Below are positions 1 through 64,000 of a stretch of DNA of 64,000 bases, piece after piece. The notes beneath the pieces were generated by a model. That model was given only the letters and a program-made list of their open reading frames with translations, was not told the DNA's origin and made no database searches. Numbering within the stretch: position 1 is the stretch's first letter; each line of letters begins with the position of its first letter. The position numbers and the translations under genes are program-made. The stretch spans positions 80,476,001-80,540,000 of the forward strand of contig OZ076411.1 in assembly GCA_964187785.1 (NCBI GenBank), read 5' to 3'. The stretch comes from Amphiscolops sp. MND2022 (lineage: Eukaryota).

Positions 1-1085
1 CTACGAACAAAGGTAATGTAGCCGTGATTATGGATACAGAGCCGGAACAATCCCTTGAAGAATTTCCTGATGATGCTTCGCAGCCTTCCTACCGTGAGGA
101 AGAACCAAAATCGGAGGCAAGCAACAATCCCTACCTCCCAGGCAAAGACACTGGGGGGACACCAGACTGCGTACACGAATACGTGCAGGAGGAAGTTGTC
201 GGTATTATCAACAACTCGGTTCTTCAACTGACACTGATGAGGAATCATCGAATGTTCTCTTGTCAAGTGCGTAAACAGAAACTAACGAGGAACAAGAACT
301 GGCCACTCAGCCTGAGACCCTCGCCGTCCCACCAACTGAGGTGCCTCTGACCTCAACCAATATAACTGAAAACATCTTTTCAGAACACGAAATGATAGAA
401 GCAGCTCCTAACGAACAAGAAACTCAGAAACAAACCAGTGAAACTGGAACTTCATTGATAGGCACTTCAGACCCACTCTTAACTAATCCATCTCTAACAG
501 ATGTATTTAGCACTTTTCCGATATGGCCAGAATTGGATCAGCCAAAAACCCACAATCCACAAGCTACAATTCCGGTGGGTTCACGAAATCTAGCAACTAG
601 TTCCATAGGTGCCCCGGGCACGTATCTTCTGCCCAAAGAGAACGTCAACCCAGGGGACGACCCCCAGCAAGCACTACCACCGGTACGAACAAACCAGTGC
701 AAAGTCGTTACAGAGGTATGCGTAAAAGAGGACGTCCCAGAGGTCGTTCACCTAAGAGGGCTCCTATTCCTACCCAACGAGCTGCATCATCAACAATTGC
801 TTCCGAGGTCTCCGACCCTAGCGCTCATGTAACAACTGACCAATAGTCATCTGCCCCACTTATTACCCTACGATATGAGCTGCGTCGTGATTGGGCCCCA
901 CGTTATTGTTGTGGAACCTGCGCGTTGCGTGATTGTACTTGCAACCTTATGAGCAATAGGGATGACCCAATGAAACCCCGGGGAGTCCTGGCAATCAACG
1001 AAAACACGAAATCTGCTATGATGAATCGATTGGTTGTGCAAACAAGACCTACACGGGGGTCGAACGTTCGCAATCATTCTCCATA
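1..1085 (+). pseudogene. Acidic/Pro-rich post-integrase linker followed by a Cys-rich motif (RYELRRDWAPRYCCGTCALRDCTC), frameshifted
   Basis: Pieces in ORFs 24-350 and 341-832 plus a frame through ~870-1085. The Cys motif matches E2 ORF 25728-26009 (RYQLRAKRYKCGTCGSRNCSW). Confidence 0.65.
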
Positions 1086-1094
1086 GAACACATC

Positions 1095-2124
1095 ATGACG
1101 AAACTGAATGAGTCAGAAGTGACTAGAGCTCATTGTGCCAGATTTAAGGAGTGGACCCACGAGCACCACGGTCTTCAATCTACATTGCAATTCACCATCC
1201 CATCGGCACCCCCTAACATTGCATTTGGACCTTTCAATTACGAAAGAGAGCCGATCCAGATGGTATTACTGCTGACCTGCTTCATGACAAATATGTAATA
1301 ATAGCACGCACTGGTGATAATTACCAACCTGTACAACATTGGTGACTATTAATCACCGCCAATCGAGTATTAGACCTGGTACACCGCAACAGCTTGCCTA
1401 GCTGTCTTGAAAATCTCCGTACTACTGCAACATCAGATCTAATCCTTTGTTTCCACATAGTCGATTTGTATCGTGGAAAAATGAAATTCGAACTGATGGT
1501 CTCTATCCTCTCTCAATTTCCTCGCATTCGATTCTTGGACAAATGGACGCACACATTCTCTCCGCCAGTTCATATCCCATCAGCTTTGAGTGCCCTACAC
1601 ATATGGTCACCTGCAAACTTATATAATCGCTCCTTGCCATGATCGGTATTGCCGAAGATTTCAACACCATCAAAGGCCGTTCAAATCTGGCTCGAGCATT
1701 TTGGACCACGACCCTGGGCGGGAAGTTTTATATCCTCGTGTTCTTCACCCACAGTTGTTAGATTACATCAGTTATGATCAGACAAAATTCCTTCAAGCTC
1801 CACATCATATGGTTCTCTGTTGCCCTGCCAATCGCGAAACCAACTCGGCTGCCCTTCGATATATGCTTCGTGAATATGATTTTGATGCAATATTCAGTTT
1901 GCATCAAAGAGGTTGGAAACGTGTTGACACTACCAGCAACTAAAGTCATAGGAAAACATCAGATGATTCACTTATTAATCCCTAGATCGACTCCACGATG
2001 CCCCATGACAGCAGACATTCTCCTTTCTTGCCTCGAATATTTAAAAAGTACATTACTAAAGCATGATGTTTCAGAAGTTTACTTTTGTATAATCGACCCT
2101 GAACGTCCTCTGCGTACCCTTTAG
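1095..2124 (+). pseudogene. Tandem pair of macrodomain-like (TARG1/OARD1/Poa1p-type) domains, copy 1, disrupted
   Basis: YISYDQTKFLQAPHHMVLCCPANRETNSAALRYMLREY...HLLIPRSTPRCPMTADILLSCLEYLKSTLLKHDVSEVYFCIIDPERP aligns by eye with the TARG1 pattern (ITYVKGDLF..SLAHCIS..AGIA..FKKKF..IYYLITK..LQKSLEAMK..GVTDLSMP). Confidence 0.6.
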
Positions 2125-2373
2125 TTTTTACACGTGTCTCATGGATCTGTTTGCCGATACTGCGCTTTCCGCCGTGCTCCACAATCGTACGTACGTTTCA
2201 ATCGCTAGTATTCTGACATATCCTGACTCCCCTTGATAGACCTCCGCACTTTGTTTGCATTTTTGTTATGTATGCTATCGTAACCTTTCGTTCAGTTATC
2301 TAAAGGTTACCTTTGCACCTTCGGCTGCTTGATTCCCCCCTTCACGTTTTCAGACCAAACTGTATGCCCAAGC

Positions 2374-3464
2374 ATGAATCCTTCCGATGGTGATATTCCT
2401 ACCCGCACGCCTACTGAGTCACCTAACATGGGTCAGCGCAAATACGATACTACAAGCGTGCATCACATCTCTCAAAATGCTCTAGTCAGAGATCGCCTTA
2501 CCGCTGGTTTTTCTCCTGCCACAGTGACTGGACCTGCTGCAATAATTGCCCAAATGGAGTTTTAACTTCAAGCTCCTTTGTTATTGGTCACAAGAACATC
2601 TACTTTTCCTGGATTCAAAAAATATATGACTTATCAAATTGGTAACTGGTCCAGACACTTTTAGACCCACCATTTTCATGACGTTCGTGCGTCAGTTTCA
2701 TATACCTCAGCGAGTGGAGGCATGCAACAAAATCGTCCTCTCCAACTATTTGCTGCACCTACTCTACCTCACAAACACTACCGCCTGCACCTCCTCAAAC
2801 TAGAGAGCCCGCGGGCTCTCCTGCTTCTCCTTCACATATTCCAATTCCTACCGACATGTCCAGTCGTCCGATTACTGAACAAGCAATACTGTCTGCACTC
2901 CAAGCCATGGCAACCAATCCAGACTATTCTGATTTTATGCGTACAATGGAGCAACACTTGCCTTGCTTGAGAATGATTACATTACCGCACATCAGTATAA
3001 CGAATGTCCCTACACCTTCTCTGAACTCTATCTCTCATGCCAACACAGCCACCGATCAACCGGGCCATCCTCAATATGGTACCTCTAAACGTAGTCATTC
3101 ACCTCACATGCCTCGACTTTTTCTCAAAGAGGAGGATGGGGAACGCCGACCAGAATCCAGGAAACGCAATGAGCGCTTCCCAACTCGCCTTTTGATGCCA
3201 CCACCCCAGAACGTGAGAAACAGTCCGTCGAGTAACCCACCGCCTGACAAGAAAGGCTCGAACGAGAAAACGCCAAGCAGGTCAAGCAAGTCGAGCCAAT
3301 TGAAATCAGTGGTGTCGGAAGCATCCGTGCTTCCGCCACCTCCGCCATCACAACTTCCAGAACCCACTCCACCACCTCAATCATCTTCACGAGACAATTT
3401 ATTGCAACGGGCAACACCTCGCCCACAAACATCACATGCTCACAATCTCCCTCCGTCGGGTAAC
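2374..3464 (+). pseudogene. ORF X copy 1 (unknown conserved domain plus Pro/Ser-rich tail), with internal stops
   Basis: MNPSDGDIPTR...RDRLTAGFSPATVTGPAAIIAQME...; homologous to E2 23806-24119. In-frame TAG at 2662-2664. Confidence 0.65.
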
Positions 3465-3589
3465 AAACCCCGGGGAGTCCTGGCAATCAACGAAAACACG
3501 AAATCTGTTATGGTGAATCGAGTGGTTGTACGTGCGAAAAAGACCTACACGGGGGTCGAACGTTCGCAATCATTCTCCATAGAACACAT

Positions 3590-4603
3590 CATGACGAAAC
3601 TGAATGTGTCGGAAGTGACTAGAGCTCATTTTGCCAGATTTAGGGAGTGAACCCACGAGCACCACGGTCTTCAATCTACATTGCCATTCACCATCCCATC
3701 GGCACCCCCTAACATTGCATTTGGACCTTTCAATTACGAAAGAGAGCCGATCCAGATGGTACGTTGTATTACTGCTGACCTGCTTTATGACAAAAATGGA
3801 ATAGTACATCATTGGTGTCTATTAATCATCGCCAATCGAGTATCAGACCTGGTACACCGCAACAGCTTGCGTAGCTGTCTTGAAAACCTCCGTACTACTG
3901 CAACATCAGATCTAATCCTTTGTTTCCACATAGTCGATTTGTATCGTGGAAAAATGAAATTACAGTGGTGGTTCGAACTGATGGTCTCTATCTCTCAATT
4001 TCCGCGTATTCGATTCTTGGACGAATGGACGCACACATTCTCTCCGCCAGTTTCTATCCCATCAGATTTGAGTGCCCTACACATATGGTCACCTGCAAAC
4101 TTATATAATCGCTCCTTGCCATGATCGGTATTGCCGAAGATTTCAACACCATCAAAGGCCGTTCAAATCTGGCTCGAGCATATTGGACCACGACCCTGGG
4201 CGGGAAGTTTTATATCCTCGTGTTCTTCACCCACAGTTGGTAGATTACATCAGTTATGATCAGACAGATTTCCTTCAAGCTCCACATCATATCGTTCTCT
4301 GTTGCCCTGCCAATCGCGAAGCCAACTCGGCTGCCATTCGATATATGTTTCGTTAATATGATTTTGATGCAATATTCAGTTTACGACCAGAGGTTGAAAA
4401 CGTGTTGACACTACGAGCAACTAAAGTCATATGAAAACAACAGACGATTCACTTATTAATATCTAGATTGACTCCACGATGCAGACATTCTCCTTCCTTG
4501 CCTCGAATGTTTTAAAAATACATTACTAAAGCATGATGTTTCAGAAGTTCACTTTTCTATAATCGACCCCGAACAACCTCTGCGAACCCTTTACGGTTTT
4601 TAA
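3590..4603 (+). pseudogene. Tandem macrodomain-like pair, copy 2, disrupted
   Basis: ORFs 3681-4124 and 4072-4356 and downstream frames. TGG>TGA at 3648-3650. Confidence 0.6.
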
Positions 4604-4844
4604 TTGTGTCTCATGGATCTGCTTGCCGATACCGCGCTTTCCGCCATGCTCCACAATCGTACGTACGTTTCAATCGCTAGTATTATGACATATCATGACT
4701 CCCCTTGATAGACCTCCGCACTTTGATTGCATTTTCGTTATGTATGCTATCGTAACCTTTCGTTCATTTATCTAATGATTACCTTTGCAACGTCGGCTGC
4801 TCGATTCCCCCTTCACGTTTTCAGACCAAACTGTATGCCCAAGC

Positions 4845-5931
4845 ATGAATCCTTCCGATGGTGATAATCCTACCCGCACGCCTACTGAGTCACCTAACTT
4901 GGGTCAGCGCATATACGATACTACAAGCGTGCATCGCATCTCTCAAGCTGCTCAATTCAGAGATCGCCTTACCGCTGGTATTTCTCCTGCCACAGTGACT
5001 GGAACTGCAGCAATAATTGCCCAAATGGAGTCCCAACTTCAAGCTCCTTTGTTATTGGTCACAAAAACATCTGCTTTTCCTGGATTCCAAAGGTCCATGA
5101 CTTATCAAAATGGTGCCTGGTCCAGACACTTTTAGATCCACCATTTTCATGACGTTCGTGTGTCAATTTCATATACCTCAGCGAGTGGAGGCATGCAACA
5201 AAATCGTCCTCTCCAACTATTTGCTGCACCTACTCTACCTCAACAAACACAACCCCCTGCACCTCCTCAGGCTAGAGAGCCCGCGGGCTCTCCTGCTTCT
5301 CCTTCACATATTCCAATTCCTGCCGACATGTCCAGTCGTCCGATTACTGAACAAGCAATACTCTCTGCACTTCAAGCCATGGCAACCAATCCAGACTATT
5401 CTGATTTTATGCGTACAATGGTGCAACATTGGCCTGGCTTGAGAACGATTACATTACCGCACATCAGTATACCGAATCTGAACTCTATCCCTCATGCCAA
5501 CACAGCCAGCGATCAACCGGGTCATCCTCAAAAAGGTACCTCTGAACGTAGTCTATCACCCTCACGTGCCTCGACTTTTTCTCAAAGAGGAGGATGGGGA
5601 ACGCCGACCAGAATCCAGGAAACGCAATGAGCGCTCCCCAACTCGCCCTATGATGCCACCACCCCAGAACGTGAGAAACAGTCCGTCGAGTAACCCACCG
5701 CCTGACAAAAAAGCCTCGCACGAGAAAACGCCAAGCAAGTCAAGCAAGTCAAGCAAGTTAAGCCAATTGAAATCAGTGGTGTCGGAAGCATCCGCGCTTC
5801 CACCACCTCCACCATCACAACTTCCAGAACCCACTCCACCACCTTAATCATCTTCACGAGACAATTTATCGCAACAGGCAACACCCCGCCCACAAGCATC
5901 ACATGCTCACAATCTCCCTCCGTCGGGTAAC
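4845..5931 (+). pseudogene. ORF X copy 2
   Basis: ORFs 4785-5135, 5160-5630 and 5494-5847. TAG at 5133-5135. Confidence 0.65.
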
Positions 5932-6056
5932 AAACCCCGGGGAGTCCTGGCAATCAACGAAAACACGAAATCTGTTATGGTGAATCGAGTGGTTGTACGT
6001 GCGAAAAAGACCTACACGGGGGTCGAACGTTCGCAATCATTCTCCATAGAACACAT

Positions 6057-7069
6057 CATGACGAAACTGAATGTGTCGGAAGTGACTAGAGCTCATTTTG
6101 CCAGATTTAGGGAGTGAACCCACGAGCACCACGGTCTTCAATCTACATTGCCATTCACCATCCCATCGGCACCCCCTAACATTGCATTTGGACCTTTCAA
6201 TTACGAAAGAGAGCCGATCCAGATGGTACGTTGTATTACTGCTGACCTGCTTTATGACAAAAATGGAATAGTACATCATTGGTGTCTATTAATCATCGCC
6301 AATCGAGTATCAGACCTGGTACACCGCAACAGCTTGCGTAGCTGTCTTGAAAACCTCCGTACTACTGCAACATCAGATCTAATCCTTTGTTTCCACATAG
6401 TCGATTTGTATCGTGGAAAAATGAAATTCCCGTGGTGGTTCGAACTGATGGTCTCTATCTCTCAATTTCCGCGTATTCGATTCTTGGACGAATGGACGCA
6501 CACATTCTCTCCGCCAGTTTCTATCCCATCAGATTTGAGTGCCCTACACATATGGTCACCTGCAAACGTAGATAATCGCTCTCTGCCACGATCGGTATGG
6601 CAAGATTTCAACACCATCAAAGGCCGCTTCAAATCTGGCTCGAGCATATTGGACCACGACAATTGGCGGGAAATTATATATCCTGGTGTTCTTCACCCAT
6701 AGTTGGTAGATTACATCAGTTATGATCAGACAGATTTCCTTCAAGCTCCACATCATATCGTTCTCTGTTGCCCTGCCAATCGCGAAGCCAACTCGGCTGC
6801 CATTCGATATATGTTTCGTGAATATGATTTTGATGCAATATTCAGTTTACGACCAGAGGTTGAAAACGTGTTGACACTACGAGCAACTAAAGTCATATGA
6901 AAACAACAGACGATTCACTTATTAATATCTAGATTGACTCCACGATGCAGACATTCTCCTTCCTTGCCTCGAATGTTTTAAAAATACATTACTAAAGCAT
7001 GATGTTTCAGAAGTTCACTTTTCTATAATCGACCCCGAACAACCTCTGCGAACCCTTTACGGTTTTTAA
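6057..7069 (+). pseudogene. Tandem macrodomain-like pair, copy 3, disrupted
   Basis: ORFs 6148-6702 and 6703-6900. TGA at 6115-6117. Confidence 0.6.
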
Positions 7070-7310
7070 TTGTGTCTCATGTCTCTGTTTGCCGATACCG
7101 CGCTTTCCGCCATGCTCCACAATCGTACGTACGTTTCAATCGCTAGTATTATGACATATCATGACTCCCCTTGATAGACCTCCGCACTTTGATTGCATTT
7201 TCGTTATGTATGCTATCGTAACCTTTCGTTCATTTATCTAATGATTACCTTTGCAACGTCGGCTGCTCGATTCCCCCTTCACGTTTTCAGACCAAACTGT
7301 ATGCCCAAGC

Positions 7311-8399
7311 ATGAATCCTTCCGATGGTGATAATCCTACCCGCACGCCTACTGAGTCACCTAACTTGGGTCAGCGCATATACGATACTACAAGCGTGCAT
7401 CGCATCTCTCAAGCTGCTCAATTCAGAGATCGCCTTACCGCTGGTATTTCTCCTGCCACAGTGACTGGACCTGCAGCAATAATTGCCCAAATGGAGTCCC
7501 AACTTCAAGCTCCTTTGTTATTGGTCACAAAAACATCTGCTTTTCCTGGATTCCAAAGGTCCATGACTTATCAAAATGGTACCTGGTCCAGACACTTTTA
7601 GATCCACCATTTTCATGACGTTCGTGTGTCAATTTCATATACCTCAGCGAGTGGAGGCATGCAACAAAATCGTCCTCTCCAACTATTTGCTGCACCTACT
7701 CTACCTCAACAAACACAACCCCCTGCACCTCCTCAGGCTAGAGAGCCCGCGGGCTCTCCTGCTTCTCCTTCACATATTCCAATGCCTGCCGACATGTCCA
7801 GTCGTCCGATTACTGAACAAGCAATACTCTCTGCACTTCAAGCCATGGCAACCAATCCAGACTATTCTGATTTTATGCGTACAATGGTGCAACATTGGCC
7901 TGGCTTGAGAACGATTACATTACCGCACATCAGTATACCGAATCTGAACTCTATCCCTCATGCCAACACAGCCAGCGATCAACCGGGTCATCCTCAAAAA
8001 GGTACCTCTGAACGTAGTCTATCACCCTCACGTGCCTCGACTTTTTCTCAAAGAGGAGGATGGGGAACGCCGACCAGAATCCAGGAAACGCAATGAGCGC
8101 TCCCCAACTCGCCCTATGATGCCACCACCCCAGAACGTGAGAAACAGTCCGTCGAGTAACCCACCGCCTGACAAAAAAGCCTCGCACGAGAAAACGCCAA
8201 GCAAGTCAAGCAAGTCAAGCAAGTTAAGCCAATTGAAATCAGTGGTGTAGGAAGCATCCGCGCTTCCACCACCTCCACCATCACAACTTCCAGAACCCAC
8301 TCCACCACCTCAATCATCTTCACGAGACAATTTATCGCAACAGGCAACACCCCGCCCAAAAGCATCACATGCTCACAATCTCCCTCCGTCGGGTACCAA
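7311..8399 (+). pseudogene. ORF X copy 3
   Basis: ORFs 7251-7601, 7626-8096 and 7960-8250. TAG at 7599-7601. Confidence 0.65.
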
Positions 8400-11147
8400 G
8401 ATACGTCAGACCCACAGCGAACCGTGAATGTTATTATGCCCGAGTACCCGATGTGAAAGTCAAAAACAGTGGGCCTACCGGCACCCTGCTCAGAAAACAA
8501 GCAATACAAAATCCCGGTAGCGAAAAGACAATTACCAGACAGCCTACCTAACTGCACCCCATGCAAAAATCGTCTCGGATCACTGGTGATGAAAGATGCA
8601 AGGAGAACCTGGGAAGCGGCGGTAATTGTCTCGTCCGAATGGTTATATCAAAAGAACATGTGTCCCCCCAACGACGATGAACATACAAATATAGAGAAAA
8701 TGAACGTGTCGGTGTTCCTGAGAAGACCTCTACGAGCAGATTATTCTCAAGCTTCTGAGCCTGCGTGGCTCAGTAGGGCGATGAATATACTTCCCGGAAT
8801 TGAAGACAACTACCTAGAATCTCTGAATTATGATCTGAGAAACCAATTTGAAGAACGGTATACGCTACTGACGGGAGAGACGTTCGGGATTAATTGAAGA
8901 TACGCAAGAGACTTAGAAGCCCAACTAGCGATGCCCGAGCAAAGGTTGCAGCGTGCGTGCTACGCCTTGATAATAGATTCGACCTTCCTCAAAAACGTCC
9001 CCATCGACAACGTGCTTTCGGACGTGATGGTAATGATGATTCCACTTTACTCGGCACCGGGATGGTATTACTGATGTTTGACGCAGAAGGAGAACGAAGA
9101 CTCCCAGAGCCAACAACTGCCGAATGTGAGGCAATCAGACTGCACAACCGGACGGAGCGTGCGCGCTCCTCCGGTGAAAAGACATTCATAAAAACCGATC
9201 TAGCCGAAGCAACTGCTGAGATGGGAAAAGTATCAGAAGGCCGTGAAATAGAGCGAGCAATACCGAGGGTGAGATACACTACAGATATCTGCTTGACAAA
9301 GATGTCGCTTGGAACAAAGTATATCGCCGCTAAGCTCACATGCGAGACGTATGCTGAAATCCAGGCATGTGATACTACCTGCGATGGCTGGTATCAACGA
9401 TTGCGTGCGAGTAAGATTGCTGACGTGGCAAAGGAATTGGGTCTAACAACGGACCATGCCTTGTTTCTTTGCCTTGTGTCTTGGCCTCGGTTGGAGCCTT
9501 GACGTCATCCGTGTGTAATTTGGACTTGAAGAAAGTATGATCATAAACTTGATCAAAACGATTGGAGCTATGAGTATTAATGAAGTGCTGGCAATATTGT
9601 TGGCTTTTGGTCAGCAGAGATTCGTAGCCGGACCAATGATGATGTTAGCCGAATTGATAGGGAATGCAGCTAAGAACGTCTGTTCTCATATTTCGTGATG
9701 ACAAAAGGATACATGAAAGGACTTCTTGCGCTAGCCGAAATCCTAAAAAGAAGGATGCACAAGGGTATCCAGATTAACTAGAAGCGATGAAGCTGTCTCT
9801 GTGTCACTGGTTCTACTGCACTTTAGTGTATTCGTCTGGCGTTTTCGTGGGTATTGACTCAACTCAGCCCATCTAGGATGAAAAGCAACTACCCACTGAA
9901 GTGGCAGGATTCCTCACACCGAATCAACTAGCCGACTTTACCTTGTCAGAAGTCTAGGACCTGTTACAAGTGTTAGCACACGTGCTAACCCCCATTTACG
10001 GTGCAATAGAAATCCTCAGATATCCGGTGATTTGGCCTCTGAAACCTAGAGCACATCCATCCTAACATTTCTGTAGAACAAACGACTTCATGACTACCCG
10101 CAAATGCTGGAACGCAGGCTATTCATGTTAGTGCCCAGAACGTATACAACAACAAAGGCTGAAATCCAGGAAGATGAAAACCTGATGGGAATCCTATGAA
10201 CCAGAGCAAAAAGGCATGTGCCTTACCGGGTTAATATGGGCCTGTAAATTGGTATGGTTCGCCGCTCGATTCCTCAGGAATGCCTTTACGTTATAACTGT
10301 TGTTTGAGCAGCATTCGAACATACCTAAATGAGAGCTTGCGAGCTCTATGTGTTCATCTCAAGAGAGAATACGCTTTCGAAATGATTAAGATCCCAACAC
10401 GATATTGGCGAGCGGCAATCGGATTCTCCAGAGCTAAACTCATCAGTTGGGGCGAACGGGGTTTTATTGAGTAAGTTTGCTAACGTGACCAATACAAACT
10501 GGGTATCTGGATGTCACGCACACTGGAAAATAGAGGAGGGAGACTGAGACGGAAAGTGGTGTCATCTGAAGTTGCACCAGTATGGAACCCGGAGGCGAGG
10601 GTGACCATGGGAAATGAGATGCTATTGGAAAGGCGTTACAACGTAATGGAACTCTTACGTGAACCCCTGGGACTTGAATGAAGCATCCTGTCAAGTGATT
10701 GAACAGGAGAACAAGGAATACTGGTCTAGAGCCTGCGGGCTCTGTAACAGACCTGACCTATGACCCAATGTGAATGCCAAACGAAAGAGGGGCATAACTG
10801 CGCGCTCATTTCAAGCGAATCATCCCAATGCAGTTCAGGAGCAACTAGATGTGGCGAGTCCGGCGTCCACTGTCGAAAACAGCTCAAGTGAAGTCACTGG
10901 ACAGTCACAAGCAGCAAGTCAAGGGAAAGAAGCAAGTGGAGAACACTCCTCTGAGCCTCTCACCCCCACGTCCGTAGTAAACCTATTGGAAGATGATGGT
11001 CCCTACACACCGGAAGGCGCAACAACTCCGGAAACAGAGAAAACTGGGCAGGACGAGCAGACCCAGCGTGAAAGAAGGGCATCACTAGATGACGTGAGAG
11101 AAGGAAGCTGCCATCAAAGGGAGAGGCAAAACTCGGCAGCTCCATAA
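8400..11147 (+). pseudogene. Further accessory ORF remnants of E1 (ORF Y region), product unknown
   Basis: ORFs 8469-8897, 8894-9502 and 10770-11147. Weak by-eye similarity of KMNVSVFLRRPLRADYSQASEPAWLSR to E2 KATVVVLHIRPVKRPVITTNGCPLWFNR (22911-23348). Confidence 0.45.
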
Positions 11148-11896
11148 TAGTACATAACTCAGTAGCTCGATTGGTGCAGTCTATACTGTCAACGGGAACG
11201 AAGCCCGAGTGCTTCACTTTCCTTTGCGCCAAGTGAACTAATCAAACAATGCATTAGTACGACTATGAAATTTTGCAATTTGAGTTAATGTTTTGCTTAC
11301 AGCTCAGTGCTAATCGTTGGTGCTGAAGGAGCAATTTTAGTTGAATAGTTACGCTTAGATAGAATGCCTTATTTTAAAAAACAAAAAAAGAGGAAACCAA
11401 AAAGACAATAAAGAAACGAAGGAATCAATAAAAAATAGTAACTACGAATAAACTTTTTCCTTGAGTATAGGCGAAGACTAAAGAGTCTCACAAAAGATGT
11501 TTTAATAGGTCATGAACTGTTCTTAAGGCAGCAGCTCTCAAAAAATGTTTTCCGAGCCGAGCAGCGAGAAGCTTTTTGGCTTGCAAAAAAAATTTGATCA
11601 ATGTCTTGTGTCAGCAAAAGAAATTTTAACTAAACAACGGTCACAAAAAATTTTTTAAGCAATACCGAAATGAAATTTTACCTGCCTAGCTTGCTCACGA
11701 TAGGCAATATCAAATTGCAAAGTAAAGAGTTGTGTAAGGATGGATGTTCTTTCTGAAACATGTCCCACGTGGATTCTGGCACGATGACCTAAGCAATGAT
11801 TGACAGCAATCGATGATGATGTTGATCTGGTCTCAACCTTTGGGACTACTTGTTGCCCACTTGTCGGGGAGGTCAAGACATAATCCCGGGAAGTGA

Positions 11897-12634
11897 TGTA
11901 ACGATGACCTCTCATCAACAGAAAAATTTTCGAATTGTGAAAATTTTGCTCGAGCATTGGACTGGGAACTAGAATTTGACGATTTTTTTCATATTCCGCT
12001 GAACGATTCCGTGTCTTTATCAAGTACCTGCCTGGCGAACTGAAAAGTGCCAGAACGGCAAACGAAGGCAGATACCTCTATGCAAAAAGAATGGAAAAGA
12101 ACGTGTGCTAGCGAAACGCTGACATTGACTCAAACTCTATTATTAAATAGACTCTTTTTATCGTCTTATAACGTTTTCATTAGCATATTGCTAGTTAGTG
12201 TTGCAAGAACTTGAAATGCGTCTTGTCACCGCTTAAACAAGCATTCGTGCTTGTGTCCCCTTTTGATTGTCACCTTGCGATGTGAGTAGTGCAGTAAATT
12301 ACCGATTAATTGGAATGTTTAGCTCGTGAGCTACTGATTTCACAAAAACCTGGAACGAGACTTTATCTTTGTCCCCATCCATATTTTTAAAGGCTATCTT
12401 AGGGGTAATTTCGATGAAAAAGTGTAATTCACACTGCCGATAGCAATGAAAGACTGGATCAAGTCGGCGAGTACTCCACATGAGGCGGAATCTTCCTCTG
12501 ACGGGACAACTTTTACCCTAAGGAGGCAAAATGGGCCTAAGGCCATGGGAGCCTGTCCCGGGCACACACCCATGCTGCAGGTACCTCCACCACTCTATGA
12601 CGAAATGACGAACTGGTGAGAGCTTGTCGTTACA
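11897..12634 (+). repeat. 3' LTR of E1 (738 bp), preceded by a purine tract (GGGAAGTGA)
   Basis: Perfect 8-bp terminal inverted repeats TGTAACGA/TCGTTACA. Same TGTAACG end motif as the E2 LTRs. A PPT-like run lies immediately 5'. Confidence 0.8.
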
Positions 12635-14622
12635 TTTCGAATAGTAATGGCCTTCAGCTGTATGAGCTCAAGATGAAATCGGATATCACTATAGTATTTA
12701 TCTTGTTCTCCAGTATCATTGAGTCGGAAATAGAAATATCCAGAATCAACGTTTCGTAGGTAAAGTTCTGATCTTTTTCCAGTAGGTTTTTTGAAGGTCA
12801 CTTGCAGTTTCACGTTAAAAAAGAGGCTCAAAATGACGCCAAAATATTCGAAAAAGAAAACAATTTTGTCAGTTGTTTGACAATTTATTGAATTTTTAAT
12901 GAGTTACCAAAAAGTCGTAATACTCGAAAACTATTTTTTTAAAATACACTTGCAGAATTTTTAAAAAAATCGCTATTTTTCATGTCAGAACGATGTAAAA
13001 TAAGTGAAAAATCCAACGTTTTCTTGTTTTTGAAATGTTTATAGACTTTTTTGTAAATCTCTCGAGCAATGTCGTATTTCAACGACAGACCTGGTATCCA
13101 ATAAGTGTTTTGGAAAAAAAACATTTACAGTTTTTAGAAAAGTGCTTCAAATGACCGTAAAGTTGTCGAAGAAGAAAAGGTTTCAAAATTTTGACATTTT
13201 TGGTGACTTCCTGCATTATCAAAAAACTGATTGGTTAGGTTTTGATATCCACACAGGCTGAAGAAAAACAAATAGGTGTTCAGAGTTTTCGTGAGATGTT
13301 TCCTTCTGAAATGGGATGACATTAATCCAAAAATGTCAATTTTTTGGTCAAACTTCTATGCGTTCTCATACTGCAATGGCTACTCCTGACCCTCAAAAAT
13401 ATGTCATTGCTGGAAAATTTTGGGCGGAAAATATGCTGCTGGTCAGCGGGCCTTTTTGTTAAAAAGATTCGCCTTCGTGAGATTCCCTTCCGAACTGCCT
13501 ACGACGGCATCTGCAAGCCAGTCCGGGCGAGGACTGTGACACTATGCATTTCGACTAAGTCGGGTGCGGCATAAGTCGGCACCGCGTTTGGGAGCGCGAA
13601 AAGCGCAAAAAAATCTTCACTGCTCTAGGGAACTGTTTTTTTAGTATCTCTCAATCTCACAAAATAAAAGGGAGTAGTATATTTGGGCTTGAAAAAACTC
13701 CATTTTAAGTTTCATTTAGGTGGATAAATTACTTGCCCCAATTTTGGTTAAGTAAACGTTTTTCCAAGACAGGACCCCCTTGACGCAATAATAAAAACGA
13801 AAAACCTCATAAAATCGGTTTGAAAAAACCTCATAAATTAAAATTGATAACTTCTCACGAAAAATTGCACAGTGTCGAGCGTCAACCCACAGACCGCTTC
13901 TAACCTGGATAAACATGCTTAGGATTGAAGAACAGGACCTTTTGAACGATTGGGACGCAAGAATGAACTTGGAAAATTCGAAGTACAATGATACTATAAA
14001 TCTTTAGAGCGTATCAGAGACTTATAAAACAGTACTATTGGTTTAACTTTTCTCAAAACTGGCTTCAAATAAGTTTTTCTTGTTGACATGAAACTAGAAA
14101 AAAAATTGTCAACCATTAAGTAGGTTGTGCTGATTTGAAAAATAGTCTTCAAGGTGGATTGATTTTTGAGAAGTTGAACAAGTTCGTCAAAGTCACTTCC
14201 GCTTTATGCTTGGAACTACTTCACGCTCTCTTAAACACACACAGGAAGTCGTATTATTCGAGATGAAAATTCTTGACAAACAGATTTTATTCCTGATTTC
14301 AATATCTTCAGTGTTATCTGATTGGGCACCCAATTTTGATCGGTAATTTCTCTCATTTTAAAATCTTCATAAACTCTGTGCGTTCTAAATAATAATGCAT
14401 TATTGACTTGCATAAGACTGCTATGAGCAAACGTTTATCATTTTTAGGAGTCGGAAAAAGACTTCGACTGCTTATGCACCTCTAACTTTTTTTCACACCA
14501 CCAGAAAACGGCCAGTTTTGGTCTTCTTACGATTTTTTTTTTCAAAAACTGTTAATATGATTCGAACGAAAATTTTTGCAACCTTTTTACACCTCTGGAG
14601 GTCCTATGTTTGCAATGAAATC

Positions 14623-14822
14623 NNNNNNNNNNNNNNNNNNNNNNNNNNNNNNNNNNNNNNNNNNNNNNNNNNNNNNNNNNNNNNNNNNNNNNNNNNNNNN
14701 NNNNNNNNNNNNNNNNNNNNNNNNNNNNNNNNNNNNNNNNNNNNNNNNNNNNNNNNNNNNNNNNNNNNNNNNNNNNNNNNNNNNNNNNNNNNNNNNNNNN
14801 NNNNNNNNNNNNNNNNNNNNNN
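14623..14822. other. Assembly gap (200 N)
   Basis: Run of exactly 200 N. Contiguity across it is not proven by sequence. Confidence 0.99.
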
Positions 14823-14879
14823 AGTTTAACCTATTCACTTTACACTTGCCTTTAGTTAGTATCAACAGTGAACAACATG

Positions 14880-17800
14880 AAGCAGTCTTTAAAAAAGACG
14901 GACTTCACAAAAATAACAGAAAACACAAGCTCATCAAAAGGAGAGAAATCCGGAAGATGTGATGTGAAAATGAGAACACGCATATAAAAATCATACTAAA
15001 CTCTAGGAAGTGAAACTGTGCGAAAAAAGGTGTGGAAACTGTGGTAGCACTCAATTTATTTCAAAAACCATTCAAAACGAACTCAACTAGGTGACAACAA
15101 TTAGGGAGATCCTGGAGGAGTTCAGGGATGATTTGCACCGGATGAAAGATCTCTTCATCTAAGTACTGGGGAATCAGGTGTACCGGAACTTACTAAACCC
15201 GTTAGGTACAACGGCCCGAACCAAATGAATGTAAATCAACTTGTTTAGTAAATCAATTGCTTACTTTTCCAGATACAGTTCATTCCGGAAAGAAACAAAT
15301 TTCAAATTCAACAGATGTCTTTGGGATGACAAAAAATCCACCCGAAACATCAGAGGACGCATGGATGCGCATACTACAAAAGGGAAAAAATCGAATTTGA
15401 AAATGTGTTACACTCGCTGAATTGATCGCATCAAACATTATGTATCAGGTTATTCAAGTGGTGACTACAAAGTCAAAAGAAAATTTCGGAAGAACAACAT
15501 GATTACCGCGATCATTACAATTCTAATACAAAAACAGGTGTACGACCAACTGAACAATTCCAAAAACGCAGACGAAGGAAGAAGAATTAAACACATTCAA
15601 ACACGACCACAAAAAGTAGTCCGAGAAGCCCAGGTATGAAACAACAAAGAGAAGAACGGAGAACTACATACTTTTAGACAAAAAAAACACTTGCAGACAA
15701 TGTGGAGCAACAAATTAGACAAAACAACATAATTTTCCTGCAAACTCTGCAGAATGCAGAAAACTGTAAAAAGAAGGGACATCAAGAAGTAAACAGTACA
15801 ACAAAAACGACTTCAAGATGCACAAGATAAACAACGACAAACGTCAGAAGCACATTTACAATGTGACACTATTGGCGAAACACAATCCAATTCAAGTCAT
15901 CATCTCGAATGATTGTCAGTCACATAATTTCCATCCTGCTTTTCAACCAAAATGCCTTGAAATGGAACAACTCAAAACCGCTTACAGAGATTTAAACACT
16001 AACAAAATCGATATCGGAGGACAAACAAAGAAGGGCACAGATATTACAACAGAAGGGGGCAAAATTCCGATAAAACTTCGAGATTGAAAAGCGAAAGGAA
16101 CAAATCGCTTGATAAAACAAGGGTACATAATGGATACTGAAATCACAGAAGACCCTGACTTGTTTTGAATGCAGTAGAGAATAATGAATGAAAAACAGCC
16201 TGCGAGTCATGAAAGATGAAAGATCTAACAATGAAAAGAAAAGCGCAGATGCCGTACAGGGAGGATCTAATCTCACAGTTATCATATACAATATCGAAAG
16301 GCTCGGGCGGCGAAATTGTAGCACATATACTGGAATCCGAATACGCCTAGAGTTAAATGAAGATGCTGTGACGGTCGAAAAATTCACTGCATACTATCGT
16401 TTATGAAAGGTTTTTCTGGACTGACAAACATTTCAACCATTTTGAGGAACGAATAGATACTAAACTGGAATACAATCAGCCGACACGGTTGGACGACCTA
16501 ATAATCAAAACCAAAGGTGATAGGAAGAAACACGAAGCCGATGTATGCGAAACAAAGAAAAAACTAGAAAATGCAAGATATTAACCTAATTCAAAAGGAA
16601 TGCACTTTTATTCAAGAGAACAATGGAAAGGCAAGGACACTAAACGTCAACGATCATGATCACTGAAACAGAAACTAAAAAAAACCACAAAAACTGACAT
16701 ACCATTAAAGGCAAAGGAGCTCAATTTATTTCTGGGAGCAATCTAGTTTTTTTTTTCAAACTAAAGTGGAATTTTATAAGCAAATATTGATAAACTGAGA
16801 AACATTACAGTGCCAAAAGTGGGTATTTTGAAGTTTTGCAGCGGATTTCGCTGGACGGCAGTTTTGGAAAGCGTGCAGCGTAATCCACTAACAAATGCTA
16901 TGCTATTACGTTGCAGTCAAAAGTTTTGTTTCAGCATGAAAAATTGCAAGAAGATTAATAGAAAGTTATTATTTATGTTTCATTGATCTGTCCTTTCGAA
17001 GAAACTTGCAGTGGATTCCACTTCAGCTTACAGTGAATTCAATTTTGGCTTACAGTCAATTCCACTCGTTTTGCAGTCAATTCCACAAGTTGAAAAGTGG
17101 AATCGACTGTAGGTCAAAGTGGAATCGACTGTAAGCCAAAGTGGAATCCACTGTAAGCTGAAGTGGAATCCACTGCAAGTTTCAGCGAATTTCGCTGAAA
17201 GTAGAAATAAGCTGACGCGATTGGTTCAATCAGTTGGCAGTGAAAAGCAATGGATTTCGGTGCACACATTTTTGTACATTAGCTAGATATGTTAGTGGAA
17301 TCCAAAACAGGCTACAGCGGAATCCAATGAAAATCAGTGAATTACATGTTTAAAAGTATGTCAGTGGATTTCGGTGACTTAATACCACAAAAGTGTGTTA
17401 ACCCACTTTTGGCACTGTAATGAACTACTGAAGTAACAAAACGATTGGAAAGGGACGAAGAACACTGAAAATCATTTAGCAATATAAGAGAATTTGTCAT
17501 CAAAGTACCCGAGCGTGTGCTCGAATCCGAAGCGACCAATGGAGCAGATCTTGGTGGTAGTCGCAAGTAATCAAGGGCGAACCTTGAGGCTGAAGCGGGA
17601 AAAGGTTTCATGTGAACATTGTTTGCGTCTAGTACACTGCTTTGCAAATGAAGATATATTATCGCAACAAATGCTAGCACGAAAAGTCTGCCCGCAACAT
17701 ATTGGCAAAGAGCAGAAAATGAAACCTCAAACGAATTGTGTCTGCCGTTTTTTGTGGGAAATTGAAAAGAAATACACAATTAAAGAAATAGAAGTTCTAC

Positions 17801-18710
17801 CAGTAGTGTGGCTATTGGAACCTTTCGGCCTCAACGTATACGGAAGCACAAGAACTAAAAACAAAGAAAATTAAAACAAAGAAACATATAGCGCAAGGCT
17901 AACAAGATAACTAGATATATTAGCACATTTCGATAAAAAGGTAGAAAAAATTGCAGGAAAACACCTGGGATTACCAGAATTCTTTAGTCGAAAACCAAGG
18001 ACAAAGTCCGAAATGACCACGACGAACAGTACGTAACTGAAATCCTAATTCCGTCACTTGAGTTCATTACGGCAGTCGAAATTCCAAAAACTCAATACAT
18101 GTTCCGGTGAAAAAGTTCAGGAAGTACCTAGGAGCGAATAGTGTACGATAAATCGAACCGAAACAGGTCATATTCAATCCAAAATGAAGTGAAACGATAG
18201 AGAGCTGTTCAGATAGACAACACAGAACGTCGCATCACACTTGAAAACAATCGTCACGGGACTAACAATTGATACTAAAATACTGCTAAAAACTTTAGTC
18301 TGTCTAGAACGCAAAACAACTGAACAAGTGCCCTAAGAGTATGGCCAACTCATAAGGAATCAATCTCCACGATTCGGGCTGGTATTCGATTGAATTATAT
18401 TACCAAAGACGCCGAGAAGCAGAACAATAATTCTTTTACACAAAGGACACCCGGCAATCAACGAGGTGACCTCTGCCGCAATGCCGCAAAACATTCTGGT
18501 TGGCGATGTTAAATTGGGATATCTAACCGAAGTGCGAGGTTTCATCCCATGCAAAATGAGCTCAATGGGAAAATGCCACATATACCATACCGAAACATAC
18601 TATTGACCAATTCATCGGACCAATAAACCTATATAGACCCGGAGATTTTCTTGATGATCGCTATAGACCGGTTCAGTAGATGATCGGGACATCCATTTGT
18701 GAAATGCAGT
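14880..18710 (+). mobile_element. pol: Heavily decayed Ty3/Gypsy gag-pol remnant
   Basis: Gag double zinc-knuckle remnant TCRQCG...FPANSAECRNCKKKGH (~15690-15785). RNase H pieces EKKYTIKEIEVLPVVWLLEPFGLNVYG (~17760-17845) and LAHFDKKVEKIAGKHLGLPEFFSR (~17920-17995). Integrase HHCC/core pieces GHPAIN..FW..IPCKMS..FIGPI..IAIDRFSR (~18440-18690). Confidence 0.75.
17001..17183. mobile_element. Small foldback/MITE-like palindrome built of ~22-bp subunits (AAGTGGAATC(C/G)ACTGTAAG)
   Basis: Left GAAACTTGCAGTGGATTCCACTTCAGCTTACAGTG... is the reverse complement of right ...CACTGTAAGCTGAAGTGGAATCCACTGCAAGTTTC. About 4 subunits per arm. Confidence 0.85.
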
Positions 18711-19575
18711 CAAAATTTCACTGAAACAAGCATAAGTCGGCGACATTTCTAAGGCTCAAAAATAGCAAAAGGACTTGAAAGTGTCAAGTATTCTTTTACG
18801 GTACGTCAAAACCCAAAAGTTGCACCAAATTGGCACGCCGTGGCCAGCTAGCAGGCCCCTGGCGTGCTAAAAGGGGACCTTTTCGAATTTTTCAACACCC
18901 ATTCGATTAAATCGATTCAATTGAAGGGGGACCCTTTCAGAACCTATTCTTAAACGAATACAAGAACGAGATAATATTCATATCATTTCGGGGCAAAATC
19001 GTCAAGAGTTTTGTCAGGAACTAAACTTACAATACCGACCGACACAAACAAAGGTATACAACGAAAACAAGCAAGCAATTCTTTGAAATCTACATCTCCA
19101 GTAATCTGCAATCAAGACGAGAACAACCGACGGCATCCTCACGCAAATGGTGACATAAAAGAACAACTAGTAGCAGGAATACTGAACCCCACAACAAGAA
19201 GCAGCACTTCAAGAAGAAGAAATGCTGTTAAGTTTCAATAGCACAAGACTGAGCCAAGTATTCGGAGGGGGGATGATAGAAACTTATCTGGGACAGTCCA
19301 CAGAAGACACCGGAAGAAGATAATTGCAGGTTCCATGGGGGAAACATGTCTGAAGCAAAACTCAAAGAAGTCCGAGCCACAATTGAAACAAAATCAGGTT
19401 TTATAACAGTGGTCGACCAAAACGGCAATACCGATTCCATTAAAATAGAATAAGTAGATAATATGAAAATGAACACAAACGATGAACTTGTGACGAGAAA
19501 ATCAAAAAAGTAATGCTCACAAACACAATATTTCGTTGTGGAAATCCAGTAACATACTAATCCGTTCAGGTAATA

Positions 19576-20247
19576 TGTAACGTCCGGTTAGCGGCGCACA
19601 TCTAGGAAGAGGGAAAATGCCTAGGGTGCTTAAACAGGAGACCGTTGTCTTACTACACTCCTAGACACTAGTCTTTATTCCCAAAATGGTCTCCTAGGGG
19701 GACTTTTCTTTCGTCTAAGGAGGCTCAAAGTCCGGACACGCCCCACAAGCTTGTAAAAACGATTCCTAAGATTTCTAGCGTGTTCCCGAAACCTCCTACA
19801 TACTTCCGAGGTCCAAAAAGGTATCTAGCTGAAATACATTATATTTGGAAATTTGATATCGAAAACGAGACCTACTAGGTCAGACATCTTCCAAACACTC
19901 CGTAATCAGTAAGAATCAGTGGGGATAAGCCCCAATAAGGGATACAGTTACAGTTTGGTGTCGTTCATCGGATTCTCGCCTCTGGCATTTTTCGTCTCTT
20001 CGGGCACTTTCCCAGAGAGAAGGCACAACACTTTGGTTGCTCTGTATTTTCTAATATCTTCTGGTTCTTCTTCATGCTCGTCTTCTCTGATCTCTTTCTC
20101 TTGTTCTTCTTTGCTCTGTCTCCGCGTGGATTTTTTTTCGTTCATTTTCCCGCACCTGCTAGGTCGGTCATTTTTATTGTACAGTTTTGCTATCGCACGT
20201 TTCGCATTTTTCATCGAAATTTCCTCATGCCAATGGCTGACGGTACA
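19576..20247 (-). repeat. 3' LTR of E2 (672 bp)
   Basis: TGTAACGT...ACGGTACA ends. Direct repeat of 29697-30324 with substitutions and two large indels. PPT at 20248-20255 on the minus strand. Confidence 0.9.
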
Positions 20248-20941
20248 TCCTCCCCGAGCCGTAGTTTGTCGTCCTCGACAAACGAGAGGATGCTCGCGCC
20301 CAGAAGGTACTTGCGAAGGTGAGAATTAACTTAGCATCTGGACAGAGTTTCATCAAACTTACATTACTTTTTCTTAGCATCGTTTTCACAAAAAGGCTAG
20401 CAAACTCAAGCAAACTCAAAAGGCACCTGATAAAATTGGAAACGCGACAGTCAGTTTAAGAACTCTTTTACAGTCTTTCCAATCTAGGTTAAAATCTCTG
20501 TTCTAAAATTGGCCCTGCGCGGCCAAAATAACGACAACGATATGGTCTTGGTAACAATGTTGAATTAGTGAATTGAGGAAGGAGGGCACCGACTCGGGAC
20601 CCGCCCACCAGACACAAATTAACTAAAAATCACGCATATACCTTCAACATATAGTGCGTACCGCTCAAAATATATTATATAGCACTAAACTAAACTAAAG
20701 GAAGCACAGATTAGTCATCAACACTACGTAAACAGAAATTGGTTGTAACATTTCAGTATATAACTTGTATTGTTAGTTTCATCGAGTGGAAGTCGTTCGG
20801 TTAGGGTTCTCTTTCCTCAGGCTGATCACATGGTAGATCTTGAATAGATGTCGTAGCCGCTGGCTCTAGATTCGTGGAGGAGCCTGCCACCATGGAGGGG
20901 TACGGGCCAGAATCGTCTATTGTTAGGAGCTTGATCAGTTC

Positions 20942-21643
20942 CTATTTAATGTCGGCGGCGTCCATTTGGGAAATACCCGTGTTGGGTTCATCTTGGGCAG
21001 GCGTTGCTGTGCCAGATAAAGTGAAACTGTCATCCACAGGTAAGCTATCGGCCAGTTCTTGATAACCGTATTGCACGAACAGGCTCTTGAAAGTCTGAGC
21101 GCCTCGTGCGTAGTCTTCGCCTACTGACTGCCCACGCCTCTTTTGTCTGCTATGTAAATTGAGGAAAATCTCCAGCGCTGCGCGCGGATTGCTAGGAACC
21201 TCTGCGCTAATTGGTAAAGTTCTTTTGTTTGGTTCCCGCGCTGTGGAGGGTTTTGTGGTTTTCAAGCGTTGGAATAACTTGTGAATCGCCAAGTCTACTA
21301 ATTCCGGACTCGAACAGCATGTAGTCGTTTCCAGGATGTGGGCGGTATAGATGCGGGGCTCTGCCCGATTGCAATCCATTCGCGACGTATCGCAAACATA
21401 TGGGTAGTGCAACACAATGGGCGCCTCACCCATTGTATCACCTCGTTTTCTGCCACCAAATCTCTGAATGACCGTTGCCAAGATTCGCAGGACTACTGCT
21501 GCATCCCAGCCTGCGAAGGAATCTACTGCATCAGTTTGCGAATCTAGGGGGATACGCAACCATGCAACCGGGTGGAATTCCATGGGCATGGGGAGAACGC
21601 ACCGCGCATGTGCCCGAATAATTGCCGTGAAATTGTATTTCAC
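20942..21643 (-). CDS. Uninterrupted 233-aa accessory ORF of E2, unknown function (may be the C-terminal part of a longer disrupted ORF)
   Basis: Long open frame with globular-looking composition, on the element sense strand. Its stop sits where the duplicated 3' UTR block begins. Confidence 0.5.
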   Translation of the reverse strand: MKYNFTAIIRAHARCVLPMPMEFHPVAWLRIPLDSQTDAVDSFAGWDAAVVLRILATVIQRFGGRKRGDTMGEAPIVLHYPYVCDTSRMDCNRAEPRIYTAHILETTTCCSSPELVDLAIHKLFQRLKTTKPSTAREPNKRTLPISAEVPSNPRAALEIFLNLHSRQKRRGQSVGEDYARGAQTFKSLFVQYGYQELADSLPVDDSFTLSGTATPAQDEPNTGISQMDAADIK

Positions 21644-22139
21644 TTATTTCCGGCCTTTGATGACTGTATAGGCCATGGGTGGCCGCAGACAAGCGACGTT
21701 TCTTCCCGCTGTTTCATAAGTAGGACCCCTTTACAAAGTGGAGAATGGATAGAACTGGGGCACTCGCGGCCACTCGCAGAGTGTGCGTTGGGTATCTCAG
21801 GGCCATAACTGCGCCGAAGATTTGCCAGACTATAGGGGCGATCAGAGGGGAACAGAAAACCAGGGAGCTGCGTAGGCTCCCTATTGACTGCAGGATTTTC
21901 ATCCAAAGGATGCATATTTCCCGCAACGTTGACCCTTGTGGAGTAAATCCACACGAGAAAGACTTCGATGTTGAGATCTAGCCGCGCTCTTAATTGCAGA
22001 GGACCCGCTGGGTCTAAGGCGTCCATGATCGCGAATGGCCAGTTTTTCTGATTTTGAGCGTATACCAGAAAGCTGAAGAGGCAAAGGTTTCCTTTGTCGA
22101 ATACCAGATTCTGCAGATGACTTGAAGGTCCTCTGTATA

Positions 22140-22830
22140 CCGCGTGTAGGCCAACTGCCATCATGTATGCTAAGATTTCGCTCATCGTGGCCCTCGACGT
22201 ACAAGCGTAGTTGCCGTTCGTAAATTACGCTTGTACAAAGTTGTGGAGCCAGAATGGAAAGATGTTGTTCAAGAGCACTGGGAATGAGAATCCTTGCTGC
22301 TCTGCGACTTGGTTTAGTGGATCGCGTAGTAGTTGATGCCATGTTTGATATGTTTGTTTTGGCTCCTTTTTCATTTTGGCCGGCTAGATCTTGAGATATT
22401 ACTATTAGCAATGCTAGAAAAGGTGACACCATTCCAGGCTGCCATGGGGAATATCGTCGTAAATACATGTAGCCTGGGGGCGACATGAATACAGTTCCAG
22501 TGGTAGACTTTTTATTCTTGATGATATTCGACCTCGTCTCTAAGTAGGCAGTAACTTAATCCGTTACAAACTCTTCGGTGAACCGGGTGTGTCCCAACTC
22601 AAAATATTTCAGTGTCGCTCGCAGAGCGAGGTGGTCAGTCACGTTTGAGTATACTAGTATTGGCGGAAGTGGTATTGTTTCTGCCGCCGCTGGCGTTAAG
22701 ATTTTGTCGGTAATTTCTGCCATCTCGCTGAGCGAGGTGCAGGGCATGTTCATTACCCTGACGTCCATTAGAGTGTTATTGGCATTTTAGGATGATTTCA
22801 TGATTGAGTCAACGAAGAATGCTATTCTCG
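22140..22830 (-). pseudogene. SGNH/GDSL hydrolase (esterase)-like domain, disrupted
   Basis: Ordered SGNH-like blocks: RIAFFVDSIMK (I), VRVMNMPCTSLSEM (II), PPILVYSNVTDHL (III), VFMSPPGY, and MAVGLH (V-like). Stops and frameshifts lie between them. Confidence 0.45.
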
Positions 22831-22910
22831 TTTTCTGGAAGAAGTCCTTACCCATAGGAAGCAGTGTGATGGGGTCTCTCGCGTAGTTTTTAGTCTGCAG
22901 GCGATCCTCG

Positions 22911-23348
22911 TCATATCAGCCTGGTCGTTGGCGGATCAATAGGTTCGTTGATTGCAAGGGATGTGGAGTTATTGAAGATGTCCTTCTCTAAGTCCCTTCG
23001 TAGGCGATTGAACCACAGTGGACATCCATTGGTTGTGATTACTGGCCTTTTCACGGGACGGATGTGGAGTACTACCACGGTTGCTTTTTTGATCGTTCGG
23101 TGTGTTGCTGGATCTCTTTTGCTAGTTACGATTTCAAACTTTTGTCTAACGGGATTCTCCTCGTCGGTTGTGACTGGTATTTCACGTAGACGCACTGCGT
23201 CTTCTACCGTTATATCCAGTTGTTGTGTTTCGGCTGAAGTGAGCCGTTCCTTTGTCATCTTTTGTCTTCTGGCTTCTGGCTGTGGGTGAAGGAGTTGGAA
23301 ACTCTCCGTTGGTGTTCGAGCTCGACTATTCCCCCAGATTCCTAGCAC
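22911..23348 (-). pseudogene. Accessory ORF Y fragment of E2, unknown function
   Basis: 145-aa open frame, weakly similar to E1 8469-8897. Confidence 0.4.
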
Positions 23349-23462
23349 GCTTGCCAGCCTTGAGTTTGTCTCGCAGGTCTATGGGAGCATTGGCAGCTTT
23401 GCTTTCAACACGTTGCTGCTGCCGCTGGCGTACTTGCAGCTTCAGGTCCTTCTGGAAGCCTA

Positions 23463-24220
23463 CTAGGCGGTTTGACTCATTTTTTGGGGCTCATCCCAAG
23501 AGGAGCATTGCGTCAGTGCATCGTACGAGTCCTGAAATCTGACCGTTCTCGCAGAGCGATTTTCCCGTGTCTGTTCTTCGCTTCGCATGATGTTCTTTGC
23601 GATTGCGTTCACCTGCACCCCTCCGCCCTGGAAGGCGGAAGGAAGCATAAAGCTTGTTGACGGCTGCATGAGCAATCTGATACCCTCTGATGCCAAAGGC
23701 ATGGGGGGCGTGAGAACTGGTGGTGGCAGCACTGGCAGTGTGCAGCTAAGCCGTGTCGGTTCTAATGGAGGTAACTCATCCAAAGGCGAGATCGATGGTC
23801 GAGTCGACCAGCTCGCCCTCGTGCAACAAACAATACTCAATGGGGCAACACCCACCATGATCGCTGGCTTTGCCATGATTATTGCCCAAATTCAATCACA
23901 AGCAGCCCATCCGGACGTTCTCCTCACCATCACGAGTAGTATCGGGTCGTTAGAGCGCTCCGCGAGCTTCCGTGATAGCACTTGGCATGGGTATGACCTG
24001 ACTCATGACCTCATTGACCCACGGCCCCACATGGTATACGGAAAACCTACTAGGCCTCCCATGGACCAAGAACGATCGCTAAGAGTTTCCCCAGCAACCA
24101 TGCAACCGCAGACCTATGTCCCCCTAGTACTGGTTGGTGCTGTTTCAGGGGCGCGTTGCCGAGAATTTTGAGGCGCGTTGTCGAGGGTGCTGGCATGCTA
24201 TTTCGTGATGAAGAATCCAT
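23463..24220 (-). pseudogene. ORF X of E2, split by a 314-bp inversion (23806-24119)
   Basis: The plus-strand segment QLALVQQTILNGATPTMIAGFAMIIAQIQSQ...STW shares 19/54 ungapped identities with E1 ORF X. The flanks read as coding on the minus strand. Confidence 0.75.
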
Positions 24221-24539
24221 CTGTGCTAAGTTGGATAGCACCGAAGAGAAATGAGGAGGCAAAGGCAGGATTAAATGATGGTGAATTGATATTTCGTGCC
24301 TTATGGGAGAGCCGCGAAGAGGCGAAGCAACAGGACAAAACTGAAAAGCAAGTTGCAGTTGAGAACAGAAATGGTTGATTATGGACTCACACAAAGTAAA
24401 TAGGACAAACACACAACACATAGGACTAAGAAGTACATGTTTGCAATAGAAAGTTCTCCGTAGCATTTGACTACTGTTGAAAATTTAGAGTGCATTCTTT
24501 TCCGATGAAACGAGAGAATGGAAAAGGCCGCTGGCCTTG

Positions 24540-25743
24540 GGATTCTGGGGGAAGAGTGTTCATTTGATGCCCATAACGATCGAGGTTATTGACACTATGG
24601 AGACGTAAACCCTGTGGTGGAGGGCTATTTCTAAATTCTGATCTGTAAAGTGATCACCTAGCATAGCATATCAAGCCGGTAACAAGTATCGTTCGGGATC
24701 ATATATGGGCAAGTGAATTCTTGTAATGCGATTTCGGTGAAGCTGGTGCGTCAAATAGCTGGTGGGTTAGACACGCGTGTAAGACCTCATGCAACAACGG
24801 ATGTCTAGTGGAAGCTCTGGTACACAAAAGAAAAATTTCATTGCTCCTGGGTGCGGTTGGCGAGCCAACCAGGTGCACAGCTGTACCGACTGCCGGTCCC
24901 AATCGGAATTTGTTTTCCTGTCCATATTCGCGAATAACATACCGAGCAGTCGCTGAGTAAGACACTAAATCCGCTGGACAGCACAACACTGCAGTGTCGG
25001 GTGCTTGCAGAATAATCGTGTTATCGTAGGTTATCCATGGCAAGTAATTTGGCCGAGTTTTTGGCTGCGTTATCAGCCATTTGTCCGTGGCACTGCTATG
25101 ATCGTCAGTTGGGTGAGGCGTTAAGTATTCGAAAATCGCTCTGCGGTCCTGCCATACCGTACGACGCAAGAGTCGGTCGCCCATGTTGGTGCATGACCAA
25201 TCGTGCACTACTGAGAGTGCCCCGAGCACCGGGCGTGTAGGTCTGCTGGTCCAGGACGCGTATTTTTGCTTGTCGACAGAAAAAGATTGCTGATAATTGC
25301 AACCAATGTTAACTCAGGAATTTTCCACGATAGATATCTGCCAGGTAGAAGCAGAGGGTGTCTTCGGCTTCAACTACTGTGCGTAAGCTCTCTAGACACA
25401 TCAACAGTGCAGTGGGTGATACGAGCGTTGTTTCATTGGAGGAAGTGACTAATAGCCACCAACCTTGGGTAGGTCGGTATATATCTCCTAGAGGGGAAGT
25501 AACATGGTACTTTTCCCACAGCTGATGTGCGCTTATGCAGCGAATGAACTCTTTTTTGCCGACTTCACTACTCTTTTTGCCAAATACTATGGAAGGTGGT
25601 AAAGGAGGTATGACGGCGGATAACGTGAATTCTAGACCGCCTCGGTCATGTTGTGTCCATTCTTTGAAATGGTAATTGGGGCAGTCTGACGGGGGGTGTC
25701 GTGCATTGCTTTCAGTGTGATTTCTAGTTATGGTAAGTTCCAC
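24540..25743 (-). pseudogene. Tandem macrodomain-like (TARG1-type) pair of E2
   Basis: ORF 25309-25743 (FKEWTQH..LLMCLESLRT..LCFYLADIYRGK) and ORF 24699-25229 (ITYDNTIILQAPDTAVLCCPADL..EIFLLCTRASTRHPLLHEVLHACL), continuing EIHLPIYDPER..AMLGDHFTDQNLEIALH. Homologous to the E1 repeat unit. Confidence 0.65.
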
Positions 25744-26009
25744 GCTGACGTAAGTTTTTTTACAGTTTTAATAATGTCTTGCACAATCGGAGAGGGTCCA
25801 AGTTCTTGTCGTCGGTTTTGAATAGTTAGAACTTTATGTTGAAAGTGTTCAGGAGCTCGCGCTATTGAGAGTTCACGGGCGGGGATTGCCGCTCCCCGGG
25901 CTAATCGATGGTCCGGTGGTCCATTACCGACTAGCTGAACCCAACTGCAGTTGCGGGAACCACATGTTCCACACTTATACCTCTTTGCTCTCAGCTGGTA
26001 GCGTGGCAC
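25728..26009 (-). pseudogene. Cys-rich (CxxC-x4-C) motif segment upstream of the macrodomains
   Basis: PRYQLRAKRYKCGTCGSRNCSW, conserved with E1 ~870-940. Confidence 0.55.
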
Positions 26010-26849
26010 ATACGATGAAATGCCCTCTTCCGCGCCAGGCTGATCCTGTGACTAATTTTCTGGGATAGTGTCATGGCTCTATCCAGGGTTCGGGGAGGAG
26101 CTCTAGTGCTGACTCTGGTCATTGGGCCTCTTCTTAACATTGGGCAGTCAGTTCTCTGGAAGATGTTGTGGACCTGCTTGGGGATGTTGTGTGCTCCCTT
26201 CTGCAACCAGGTGATCTACCTCGTGATCGTCCCCTCCTGTCTGAGGTGTTAGACCGTCCAGGCGATTGGTTCGGATTTGGATTCTGGGCTCCGCTCTCCC
26301 TGTGGGCTCCTTCTGGCTGTTCTGCTTCAAGCAAGGGTTCCGGACCGCTTGGGCTCTCAGTCCGGGGACCGACTAAGGGAAAGTTGTTAGAGTGTCCTTC
26401 AGGGATGGGTTGGACAATAGCGAGGCAGATGTTCCCGAGGGTGATGGTATTAGACTCCTTGTTGGTGTCTCTGGTTGAAGTTCTTCTTCGTCTGAGACTA
26501 GCGGCTCTAGGTCATCCAATTCAGCGAACACTACCTACGGGCGGGGCTGGGTCCAAGATTGGTTGTTCTGTCACTTCATGTTCTGGTTCCTAGTCGGAGG
26601 GACATCCAAAGTTACTGAATCTTCGTCGTGGCAACCCTGGTTCAAAGGCTGTCTGTGTGCGAGTTTCAATAGTTCGCGGTGGAACCGCTCTGGTTGGTTC
26701 TAGTTCGAACGATGCCTCTGGCAGCTGCTCTGGTAGGACAGAATCCCGGGAAATGTCCGAAGTGATTTCTTCATGACTCTCTTCTACATACGTGTCGTCT
26801 ATGATGGCTACGTTCTGGTCCAGCACAAAGGGCTGATGTGCTGCCCAAT

Positions 26850-27500
26850 CATAAGGGGCGGGTACGTGCTTCTTCAATCTCTCAAACTGAACCTTTAAAA
26901 CCTGAGTCTAGCACAAAGAGGCGTCCGTCGTGGAGTACCTCGCTTACTTTGTGATGCCAGCGCCTTTCGCGAATCAATTTGAGGGTGCCGCTTTTAGGTA
27001 TTATGTGGCAAAATACCCAGACTGCGTCGCCAACGGCGTGTGCTTCAGCTTTGAGGTGACGGTCAAATTTCAGTTTCTGCCTTAATTGTGACTGGTGGGT
27101 ATTCCCGCGGACTAACTCATGAGTTTCTTGTTGCCCGGCTAATAGGTGCTCTACGAACTTTTCTTTGGAGTCGAAACCTCGCGCTGCGAACTCAGGGTAG
27201 AGCTGAGCGATAGTGGAATCGACTTTTCTGCCCCATGTTGGATTAGATAGGGTGAAAACCCTGTAGTTGCATGTCGGGTTGAGTTGTAGGCGTCTAGGAC
27301 TCCATCAATGTGTTCATCCCAATCTTGCATCCTACGCGACGTATAGACTCGGAGCAGGGTAAGCAACTTCCTGTTCTGCCTCTCTACGAGTCCATTGCCT
27401 CTGGGGTGCGTAGGGGTGGACGTCACTTTAGTTACAATGTCAATAAACACGTCCTCGCACCCACTGCATACGCGTGTTTACAGCCAAAAGGTTGCACCTA
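26850..27500 (-). pseudogene. int: Ty3/Gypsy integrase, catalytic C-terminal half and C-terminal domain
   Basis: HPRGNGLVERQNRKLL..DWDEHIDGVLDAYNSTRHATTGFSPY, then VLHDGRLFVLDSGFKVQFERLKKH. Confidence 0.92.
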
Positions 27501-27504
27501 GGTG

Positions 27505-27670
27505 ACTTTGGTAGCAGTTGGGAGGCAAGTTTCGATTTTTAATTTTTTGTCTCTTAGTCTCGCAGAGTGTTTTTTCAGAGACTCACGATCTTGGGGCCGG
27601 TTCAGCGCTAATCCAAACGGTTCAAAAGAGGGGGGATGTCTGGAGTACAAAAGGAGTCTTTTGGACCCAT
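27505..27670 (-). pseudogene. gag: Probable gag N-terminus joined directly to mid-integrase (deletion junction ~27505)
   Basis: ATG at 27670 (MGPK...) and a basic frame RESLKKHSARLRDKKLKIE that ends where the integrase LGATF motif begins. Confidence 0.45.
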
Positions 27671-29696
27671 TGCTAGTTTGTACTGAGACAAAAAGTGCGC
27701 AATTTTTCGTTCAAGTTTCACGGTTATTTTTTGTCGATCGGCAGCTCCGAGATGAGTGAAAATTTCAATCTAGCGCTAGTAGCGACCTGAAAACTTTACA
27801 AGGTATACTACAGTAGCCAAATCGTGGGGAATTAACCTCCGATTGCACCAAAATGGTTTCAATGTGAAATGCGGTCACTTAACAATGTTCACTGAAAATG
27901 TGACTTTGTCGTGAAATTCACAAAAGTTAGTCAAACTCGCCTTCTAGGCGTCCTAGGTACCTGAACTTTTGTATGCGACTGTAAAGTATACCCGCGTAAC
28001 AGAAAAGCTTGGCGGCGAGGTGCCTGGATGAACAACTGGCGGTTCGGTGTGACAAAACTTTGTTGTACCTGAGGTACCTTTTTTTGGGGTCAAAATTCAC
28101 AAAAAATATTACTTTTTCAGCCTTTTCTAGCCGCTGGCCGCTCAAATTGCATATATCGTCGGCATTTAGTGCCACGTATGCGAGAAGACAAGAATTTAGG
28201 TGCTGGGATATCTCGGAGATATCACACATTGCTCAACTAAAATTCCGTTTCCTTTGGCAATTTTATGCACTTTCCGAGCAAAACTGCGGTTAAGATTTTT
28301 CCACAAGTGTTGCCAGTAGCGCCACCAAAATCACGCTATTGCGTAACTTTTTGCGTTTTATACGATGGTGCAATCCGTTTTTGGCTTTTCCTGCTAGGAC
28401 AGATTTTGACTTGTCGAAAGTATGTGGTTGCCGAATTCCCAAAATGTTGCAAAATTCTCGGCAACCACTGTTCGGAATCACTCGCAGTTTTCTGCGTTAA
28501 CAACGTTATGCTTTATATTAGCAGAAAACAGGCAAGCGAAACCTGGTGGATCCCAAACGGGGTCTCTCAAAAATTTTTCAGATTGCACTTTTTAAACTAT
28601 CGTAACAGTACTGAAAATGCGTATTTTCGCCAAGAACTTGCTGTTTCTTTGTTCTCAGGCGTTCCGAATGGTTCTATCAGCAGCGTAAGAATGTGTAACA
28701 TTTTTGTATAGGGGACTGGGTGATTTGATTGATTAGTTTACTTTCAATAACACTCAGGCCCATGGGGTCCTTCGCTCAGGTCTATTAGTAACAAAAGAAA
28801 GGGCGGGATTGCTAAAAACTGTGTTGGTAGTAGTGTTTTGTACTACCAAGTTCAACTTTAAAGCTTTTGGGTTGCTCAAAAAACCTGGGGACTAATGCCC
28901 AAGATTTCGCCCGTGCCGGTCTTTTGACGATTTTTCAACAAAAATTGCAGAATTTTTTGCGATTTTTTCTGAATTTAGCCCAACAAAAGGTTTTGTTCCT
29001 AACCTAGTAGGTCTGTTGGAACGTTATTTTAGTATTCCAATTGGCCGTGCACGGTTCAATAAATATTTGATTTTCAAAGTTGTAAATCGAGATTTGAGCA
29101 ATAAATGGTGTTTTTTTCGAGGTTTTTGCGCTCAAATTTTTCAACAACTGGTCTGAACTCCCGCTGGGTATTGTTTCCAGTTAATTTACGTGGGAACAGG
29201 CCTGGAAATAGTCCTTTTGGGCTATTATTTACAAGGGAAACGAAATAACCTAGCTGCGTCGTAGATTCGGCAGTTGAAGGGGAGGTGTTGGCTGCGACGT
29301 AAAGGACCTGACGTCTTGCACTCAGCTAGCTGGGGTCTTCACGGGTCGTCCTCTCAGTCCCTTTGCATTGCCAATTACCTGAAAGGGCTGAAAAACCCGT
29401 TAAAACACGTTCCGGAAAAGCCGGAATAGCGTTTTCAGCTAGAACAGTTAAGGAAAAAGGGGTACACTGTCTGAATCTATCTATTTCAGGTTCTAGACCT
29501 CGGAAACATGCAGGAAACGCAGGAAACGCACTAGTAAAAGGCCCAATGGGCCAAAAAAGACAATAAAATTAATCTAGGACCCTCCAAAAAGCTTCTCCTA
29601 GATCCGCACATAACAGGGCCGGAAAGCAGGAGTTGCTCTTACTTGGACGTAGAATGAAAAATATCCCTCTGTGGTCGCAATAAAAACTATTCCAGA

Positions 29697-30324
29697 TGTA
29701 ACGTCTGGCTAGCGGCGCACATCTAGAAAGAAGGAAAAAGCCTGGGGTGCTTAAGCAGGAGACCGTTGTCGTACTACATTCCTAGACACTAGTCTTTATT
29801 CCCAAAATGGTCTCCTAGGGGGACTTTTCTTTCGTCTAAGGAGGCGCCTCTAGTTAGAGCTGCGAGGCGATGTGCCGGCACTCTCAAAATCCAGACACGG
29901 CCCACAAGCTTGTAAAAACGATTCCCAAGACTTCTAGCGTGTTTCCGCAACCTCGTACACATCTTCCAAACAGTCCGTAGTCAGTAAGAATTAGTGAGGA
30001 TAGGCCCCAATAAGGGATACAGTTACAGTTTGGTGTCGATCATTGGATTCTCGCCTTTGGCATTGTTCCGTCTTTTCGGGCACTTTCCCAGAGAGAGGGC
30101 ACAACACTCTGGTTGTTCTGTATTTTCCGAAATCTTCTTGTTCTTCTTCATGCTCGTCTTCTCTGATCTCTTTATCTTGTTCTTTTTTGCTCTGTCTCCG
30201 CGTGGATTCTCTTTTCGTTCAATTTCCCGCACCTGCTAGGTCTGTCATTTTTATTGTACAATTTTGATATTGCACGTTTTGCATTTTTCATTGAAGTTTC
30301 GTCATGCCAATGGCTGACGTTACA
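29697..30324 (-). repeat. LTR (628 bp), acting as 5' LTR of E2 and 3' LTR of an upstream copy
   Basis: Perfect TGTAACGT...ACGTTACA ends. PBS-like TC-TGGAATAG on one side and PPT (minus GGGGAGGA) on the other. Confidence 0.88.
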
Positions 30325-31031
30325 TCCTCCCCGGGCCGTAGTTTGTCATCCTCGACAAACGATAGGATGCTCGCACCCAGAGGGTACTTGCGATGGTGAG
30401 AATTAACTTAGTATCTGGACAGAGTTTCATCAACCTCACATTATTTTTTCCTAGCATCTTTTTCGCAAAAAGGCTAGCAAACTCAAGCAAACTCAAAAGG
30501 CACCTGATAAAATTGGAAGAAACGCGACAGTCAGTTTAAGATTTCTTTTACAGTCTTTCCAATCTAGGTTAAAATGTCTGTTCTAAAATGGGCCCCTGCG
30601 CGGCCAAAATAACGACAACGATTTGGTCATGGTAACAATGTTGAAATATTGATTTGAGGAAGGTGGGCACCGACTCGGGACCCGCCCATCAGACACAAAT
30701 GAACTAAAGATCACGCGGATACCTTCAAAACATAGTGCGTACCGCTCAAAATATAATATTTAGCACTAAACTAAACTAACGGATGTTTTATAGCACAGAT
30801 TTTTCATCAGCACCACGTAAACAGAAATTGGTTGTAACACTTCAGTAAGTAGCTTGTTTTGTTAGTTTCATCGAGTGGAAGTCGTTCGGTTAACATTCTC
30901 ATTCCTCAGGGTGATCACATGGTAGATCTTGAATACATGTCGTAGCCGCTGGCTCTAGATTCGTGGAGGGGGCTGTCACCATGGAAGGGTACGGGCCAAA
31001 ATGGTCTATTGTTAGGAGGTTGTTCAGTTCC
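30325..31031 (-). mobile_element. PPT and 3' UTR of a second, truncated copy of the E2 family
   Basis: Direct repeat of 20248-20942. Similarity ends abruptly at CAGTTCC. Confidence 0.9.
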
Positions 31032-31209
31032 AAGGCGTAGAGAGCATCGACAAGAAACTTACCAACTACCTAAAATTAACAAGACGCCCGCTATGCACCG
31101 GTATATATTCTGCTTTCAATTGGCTTACAATAGACACTTAATCAAAATTTTCCCTCCTCCTTAGTAGAACACAATATTGAAAACTAACTAAAATAGTATA
31201 TTAAGTAGT

Positions 31210-31370
31210 AACAATAAAAAGACAATATTAAAACAAAAATACAACAACAATTAAAATCAAATATTAAATAGTAACCAGAATAGTCAAATCACTTAGTTAC
31301 TTGACTTAGTTACTTAGTTACTTTACTTCGATACTTGACTATTTTAGTTACATAACTATCTTAGTTAGAT
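31210..31370. repeat. Low-complexity A-rich and (TTAGTTAC)n-like tract
   Basis: Degenerate TTAGTTAC/TTGAC repeats at ~31290-31370. Confidence 0.7.
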
Positions 31371-33135
31371 GGATGGAGATCGTGAAGATTTGACAGTATT
31401 TGGAAAAAAACCGCAACACAGATTATGATTTTGCTCCCCATTTTATGTGGGCAGAAATTAATATGGTGATAGGCCAATGAATTAAACGTTGCTATTATAT
31501 TAAACCGTTCACATGTTGATTTGTATTATAAAAGTCTGATGAGTGGGGGTATGTGAGTGTCTATCGCTCATATTTATTGAACCTATATGTAATGACAGCA
31601 TAGTACTTGTCCACTACTCGACCGTGATTTCGTCCCTAAATGATAACAGCGATTTTTTCGGCAATCCGGCTCTCACCTCAACAAGTGGAACCAACTGCCA
31701 GCCTACCCTTGTTGAAACTACTTGAACTTTTTGCATGTACTTTAATGTTGCCAGCAACTTTTAATATGATTTTCTAAAACTCTTACGGAAACTTTCATGC
31801 GAAAATTTGTCCCTGTTGTATTTAACTTTTATTAAGCTGCTTAAAAGATTCATCGAAGTTTTGGCGGCAATTTTAAGCCTTGAGGTTTTGCAGGTTTCAT
31901 TAAGCAGCAGTTATAATTTTGAAAGCAAATAAGGCGCTATCAATTTTACCGCTAAATCAATGCAAAGTAACTTCAGTCGCATAATAAACTGTAAGTTAGC
32001 GTCATGTCTAGCGTGCTATTTGAGAAGCGGTGATCACATCAGATGAGTAGTTGAGAAAACTACGTGTGAATACAAAAAGATCGTGTCAGTAATTTAGTGT
32101 ATTTTATTTTCAAATTTAATTTCAATAGTGGAAAATGCAGTGTAATTGTACATGATTGACCAACCGAGGTTCTCTGAATTTTCTAGGTTTTATAAAAAAT
32201 TACCCTGCATGCATGCCTGCAGCATGTAAAAAGTTCCTGCAGCTTCAATTAGGGTAACAGTGTGCATTTGAAAGGTTAGGTAACTGGCTTTCAGGTGCAG
32301 AAACCTGATTTAGGCGGCGATATTTTTCGTAGAGAATTGAAGCTTTAAAAAAATTCCAGAATTTTATCATTTTTGCAACTTTTCTGTGTACTGCCGACGC
32401 TAAGTTCATTAGAAAACTTGATCTTTTCACTTTACACTTGCCTTTACTGTTCAGAATATGCTTACCGGCAAAAGTTCTGGCCCTGGCTAAATAAGTGGCA
32501 CTTCTTCAGAGTGTTTACATAAATTTAAAAACTTTAAATTTGCTTATACATACAGTGCCTACATATCAAACAGGTTCTCAATAATGTTTCAGAATTTTTT
32601 TCTCGGGAATTTGAGAAATGATGGAAACTTCGTATTTGTCCAATTTGACCGTATATAGAATCCCATCAAGCTGCAATATCATCAGTATTAGCATCAACAG
32701 TATACAACTCTTCAAATTTAGGTCAATTTCCTCTGAATCAAAACTGTATAAGGAAAATTTATTGCACCAAAAACGTTGAAACCATTTAGCACCCAGCTAA
32801 AAAAATGATCTATACTACCATGTGAGGTTAGACAACAAGCTTGTGAAAGCAGCTTGGAATACACATACCGAAACAGCTTGTGAAACAGCACGATAGCGTA
32901 TCAATCAACTCACGAAAGACGTGAAAAAATTCTAAAACCAAACGGAGAAATTACTGATCGATGTCAAAGTCTTCGCACGACGAGGCCGAGGCCGAAGCCG
33001 ACGCCACCTGTTACCACCACTACGAATCCACCTATAAGGATTCCAACTACAGACAACACATGTGTACCAGTCCACGGATATAGCCAATTGCTGGAAGCCC
33101 ACTTCATATCCGTCAGGCGGGGAATTCATCCACTA

Positions 33136-33506
33136 CTGGGTGAACCAAAAAAAACGGAGCGTTCAAAAATTTTTGTGCTCTCAAAATGTCAAATATTTGT
33201 TAACAAAATGTGCCAAAACAATTTTGAACGCTTAAAATCAGCTTGTCAATCAATCAATTTGACAACAGTGCTTTCACACATTCGAGTGCCAAAGAACTTT
33301 CACACATCAGAAGTGCAAACAAAATGACTGGTAAATATGTCTAGGCTTTCTTGAAGGGCTTGAAAAATGCCTATTTAATCATGTGATCACGTAATGAAAG
33401 CTTCATTTTGAATACTTGACGCAGTGAAAACGCCTTGTTTACTACAAATATGACAATTTCGAGGAGTGAAAAAGTTTAAGCGTTCCGTTTTTTTTGGTTC
33501 ACCTGG
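33136..33506. mobile_element. Tc1/mariner-type MITE (371 bp)
   Basis: TIRs CTGGGTGAACCAAAAAAAACGGAGCG / CGTTCCGTTTTTTTTGGTTCACCTGG, flanked by TA at 33134-33135 and 33507-33508. No ORF. Confidence 0.8.
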
Positions 33507-34090
33507 TACAATTTTTAGTCAGCGAATGTCTAGTCTACAATTTTTAGAAAAAAGCGACTGTAGTCATGGCTTTCCGTCAGTTATTCCTCCTTAGATTTTC
33601 AGCAGAAGCAGAGCGTTTGCGAGCACTGATGGCCACGTTTCCGGCTTTTTGTGACTTAACGAAGTAAACACATTTTGAAAAAAAATCAAGGAAAAGTATT
33701 CGTAAAGTTTTCATGACACCTTTTGGATTTTGAGATTTTTCGTGAAGGAAGCATGTTTCCCGAGTTTTGAGGGTGACCTCTTTAAGCTTTTTTCGAAACT
33801 TTCATTTCGTCAGAAGGTGCCCCCTTCACTTCCATACTTGATTTCGACTTGGGGAAAAGTACGTTTGCGAGCTGAGCGTTCCTTTTTCGGCACGATGAGT
33901 CTTTCCGAAAAAAAGTCGAAAAAATAATTTCCGAAAAACGGATTTTTTTCCAGCTGGGGAAAGGGGCTCTTTTTTCTTTCCCCGCGCTTTTTGAAGAAAA
34001 CAAACTCATTATAAAGGATTATATTTGACTATATCATTCAATATTTCTTCAAATAAGTCGTTTCTTTTGTTTTGTTGTCTCTACACTATT

Positions 34091-37000
34091 AGTAGTAATA
34101 TGAGAGCCGATCAGACAGGGGGTAGGGGACCCCAATGTATTAAGATAGGGCCTAGATCCAGATCCAGGCGAGTAGTTGGTTGTTATATACGAGGGTCCCC
34201 AGGACGGGGGGGGGTCCAAAAAAAAATTTTTTTTTCGACCCAACGGAATTTCCGAGGAAATAAATGAGTCACACGCTCAATCCCGAAAATTTTTGAAATC
34301 CGGGGAAAAAATCTTCGAAAAAGTACATACACCCCCCTGATCTCCACATGCAAAATTTCGAAAAATCGAAAAATTTGAAAAAGGCTTATAAATGATCTGA
34401 AACATTCGAAAATTTGATGAAACGTGTTTCAAGCATCACAAATATTTGAAAAAATGAATGGAAAAATTCCATTGGACATTTTGACAGGACATCAAAAAAT
34501 TGGAAGTCCATGGGAAAATATTTCCATGGTCGACACTTTTAGTCTTTTGAATATTTCTCACACAGTTGAGAAAAACTTAAATTGACCACTGAAGACAAAT
34601 CCAAAAAAAACTGGTACATCAGGAATGACTATGACAAAAGACCGCAAAAATTCCAGAGTGTCATTACATTGAAAACTAATAGCAACTATTGAGTCACTGG
34701 ACGAAGTGATGTTGTGTTGCATTATGCGGATTAATATATGAAAGGAAACAGTCCTATACAGGAAACACAAAGAGCAGATGGCGTTCAAACAATTATCTTT
34801 ACAAAGATGACTTCAATAACATGGAGAAATATTTTTAATATTAGAAAACTCCTTGATTCTGGATATGCATTTCAATATACGGATGAGCAAATATCAGACA
34901 CACGGGAGCCCTCCGATTTTCGTCTACAGCTTTTGGGTGTTTTCTATAGACCGCAATAAAAGTCTGAATATAGCACCAAATGTGTCCAGTCACTTTCTAA
35001 ATGAAACAATAAACGACTATTCTAGGCACGTTTGTTATTCCAATGCAACGATTTAAAAATTATCATTAGTTGAGTATGAAGCAAGCATTACAAGGATTTA
35101 CGTATGTTTCAAATATTTCAGTAGATACTTCTTTTTGTTGAGAGTACATTGAATATTTTTTAATTGTAGCCTATCTTTCATACAAAATCAGCTCCATGTA
35201 ATGTTTTGAAGGTACTTTCAAGACACTTTCATTTCGGGGACACTGTTCCTGTTAATGTTACAAGAATGCCGGTGAAACGATGAATCACAATCAGATTCAG
35301 TTCGACTACACAACCAGTTTTACTACTTTGCTCGAAAAGTGAAACACGCTTATGAAAGGTAATCATAAAATTCATTTGTTGACCTGTTAAATCATCCACT
35401 TCAAGGGAAAAAGATTATCATTGATAGTTAATTGAATCAAAGATGTGTTTAATTTCAACAAGTTACGCCCAAAATACACTGCACAAGACATAGTAAAGAA
35501 CTAGTTCCAATTGAAAATTTTCGTATCGACAACACGAGATTTCCAGCTAGCACTTAATTCACTACATTTATCTACCCGGGTGGAAATAATTTTGATTAAT
35601 CGAACAGCGATGACTGTAAGTGAATACTGTTCGAGGTTTATCAACTTAAACCCATGAAATTCAATTGTTTTGACATGAATATTGAGACGTCATAATCAAA
35701 CATGAATGAAAATGTTTTTAGAAACAATTCCTACCAATAATCTCAAATTGGAATGACACATAAAAAATGAATTTCAGCTAAAATTACGAGCATGTTTTTT
35801 TACATACGGCATGCGAATCCGATATAATCCAGGTCTCAAGTTCCAAAGTCCGAGAAGAAAATGAATATAAACAAAATCGAGGATTAAATATACGAAAGCG
35901 GCAAATTGCAGACAATATAACCACCAAACAAAAGCACTACACCATAGTTAAGAAGTTGATTAGGATTAAACGTGGTATATTTTAACCAAATAAGGTTTCA
36001 TAATACTCCACTGACAAACAATACTGTCGATCAGATCGTATTCTAATATTTTTCTGTATACACCTGGAGTTACTTTTACTAGCGCTATATCCTAAAAAGC
36101 ACACGCATTACAAATGATAACATTGACATGACAGTAAATTTGAGTCTTTAAGTTTGAACGAAGTCATCTTTAGAAACAACTGCTCACTGGGACAGAAAAT
36201 GAAGTACATTTACAATCACAAAAACAAAGTTAATAGCTTATTGTTCTTGAATGCGATTCAACTGATCGTTTTAGCATCGTGCAATTTCGGTGCAATGCTG
36301 TACTTGCAGAAAAAGCACCCTAGATTCTCATATATCCAAAGGATCTGTGTGGATTCCGTCTGAATGCAGTTTACGCTTCGGGTAAAAATATGATAAACCT
36401 TTCTTGGATTGTTCGTAAGATAAACGGCATGGTTTCGCACCCTGAACCCTCGATTAATCGATCCAATATCCGAAACGTCATCCAAAACTTTTCTGTATTT
36501 CTGGAGAGGACCGTCTGATGACTCATTCAAAAAGTGCTTGTTTAAACCCTTACTGCTGAACTTCGTTTTCTTGGTTTGTGAATCATAGCAACAATGTTTT
36601 GCTACACAAGCAAATCATTTCTGTTGCACGGAACTCTTCCTTGAATAAGCCGGGCTCTCGTTTGTCAAGCTGAGAGTGGGTAGAGCAACATGTTCGAGGG
36701 AAGAAGTTACTCAAACTGTCTGCCTCAAAGTTATTACAACAGTCCTCTTTTCTGATGTCTGACCACTCTTCGAGTTTATCTTGTCTGATACAATCAGTAA
36801 TGTCGTTCTCTGCTAAGGCTAAATAGAGAGAGTCTGTATCCATTTCCAATTCCTCGAACTTGCTTTCGTCACAGTACTGCTTGAAGAAGTTATAATAAAG
36901 CTCCAACATTCTGAGCTTAGCGTATTGAAGAATGAAGAAGCCTACAATTATCGGTTCCCGATGTTCTATTTCGGCTTTGACTAGCTCCACTTCATAAACT

Positions 37001-40000
37001 GAATCGTTGATGTACTGAAGTTGTTTGAAGAAGGTACTATTTATGGCTCGGTTAGTCTTTTTCTCATCCAAGTATTTTGTCTCCGTATGCTTGCTGCGAT
37101 CCATGATTTGATATCCATATGAACTGTTACTCAGCAACTTCATCGTCTCAGCAACCACGGTGGAGTTTTTGTTTTGATCACCTAATTGTCGGGCCTCAAC
37201 AACTGACTTCACTAATCCCTTGAAACATTTTTCAGGAGTGTACTCAACAAATCGGTGAACCCTTGTACACTCAAGACCCAGCCTTCTGTAGAAATTAAAA
37301 AGCGGAGTTATAACACAACCATTTTCCAAGTGAAAACTAGAAATTAACATTCTGCTGGGTTGCTGGAGCAGTCCTTTTTGGTCAGCATAGGATTTCATGT
37401 ATTCACCAATATCGCTTTTGCTGACGAAACATTTCTTGAAAATTGGAGGAAAATGTTGAAGGTAGCTTTGAAGATTTTTGGGGACTGATAAATCGCATTG
37501 AACAAATCCAAATAGTAAACCATTGTCGATCTGTTGCAGTAGCTGCTGCTCAGACAAAGGTTTGCGAAATGGGAAATTTATCTTCAAATGCGCCTTTAAG
37601 GTCTTGTCATCTCTCACCTGCTTCCACCAAAGGCATTCCCAAACTTCTACTATTTCGTATCCTTTCCCGATGATGAAATTTTTCCGTTCTGCGTCAAACT
37701 TCCTGCGTTCGTGCCATCGTTTCACAATATTAGCATTCGCTTCTTTCTTTACCATTTGACAATCACAGCCATGATAGAAACATCCCATGGCTTCAAACAC
37801 AGTGTTACAGTGTCCACAAAACCCATCCACACTGAAATTATCAATTTTGTGCAGATTCCCGTTGGTATAAATGCTCTGAATCTTGCAATCACTTCGAGTA
37901 TTTTGCAAATGGTCCATCACCATGTTCTCAAAGCGTCTTCGCCGATTCTGAATGGGAATAAACTTTTTCTTTTCAGTATCAATTTCCCATCTAGTGTATA
38001 ACCCCGTTGGCATTTCCTGGCACATAGAGAAAGGATATAATTGACTAGCATCGATTCCAACAATAGTCTTACACAAGTTGTCAGTATAACGTATTTTGGT
38101 TTCCCCAGCAATTGCTTTCCGTGTGAAAACAATGGAAGGTCCACCGACCATATCTTCTCTGATTTTGTTCAAAAGATCTCGATCATGTTCAGTGAACGGG
38201 TAAAATTTTGCATTTGTCGAAGAGTGCAGACATATGTTGGCTAAATTCGGAAGAGTGCAGCCAAGTTTCAGCATGTCGATTCCACGGTCATGATAAAATT
38301 TCATCATTTTTTGCACAGCTTCCAGTGTTGGAACCACATCTTTGTTATTGTACCACTTTAAAAAATCTTTGATTGTTCTCATGTTTTGGGATTCCCAAAC
38401 AGCCTGCAAATGAGAGTAGTTTTCCTTTCCTGTAGGGGGAACAGAGCAAATTCTCATTTCTCGCAAGGCATCTTTTTCGGTACAACCATTGAGAAGTAAA
38501 TTTTCGAACTTTTTATAAACGGCTTCCAGAGGATTCTGATTTCGAAGCTTGCTGAAAAAAATCTGTATATGATGGAAGGTGTTCATTGTCAAGTTTTGTT
38601 ACACAGTCAAACCATTCATAAGGGAAGAAACCCTTAGTCTCCGAAGATTCGTAAGCTTTTAAAAATGAATCTAGAGTTGTTGCTCCACCAATGAAATTCA
38701 TGAAATCGAGCATCTGCACATTACCAAATTTGAAGGAGATGAATTGATTGGTTTTTTTATTGACACGAGGTTGCAAACCCTTTTCCTTGATCAGAATTGG
38801 AATGAAATATGATTTTATAAGGTTCAAATCATACCTAGCACTGTTGAAGCCAAAAACTGGAAACGTTGATATGTAATTATCTAGGGTTTCCTGTAGGTCG
38901 AGTAAATCCCGTTTTCTTTGGTTTAAAAACTTGCTGGAGAATTGTTGTGCTGACCTTTTCAATAAAGCCGATTCCTCCAAGATTATCTTGTCAGAGAGCT
39001 CCTCTAGCTTCTCACTAACAGCTGCGGTAACGTCTGCAAATTGTGAATGCATTTGGTCTCGGCTTTCATTTGCAAGATTTTCCAACGAATCCACGAATTG
39101 AGTTACCACTTTGATCGGTTGTGGGTCACATATAAATATGGGACTTTTGAGAAGGTTAGAAGATATTGATACGGAAATGGGCTCATGCTTACCCACCCAT
39201 GAAGTTGAATTGTTTGACACGGAATTGTTTTCCGACACGCAAATTGATTCGAAATCGAAAATTGCGAGATTTTTAAAAAGTCGGTAATCTTCTGGAACTG
39301 TAATTCCAAATTTCGAAAGTTTCTCGAACACTGTTTCCTTCAATTGGTACGCGGAGTTTGGGAATTTTTCCCTAACTTTTTCACTACAAACTGGCAAATG
39401 ACGGCGCAAATTGGAATGCTTCTGGAAAAACGTGTTACAATTTTCACACCGGAAGCAATTGAAAACAGCACTGAGGTCCTTCGTGTAACAGATGTGGTTC
39501 TGGTAACTCAGAAGCGTAACGCTTCTGGAATGTTTATTGATACTGCGTCGTGATAAAACCCCAACTAGCTGATCATTTTCAGCTTCGATTTCGTAGATGC
39601 TGATGTTCAGCCCTGTTAGATCTTCTATGTCATTGATTGCTTCTAAGGTTACCCCGTCGAAATCGTTAATATCCACTTTACAGTGTTCCAGAAATCGTTG
39701 GAAAAGATTCGCTGTCTGTTCCTCCAAATTTTGTTTGCCTGTGAGGTGAAATGCAACAGCTCTTAATAAGCACAAGTTGTCGTTGTAGGGTTTGTACGAG
39801 GAATTGGTTGATAGACAGAATATCTTCTTGTTTTTGAGGATGCATGAGGGAATTTCCAGGTTTTGACAACCTAATGGGATTTCTTTCAGAATTGCAGCAA
39901 AAACAGTCATATTTGTAACAAAAGCAAATTTCCATTTTGTGTTTGGTCGCTCTCGTGTGGCTCTTTCAACGAAGTCTTCCAGGGAAAGTTTTGCTATGAT

Positions 40001-42206
40001 ATTGTCAAGGTCTTTTTCTTTACTCAAAATTTGTGAAGTATTGAAAATGAGTGAGTTTTCGTGAGCATAATATAAGCGGTAATAATCGCTTTCAATATTA
40101 CGGAGGACAAAACCCAGGCTGACATTGATTTTAGCAGTGTTGTCAAGGTTGGCGAACACTAGTCGAAGTTTTTCAGCCATCACTGCTGGACTCAATTCCG
40201 TCAAAGCGAAGTTGAAAACATGTTGTTTTCCGCGAATTGATTCCGAATCAACAAGAAAGTATTCAACATTGTGGAGTTCTTCCCGAAGTTGTTGATTCGC
40301 GTGATCCCCCATGATTGTGTCTAGGTCAACCTTTCCTGAAAGTGTAACATTCGACTGTGACAGACTACCATGGAGAGTTTGCTTATGTTTGCGGACAGCG
40401 TAGAAACTGTGGAATGTTAGCATACACTCAGTGCAAGTGAATTTTTTTGTCAAGTCTTCTTTGCGATGTTTTTCTGCTGTGTGGTAATCCAGTTCTTCCT
40501 TGCTCTTCGCTGTGAATTTTGGACATTCGGGACAGAATAAACTTCCTCTCATGCACGACTTGTTGTTTTTGGCAACTCTTTTCCCACATTTGTCACATTC
40601 AATGGGTTTGTTTCTATCCAGAGCTGGCATTTAATGGTCTGAAAGTAGCAATCTTCAACGTGAAAAGAATGAAATATTCAAATTGGAAAGGGATATTTTC
40701 GTGTAGTAAAATAGAAGTTGACCAAAAAGATCCTAATTGATTATGCCGCGTTGGAATATGACTTCTGATTTAATGTCTAATCAAAAGAGGTTTCATCGCA
40801 GTAGAACAAAACTTTTCCATATGTTTTACGGTCAAGGAGGTTTAAGAAGCCCAAAATTTTGTGTGTACTCGAAAATGGTTTTAGGAAAAATAATTTTGTT
40901 TGTGATCGGTTTCGAACACAAAAGTCTTTTCCTACAACACAAATCTTTGTTGACGTGAATTTGTAGAAACTTGGATATGGGATATGGGTAATGAATGAAA
41001 AAAACGAAAATTCATATTAAAATACATTGATATCGAGAAGTGATTCGTAATGACTAAACGCTAAATCGAACACTTGGAGTCTCGTTGTCGGTGATTGAAA
41101 TCTATACCTTTAGGAACAGACTGAAAAGGAAAAAAATGTTTTTGTTTGTTGTATTGCAGCGGTTATCTCGGAACGAGTTTTTTAGGTGTACTACACTCAA
41201 TGTGGCACTAAAGGTTCTTAAATTGAATCACGTGAGAGTAATCCTGAATCAGTTGTTTTTGGCACAAGATCAAACTTCAAAGCGAAAGCGGGGCAACGTA
41301 ATAAGAGTTCGCGATTGATTATGCGTGTGTTTAGTCAATGCCGCCTTTCAAGATTTCATTTTGAGTCACCCACACTAATGCATGATTGCTGTATCGAAAC
41401 GGATGAACTGGAGCGTCATGCTGAGTAGACATTGAAGTGGCATTCAATTATCTAATGCAGCTGTAGTCTTTGAAGTTTTCTTTAATTGTGTGTTGTCACA
41501 GATTTCGAATTTGAATCACGTGGACATATTTGGTAATTGTTATATAGACTGATTGACAAGAGCGTCATGCTGTATAGACATGAAAGGGACGCCGACATCC
41601 TTTTTTTTGTGTATCCGGTTCACTTTCACGAAGCCCTTTTAATCTTTCAAGCGTTCAATTTTTGCGTTTTGCCTATTGAATCATGCGTATTTCGAGTTTA
41701 TGACTAGTATAAAAATGACAATTTCATGTTTGAAACTCAATGCCTTGTTTTAAAAAGTAAAACATAAGGTTGATTTTCCGAAAAAGAAAAATCCATGTTG
41801 ATTTCAACCAGATAACGGGATTAATGACAGATCTGAAAGAATTTTATAGTGAAATTCGTCGCTAGACATATGTAGAATAGAACTAATTGTCTCGGTGTCC
41901 AGTAGACCTTACAACGCAACACGAAATCTTTTGAATTATGTATATCTGGAATGTTTGCCAAAGTTATGTAAATGGTTTTCTCCGAAACTCATTCTTGGGC
42001 CCCAAACAATTTGAAGAACATCTCCAGAGTAAGTGAGATCTTTTTAAAAACTACAGATAGTGTGGTCAGCAAAAAATCATTGCATTGTCAAAAATTGAAT
42101 TGAGCGTTCTTGTAGTCAGTTTTATATGCCAATTTCAGTTTTCTGACTCTTATATTCTAACCCGCGTGGATATGTTTGAAATTGAGTGAGCACGAGTTTT
42201 TGGAAC
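34091..42206 (+). repeat. Left arm (~8.1 kb) of giant inverted repeat
   Basis: Reverse complement of 42623-50741 throughout. Mirrored ORF pairs include 41085-41318/43516-43749, 40737-40958/43877-44098 and 34738-34959/49870-50091. Confidence 0.97.
36328..40630 (-). pseudogene. polB: Protein-primed DNA polymerase B (Polinton type) with N-terminal C2H2 fingers and a VSR-like insertion, left copy, 3 frameshifts
   Basis: ExoI AIFDFES, ExoII VFGFNSARYD, ExoIII YNNKDV; Pol motifs GIDASQLYP, KLLSNSSYG, EMDTDS, KFSSKG; C-terminus TYEQSKKGLSYFYPKR..DGIHTDPLDI. Frameshifts at ~38555 (A7 run), ~36590 and ~36420. Confidence 0.95.
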
Positions 42207-42622
42207 ATGTCATTTATGGAGTAGCTCGAAAGCTTGATGTGGTCATTACTGGATTGTTATCCAGGTTTCGAGTATCTTCCTATTCAGCAAACACGAAAAA
42301 AAATTAGAAGGAATGACACCTTCAATTATAATTTGAGCAAGTAGTGTGCCAAATTACTATTAATAACATGTTGGTAGGCTAATTCAACAGTTAGGTTTTT
42401 CGAGTTGAAGCTCTTAAGGTTTGATCAGCAGAGAATTCGGAGATTAAAAAGAATTAAAATGGTCGAATGTCAGAATTACTAGTGGACATTGAGAGATTAG
42501 CCACGAACTGAATAAACAAGACAGAACGTACCTAACCAAAAAAAATCATCTTGAAAATCAATGATTGGCTGATAACGTTACTACAACGCTACCGATGATG
42601 AATGAATCAAACATGCGAGCTA
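42207..42622. other. Unique central spacer of the palindrome (~415 bp)
   Basis: Arm-to-arm complementarity decays at ~42206/42623, with only weak residual similarity for ~35 bp inward. Confidence 0.85.
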
Positions 42623-45600
42623 GTTCAGAAAATCATGCTCACTCAATTTCAAATATATCAACGCGGGTTAGAATATAAGAGTCAGAAAACTGAAATTGGC
42701 ATATAAAACTGACTACAAGAACGCTCAATTCAATTTTCGACAATGCAATGATTTTTTGCTGACCACACTATCTGTAGTTTTTAAAAAGATCTCACTTACT
42801 CTGGAGATGTTCTTCAAATTGTTTGTGGCCCAAGAATGAGTTTCGGAAAAAACCATTTACATAACTTTGGCAAACATTCCAGACATACATAATTCAAAAG
42901 TTATTAATTTCGTGTTGCGTTGTAATGTCTACTGGACACCGAGACAATTAGTTCTATTCTACATATGTCTAGCGACGAATTTCACTATAAAATTCTTTCC
43001 GATCTGTCATTAATCCCGTTATCTGGTTGAAATCAATATGGATTTTTCTTTTTCGGAAAATCCACCTTATGTTTTACTTTTTACAACAAGGCATTGAGTT
43101 TCGAACATGAAATTGTCATTTTTATACTTGTCATAAACTCGAAATACGCATGATTCAATAGGCAAAACGCAAAAATTGAACGCTTGAAAGATTAAAAGGG
43201 CTTCGTGAAAGTGAACCGGATACACAAAAAAAAGGATGTCGGCGTCCCTTTCATGTCTATACAGCATGACGCTCTTGTCAATCAGTCTATATAACAATTA
43301 CCAAATATGTCCACGTGATTCAAATTCGAAATCTGTGACAACACACAATTAAAGAAAACTTCAAAGACTACAGCTGCATTAGATAATTGAATGCCACTTC
43401 AATGTCTACTCAGCATGACGCTCCAGTTCATCCGTTTCGATACAGCAATCATGCATTAGTGTGGGTGACTCAAAATGAAATCTTGAAAGGCGGCATTGAC
43501 TAAACACACGCATAATCAATCGCGAACTCTTATTACGTTGCCCCGCTTTCGCTTTGAAGTTTGATCTTGTGCCAAAAACAACTGATTCAGGATTACTCTC
43601 ACGTGATTCAATTTAAGAACCTTTAGTGCCACATTGAGTGTAGTACACCTAAAAAACTCGTTCCGAGATAACCGCTGCAATACAACAAACAAAAACATTT
43701 TTTTCCTTTTCAGTCTGTTCCTAAAGGTATAGATTTCAATCACCGACAACGAGACTCCAAGTGTTCGATTTAGCGTTCAGTCATTACGAATCACTTCTCG
43801 ATATCAATGTATATTAATATGAATTTCGTTTTTTTTTCTTTCATTACCCATATCCCATATCCAAGTTTCTACAAATTCACGTCAACAAAGATTTGTGTTG
43901 TAGGAAAAGACTTTTGTGTTCGAAACCGATCACAAACAAAATTATTTTTCCTAAAACCATTTTCGAGTACACACAAAATTTTGGGCTTCTTAATCCTCCT
44001 TGACCGTAAAACATATGGAAAAGTTTTGTTCTACTGCGATGAAACCTCTTTTGATTAGACATTAAATCAGAAGTCATATTCCAACGCGGCATAATCAATT
44101 AGGATCTTTTTGGTCAACTTCTATTTTACTACACGAAAATATCCCTTTCCAATTTGAATATTTCATTCTTTTCACGTTGAAGATTGCTACTTTCAGACCA
44201 TTAAATGCCAGCTCTGGATAGAAACAAACCCATTGAATGTGACAAATGTGGGAAAAGAGTTGCCAAAAACAACAAGTCGTGCATGAGAGGAAGTCTATTC
44301 TGTCCCGAATGTCCAAAATTCACAGCGAAGAGCAAGGAAGAACTGGATTACCACACAGCAGAAAAACATCGCGAAGAAGACTTGACAAAAAATTCACTTG
44401 CACTGAGTGTATGCTAACTGAGTGTATGCAGAGAGTGTATAAGCAAACTCTCCATGGTAGTCTGTGACAGTCGAATGTTACACTTTCAGGAAAGGTTGAC
44501 CTAGACACAATCATGGGGGATCACGCGAATCAACAACTTCGGGAAGAACTCCACAATGTTGAACACTTTCTTGTTGATTCGGAATCAATTCGCGGAAAAC
44601 AGCATGTTTTCAACTTCGCTTTGACGGAATTGAGTCCTGCAGTGATGGCTGAAAAACTTCGACTAGTGTTCGCCAACCTTGACAACACTGCTAAATCAAT
44701 GTCAGCCTGGGTTTTGTCCTCCGTAATGCTGAAAGCGATTATTACCGCTATTATTATGCTCACGAAAACTCACTCATTTTCAATACTTCACAAATTTTGA
44801 GTAATGAAAAATACCTTGACAATATCATAGCAAAACTTTCCCTGGAAGATTTCGTTGAAAGAGCCACACGAGAGCGACCAAACACAAAATGGAAATTTGC
44901 TTTTGTTACAAATATGACTGTTTTTGCTGCAATTCTGAAAGAAATCCCATTAGGTTGTCAAAACCTGGAAATTCCCTCATGCATCCTCAAAAACAAGAAG
45001 ATATTCTGTCTATCAACCAATTCCTCGTACAAACCCTACAACGACAACTTGTGCTTATTAAGAGCTGTTGCATTTCACCTCACAGGCAAACAAAATTTGG
45101 AGGAACAGACAGCGAATCTTTTCCAACGATTTCTGGAACACTGTAAAGTGGATATTAACGATTTCGAGGGGGTAACCTTAGAAGCAATCAATGACATAGA
45201 AGATCTAACAGGGCTGAACATCAGCATCTACGAAATCGAAGCTGAAAATGATCAGCTAGTTGGGGTTTTATCACGACGCAGTATCAATAAACATTCCAGA
45301 AGCGTTACGCTTCTGAGTTACCAGAACCACATCTGTTACACGAAGGACCTCAGTGCTGTTTTCAATTGCTTCCGGTGTGAAAATTGTAACACGTTTTTCC
45401 AGAAGCATTCCAATTTGCGCCGTCATTTGCCAGTTTGTAGTGAAAAAGTTAGGGAAAAATTCCCAAACTCCGCGTACCAATTGAGGGAAACAGTGTTCGA
45501 GAAACTTTCGAAATTTGGAATTACAGTTCCAGAAGATTACCGACTTTTTAAAATTCTCGCAATTTTCGATTTCGAATCAATTTGCGTGTCGGAAAACAAT

Positions 45601-48600
45601 TCCGTGTCAAACAATTCAACTTCATGGGTGGGTAAGCATGAGCCCATTTCCGTATCAATATCTTCTAACCTTCTCAAAAGTCCCATATTTATATGTGACC
45701 CACAACCGATCAAAGTGGTAACTCAATTCGTGGATGCCTTGGAAAATCTTGCAACTGAAAGCCGAGACCAAATGCATTCACAATTTGCAGACGTTACCGC
45801 AGCTGTTAGTGAGAAGCTAGAGGAGCTCTCTGACCAGATAATCTTGGAGGGATCGGCTTTATTGAAAAGGTCAGCACAACAATTCTCCAGCAAGTTTTTA
45901 AACCAAAGAAAACGGGATTTACTCGACCTACAGGAAACCCTAGACAATTACATATCAACGTTTCCAGTTTTTGGCTTCAACAGTGCTAGGTATGATTTGA
46001 ACCTTATAAAATAATATTTCATTCCAATTCTGATCAAGGAAAAGGGTTTGCAACCTCGTGTCATTTAAAAAACCAATCAATTCATCTCCTTCAAATTTGG
46101 TAATGTGCAGATGATCGATTTCATGAATTTCATTGGTGGAGCAACAACTCTAGATTCATTTTTAAAAGCTTACGAATCTTCGGAGACTAAGGGTTTCTTC
46201 CCTTATGAATGGTTCGACTGTGCAACAAAACTTGACAATGAACACCTTCCATCATATACAGATTTTTTCAGCAAGCTTCGAAATCAGAATCCTCTGGAAG
46301 CCGATTATAAAAAGTTCGAAAATTTACTTCTCAATGGTCGTACCGAAAAAGATGCCTTGCGAGAAATGAAAATTTGCTCTGTTCCCCCTACAGGAAAGGA
46401 AAACTACTCTCATTTGCAGGCTGTTTGGGAATCCCAAAACATGAGAACAATCAAAGATTTTTTAAAGTGGTACAATAACAAAGATGTGGTTCCAACACTG
46501 GAAGCTGTGCAAAAAATGATGAAATTTTATCATGACCGTGGAATCGACATGCTGAAACTTGGCTGCACTCTTCCGAATTTAGCCAACATATGTCTACACT
46601 CTACGACAAATGCAAAATTTTACCCATTCACTGAACATGATCGAGATCTTTTGAACAAAATCAGAGAAGATATGGTCGGTGGACCTTCCATTGTTTTCAC
46701 ACGGAAAGCAATTGCTGGGGAACCAAAATACGTTATACTGACAACTTGTGTAAGACTATTGTTGGAATCGATGCTAGTCAATTATATCCTTTCTCTATGT
46801 GCCAGGAAATGCCAACTGGGTTATACACTAGATGGGAAATTGATACTGAAAAGAAAAAGTTTATTCCCATTCAGAATCGGCGAAGACGCTTTGAGAACAT
46901 GGTGATGGACCATTTGCAAAATACTCGAAGTGATTGCAAGATTCAGAGCATTTATACCACCGGGAATGTGCACAAAATTGATAATTTCAGTGTGGATGGG
47001 TTTTGTGGACACTGTAACACTGTGTTTGAAGCCATGGGATGTTTCTATCATGGCTGTGATTGTCAAATGGTAAAGAAAGAAGCGAATGCTAATATTGTGA
47101 AACGATGGCACGAACGCAGGAAGTTTGACGCAGAACGGAAAAATTTCATCATCGGAAAAGGATACGAAATAGTAGAAGTTTTGGAAAGCCTTTGGTGGAA
47201 GCAGGTGAGAGATGACAAGACCTTAAAGGCGCATTTGAAGATAAATTTCCCATTTCGCAAACCTTTGTCTGAGCAGCAGCTACTGCAACAGATCGACAAT
47301 GGTTTACTATCTGGATTTGTTCAATGCGATTTATCAGTCCCCAAAAATCTTCAAAGCTAACTTCAACATTTTCCTCCAATTTTCAAGAATTGTTTCGTCA
47401 GCAAAAGCGATTTTGGTGAATACATGAAATCCTATGCTGACCAAAAAGGACTGCTCCAACAACCCAGCAGAATGTTAATTTCTAGTTTTCACTTGGAAAA
47501 TGGTTGTGTTATAACTCCGCTTTTTAATTTCTACAGAAGGCTGGGTCTTGAGTGTACAAGGGTTCACCGATTTGTTGAGTACACTCCTGAAAAATGTTTC
47601 AAGGGATTAGTGAAGTCAGTTGTTGAGGCCCGACAATTAGGTGATCAAAACAAAAACTCCACCATGGTTGCTGAGACGATGAAGTTGCTGAGTAACAGTT
47701 CATATGGATATCAAATCATGGATCGCAGCAAGCATACGGAGACAAGATACTCGGATGAGAAAAAGACTAACCGAGCCATAAATAGTACCTTCTTCAAACA
47801 ACTTCAGTACATCAACGATTCAGTGTATGAAGTGGAGCTAGTCAAAGCCGAAATAGAACATCGGGAACCGATAATTGTAGGCTTCTTCATTCTTCAATAC
47901 GCTAAGCTCAGAATGTTGGAGCTTTATTATAACTTCTTCAAGCAGTACTGTGACGAAAGCAAGTTCGAGGAATTGGAAATGGATACAGACTCTCTCTATT
48001 TAGCCTTAGCAGAGAACGACATTACTGATTGTATCAGACAAGATAAACTCGAAGAGTGGTCAGACATCAGAAAAGAGGACTGTTGTAATAACTTTGAGGC
48101 AGACAGTTTGAGTAACTTCTTCCCTCGAACATGTTGCTCTACCCACTCTCAGCTTGACAAACGAGAGCCCGGCTTATTCAAGGAAGAGTTCCGTGCAACA
48201 GAAATGATTTGCTTGTGTAGCAAAACATTGTTGCTATGATTCACAAACCAAGAAAACGAAGTTCAGCAGTAAGGGTTTAAACAAGCACTTTTTGAATGAG
48301 TCATCAGACGGTCCTCTCCAGAAATACAGAAAAGTTTTGGATGACGTTTCGGATATCGGATCGATTAATCCAGGGTTCAGGGTGCGAAACCATGCCGTTT
48401 ATCTTACCAACAATCCAAGAAAGGTTTATCATATTTTTACCCGAAGCGTAAACTGCATTCAGACGGAATCCACACAGATCCTTTGGATATATGAGAATCT
48501 AGGGTGCTTTTTCTGCAAGTACAGCATTGCACCGAAATTGCACGATGCTAAAACGATCAGTTGACTCGCCTTCAACAACAATAAGCTATTAACTTTGTTT

Positions 48601-50741
48601 TTGTGATTGTAAATGTATTACTTCATTTTCCGTCCCAGTGAGCAGTTGTTTCTAAAGATGACTTCGTTCAAACTTAAAGACTCAAATTTACTGTCATGTC
48701 AATGTTATCATTTGTAATGCGTGTGCTTTTTAGGATATAGCGCTAGTAAAAGTAACTCCACGTGTATACAGAAAAATATTAGAATACGATCTGATCGACA
48801 GTATTGCTTGTCAGTGGAGTATTATGAAACCTTATTTGGTTAAAATATACCACGTTTAATCCTAATCAACTTCTTAACTATGTCTTATGGTGTAGTGCTT
48901 TTGTTTGGTGGTTATATTGTCTGCAATTTGCCGCTTTCGTATATTTAATCCTCGATTTTGTTTATATTCATTTTCTTCTCGGACTTTGGAACTTGAGACC
49001 TGGATTATATCGGATTCGCATGCCGTATGTAAAAAAACATGCTCGTAATTTTAGCTGAAATTCATTTTTTATGTGTCATTCCAATTTGAGATTATTGGTA
49101 GGAATTGTTTCTAAAACATTTTCATTCATGTTTGATTATGACGTCTCAATATTCATGTCAAAACAACTGAATTTCATGGGTTTAATTGATAAACCTCGAA
49201 CAGTATTCACTTACAGTCATCGCTGTTCGATTAATCAAAATTATTTCCACCCGGGTAGATAAATGTAGTGAATTAAGTGCTAGCTGGAAATCTCGTGTTG
49301 TCGATACGAAAATTTTCAATTGGAACTAGTTCTTTACTATGTCTTGTGCAGTGTAATTTGGGCGTAACTTGTTGAAATTAAACACATCTTTGATTCAATT
49401 AACTATCAATGATAATCTTTTTCCCTTGAAGTGGATGATTTAAGAGGTCAACAAATGAATTCTATGATTACCTTTCATAAGCGTGTTTCACTTTTCGAGC
49501 AAAGTAGAAAACTGGTTGTGTAGTCGAACTGAATCTGATTGTGATTCATCGTTTCACCGGCATTCTTGTAACATTAACAGGAACAGTGTCCCCGAAATGA
49601 AAGTGTCTTGAAAGTACCTTCAAAACATTACATGGAGCTGATTTTGTATGAAAGATAGGCTACAATTAAAAAATATTCAATGTACTCTCAACAAAAAGAA
49701 GTATCTACTGAAATATATGCAACATACGTAAATCCTTGTAATGCTTGCTTCATACTCAACTAATGAAAATTTTTAAATCGTTGCATTGGAATAACAAACG
49801 TGCCTAGAATAGTCGTTTATTGTTTCATTTAGAAAGTGACTGGACACATTTGGTGCTATATTCAGACTTTTATTGCGGTCTATAGAAAACACCCAAAAGC
49901 TGTAGACGAAAATCGGAGGGCTCCCGTGTGTCTGATATTTGCTCATCCGTATATTGAAATGCATATCCAGAATCAAGGAGTTTTCTAATATTAAAAATAT
50001 TTCTCCATGTTATTGAAGTCATCTTTGTAAAGATAATTGTTTGAACGCCATCTGCTCTTTGTGTTTCCTGTATAGGACTGTTTCCTTTCATATATTAATC
50101 CGCATAATGCAACACAACATCACTTCGTCCAGTGACTCAATAGTTGCTATTAGTTTTCAATGTAATGACACTCTGGAATTTTTGCGGTCTTTTGTCATAG
50201 TCATTCCTGATGTACCAGTTTTTTTTTGGATTTGTCTTCAGTAGTCAATTTAAGTTTTTCTCAATTGTGTGAGAAATATTCAAAAGACTAAAAGTGTCGA
50301 CCATGGAAATATTTTCCCATGGACTTCCAATTTTTTGATGTCCTGTCAAAATGTCCAATGGAATTTTTCCATTCATTTTTTCAAATATTTGTGATGCTTG
50401 AAACACGTTTCATCAATTTTTCGAATGTTTCAGATCATTTATAAGCCTTTTTCAAATTTTTCGATTTTTCGAAATTTTGCATGTGGAGATCAGGGGGGGG
50501 GGTGTATGTACTTTTTCGAAGATTTTTTCCCCGGATTTCAAAAATTTTCGGGATTGAGCGTGTGACTCATTTATTTCCTCGGAAATTCCGTTGGGTCGAA
50601 AAAAAAATATTTTTTTGGACCCCCCCGTCCTGGGGACCCTCGTATATAACAACCAACTACTCGCCTGGATCTGGATCTAGGCCCTATCTTAATACATGGG
50701 GGTCCCCTACCCCCTGTCTGATCGGCTCTCATATTACTACT
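42623..50741 (-). repeat. Right arm (~8.1 kb) of giant inverted repeat
   Basis: Reverse complement of 34091-42206, with scattered substitutions and small indels. Confidence 0.97.
44205..48494 (+). pseudogene. polB: Protein-primed DNA polymerase B, right copy, multiply disrupted
   Basis: Same motifs as the left copy, split over ORFs 44205-44417, 44513-44800, 44797-46014, 46105-46905, 46746-47360, 47424-48239 and 48292-48564. Confidence 0.95.
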
Positions 50742-51189
50742 ACTATTAGAGTAGTTTTACGCTTGAACAAAACATTGTTCACACATTTTGACTAATAATG
50801 TTCGTATTTAGTGTTTATTGATGACTCAAAACAGGAAGCTGTTGATTTCTCCATCAAAAATGCGTAACTACATAGGAAAAAGTGTGAACAAAGTTTGTAT
50901 CTGAACCCTAAACTATCACCCTGAGAAAAAAATTAAAACTGAACTGTGTTATTGGAAACGCAATTGAGATATAATTAATTGCAAAAACATCATCTTGAAA
51001 AGTGTGGGGAAAAGGAAAAAGTTCCGGAAAAAGTAGTTTCCAAATTTTATGTGTATCCCTTGGGCTACTTTTCGGCACTGAGAAACTGATAAAAGTTTAA
51101 AAATACTGTTCTTTCATATTTAGGAATTTTTTTCAAACTTGAGCCGATCCCGGCTTGTTAATCAAACAGTTAAGAGATATCTCATTTCA

Positions 51190-53520
51190 ATGATTGTATA
51201 CTGTGCCACTTAAATGCTTCGTTTACACTTTTCCAATCAACAAAAAAAAACTCCAGTTGGTTGCAAAATATGAAAAAAAATTAAAGGTGGGACCCTTTGG
51301 AGACTTTGAAAAAATTTCGAAAAAAATTAAATATGAGGTTTTTAAACAGCGTCACAGTGCTGAAAATGTAAAAGGGGTGACCGTTTGGAAATTTTTGACA
51401 TGCATTCTGTTGCAAACTATCGACACAAATGAAGGGACCCTTTTGTGCAATTCAAAATATTTCGAAAAAAGTCTCATATTGCCAAAAAATTCCGAGTGAA
51501 AAACAGCAAAGGGGGTCCTTAGTATGTTTTCGAGGTTGTGGACGTCGGTTTTGTTTCTTTTTGTTTTGGCGAGGTTCTGAGTTTTAGTATTTTGAACCTC
51601 CGTAGTTCATCAACTTGTTAAACAAATGAACAAAAAAGTGTACTTTACGTGTCTAAAAAACTACCCACTGTAATTGTCGGGCTCATTTTCTACTAAAATG
51701 TGCCGAGTAAAAAACGGTATCAAAATTGTATTATAATGGCTGCGGCAACCATAAATTTGGCATGACTAACTATTTAATTTTTTAATCATGTTTTTGACTT
51801 GAAATGTTTTTCAAAAAAAAACATTTTCTTGTTTCGAGTTAGTTTCACTCTTACATTAGAAGCGTTTTGACTGATAATCTAGTGATCTACTACCTCAACT
51901 AGCAAGCTAACCACTACAAGCGATACTGCACCAGGATTGATCGCTATTTACAAAACGCACCAAAACAAAAAGCACCCAAACTCGGCGCGTTTTTGCGAGA
52001 TAACCTCCGGCAATTCGCATGGACAGTGTATTGAGTTTTAGGGTTTATGATTTTCTTTTAATACTTTTTAGGAGTCAGAAAAAAATTTCGACTATTCATG
52101 CAATTTTTTTTCACCCGACTTTCATTTTCTCAAAAAGTGTTCATATTATTTTTCAAAAAATAGCAGCCATTCCACACTCAAAGATGCACTTGCGTGCGCA
52201 ATGGCGTTAAAATCGTATGACTGTTATCTGAGAAACATAGCCAAAGTTAGTTCAAAAATTACCAAAATACGGCTGTTTTAGATTTTTTTTAGATTCTCTC
52301 AAAAACTGATCATAAGATTCGAACGATTTTGCAGTCATTCTACACCATAAAAAAAGTTCTATATCTGCAATTTCATCAAAATGTTAAGACTGGGATTCAA
52401 GTGAGTCAGAGAAAGTCATAACCCTACTTCTTCAACGCACACGCGTCTGTAGTTTCTCATGAACTCTATGACTTGTCAGAACCTTGCGACTTCTTAGGTG
52501 TTTTTCTTTTGCGTTTTCCAGTCTGTGGACGTGTAATTTTAAAAAGCAAGTAGATTTTTTGATTGAAGTCAAATGATGAGCGAAAAATCTTCAGATCAGG
52601 CTTGTTCAGTTTAGTTTTGCAAAGGCAAGCTGTTCCATTGATTTTTAGTCGGCGCATTTTAGAAGAAAATGAGCCCGACTATTACAGTGGCTAGTTTTTG
52701 TTTCGTCAGATAACAGAATGTATGCGTACTGGACACTTTTTACAGAACTACTAAAGTACTGGATCGGCAAACGAGGAGTGCATTTAAGATAGTGCAAAGG
52801 GTCCCCCCTTTCAGTAACTCCACTTTTATCGTAAGATACAAAACCGGACGAGACTATAGGGTCCCCCCTTTGAGTTTTTTTCGGCACTGTGCGACTTTTT
52901 TTCGAATTTTTTTTGTATCCAAAGGGTCCCCCATCGACTTTTTCGATATTTTACAGCAAACTGAAGTTTTGGAAAGCCCAAAGCCCTTTCAAGTTTTTCG
53001 GCACTATAAGACTGGCTCAAAATTCTTTTTCAATTTTTTTCGAAAATTTTTTATTGTCTCGAAAGGGTCCCCCCTTCAATTTTAAAAATATTTTGCAACA
53101 TAATAGATATATAAAAATCCCAAAGGGTCCCCTCTTTCAGATTTTTCGGCACTATGAGACTTCAAAATTGTCATTTTTTGTCTGAAATTAGGTTTTTTCA
53201 GTATATATCCACCAATAATTTTTTTAAAGCTACCCGAAACTTGGACGTAATATGGAGTAAAGCACTATATCCGAATTTTTGACATTATATACGAATTATA
53301 TTCTGTTTTACTAAGGAGGAGGCGGAGGTTCGAAAACAAGCGCTTCCATTTGTCCCAGCACACTATATCCGATCTTTGAGACGTTACACCGCGCAACAAA
53401 TTGGATTTTGAAAAAACCCAAAGGGTCCCACCTTTTACAATTTCAAGAAGTTTGAGTTTTTTGAGCCTTAAATATGGCGCCGACTTTAGACGTTCTCGTC
53501 TTGTTCGACAAAACGTGGTT
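51190..53520. repeat. Complex non-coding repeat family with AAAGGGTCCCCC / TTTTCGGCACT subrepeats, two copies in opposite orientation
   Basis: GGGACCC-type motifs at 51285-51530 and reverse-oriented AAAGGGTCC repeats at 52795-53430. ~55-bp inverted repeat at 51655-51712/52642-52700. A related fragment lies at ~18720-18950. Confidence 0.65.
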
Positions 53521-56500
53521 GACATGGTCAATCATGGAACCAAGAGTCTATTCAGCCCGGTATGCAGATCAAAACGAAAAAAAAAGAAGAAAGCTAATTT
53601 CCTCAATTGTGCGCGCCGAATGAGCAGTTCTGCTTTTCTAAGTCGGCACCCTCTTTCCTTCCTCGCCGTTGCTTTTTGTTTTGTTTTCTCTGCCAAATGC
53701 GCTTTTTTTATTTAAAGTACTTTTTCTGGGTTGGTTGGAAGTTATCAGATTTTAGATACATTGTTTCAGAGGGACAGTACTTTAAGGAGACGCTAACAGA
53801 GCTGCAGTGTTAGGTCTGAAGGGAAGACAACTTGATAGTGAAGTGTTAATTTCGTTGTGTCAGGTTATAAATCAGATTGATGCTTTACAATTTTGAGTAT
53901 AGTATTGAATAAAAAATAGCTATAGCTTGATTACATTAATATTCAGAGTACATAGATCTAATCTAAACATCAAGCAGAGAGGGGGGAGGGTGAATGGTCG
54001 AATATAGGTTATAGGTAAATCATCGAAAATAATTTACAAGAATATCATCCGACCGGGTTTTGAAAAAATTGTTATATCAAGGTAAGGTTATCATGAGATG
54101 GGTTAGAGGTTTGTTCAAATCAGTTGAGGTGGTTTTACAGTTTCTAAGAGAGTTGGTTTTAAGGTGTACAGGACTGAGAAAAATTGTAAGAACAGGAGTA
54201 TATATTCAAACTTTTCATCAATTTGTGTCCGTTTAAAAGGAACAGAATTAGGTTGTAATGTTCACATAGAGTTGGAGTGGGGTTTAAAAGTTATAAGGAT
54301 TAGAATAATTATAGTTTTCTACATGTTATTTTGGGATTTTGTCATTTGATTTTCATAGAGTTCTGTTCATTTTTTTATCGTTTATCTTCTGTGTGGGATT
54401 TTGAAACTTTTGAATGAGGATGCAATGATTGTCAAGTGAAGGCGTGGTGAGAAAAATGATGAGCAGCGTTGAAAGAGCAAAAGTCAAAAAAGGACGGCTT
54501 TGTTGACAAACATGAAGGTTCTTGAAAGACGAAGAGATCTTATTTATCATGTCAACGTAAGCGTTTTTCTTGAGCGTTTTTTGCGTGAAAACAAAACGAA
54601 TTAGTTTGAGAACATTCTGCGGCAAGAAAGCGGCCGGAACAAAGTCAAAATATTCAAAAACAAGTCAGGAATTAGTCAATCTGTGTTAATAATTTGATCA
54701 CATGAAGTGGGTAAAAGAGTGAAAAGGAACTTCGTCATTCAGTAGTTGTCGACAAAAATATCACTCAATTCAAAATCAAACGCAGAGGTGAGTGACTTTT
54801 AATATGTGAACTACGAAAAAGAAAAGAGAGTTGAAAATACGGTTAGAACCGGAGTTAGTGAAGGGTAAAGTTAACACTTCTTGGCGAATGGGGTAAGATT
54901 TGTAGTTGCGGTTGACAAAATGTTGTAAAAAGAGGCTAAATGTTTAAAAAAAGTAGTAAAAACACCACATGTACAGTTGGAGGATATCAAACTACTTATG
55001 CTAAGATAAAAAAAACAGATCATATAGTGTGTAGAATTGAAATTAGAGGGGTATAAAGTTGATATTAAGAACGTCCAAAAACAAATTATTTATTATTATG
55101 TAAATAAATGCTGATTATGTAAATAAAAGCTTACTAAAGTATTTGGGAAGTTAAGGAAAAACATCGTATAGACGGGGTTTGAAACCGAGAACAAGGGGAA
55201 GGCAAATATGAATGAATCTTGGTAAAGTGGTTGAGTTGAGATGATGAAAAAGTAGGTTTTACAAAAAAAAACAGAGAAAATTGTCATATTTGAAGTTAAT
55301 GAACTTCTTGAAGCGAGGTGAGATTACCGGAGATAGTTCATTAAGAGAGTTACAACATGGAGGGGCATAAGAGGTTCAATTCGAATAAGAGTGAGCGCTG
55401 GGGATGAAGCGAAGAGTGGAAATGAATGGGGATTACAATACTTATGGGGTAGATGAGAACAGTTTTGTTGAGGATAACAATCAAAACAATTAGCGTTATT
55501 AGGGGGTAGTGGCACGGTTAATGGATGTAATTTGGGGGGATTGTACTGAGGAGATTTATATTCACGTTATTTAGAGGGGCGTGTGAAATGAATAACTAAA
55601 GTAGTGACATTTTGAATAGTTTTTTTCAAATTCAGCAGCTTGTTCAGCCAGTAGTAGATTCAAATAAGATTCATACAATTTCAATGCATCGTTATATTGA
55701 GTTAATTTTTGCTTGAGGACGGCAGTGTGGACTATCCTTTTTGTTGGGTTGTCTGCTTCGGCAGGGGGCAGTTGAGGACGTTTCAGGGCTTTTCAGGCAG
55801 TTGAGGACGTTTCAGTGAAGATCCCGAGTTAACTGTCGAACAGCGTAAAATTGTTGGAGATGGGAGGATGTTGCAACAGCATCTTGTGGCAAAAGAGGAA
55901 GGGCTTCAGAAGAGGCAGAAGAAGAGGGCAACGGAGAGGAGGTGGGCGGCAGCGGGGGCCTGATGGATGGTGTCGTGGGCGGAGAAAGAATTGCAGCGGA
56001 CGTTGGAAGGGTGAATGTAGACGAATGTGTTGAAGCATTGGGCAAATGAAGAGAATCCAACAGTTTGTTGAGATGTGGTTAAGCGGTGGTGGATAATGGA
56101 GACCTACAAGATGAAGGAGAAGTCATGTTAAAATGAGCAGAAACAGAGACCTAAACAATGGAGAGAGCCGATGAGTAGAGATAATTTTATATGTATGTGT
56201 GTCGAGTTCAAAGTGTGTTCATGTTCAAAGTGTTGTGGTTAACTTTTTTGGAGAAAAAGAGAATGTTTGAAGATGTGATGAGCAGAGGAGAGTTATTTTA
56301 AAAGATCACAACGTAGGCGATGTATAGTTGAAGAGTTTTGATGTAAAGTTTGAAATGCCAATGTTTTTGTTTATGTGTTTATAAAATGGCTTCGAGATTT
56401 CGACCGTTTGGTAATTTGAAGAAAATTCGATGAAGTTTTTCACTAATCTTGAGAAGGTTTATAGACTTCTATACATCCCAAGTGATCGAAAAAGGATCTT

Positions 56501-59149
56501 TTGATGCAACACCAAATTCAGAATTAAACTTGGATGAGAAAGAGCTTTCGAAGAAGCAAGTGTGTCGAGTACGATTTTCAATTGAAATGGAATAGAAACA
56601 ATGGACAGTAGAAGATATTTTTTTGTGAAAAATGAATGACATTTTTGATAGAAAGAATTCAATGATATACTATTTTGTGTCATTTGTAAAAAACGAGTAA
56701 GTGGAGGCTTTTAATAAAAAAGATAATAAGACACAGAAAACGATCAAAATGTGTCAAATTTGAAAAAGTGAACATGGTAATTTTATTCAGGTCTATATGA
56801 GCGTTGTCAGTTAGACAAAAGGAGAATTGATAAACTTGAAATTCGAAAGCAGAGAAACGTGAATGAAACAAGAAAGTGGGAGAGGAAAGTTTCTGTGAAA
56901 ATGGTTTAAAAGGAGGAAGTTTTGAAAATGAAAAATTGTAAGTGGAGACGAAAAAAAAGTATTTTGAAAATCTTTTTGTAAATATACCTAAAGGTGGTTG
57001 AGTGAGAAAAGAAATGTAAAAATATAAAGGACAGAGAAGATCAAAAGTGAATTAAGAAGTGACATTAAATGTAGGAGTTTGGAGGAGAACAAGTTTGTTA
57101 GGAAATTCATTGACATGTACAGTAGAAAGAGTCAAAAATTGAATACTTTGAAGAGTGACGTAGGTGTCAAAAATATGATTGAGGATGACAAAAGGATCGG
57201 TATTAGGGAAAGGTTCAATATGTGGGCGAAGGAGGTTCAGGATTTCAGTTACAAACTTATCAGTGGGACAAGAGAAGGAGTTGATGCAAATATTGGGGTT
57301 GACAGTTTGAAGAACATAGGATGAAGGAATCGGTGGTACTATAGCAGTGGGAGGAGCAGTTGAAGAATCAGTAGAGGGGGATGTGTTTTGGAAGAGCATT
57401 TTGACTTTCTCCAGTTGTATTTTGCGTGAAGGGGAAATATTTTTATTGTTTTTTGAGAATGAAGGAAGAGAGTTTAGCAATAATAAAAGTTAGTGGGGCA
57501 ATAGAGTAATGTTCAGAAACAATGGATGTGCAAAGAGAGCGAGAACGATGATCAAGGGGAGTTTCAACTAGTTTAGACATTTTGGGAAAGAAGTTCGTGA
57601 TATTGATGGGTATGTGTGTAGGTGAAAGAAAATCGTCATTGAGATTGAGTGCTTCCTTGGGAACGAAAAGATGACGAGTGGGGTCATGATAAGGAGAAAG
57701 GATGTGAAATTGTTTGATTGGATCGTAGTTACGGATTGTACCAATAGTAAAGAAGTGGTTTTAAAAATAGTGAGAATGATACCAGAATGGAGGAGATGAA
57801 TTTGTGATTTTGAATTATTAAACTCTGGGGGTACGGTAATAAGTTTGAACGCATAAGTTCGAATTTTAAGTTCGAATGGACAAAGTTCGAATTTTTCCAA
57901 AAACCGGAACAAGTTCGAATCACTGTGTTCGAATTTTGAACTAACCGCCGTAAGTATAAATCGTGCCTCTGATATTTCCCCATTTCATCTAGTGCCCCGC
58001 GGCCCCTTGTGGCCGCTTATGTTCCCATCTTGCTAAGCGAGGTCGAACAGGAGCGAATAGTTTGAGAAGATCAAATTGGAATAGGAAGAAACGAAGACGT
58101 TTATTTTGCCAAAAGTAGTGTTGTTTAAGATTTGTGGAGGCTTATGCGTTCGATCTTGGGGGAAGCGAAAATTATAAGTGGTAGGAGTCATATAAAGAGA
58201 ACGGAGGTTTGCATCAAAATGAGGGTGAGTGCGAAGAAACTCGTCGGTCATTGTATTGGGTTGCGAAAGAATTTTTGTGGATATGAAACAGGAGGGAGAA
58301 TACCACATGTAATGAAAACAGGATCTTCGATTATATTATATTTTTGTTGGGTATAAAATACCAAAATAAAAATACAAACGGTATAAGTGGCATTGTCAAT
58401 AGTTATTTGGAGATTATTAGAGGAGTAGACGAGTGCCGAGTTTTAGGAGAAGAAGAGGTGGGTTGAATATTAAATACAATTGAATTATTGGAAGAGGAAG
58501 GTTTACTTTCAATGGTGGGTTCAGGAGTGATATTGATAGGGTCAAAAGAATGAGGGAGTTCAAGAGTACAAGATTTAAGAGACAAAAGTGGAGATAGGGA
58601 AGCAACACTAGAAAGGAGTTCTTCTTCACAAACTGAAGAAGACATTTTGAGAAGTGATAGTAAAGTATGAATGAGAAAATTTTAAGAAGCAAAGATTTGT
58701 TATAGAGTAGAAGAGGTTACAGAGGTTAATGGAATGTCTTTAAATTTCATAGGTGGTGGAGTAAGGGGATAAACTTTAGTTGATTGCCGTACATTGTGGA
58801 CGGGCGAATTTTTGAAAGAGTTGTCAATATTGGTATTTTCAGGAGGTATGGAACTATGTAAATAAGAGGGAGAAGACAAAGATGGGAATTGGGAGTGTCG
58901 AGGTGAAAAATTATTAGGCGGATTAGTATGTAAATTATAATTAGGAAGAGGAGGTGAAGTATTGTCAGTTATTGGAAAAGTGATAATAGGAGGATTTTGT
59001 GAAGAAATAATAGGGGAGGAGGATTTTTAGGAGATAATATTTGAATGGTGAGATGTGCATGGTATTTTTATTTTTAGAATTTAAAAGGTTTAGGTTTAAG
59101 ATTTAAATGTTAGGTTTGTATTTATGAGAATTCGTATTTTTGTTTTCAG

Positions 59150-62100
59150 TTTTATGCTGTGAAAAGGACGGAATGTCAAAATCATCAAAGTCGTAGTTGG
59201 AATCAAGTGATATTTTCATAGCAGTCATCATTGTTTTGGTTACAGTTCCAAAAAAGCACTAACCAAAAGCAGAAACCAGAGGGATTTGTTTTTTTAAAGA
59301 AATTGCTTAACAGTAAAGCAGCGATATTATCTTAGGAGAGTGTTGAGAGCAAACTGAAGGAAAGAGCAGTGGAGAAACAAACTTCCACATTGAGGTAAAA
59401 TATAGCATGGTTGCCAGAGAGTTTAATGAAAGCATCAGTGAACGATTTAGGCGAAAAGAAAGGAGTCAAGGGTAACATATAGTCATGAAGTGCAAATTCG
59501 GAGTGATTAATAAGGATTATTTGGAAGGCATTCAGAACATTAGGGTGCATTGGCAAGCTAAATTTGCTTAAATCACACTTTCGTGCTTTCAATACCTCGG
59601 ATTCCACGACCATACCTTTAACAGTGCAAAGTTGGCAAATTACGTCATAAGTCCCGGGTTCCACGGATTTCGTCGTGGATTCCAGTAACAAATGCTTACC
59701 TGTACGCACTGTCGGCATGCCGCTTTGTTCCGGATTCCACACAAACGTAAATTTTGCATACCGAATCAATCAGATTGCAGAAATCGTAAAAGTCCTGGAT
59801 TCCACGACTTTATGCTTGACGCGATCTCTTTTTAATTTAAATTCAATTGGAAGACTGAACAAACATAATATTATGCACTACTTTTCGCGTAATGATTCAA
59901 AATCATTCAAACTAACATGCCAATGTTACACAAATTTTCGTATTTTCAAAGTTTATTACCAGTTTTGAACAAACTGCCACATCATCTTAATCTGCCAACA
60001 TTTGATGACATGCTACATATTTTATCTCGCTGATTTGTAAAAGCAACGAAATTTGGCTGAAAAAGTAATTCAAATGTGAAATTAATCATGTATAATTTTG
60101 GTCCCAATCATGAGTAAACTTTTTACTCACGATTGGCATCAAAATATCATAAATTCTTTTTTCATTTTAATATATTAATAGGCCAGCTTTTTGTTCGCAC
60201 GAAAAACATTATGGAATAATTTTGCCTCTCTGACTTTTAATAGCAACGAAATTCGTCTCAAAAGTATTTATGGAAAGCAAGACCATGTTTTTATACATGT
60301 GTCGTGGAAACCGCAAACGTATATTAAATTGTAGGAAACCTGCTACGAAAGGGGGTAGTACGTCAATATTGAAATTTTAATATACCAGACTCAGCGGACC
60401 AATCAGAGAGCAGCGGCAAAAGTGTCATTATAGCAGCAGTATCGTCGTGGAATCCAGGACAAGCACTGTCGTGGAATCCAAGACACGCTTAACGTCAAAG
60501 GGAAAATTTGTCCTGGATTCCACGACTTTTCTCAAATTTCGTATCCCGGATTCCACGACAAGGAGCAAAATAGCTTTTCTATGCTCTGTAATGAAGATTG
60601 TTTATCCACAAATTCATAGCCTATAGCTCTACCTAAAAGTTGAAGAGTATTGTCGGAGTGTTTTGTAAATAAAACTCGATTCTAAAAGTGCTTACGTTCT
60701 TTTTGAGGTTGAATACCTTCTTCTTGGGCAGTAAAGGTGTTTGGACTGACAGCAGTTTGAATTTGAATTGGTTCAAATAATGGAGGAGGGTCATTTTTTA
60801 GGTTGTGGAGTTAAGACAAATTATCGATCAGATTCAGGGTCAAGAGCAATAACATTTTGTGGGTTTTTTTCATATCGAATTTGATTTGCATAATTAAATT
60901 TTCGACGTGTAATTGGGTCAACATACATAACAGTGTCAAGATAAGAGACGGGAATTTTATCAAAACAAAATTCAGCTATACATAAAGGAGGAAGGTGGAG
61001 AGTACAATCATAGAGCCAGGCAGTAGACCCTTCAACATATAGGAAATTACTACGATTTTGGGGAAGGAGAAAACCAGCAAGTTGTGGATTGTTAACAGAC
61101 ATGACGAGGATTGTTAAAAGTTGAGTTCTTTAATTTTCACAAATAGTGTGAAGAGTATTCAATTCGGCAACGGACATTGTTTTAAAGACGTGATTACTAG
61201 GATATTCAATTTTAGTGTTTATATGAACTTCATAATCAATAGTTGCGAAATTTCAATAGGAGTCTAAGGCAGGAAAAATGTGTTTATTTCGAGTATGTAC
61301 GAGTTTACCAGAGATGAGTTGAGTCGAGAGTTTGGTATATTGTTCATCTCCAGGCAGTTGAAAGGGATTGAGTTGACCAGTATGCTTGTTGAATCCTTCT
61401 TAATATGTAAAAAAGAGGTCAGGATATTGGGTAGTATATAATGGTGTGGGTTTATTGCAAAACATTTTACTTTCGGGGAAAATTTCAAAACGAGACAGGC
61501 GAGTTTGAGATTTAGAGTCATGGTAATGAGTTTCAGATGAAATGTGAGATTTGTTATTGTTAAAGAAGTGTTCAATTTCAAGCCAATAACGGTTTCTACA
61601 TTTAGACATACGTCCAATAATGAGTGAATAGAAAAAATTTAACAAAGGTCTTCGGGGTACCAAACAATTGTGAATGGGGTTAAAATGGTAGGTTTGCCAA
61701 AACCATTATCATGGCGGCAAGGTAAAGTAAGACCATGATAGATTAATTTGTTATCTTTATCATCCTATGTTAACTCAATTTCACGAATTATCAAAGACCA
61801 ACTGTCTTTTTCGAATAAATCTTCATAGCGATCCCAACAAACAGCTTTTTCTTTAAGGGTGGATTTTAAAACAAGTTGAGAGTTAGTTACCCAAGCAAAA
61901 GCACCATAGTGAAACGTGTTAAGCATAAGTATTCTAAAAGGAGGTTGTTTAGTTTCAAGAAGGCGTTGTTTTTGAATATCATCAAAGAAAGTAAAGGAGT
62001 TGTTGTAATCAATAGCATTAAATTGAGAGTTGTCAGTACCATTTAGATGACGAATAGCTTGTTTGTATTCCGTGGGGTCTAAAATACGACGGCGTTCCAT

Positions 62101-62480
62101 ATTATTTTGGTAGTAATCAGTGCGATCATGGCGGTGATATCTGTAATCAGTTTGTGCACAAACAACATTTTCGAGTTTAACATAAGCTTCACAAATGCAA
62201 GTTTGTGTCGTTTAGCTTTATGGCGAACACAAACGTTAGCAATAGCACGAGTGCTTTCCAATGCTGAATTGGCTTGAGCACAAGGTTGTACTCAGGATAA
62301 ACTAAACTGACGGAGGTTTTGTTTTTCAGAACAATCATAGTGAGATACTAAGAGGTTAGAGATATGAGGATTATTAGGTTCTACTATATCAGTAGAAGGC
62401 TCAAGTGAGAGAATGAGGAGAAAAAAATATTAGAGGAGGAGAAAGTGGAGAAGAGTTGAGTTGTTCAAAGAGGAAGTCAT
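59150..62480 (-). pseudogene. env: Envelope glycoprotein, chuvirus-G-like class III fusion protein type, disrupted and interrupted by an insertion
   Basis: ATG 62480, hydrophobic signal, then HYDCSEKQNLRQFSLS*VQPC; CEAYVKLENVVC; LYVEGSTAWLYDC...CFDKIPVSYLDTVMYVDPITR; and a C-terminal hydrophobic TM region at ~59330-59420. Confidence 0.7.
59590..60562. mobile_element. ~1-kb non-coding insertion into env with ~10 copies of GTCGTGGAATCC clustered near both ends
   Basis: Motif copies in both orientations at ~59598, 59657, 59670, 59728, 59794, 60300, 60444, 60467, 60512 and 60547. env homology resumes on both sides. Confidence 0.65.
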
Positions 62481-62489
62481 GAGACGAAC

Positions 62490-63686
62490 CTAAAACTGAA
62501 CAGTATATTTGAGAAAGAGTGTGTTTATGAAAGTAATGGATCCGTGAAAAAGACGGAACAGGGGATGATCACTTACAAAACGATCAAGAATGGTGGCAAT
62601 AAAAGGATGAGGGGTTGTTTCAAAATTGACAGTAGTATGAGAAGGGATAGGATGAAGACTTAAATTATGGAATTTAGCTGTGATTTCGAATTTGATTGCA
62701 AGATTTGTAGTGTCCAACCGGTGAAATTTTTTTCGACAACGTTCGTCAGAAATGTGTGTATTAGTTTAGTTTATGAGTGGCAAGGTATAAAAATCGGGGA
62801 TCTTGACGAGAACAAGTGACAAGAGTATTAGTTACAAAAAGAGGATAGTCAAAACGATTAGGTGTAGGGGGAGTAGAGTATTGATCAGTGGTGAGGTCCA
62901 TATTGAGGAGATGAGAATCTGAAGAGAGAACATTGGGGTTTGATAAGTAGGTCTAGAAAAGAGATGACCAGTATGAATAAAAGAAGAAAGTGAAGATCGT
63001 TGAGAAAAGGCAACGTCAACACCAGAGGTGAGAATATTGTTATTAGAGGAGAGAGAATCAGATGAACGATATTGAGCTTGATGTCTTTGTAAAAAAGAAT
63101 TAGTGCTTGCAAGTGAAGGAGAGGGGGAGGAAATCGCGAATATAGAAGAAAAAGGTAGTAAAATCAACGTCAAAGAAAATTTTTCACTGAGGGTTTCAAT
63201 AGGTTCAAGGACAGGAATTTTAAAGGATAGGAGTGGGAAGAGAAAGTCCAGGTTGAGGTTGGGAGCAATGTTGAGGAAGTTGAAGAGAGGTTTTTTAGAA
63301 GTATGAGGTTTAATAAAATTGTCGAGGAGTATAGGGCCAATATCACTGGGATCAGGGATATGACGAAAAGAAGGAGGTGGTGAGTGAGTTGGAGTGATAT
63401 CGAATGGATCTAAAGGTAATTCAGTATCAGAAAAAGGAACAGTTAAAGTTTTTCGAGTTTGGAGAGCAATAGGAGTGGTTTGTGGAGTTTGAATAGGAGT
63501 TTGAGTTTGTGAGGTATGAGTAGGGGTAGTGTTAAGAGAAGGATTGATAGGGATTGGATATAAAGGAGGACGATTTAAAATAAGAGAAGGGGTTTGAGAA
63601 AAATTGATGGTATCGGTATAAACCGAAGAGGAAGCAGAGGAGCTTGAGTTGGTAGAACTAGAAGATGGAGCGACAGAAGAATCCAA
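62490..63686 (-). pseudogene. Ser/Pro/Thr-rich ORF upstream of env, unknown function
   Basis: ORFs 62832-63686 and 62490-62717 on the env strand. The stop lies ~10 bp before the env ATG. Confidence 0.4.
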
Positions 63687-64000
63687 AATGGAAACAGGGG
63701 AGGAGGAAAATGATAGGAAAATGATGATCCATAGAGTAAGTGAAGAGGGTTATATTTTGGTGTGTTTAGAGAAGAAGAGAATTTGAGAGAGTCAATGCAA
63801 AAAAAAGAAATGTTGTTAGCCTTATGGGTATCAACTGTTCAATCAAACATTTTACAACAAAATGAACAGAAAGGAAGTGAAAAAATGGCTAATGCAATTA
63901 GAGGTGTCAAACGTCAAGCCTAGGTGACTAGAAATAAGACAATGACAAGTCATTGAGTAGAAGGGATACAATGACAGGTCTGGCAAGTGATCCAATTAAC

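Follow-up and report, generated by a model that had tools for sequence, protein, structure and literature searches.

Why should nearly the whole of a 16.6-kb insertion in a eukaryotic chromosome consist of two mirror-image copies of one polymerase gene region? The insertion lies in a 64,000-nucleotide stretch of Amphiscolops sp. MND2022 DNA (assembly GCA_964187785.1, contig OZ076411.1, positions 80,476,001 to 80,540,000, hereafter the window), and a preliminary description had read it as a palindromic, polB-only derivative of a Polinton, a virus-like transposon. To test whether the palindrome exists as described, we compared the region with itself by blastn and obtained one inverted match, 34090-42206 against 50742-42623, with 98.24% identity over 8140 columns, about 100 mismatches and 20 gap openings. 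A MAFFT alignment of the two arms gave 101 mismatches (44 transitions and 57 transversions) and 17 gap events. The arms make up 97.5% of the 16,651-bp element and flank an unpaired centre, and a weak 26-nt inverted repeat (42213-42238 / 42606-42631, 77%) suggests that the true loop is somewhat shorter. The left terminus reads AGTAGTAATATGAGAGCC... and the right terminus is its exact reverse complement. The observation is therefore confirmed, with two remarks: the span 34085-50747 given in the preliminary description includes both copies of the target-site duplication, and the polymerase genes it called whole are present in their full extent and point outward, but neither is intact. No other copy of the element lies in the window, and a sensitive blastn and a tblastn detected no polB similarity in the window outside the element. 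A search of the window with Rfam found nothing, and the ORFs of the flanks have no Pfam hits.

Features of the palindromic element (positions are those of the window)
Feature	Position	Strand	Description
Left target-site duplication	34085..34090		ACTATT, read directly; identical to the right hexamer
Left arm	34091..42206		8116 bp; outer end begins AGTAGT; 98.2% identical to the reverse complement of the right arm
Subterminal motif, left-end copy	34135..34149	-	CCTATCTTAATACAT; full relatives carry it in multiple tandem copies near their ends
Zinc-finger/polB gene, left copy	36258..40630	-	Three ORF pieces of at least 80 aa (705, 669 and 90 aa), so at least 2 interruptions; intact-looking relatives also split the gene into a zinc-finger ORF and a polymerase ORF, so one of the two may be native
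Loop (spacer)	42207..42622		416 bp, unpaired; core about 42239-42605; no conserved ORF and no transposon features; same sequence at the centre of palindromic copy L017
Right arm	42623..50741		8119 bp; outer end finishes ACTACT
Zinc-finger/polB gene, right copy	44166..48564	+	More decayed: six ORF pieces of at least 80 aa, so at least 5 interruptions; 4 stop codons relative to the left copy's frames; the two copies differ by 6 frame-shifting gap events
Subterminal motif, right-end copy	50683..50697	+	CCTATCTTAATACAT
Right target-site duplication	50742..50747		ACTATT

To examine whether the structure could have arisen during sequencing or assembly, we looked for it in other records and, as the preliminary description had proposed, at other loci. 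A second assembly record (ENA ERZ25074608 ctg185505, 524 kb, 98x) reproduces the arms, the loop and the arm differences with 5 mismatches and 1 gap in 22 kb (99.95%), although it may derive from the same reads and is not fully independent. The same genome assembly holds at least three more palindromic copies, on contigs of 206-502 kb, which we label by locus. L004 is a palindrome with about 52 nt between the arms and a right end ...ACTACT followed by CTCTTG. L005 has both ends with a perfect AACGCT duplication, the same inner arm boundary as the window and an asymmetric join at its centre, and is flanked by a PPWD1-like exon whose best named hit is 68%. L017 has arms that are 97% alike, contains the window's loop sequence and has a right end ...ACTACT followed by GATATT. 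A further locus, L014, is a partial copy from a 23%-diverged subfamily with a 1.5-kb inverted duplication upstream of polB. On the other haplotype, a contig (L001) stops inside the arm about 1.1 kb from the loop, so the palindrome is not confirmed there. L001 is equidistant from the two arms (65 versus 64 columns, with the states interspersed at random), which fits an insertion about as old as the haplotype split, though we could not explain it further. Joining the two flanks to look for an empty site found no paralogous one among the sequences in hand.

We next asked what the arms encode. Each arm runs from the terminus through about 2.2 kb of non-coding DNA, the zinc-finger/terminal-protein plus protein-primed polymerase gene (zinc-finger/polB), and about 1.6 kb of upstream DNA. 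The assignment as a protein-primed family B polymerase with a long N-terminal region rests on 859 homologues, on PF03175 in 4 of 20 aligned relatives (best E 2.4e-12), and on invariant columns that fit family B motifs A, B and C in order, while the window's own pieces fall below the Pfam cut-off (17.5 versus 25.8 bits). Sequence searches against solved structures found no polymerase with either the single ORFs or a 20-sequence profile, and the profile hit only Vsr endonuclease. The AlphaFold model of the 669-aa ORF was poor (pLDDT 56, pTM 0.38) and a fold search with it recovered only a Vsr-like nuclease insert, so the protein-primed subdomains (TPR1 and TPR2 insertions, N-terminal terminal-protein and vOTU domains; PMC11161782) were not confirmed from this model. 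We found no rve integrase, packaging ATPase, protease or capsid gene: there is no ORF of at least 80 aa outside polB, no Pfam hit, no tblastn match to the ORFs of a full relative other than the zinc-finger/polB gene, and no small ORF that stays open across copies, although spliced genes in the arms cannot be excluded by ORF methods. The loop shows no terminal repeats or duplication of its own, which argues against its being a transposon.

To place the element, we compared it with related loci that carry more genes. L015 and L018 carry rve integrase, and L002, L013, L016 and L018 carry an A32-type ATPase. L018 has terminal inverted repeats (TIRs) of at least about 380 bp. In L002, L015, L016 and L018, polB sits at one end pointing outward and 4-12 copies of CCTATCTTAATACAT are present, and L015 and L016 end in ...CTACTACT, so that the termini and the subterminal motif of the palindromic element are shared with integrase-bearing elements, as would be expected for a non-autonomous derivative of a Polinton. 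These full relatives with matching ends, however, come from another assembly (ERZ26859043), and the one full Polinton examined from the same assembly as the element, L013, has a polB only 62% identical and lacks the motif; no helper is therefore identified in this genome. A scan of a collection of viral contigs for the terminal motif gave 7 internal hits in unrelated contigs, which we take as chance. The termini start with a reiterated trinucleotide (AGT AGT), the kind of terminal reiteration that protein-primed replicons of the phi29, PRD1 and adenovirus types use for sliding-back initiation, a role inferred here by analogy only.

To determine how the copies have evolved, we compared the polymerase segment within and between loci. 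Distances are 1.1-3.6% within a locus, 6.8-11.2% between loci and 23% to L014, and the two arms of each copy are each other's closest relatives. dN/dS is 0.19-0.43 between copies, including the window versus L017, which share the loop, whereas it is 0.57-1.0 (one value 2.3) between the arms of one copy. Mismatch density between the window's arms is 1.37% in coding DNA and 1.10% in non-coding DNA. These results indicate purifying selection on polB between copies and roughly neutral change within copies, and suggest a long-lived parasitic lineage that kept only its own DNA polymerase, in which the palindrome propagated as a palindrome under selection for its polymerase, its arms being re-homogenised along the way. 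The transition/transversion ratio of the arm differences, 0.77, is low for neutral decay.

We consider it more likely than not that the insertion is one integrated, now dead copy of a family of palindromic, polymerase-only derivatives of Polintons. Our data establish the architecture of two inverted copies of the polB-bearing end joined by a loop of about 0.4 kb and inserted with a 6-bp duplication, its recurrence at three or more other loci and with the same loop at one of them, the sister relationship of the arms, the contrast in selection between and within copies, and the ends shared with full Polintons; the mechanism and the way of life of the family are what we infer from them. In this view, the founder arose when replication of a Polinton from its polB end turned back on itself (copy-back or hairpin formation), giving a molecule with two good replication and integration ends, which then persisted as a replicon that supplies its own terminal-protein/polymerase and uses integrase, and capsid proteins if it is packaged, from full Polintons. 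The arms would be made alike repeatedly during propagation, most simply because the displaced single strand of a palindrome snaps back into an 8-kb hairpin that restores a duplex terminus for protein-primed initiation and exposes arm differences to correction or template switching, and after integration the copies would decay neutrally. No free linear or hairpin form has been seen and everything rests on integrated copies, and chromosomal gene conversion could also keep arms alike.

The interpretation offered in the preliminary description is thus supported in part. Its derivation from the polB end of a Polinton, the absence of other recognisable Polinton genes, insertion as a unit with a 6-bp duplication and the argument against a fold-back artefact hold, and its suggestion of an undescribed non-autonomous class is a fair description, since the element belongs to a family of which we found no description in the searchable literature. 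Not supported as written are the whole polB genes, in the sense of intact ones, and a single accident of replication, because the palindrome with its loop is shared by copies 9% apart and polB was under purifying selection during that divergence. Strand switching as the origin, the helper integrase and any interference with a parent element, by analogy with defective-interfering genomes, are inferences only.

Among the alternatives, the one that survives best, though we think it unlikely, is that the same structure had a different origin: the family first grew long TIRs that took in polB and then lost everything between them by deletion, the loop being what remains of the interior. Gene-bearing TIRs of about 2 kb, and mobile Polinton derivatives that have lost a core gene, are reported in butterflies (preprint 10.1101/2025.02.07.637071), and L014, with only a 1.5-kb inverted duplication next to a full arm, could be an intermediate or a truncated form. 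However, the loop and the inner 1.6 kb show no similarity to any gene of the full relatives, and no intermediate with long TIRs and retained internal genes was seen among the eight related loci. The two origins leave nearly the same end product, so the present data hardly separate them.

Less likely still is that each palindrome was made afresh, just before integration, from a non-palindromic polB-bearing parent lineage, in which case the arms would be alike at insertion without any homogenisation and selection would have acted in the parents. The differing centres (416 bp in the window, about 52 nt in L004, an asymmetric join in L005) are in favour of this, but they are as easily explained by deletions at a palindrome centre. 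The window and L017, 9% apart, share the same loop and arm boundary, and L005 shares the boundary, which calls for one origin or a strictly site-specific turn-round, and no non-palindromic member of this clade was found among five loci.

It is very unlikely that the arms are kept alike by gene conversion in the chromosome, which large sex-chromosome palindromes undergo, with the copies spreading by segmental duplication: the copies have unrelated flanks, exact Polinton-type ends and different 6-bp target-site duplications, the last of which already largely refute this reading, within-copy differences look neutral and evenly spread, a runs test between the arms and the other haplotype found no conversion tracts, and purifying selection on polB between copies is not expected for dead chromosomal duplicates. 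An assembly or read artefact (a fold-back chimeric read or a mis-join of two haplotypes) is all but excluded by the 1.8% arm divergence, the unique loop, the distinct flanks with a perfect duplication and the recurrence at three or more other loci, even though palindromes are a failure mode of long-read libraries, one contig of the other haplotype ends inside the arm and the second assembly may share reads with the first.

We compared the element with the systems closest to it. With Polintons (Mavericks), represented here by L015, L016, L018, L002 and L013, it shares the protein-primed family B polymerase, AG...CT ends, a 6-bp target-site duplication (5-8 bp, usually 6 bp, in Polintons), homologous termini and subterminal motif, and polB at one end pointing outward; it differs in that no rve integrase, packaging ATPase, protease or capsid gene was detected, in its two polB copies per element, and in TIRs of 8.1 kb against roughly 0.1-1.5 kb as summarised in preprint 10.1101/2023.08.22.554363. 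The butterfly Polintons (10.1101/2025.02.07.637071) likewise have TIRs that contain whole genes, which are thus present twice, and derivatives that lost a core gene yet kept transposing, but there the TIRs hold capsid and protease genes and cover a small part of the element, and it is polB that is lost, whereas here polB is the only gene kept. Snap-back or copy-back defective viral genomes show nearly complete self-complementarity built from one genome end, so that both ends carry the replication origin (PMC13506859), a feature that our element has, its arms matching the polB end of full relatives; long-inverted-repeat DNA is reported from incomplete adenovirus particles (Daniell 1976). Those genomes are short-lived by-products that lack replication genes and depend on the parent for replication, whereas this lineage keeps its own polymerase under selection, has diversified by 9-23% and is integrated in a host genome. 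The yeast linear killer plasmid pGKL1, a protein-primed linear replicon, reportedly gave rise to a hairpin form and its palindromic dimer made from one end of the parent (Kikuchi and co-workers, 1980s), but these are cytoplasmic laboratory isolates that are not integrated, with no target-site duplication and no evidence of long-term evolution. Linear pPolB plasmids of mitochondria and yeast cytoplasm are minimal replicons of TIRs plus terminal-protein/pPolB derived from Polinton-like ancestors (PMC11161782), but they have short TIRs and are extrachromosomal, whereas this element has Polinton integration ends and chromosomal copies.

A more far-reaching possibility, which we put forward tentatively, is that these copies record a stable, evolving lineage of hairpin/palindromic replicons in a eukaryote, in effect a satellite of Polintons that keeps only the terminal-protein/polymerase gene under purifying selection, regenerates or corrects its second arm each cycle through a snapped-back single strand, and borrows integrase and perhaps capsids from full Polintons. 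That would be a kind of selfish element not yet described, lying between linear pPolB plasmids, defective viral genomes and non-autonomous transposons.

Polintons sit at the junction of eukaryotic DNA viruses, linear plasmids and transposons, yet direct observation of their replication has not been described. On the practical side, the family flags a class of repeats that breaks assemblies, as in the haplotype contig that ends inside the arm. A family in which only the polymerase gene and the ends are detected, doubled into a palindrome and still showing selection on the polymerase, would imply that the polymerase acts on its own element's ends and that the ends alone suffice for integration in trans. 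The contrast between sister arms within a copy and 7-11% divergence between copies is a natural record of how such replicons copy themselves, and makes a hairpin (snap-back) intermediate a concrete hypothesis that sequence data could address. It would also show that defective-genome architectures known from virus cultures can become heritable lineages.

To determine whether the large inverted repeat is real, we compared the region 34085-50747 with the window by blastn and obtained a single inverted match, 34090-42206 against 50742-42623, with 98.24% identity over 8140 columns, about 100 mismatches and 20 gap openings. A global alignment of the two arms gave 101 mismatches (44 transitions, 57 transversions; a low transition/transversion ratio of 0.77) and 17 gap events, 7 of which are in homopolymer runs. 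The arms enclose an unpaired centre, into which a weak extension of the pairing suggests a shorter true loop. The element begins AGTAGT and ends ACTACT, the hexamer ACTATT lies directly outside both ends, and no other copy of the element is present in the window. The palindrome reported in the preliminary description was confirmed by these comparisons, and the inverted repeat is both real and very large.

To examine whether the structure could be an assembly artefact, we searched for other records of the same locus. The 705-aa ORF of the left arm is on record, residue for residue, on contig ctg185505 (524 kb, 98x) of the ENA assembly ERZ25074608, and the 22 kb of this contig that we compared (L003) match the window with 5 mismatches and 1 gap, including both arms, the loop and the differences between the arms. 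The contig names look like those of a HiFi metagenome assembler, so the arm differences are unlikely to be read noise. However, this assembly may share reads with that of the window, and we count it as a second assembler rather than a second sample. A shorter contig of the same assembly (L001, 94x) is the other haplotype of the right arm and right flank; it is 99.3% identical over 10 kb and confirms the right junction, but it stops inside the arm about 1.1 kb from the loop. L001 matches the right arm at 65 and the left arm at 64 of the columns where the arms differ, with the two states interspersed at random, and it lacks about 85 bp that both arms of the window carry. The equidistance fits an insertion roughly as old as the split of the two haplotypes, although the private changes of the arms (about 0.7-0.9% each) exceed what the flank divergence (0.67% in total) would predict. 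The stronger argument against an artefact is that the design recurs at other loci.

On the outward-pointing strand each arm carries one long gene, which reads as ORFs of 705, 669 and 90 aa in the left arm and as six pieces of at least 80 aa in the right arm. The 669-aa ORF has 859 homologues at E<=0.001 in the protein collection, several of them annotated PF03175, and in an alignment with 19 relatives, 4 members hit PF03175 (best E 2.4e-12) and the invariant columns include residues that fit family B motifs A, B and C in the right order, whereas the window's own pieces are below the Pfam cut-off. The N-terminal ORF has weak C2H2 zinc-finger hits. A Vsr-like, PD-(D/E)xK-type, homing-endonuclease-like domain is inserted in the polymerase, as supported by a profile hit to Vsr endonuclease (E 0.003), by Pfam MTES_1575 and DUF559 in relatives, and by fold matches to I-Bth0305I and Vsr, both obtained with a predicted structure that was too poor to confirm the protein-primed subdomains. 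This insert is in line with the diverse homing-endonuclease inserts noted for Polinton pPolBs, which also carry an N-terminal terminal-protein plus vOTU region (PMC11161782).

Outside this gene, we found no ORF of at least 80 aa in the arms, nothing that matches any ORF of a full relative, and, among eleven small ORFs, none that stays open across copies. The term 'polB-only' in the preliminary description therefore holds, with the reservation that spliced genes would escape these methods. Both gene copies are broken. The left copy has at least 2 interruptions, one of which may be native because relatives with an intact polymerase ORF also split the gene into a zinc-finger ORF and a polymerase ORF. 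The right copy has at least 5 interruptions; in the left copy's frames it carries 4 stop codons, and all 6 gap events that separate the two copies within the gene shift the frame.

The closest protein hits that we looked up all led to ERZ25074608 and showed that the element belongs to a family rather than being an accident. L004 (502-kb contig, 97x), which diverges from the window by 6.8-7.5% over a 2-kb polymerase segment, has two arms meeting with about 52 nt between them and a right end ...ACTACT followed by CTCTTG, its left end lying outside the locus. L005 (206 kb, 185x; 7.6-8.2%) has both ends with a perfect AACGCT duplication, and its right arm runs to the same inner boundary as the window's arms, while its left arm is cut short so that the element is asymmetric; at this asymmetric junction the inner end of the arm is followed by two extra degenerate copies of a roughly 14-nt unit, suggesting slippage or microhomology at the join. 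L017 (343 kb, 213x; 8.8-9.2%) has arms 97% alike, a centre that contains the window's loop sequence (83-88% identical) plus about 590 nt more, and a right end ...ACTACT followed by GATATT. A second element of the same family starts 600 bp after this right end, in inverted orientation and 8% diverged from the L017 palindrome, and the insertions are therefore clustered. L014 (309 kb; 23.4-23.8%) shows a full arm with a homologous terminus, plus a 1.5-kb inverted duplication upstream of polB. Over the same segment, the two arms of one locus differ by 1.1-3.6%, different loci differ by 6.8-11.2%, and L014 differs from all others by about 23%.

Full relatives were found in another assembly, ERZ26859043 (loci L002, L015, L016 and L018), and one in the same assembly as the palindromic copies (L013). 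They carry rve integrase (L015, L018) and an A32-type packaging ATPase (L002, L013, L016, L018), together with a string of other genes, and then the zinc-finger ORF and polB at one end, pointing outward. L018 shows ordinary TIRs of at least about 380 bp, built of 30-bp units, and L015 and L016 end in ...CTACTACT like the window's element. The 15-mer CCTATCTTAATACAT occurs once near each end of the palindromic copies and 4-12 times near the ends of L002, L015, L016 and L018, whereas L013, the one full element from the same genome, lacks it. In these full relatives the 15-mer lies in subterminal arrays of about 30-bp units, one in each unit, and the arrays may be a binding-site array for replication or integration proteins. 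The arm is therefore the polB end of such an element, and the ends are of the type that integrase-bearing relatives use.

Coordinates of the palindromic element, of other features of the window and of features in related loci
Sequence	Position	Strand	Feature
Window	34085-34090		Left ACTATT hexamer
Window	34091-42206		Left arm
Window	42207-42622		Unpaired centre (416 bp)
Window	42213-42238 with 42606-42631		Weak extension of the pairing (77%)
Window	about 42239-42605		Suggested true loop
Window	42623-50741		Right arm
Window	50742-50747		Right ACTATT hexamer
Window	28513-50624		Part matched by L003
Window	36100-38100		Polymerase segment used for divergence between loci
Window	36586-38592	-	Vsr-like / PD-(D/E)xK homing-endonuclease-like domain, roughly the middle third of the 669-aa ORF
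Window	about 36730-36815 and 48007-48092		About 85 bp absent from L001
Window	1-8000		Skew opposite to that of 54000-64000 (-0.14 to -0.24), at higher GC
Window	54000-64000	+	Ten kilobases strongly C-poor on the + strand (GC skew +0.19 to +0.49), not tandem-repetitive
Window	14623-14822		Run of 200 N (assembly gap or mask)
Window	19884-20942 and about 29950-31025		Dispersed repeat of about 1.07 kb in inverted orientation, 90.7% identical, unrelated to the element
Window	33134-33508, 51656-52699 and 53095-53456		Small MITE-like inverted and direct repeats in both flanks, some containing an AAAGGGTCCC-type motif
L005	6381-6440		Asymmetric arm junction
L017	16694-21644		Second element of the same family
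L018	1-384 and 14529-15250		Subterminal array
L015	12408-13045		Subterminal array
L016	12338-12763		Subterminal array
L002	13520-13996		Subterminal array

To determine how selection has acted on the gene, we calculated Nei-Gojobori dN/dS using the two long ORFs of the left arm as the frame. Between copies, dN/dS is 0.19-0.33 for the polymerase part and 0.26-0.43 for the N-terminal part, with dS of 0.11-0.25, and this includes the comparison of the window with L017, which share the loop. Between the two arms of one copy, dN/dS is 0.57, 0.70, 0.89 and 1.0 for the polymerase part and 0.67, 0.70 and 2.3 for the N-terminal part, and the mismatch density between the window's arms is no lower in coding DNA (1.37%) than in non-coding DNA (1.10%). 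We conclude that the lineages diverged while polB mattered and that each copy has decayed freely since insertion. The loop-bearing palindrome predates a dS of about 0.24, yet arms within a copy differ by dS of only 0.02-0.05, implying that the arms must have been made alike again and again during propagation; otherwise each copy was made afresh, which the shared loop argues against.

The structure of the element, its recurrence at other loci, the kinship of its ends with those of full relatives and the contrast in selection between and within copies come directly from the sequence comparisons, whereas the origin, replication, homogenization and integration described next are inferred. In this view, a copy-back or hairpin event at the polB end of a Polinton gave a molecule with two good ends, which would replicate with its own terminal-protein/polymerase. 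The reiterated AGT at the terminus is the kind of repeat that protein-primed systems use for sliding back, and by analogy it may serve the same purpose here. The displaced strand of a palindrome could fold into an 8-kb hairpin, which would rebuild a duplex end and pair arm with arm, giving a route to homogenization, and an integrase supplied in trans would then insert the element with a 6-bp duplication. The main rival for the origin is growth of the TIRs followed by loss of the interior, since gene-bearing 2-kb TIRs are reported in butterfly Polintons, and the present data do not separate the two origins well. The interpretation offered in the preliminary description is partly supported, its copy-back origin and integration by a helper integrase being inferred rather than shown.

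In the literature that we could search, we found nothing of this design among reports on palindromic, inverted-duplicated, non-autonomous or polB-only Polintons. The element is a Polinton derivative by ancestry and by its ends, but it fails two defining features of Polintons (integrase and the morphogenetic module), and its architecture and evolutionary persistence are unusual.
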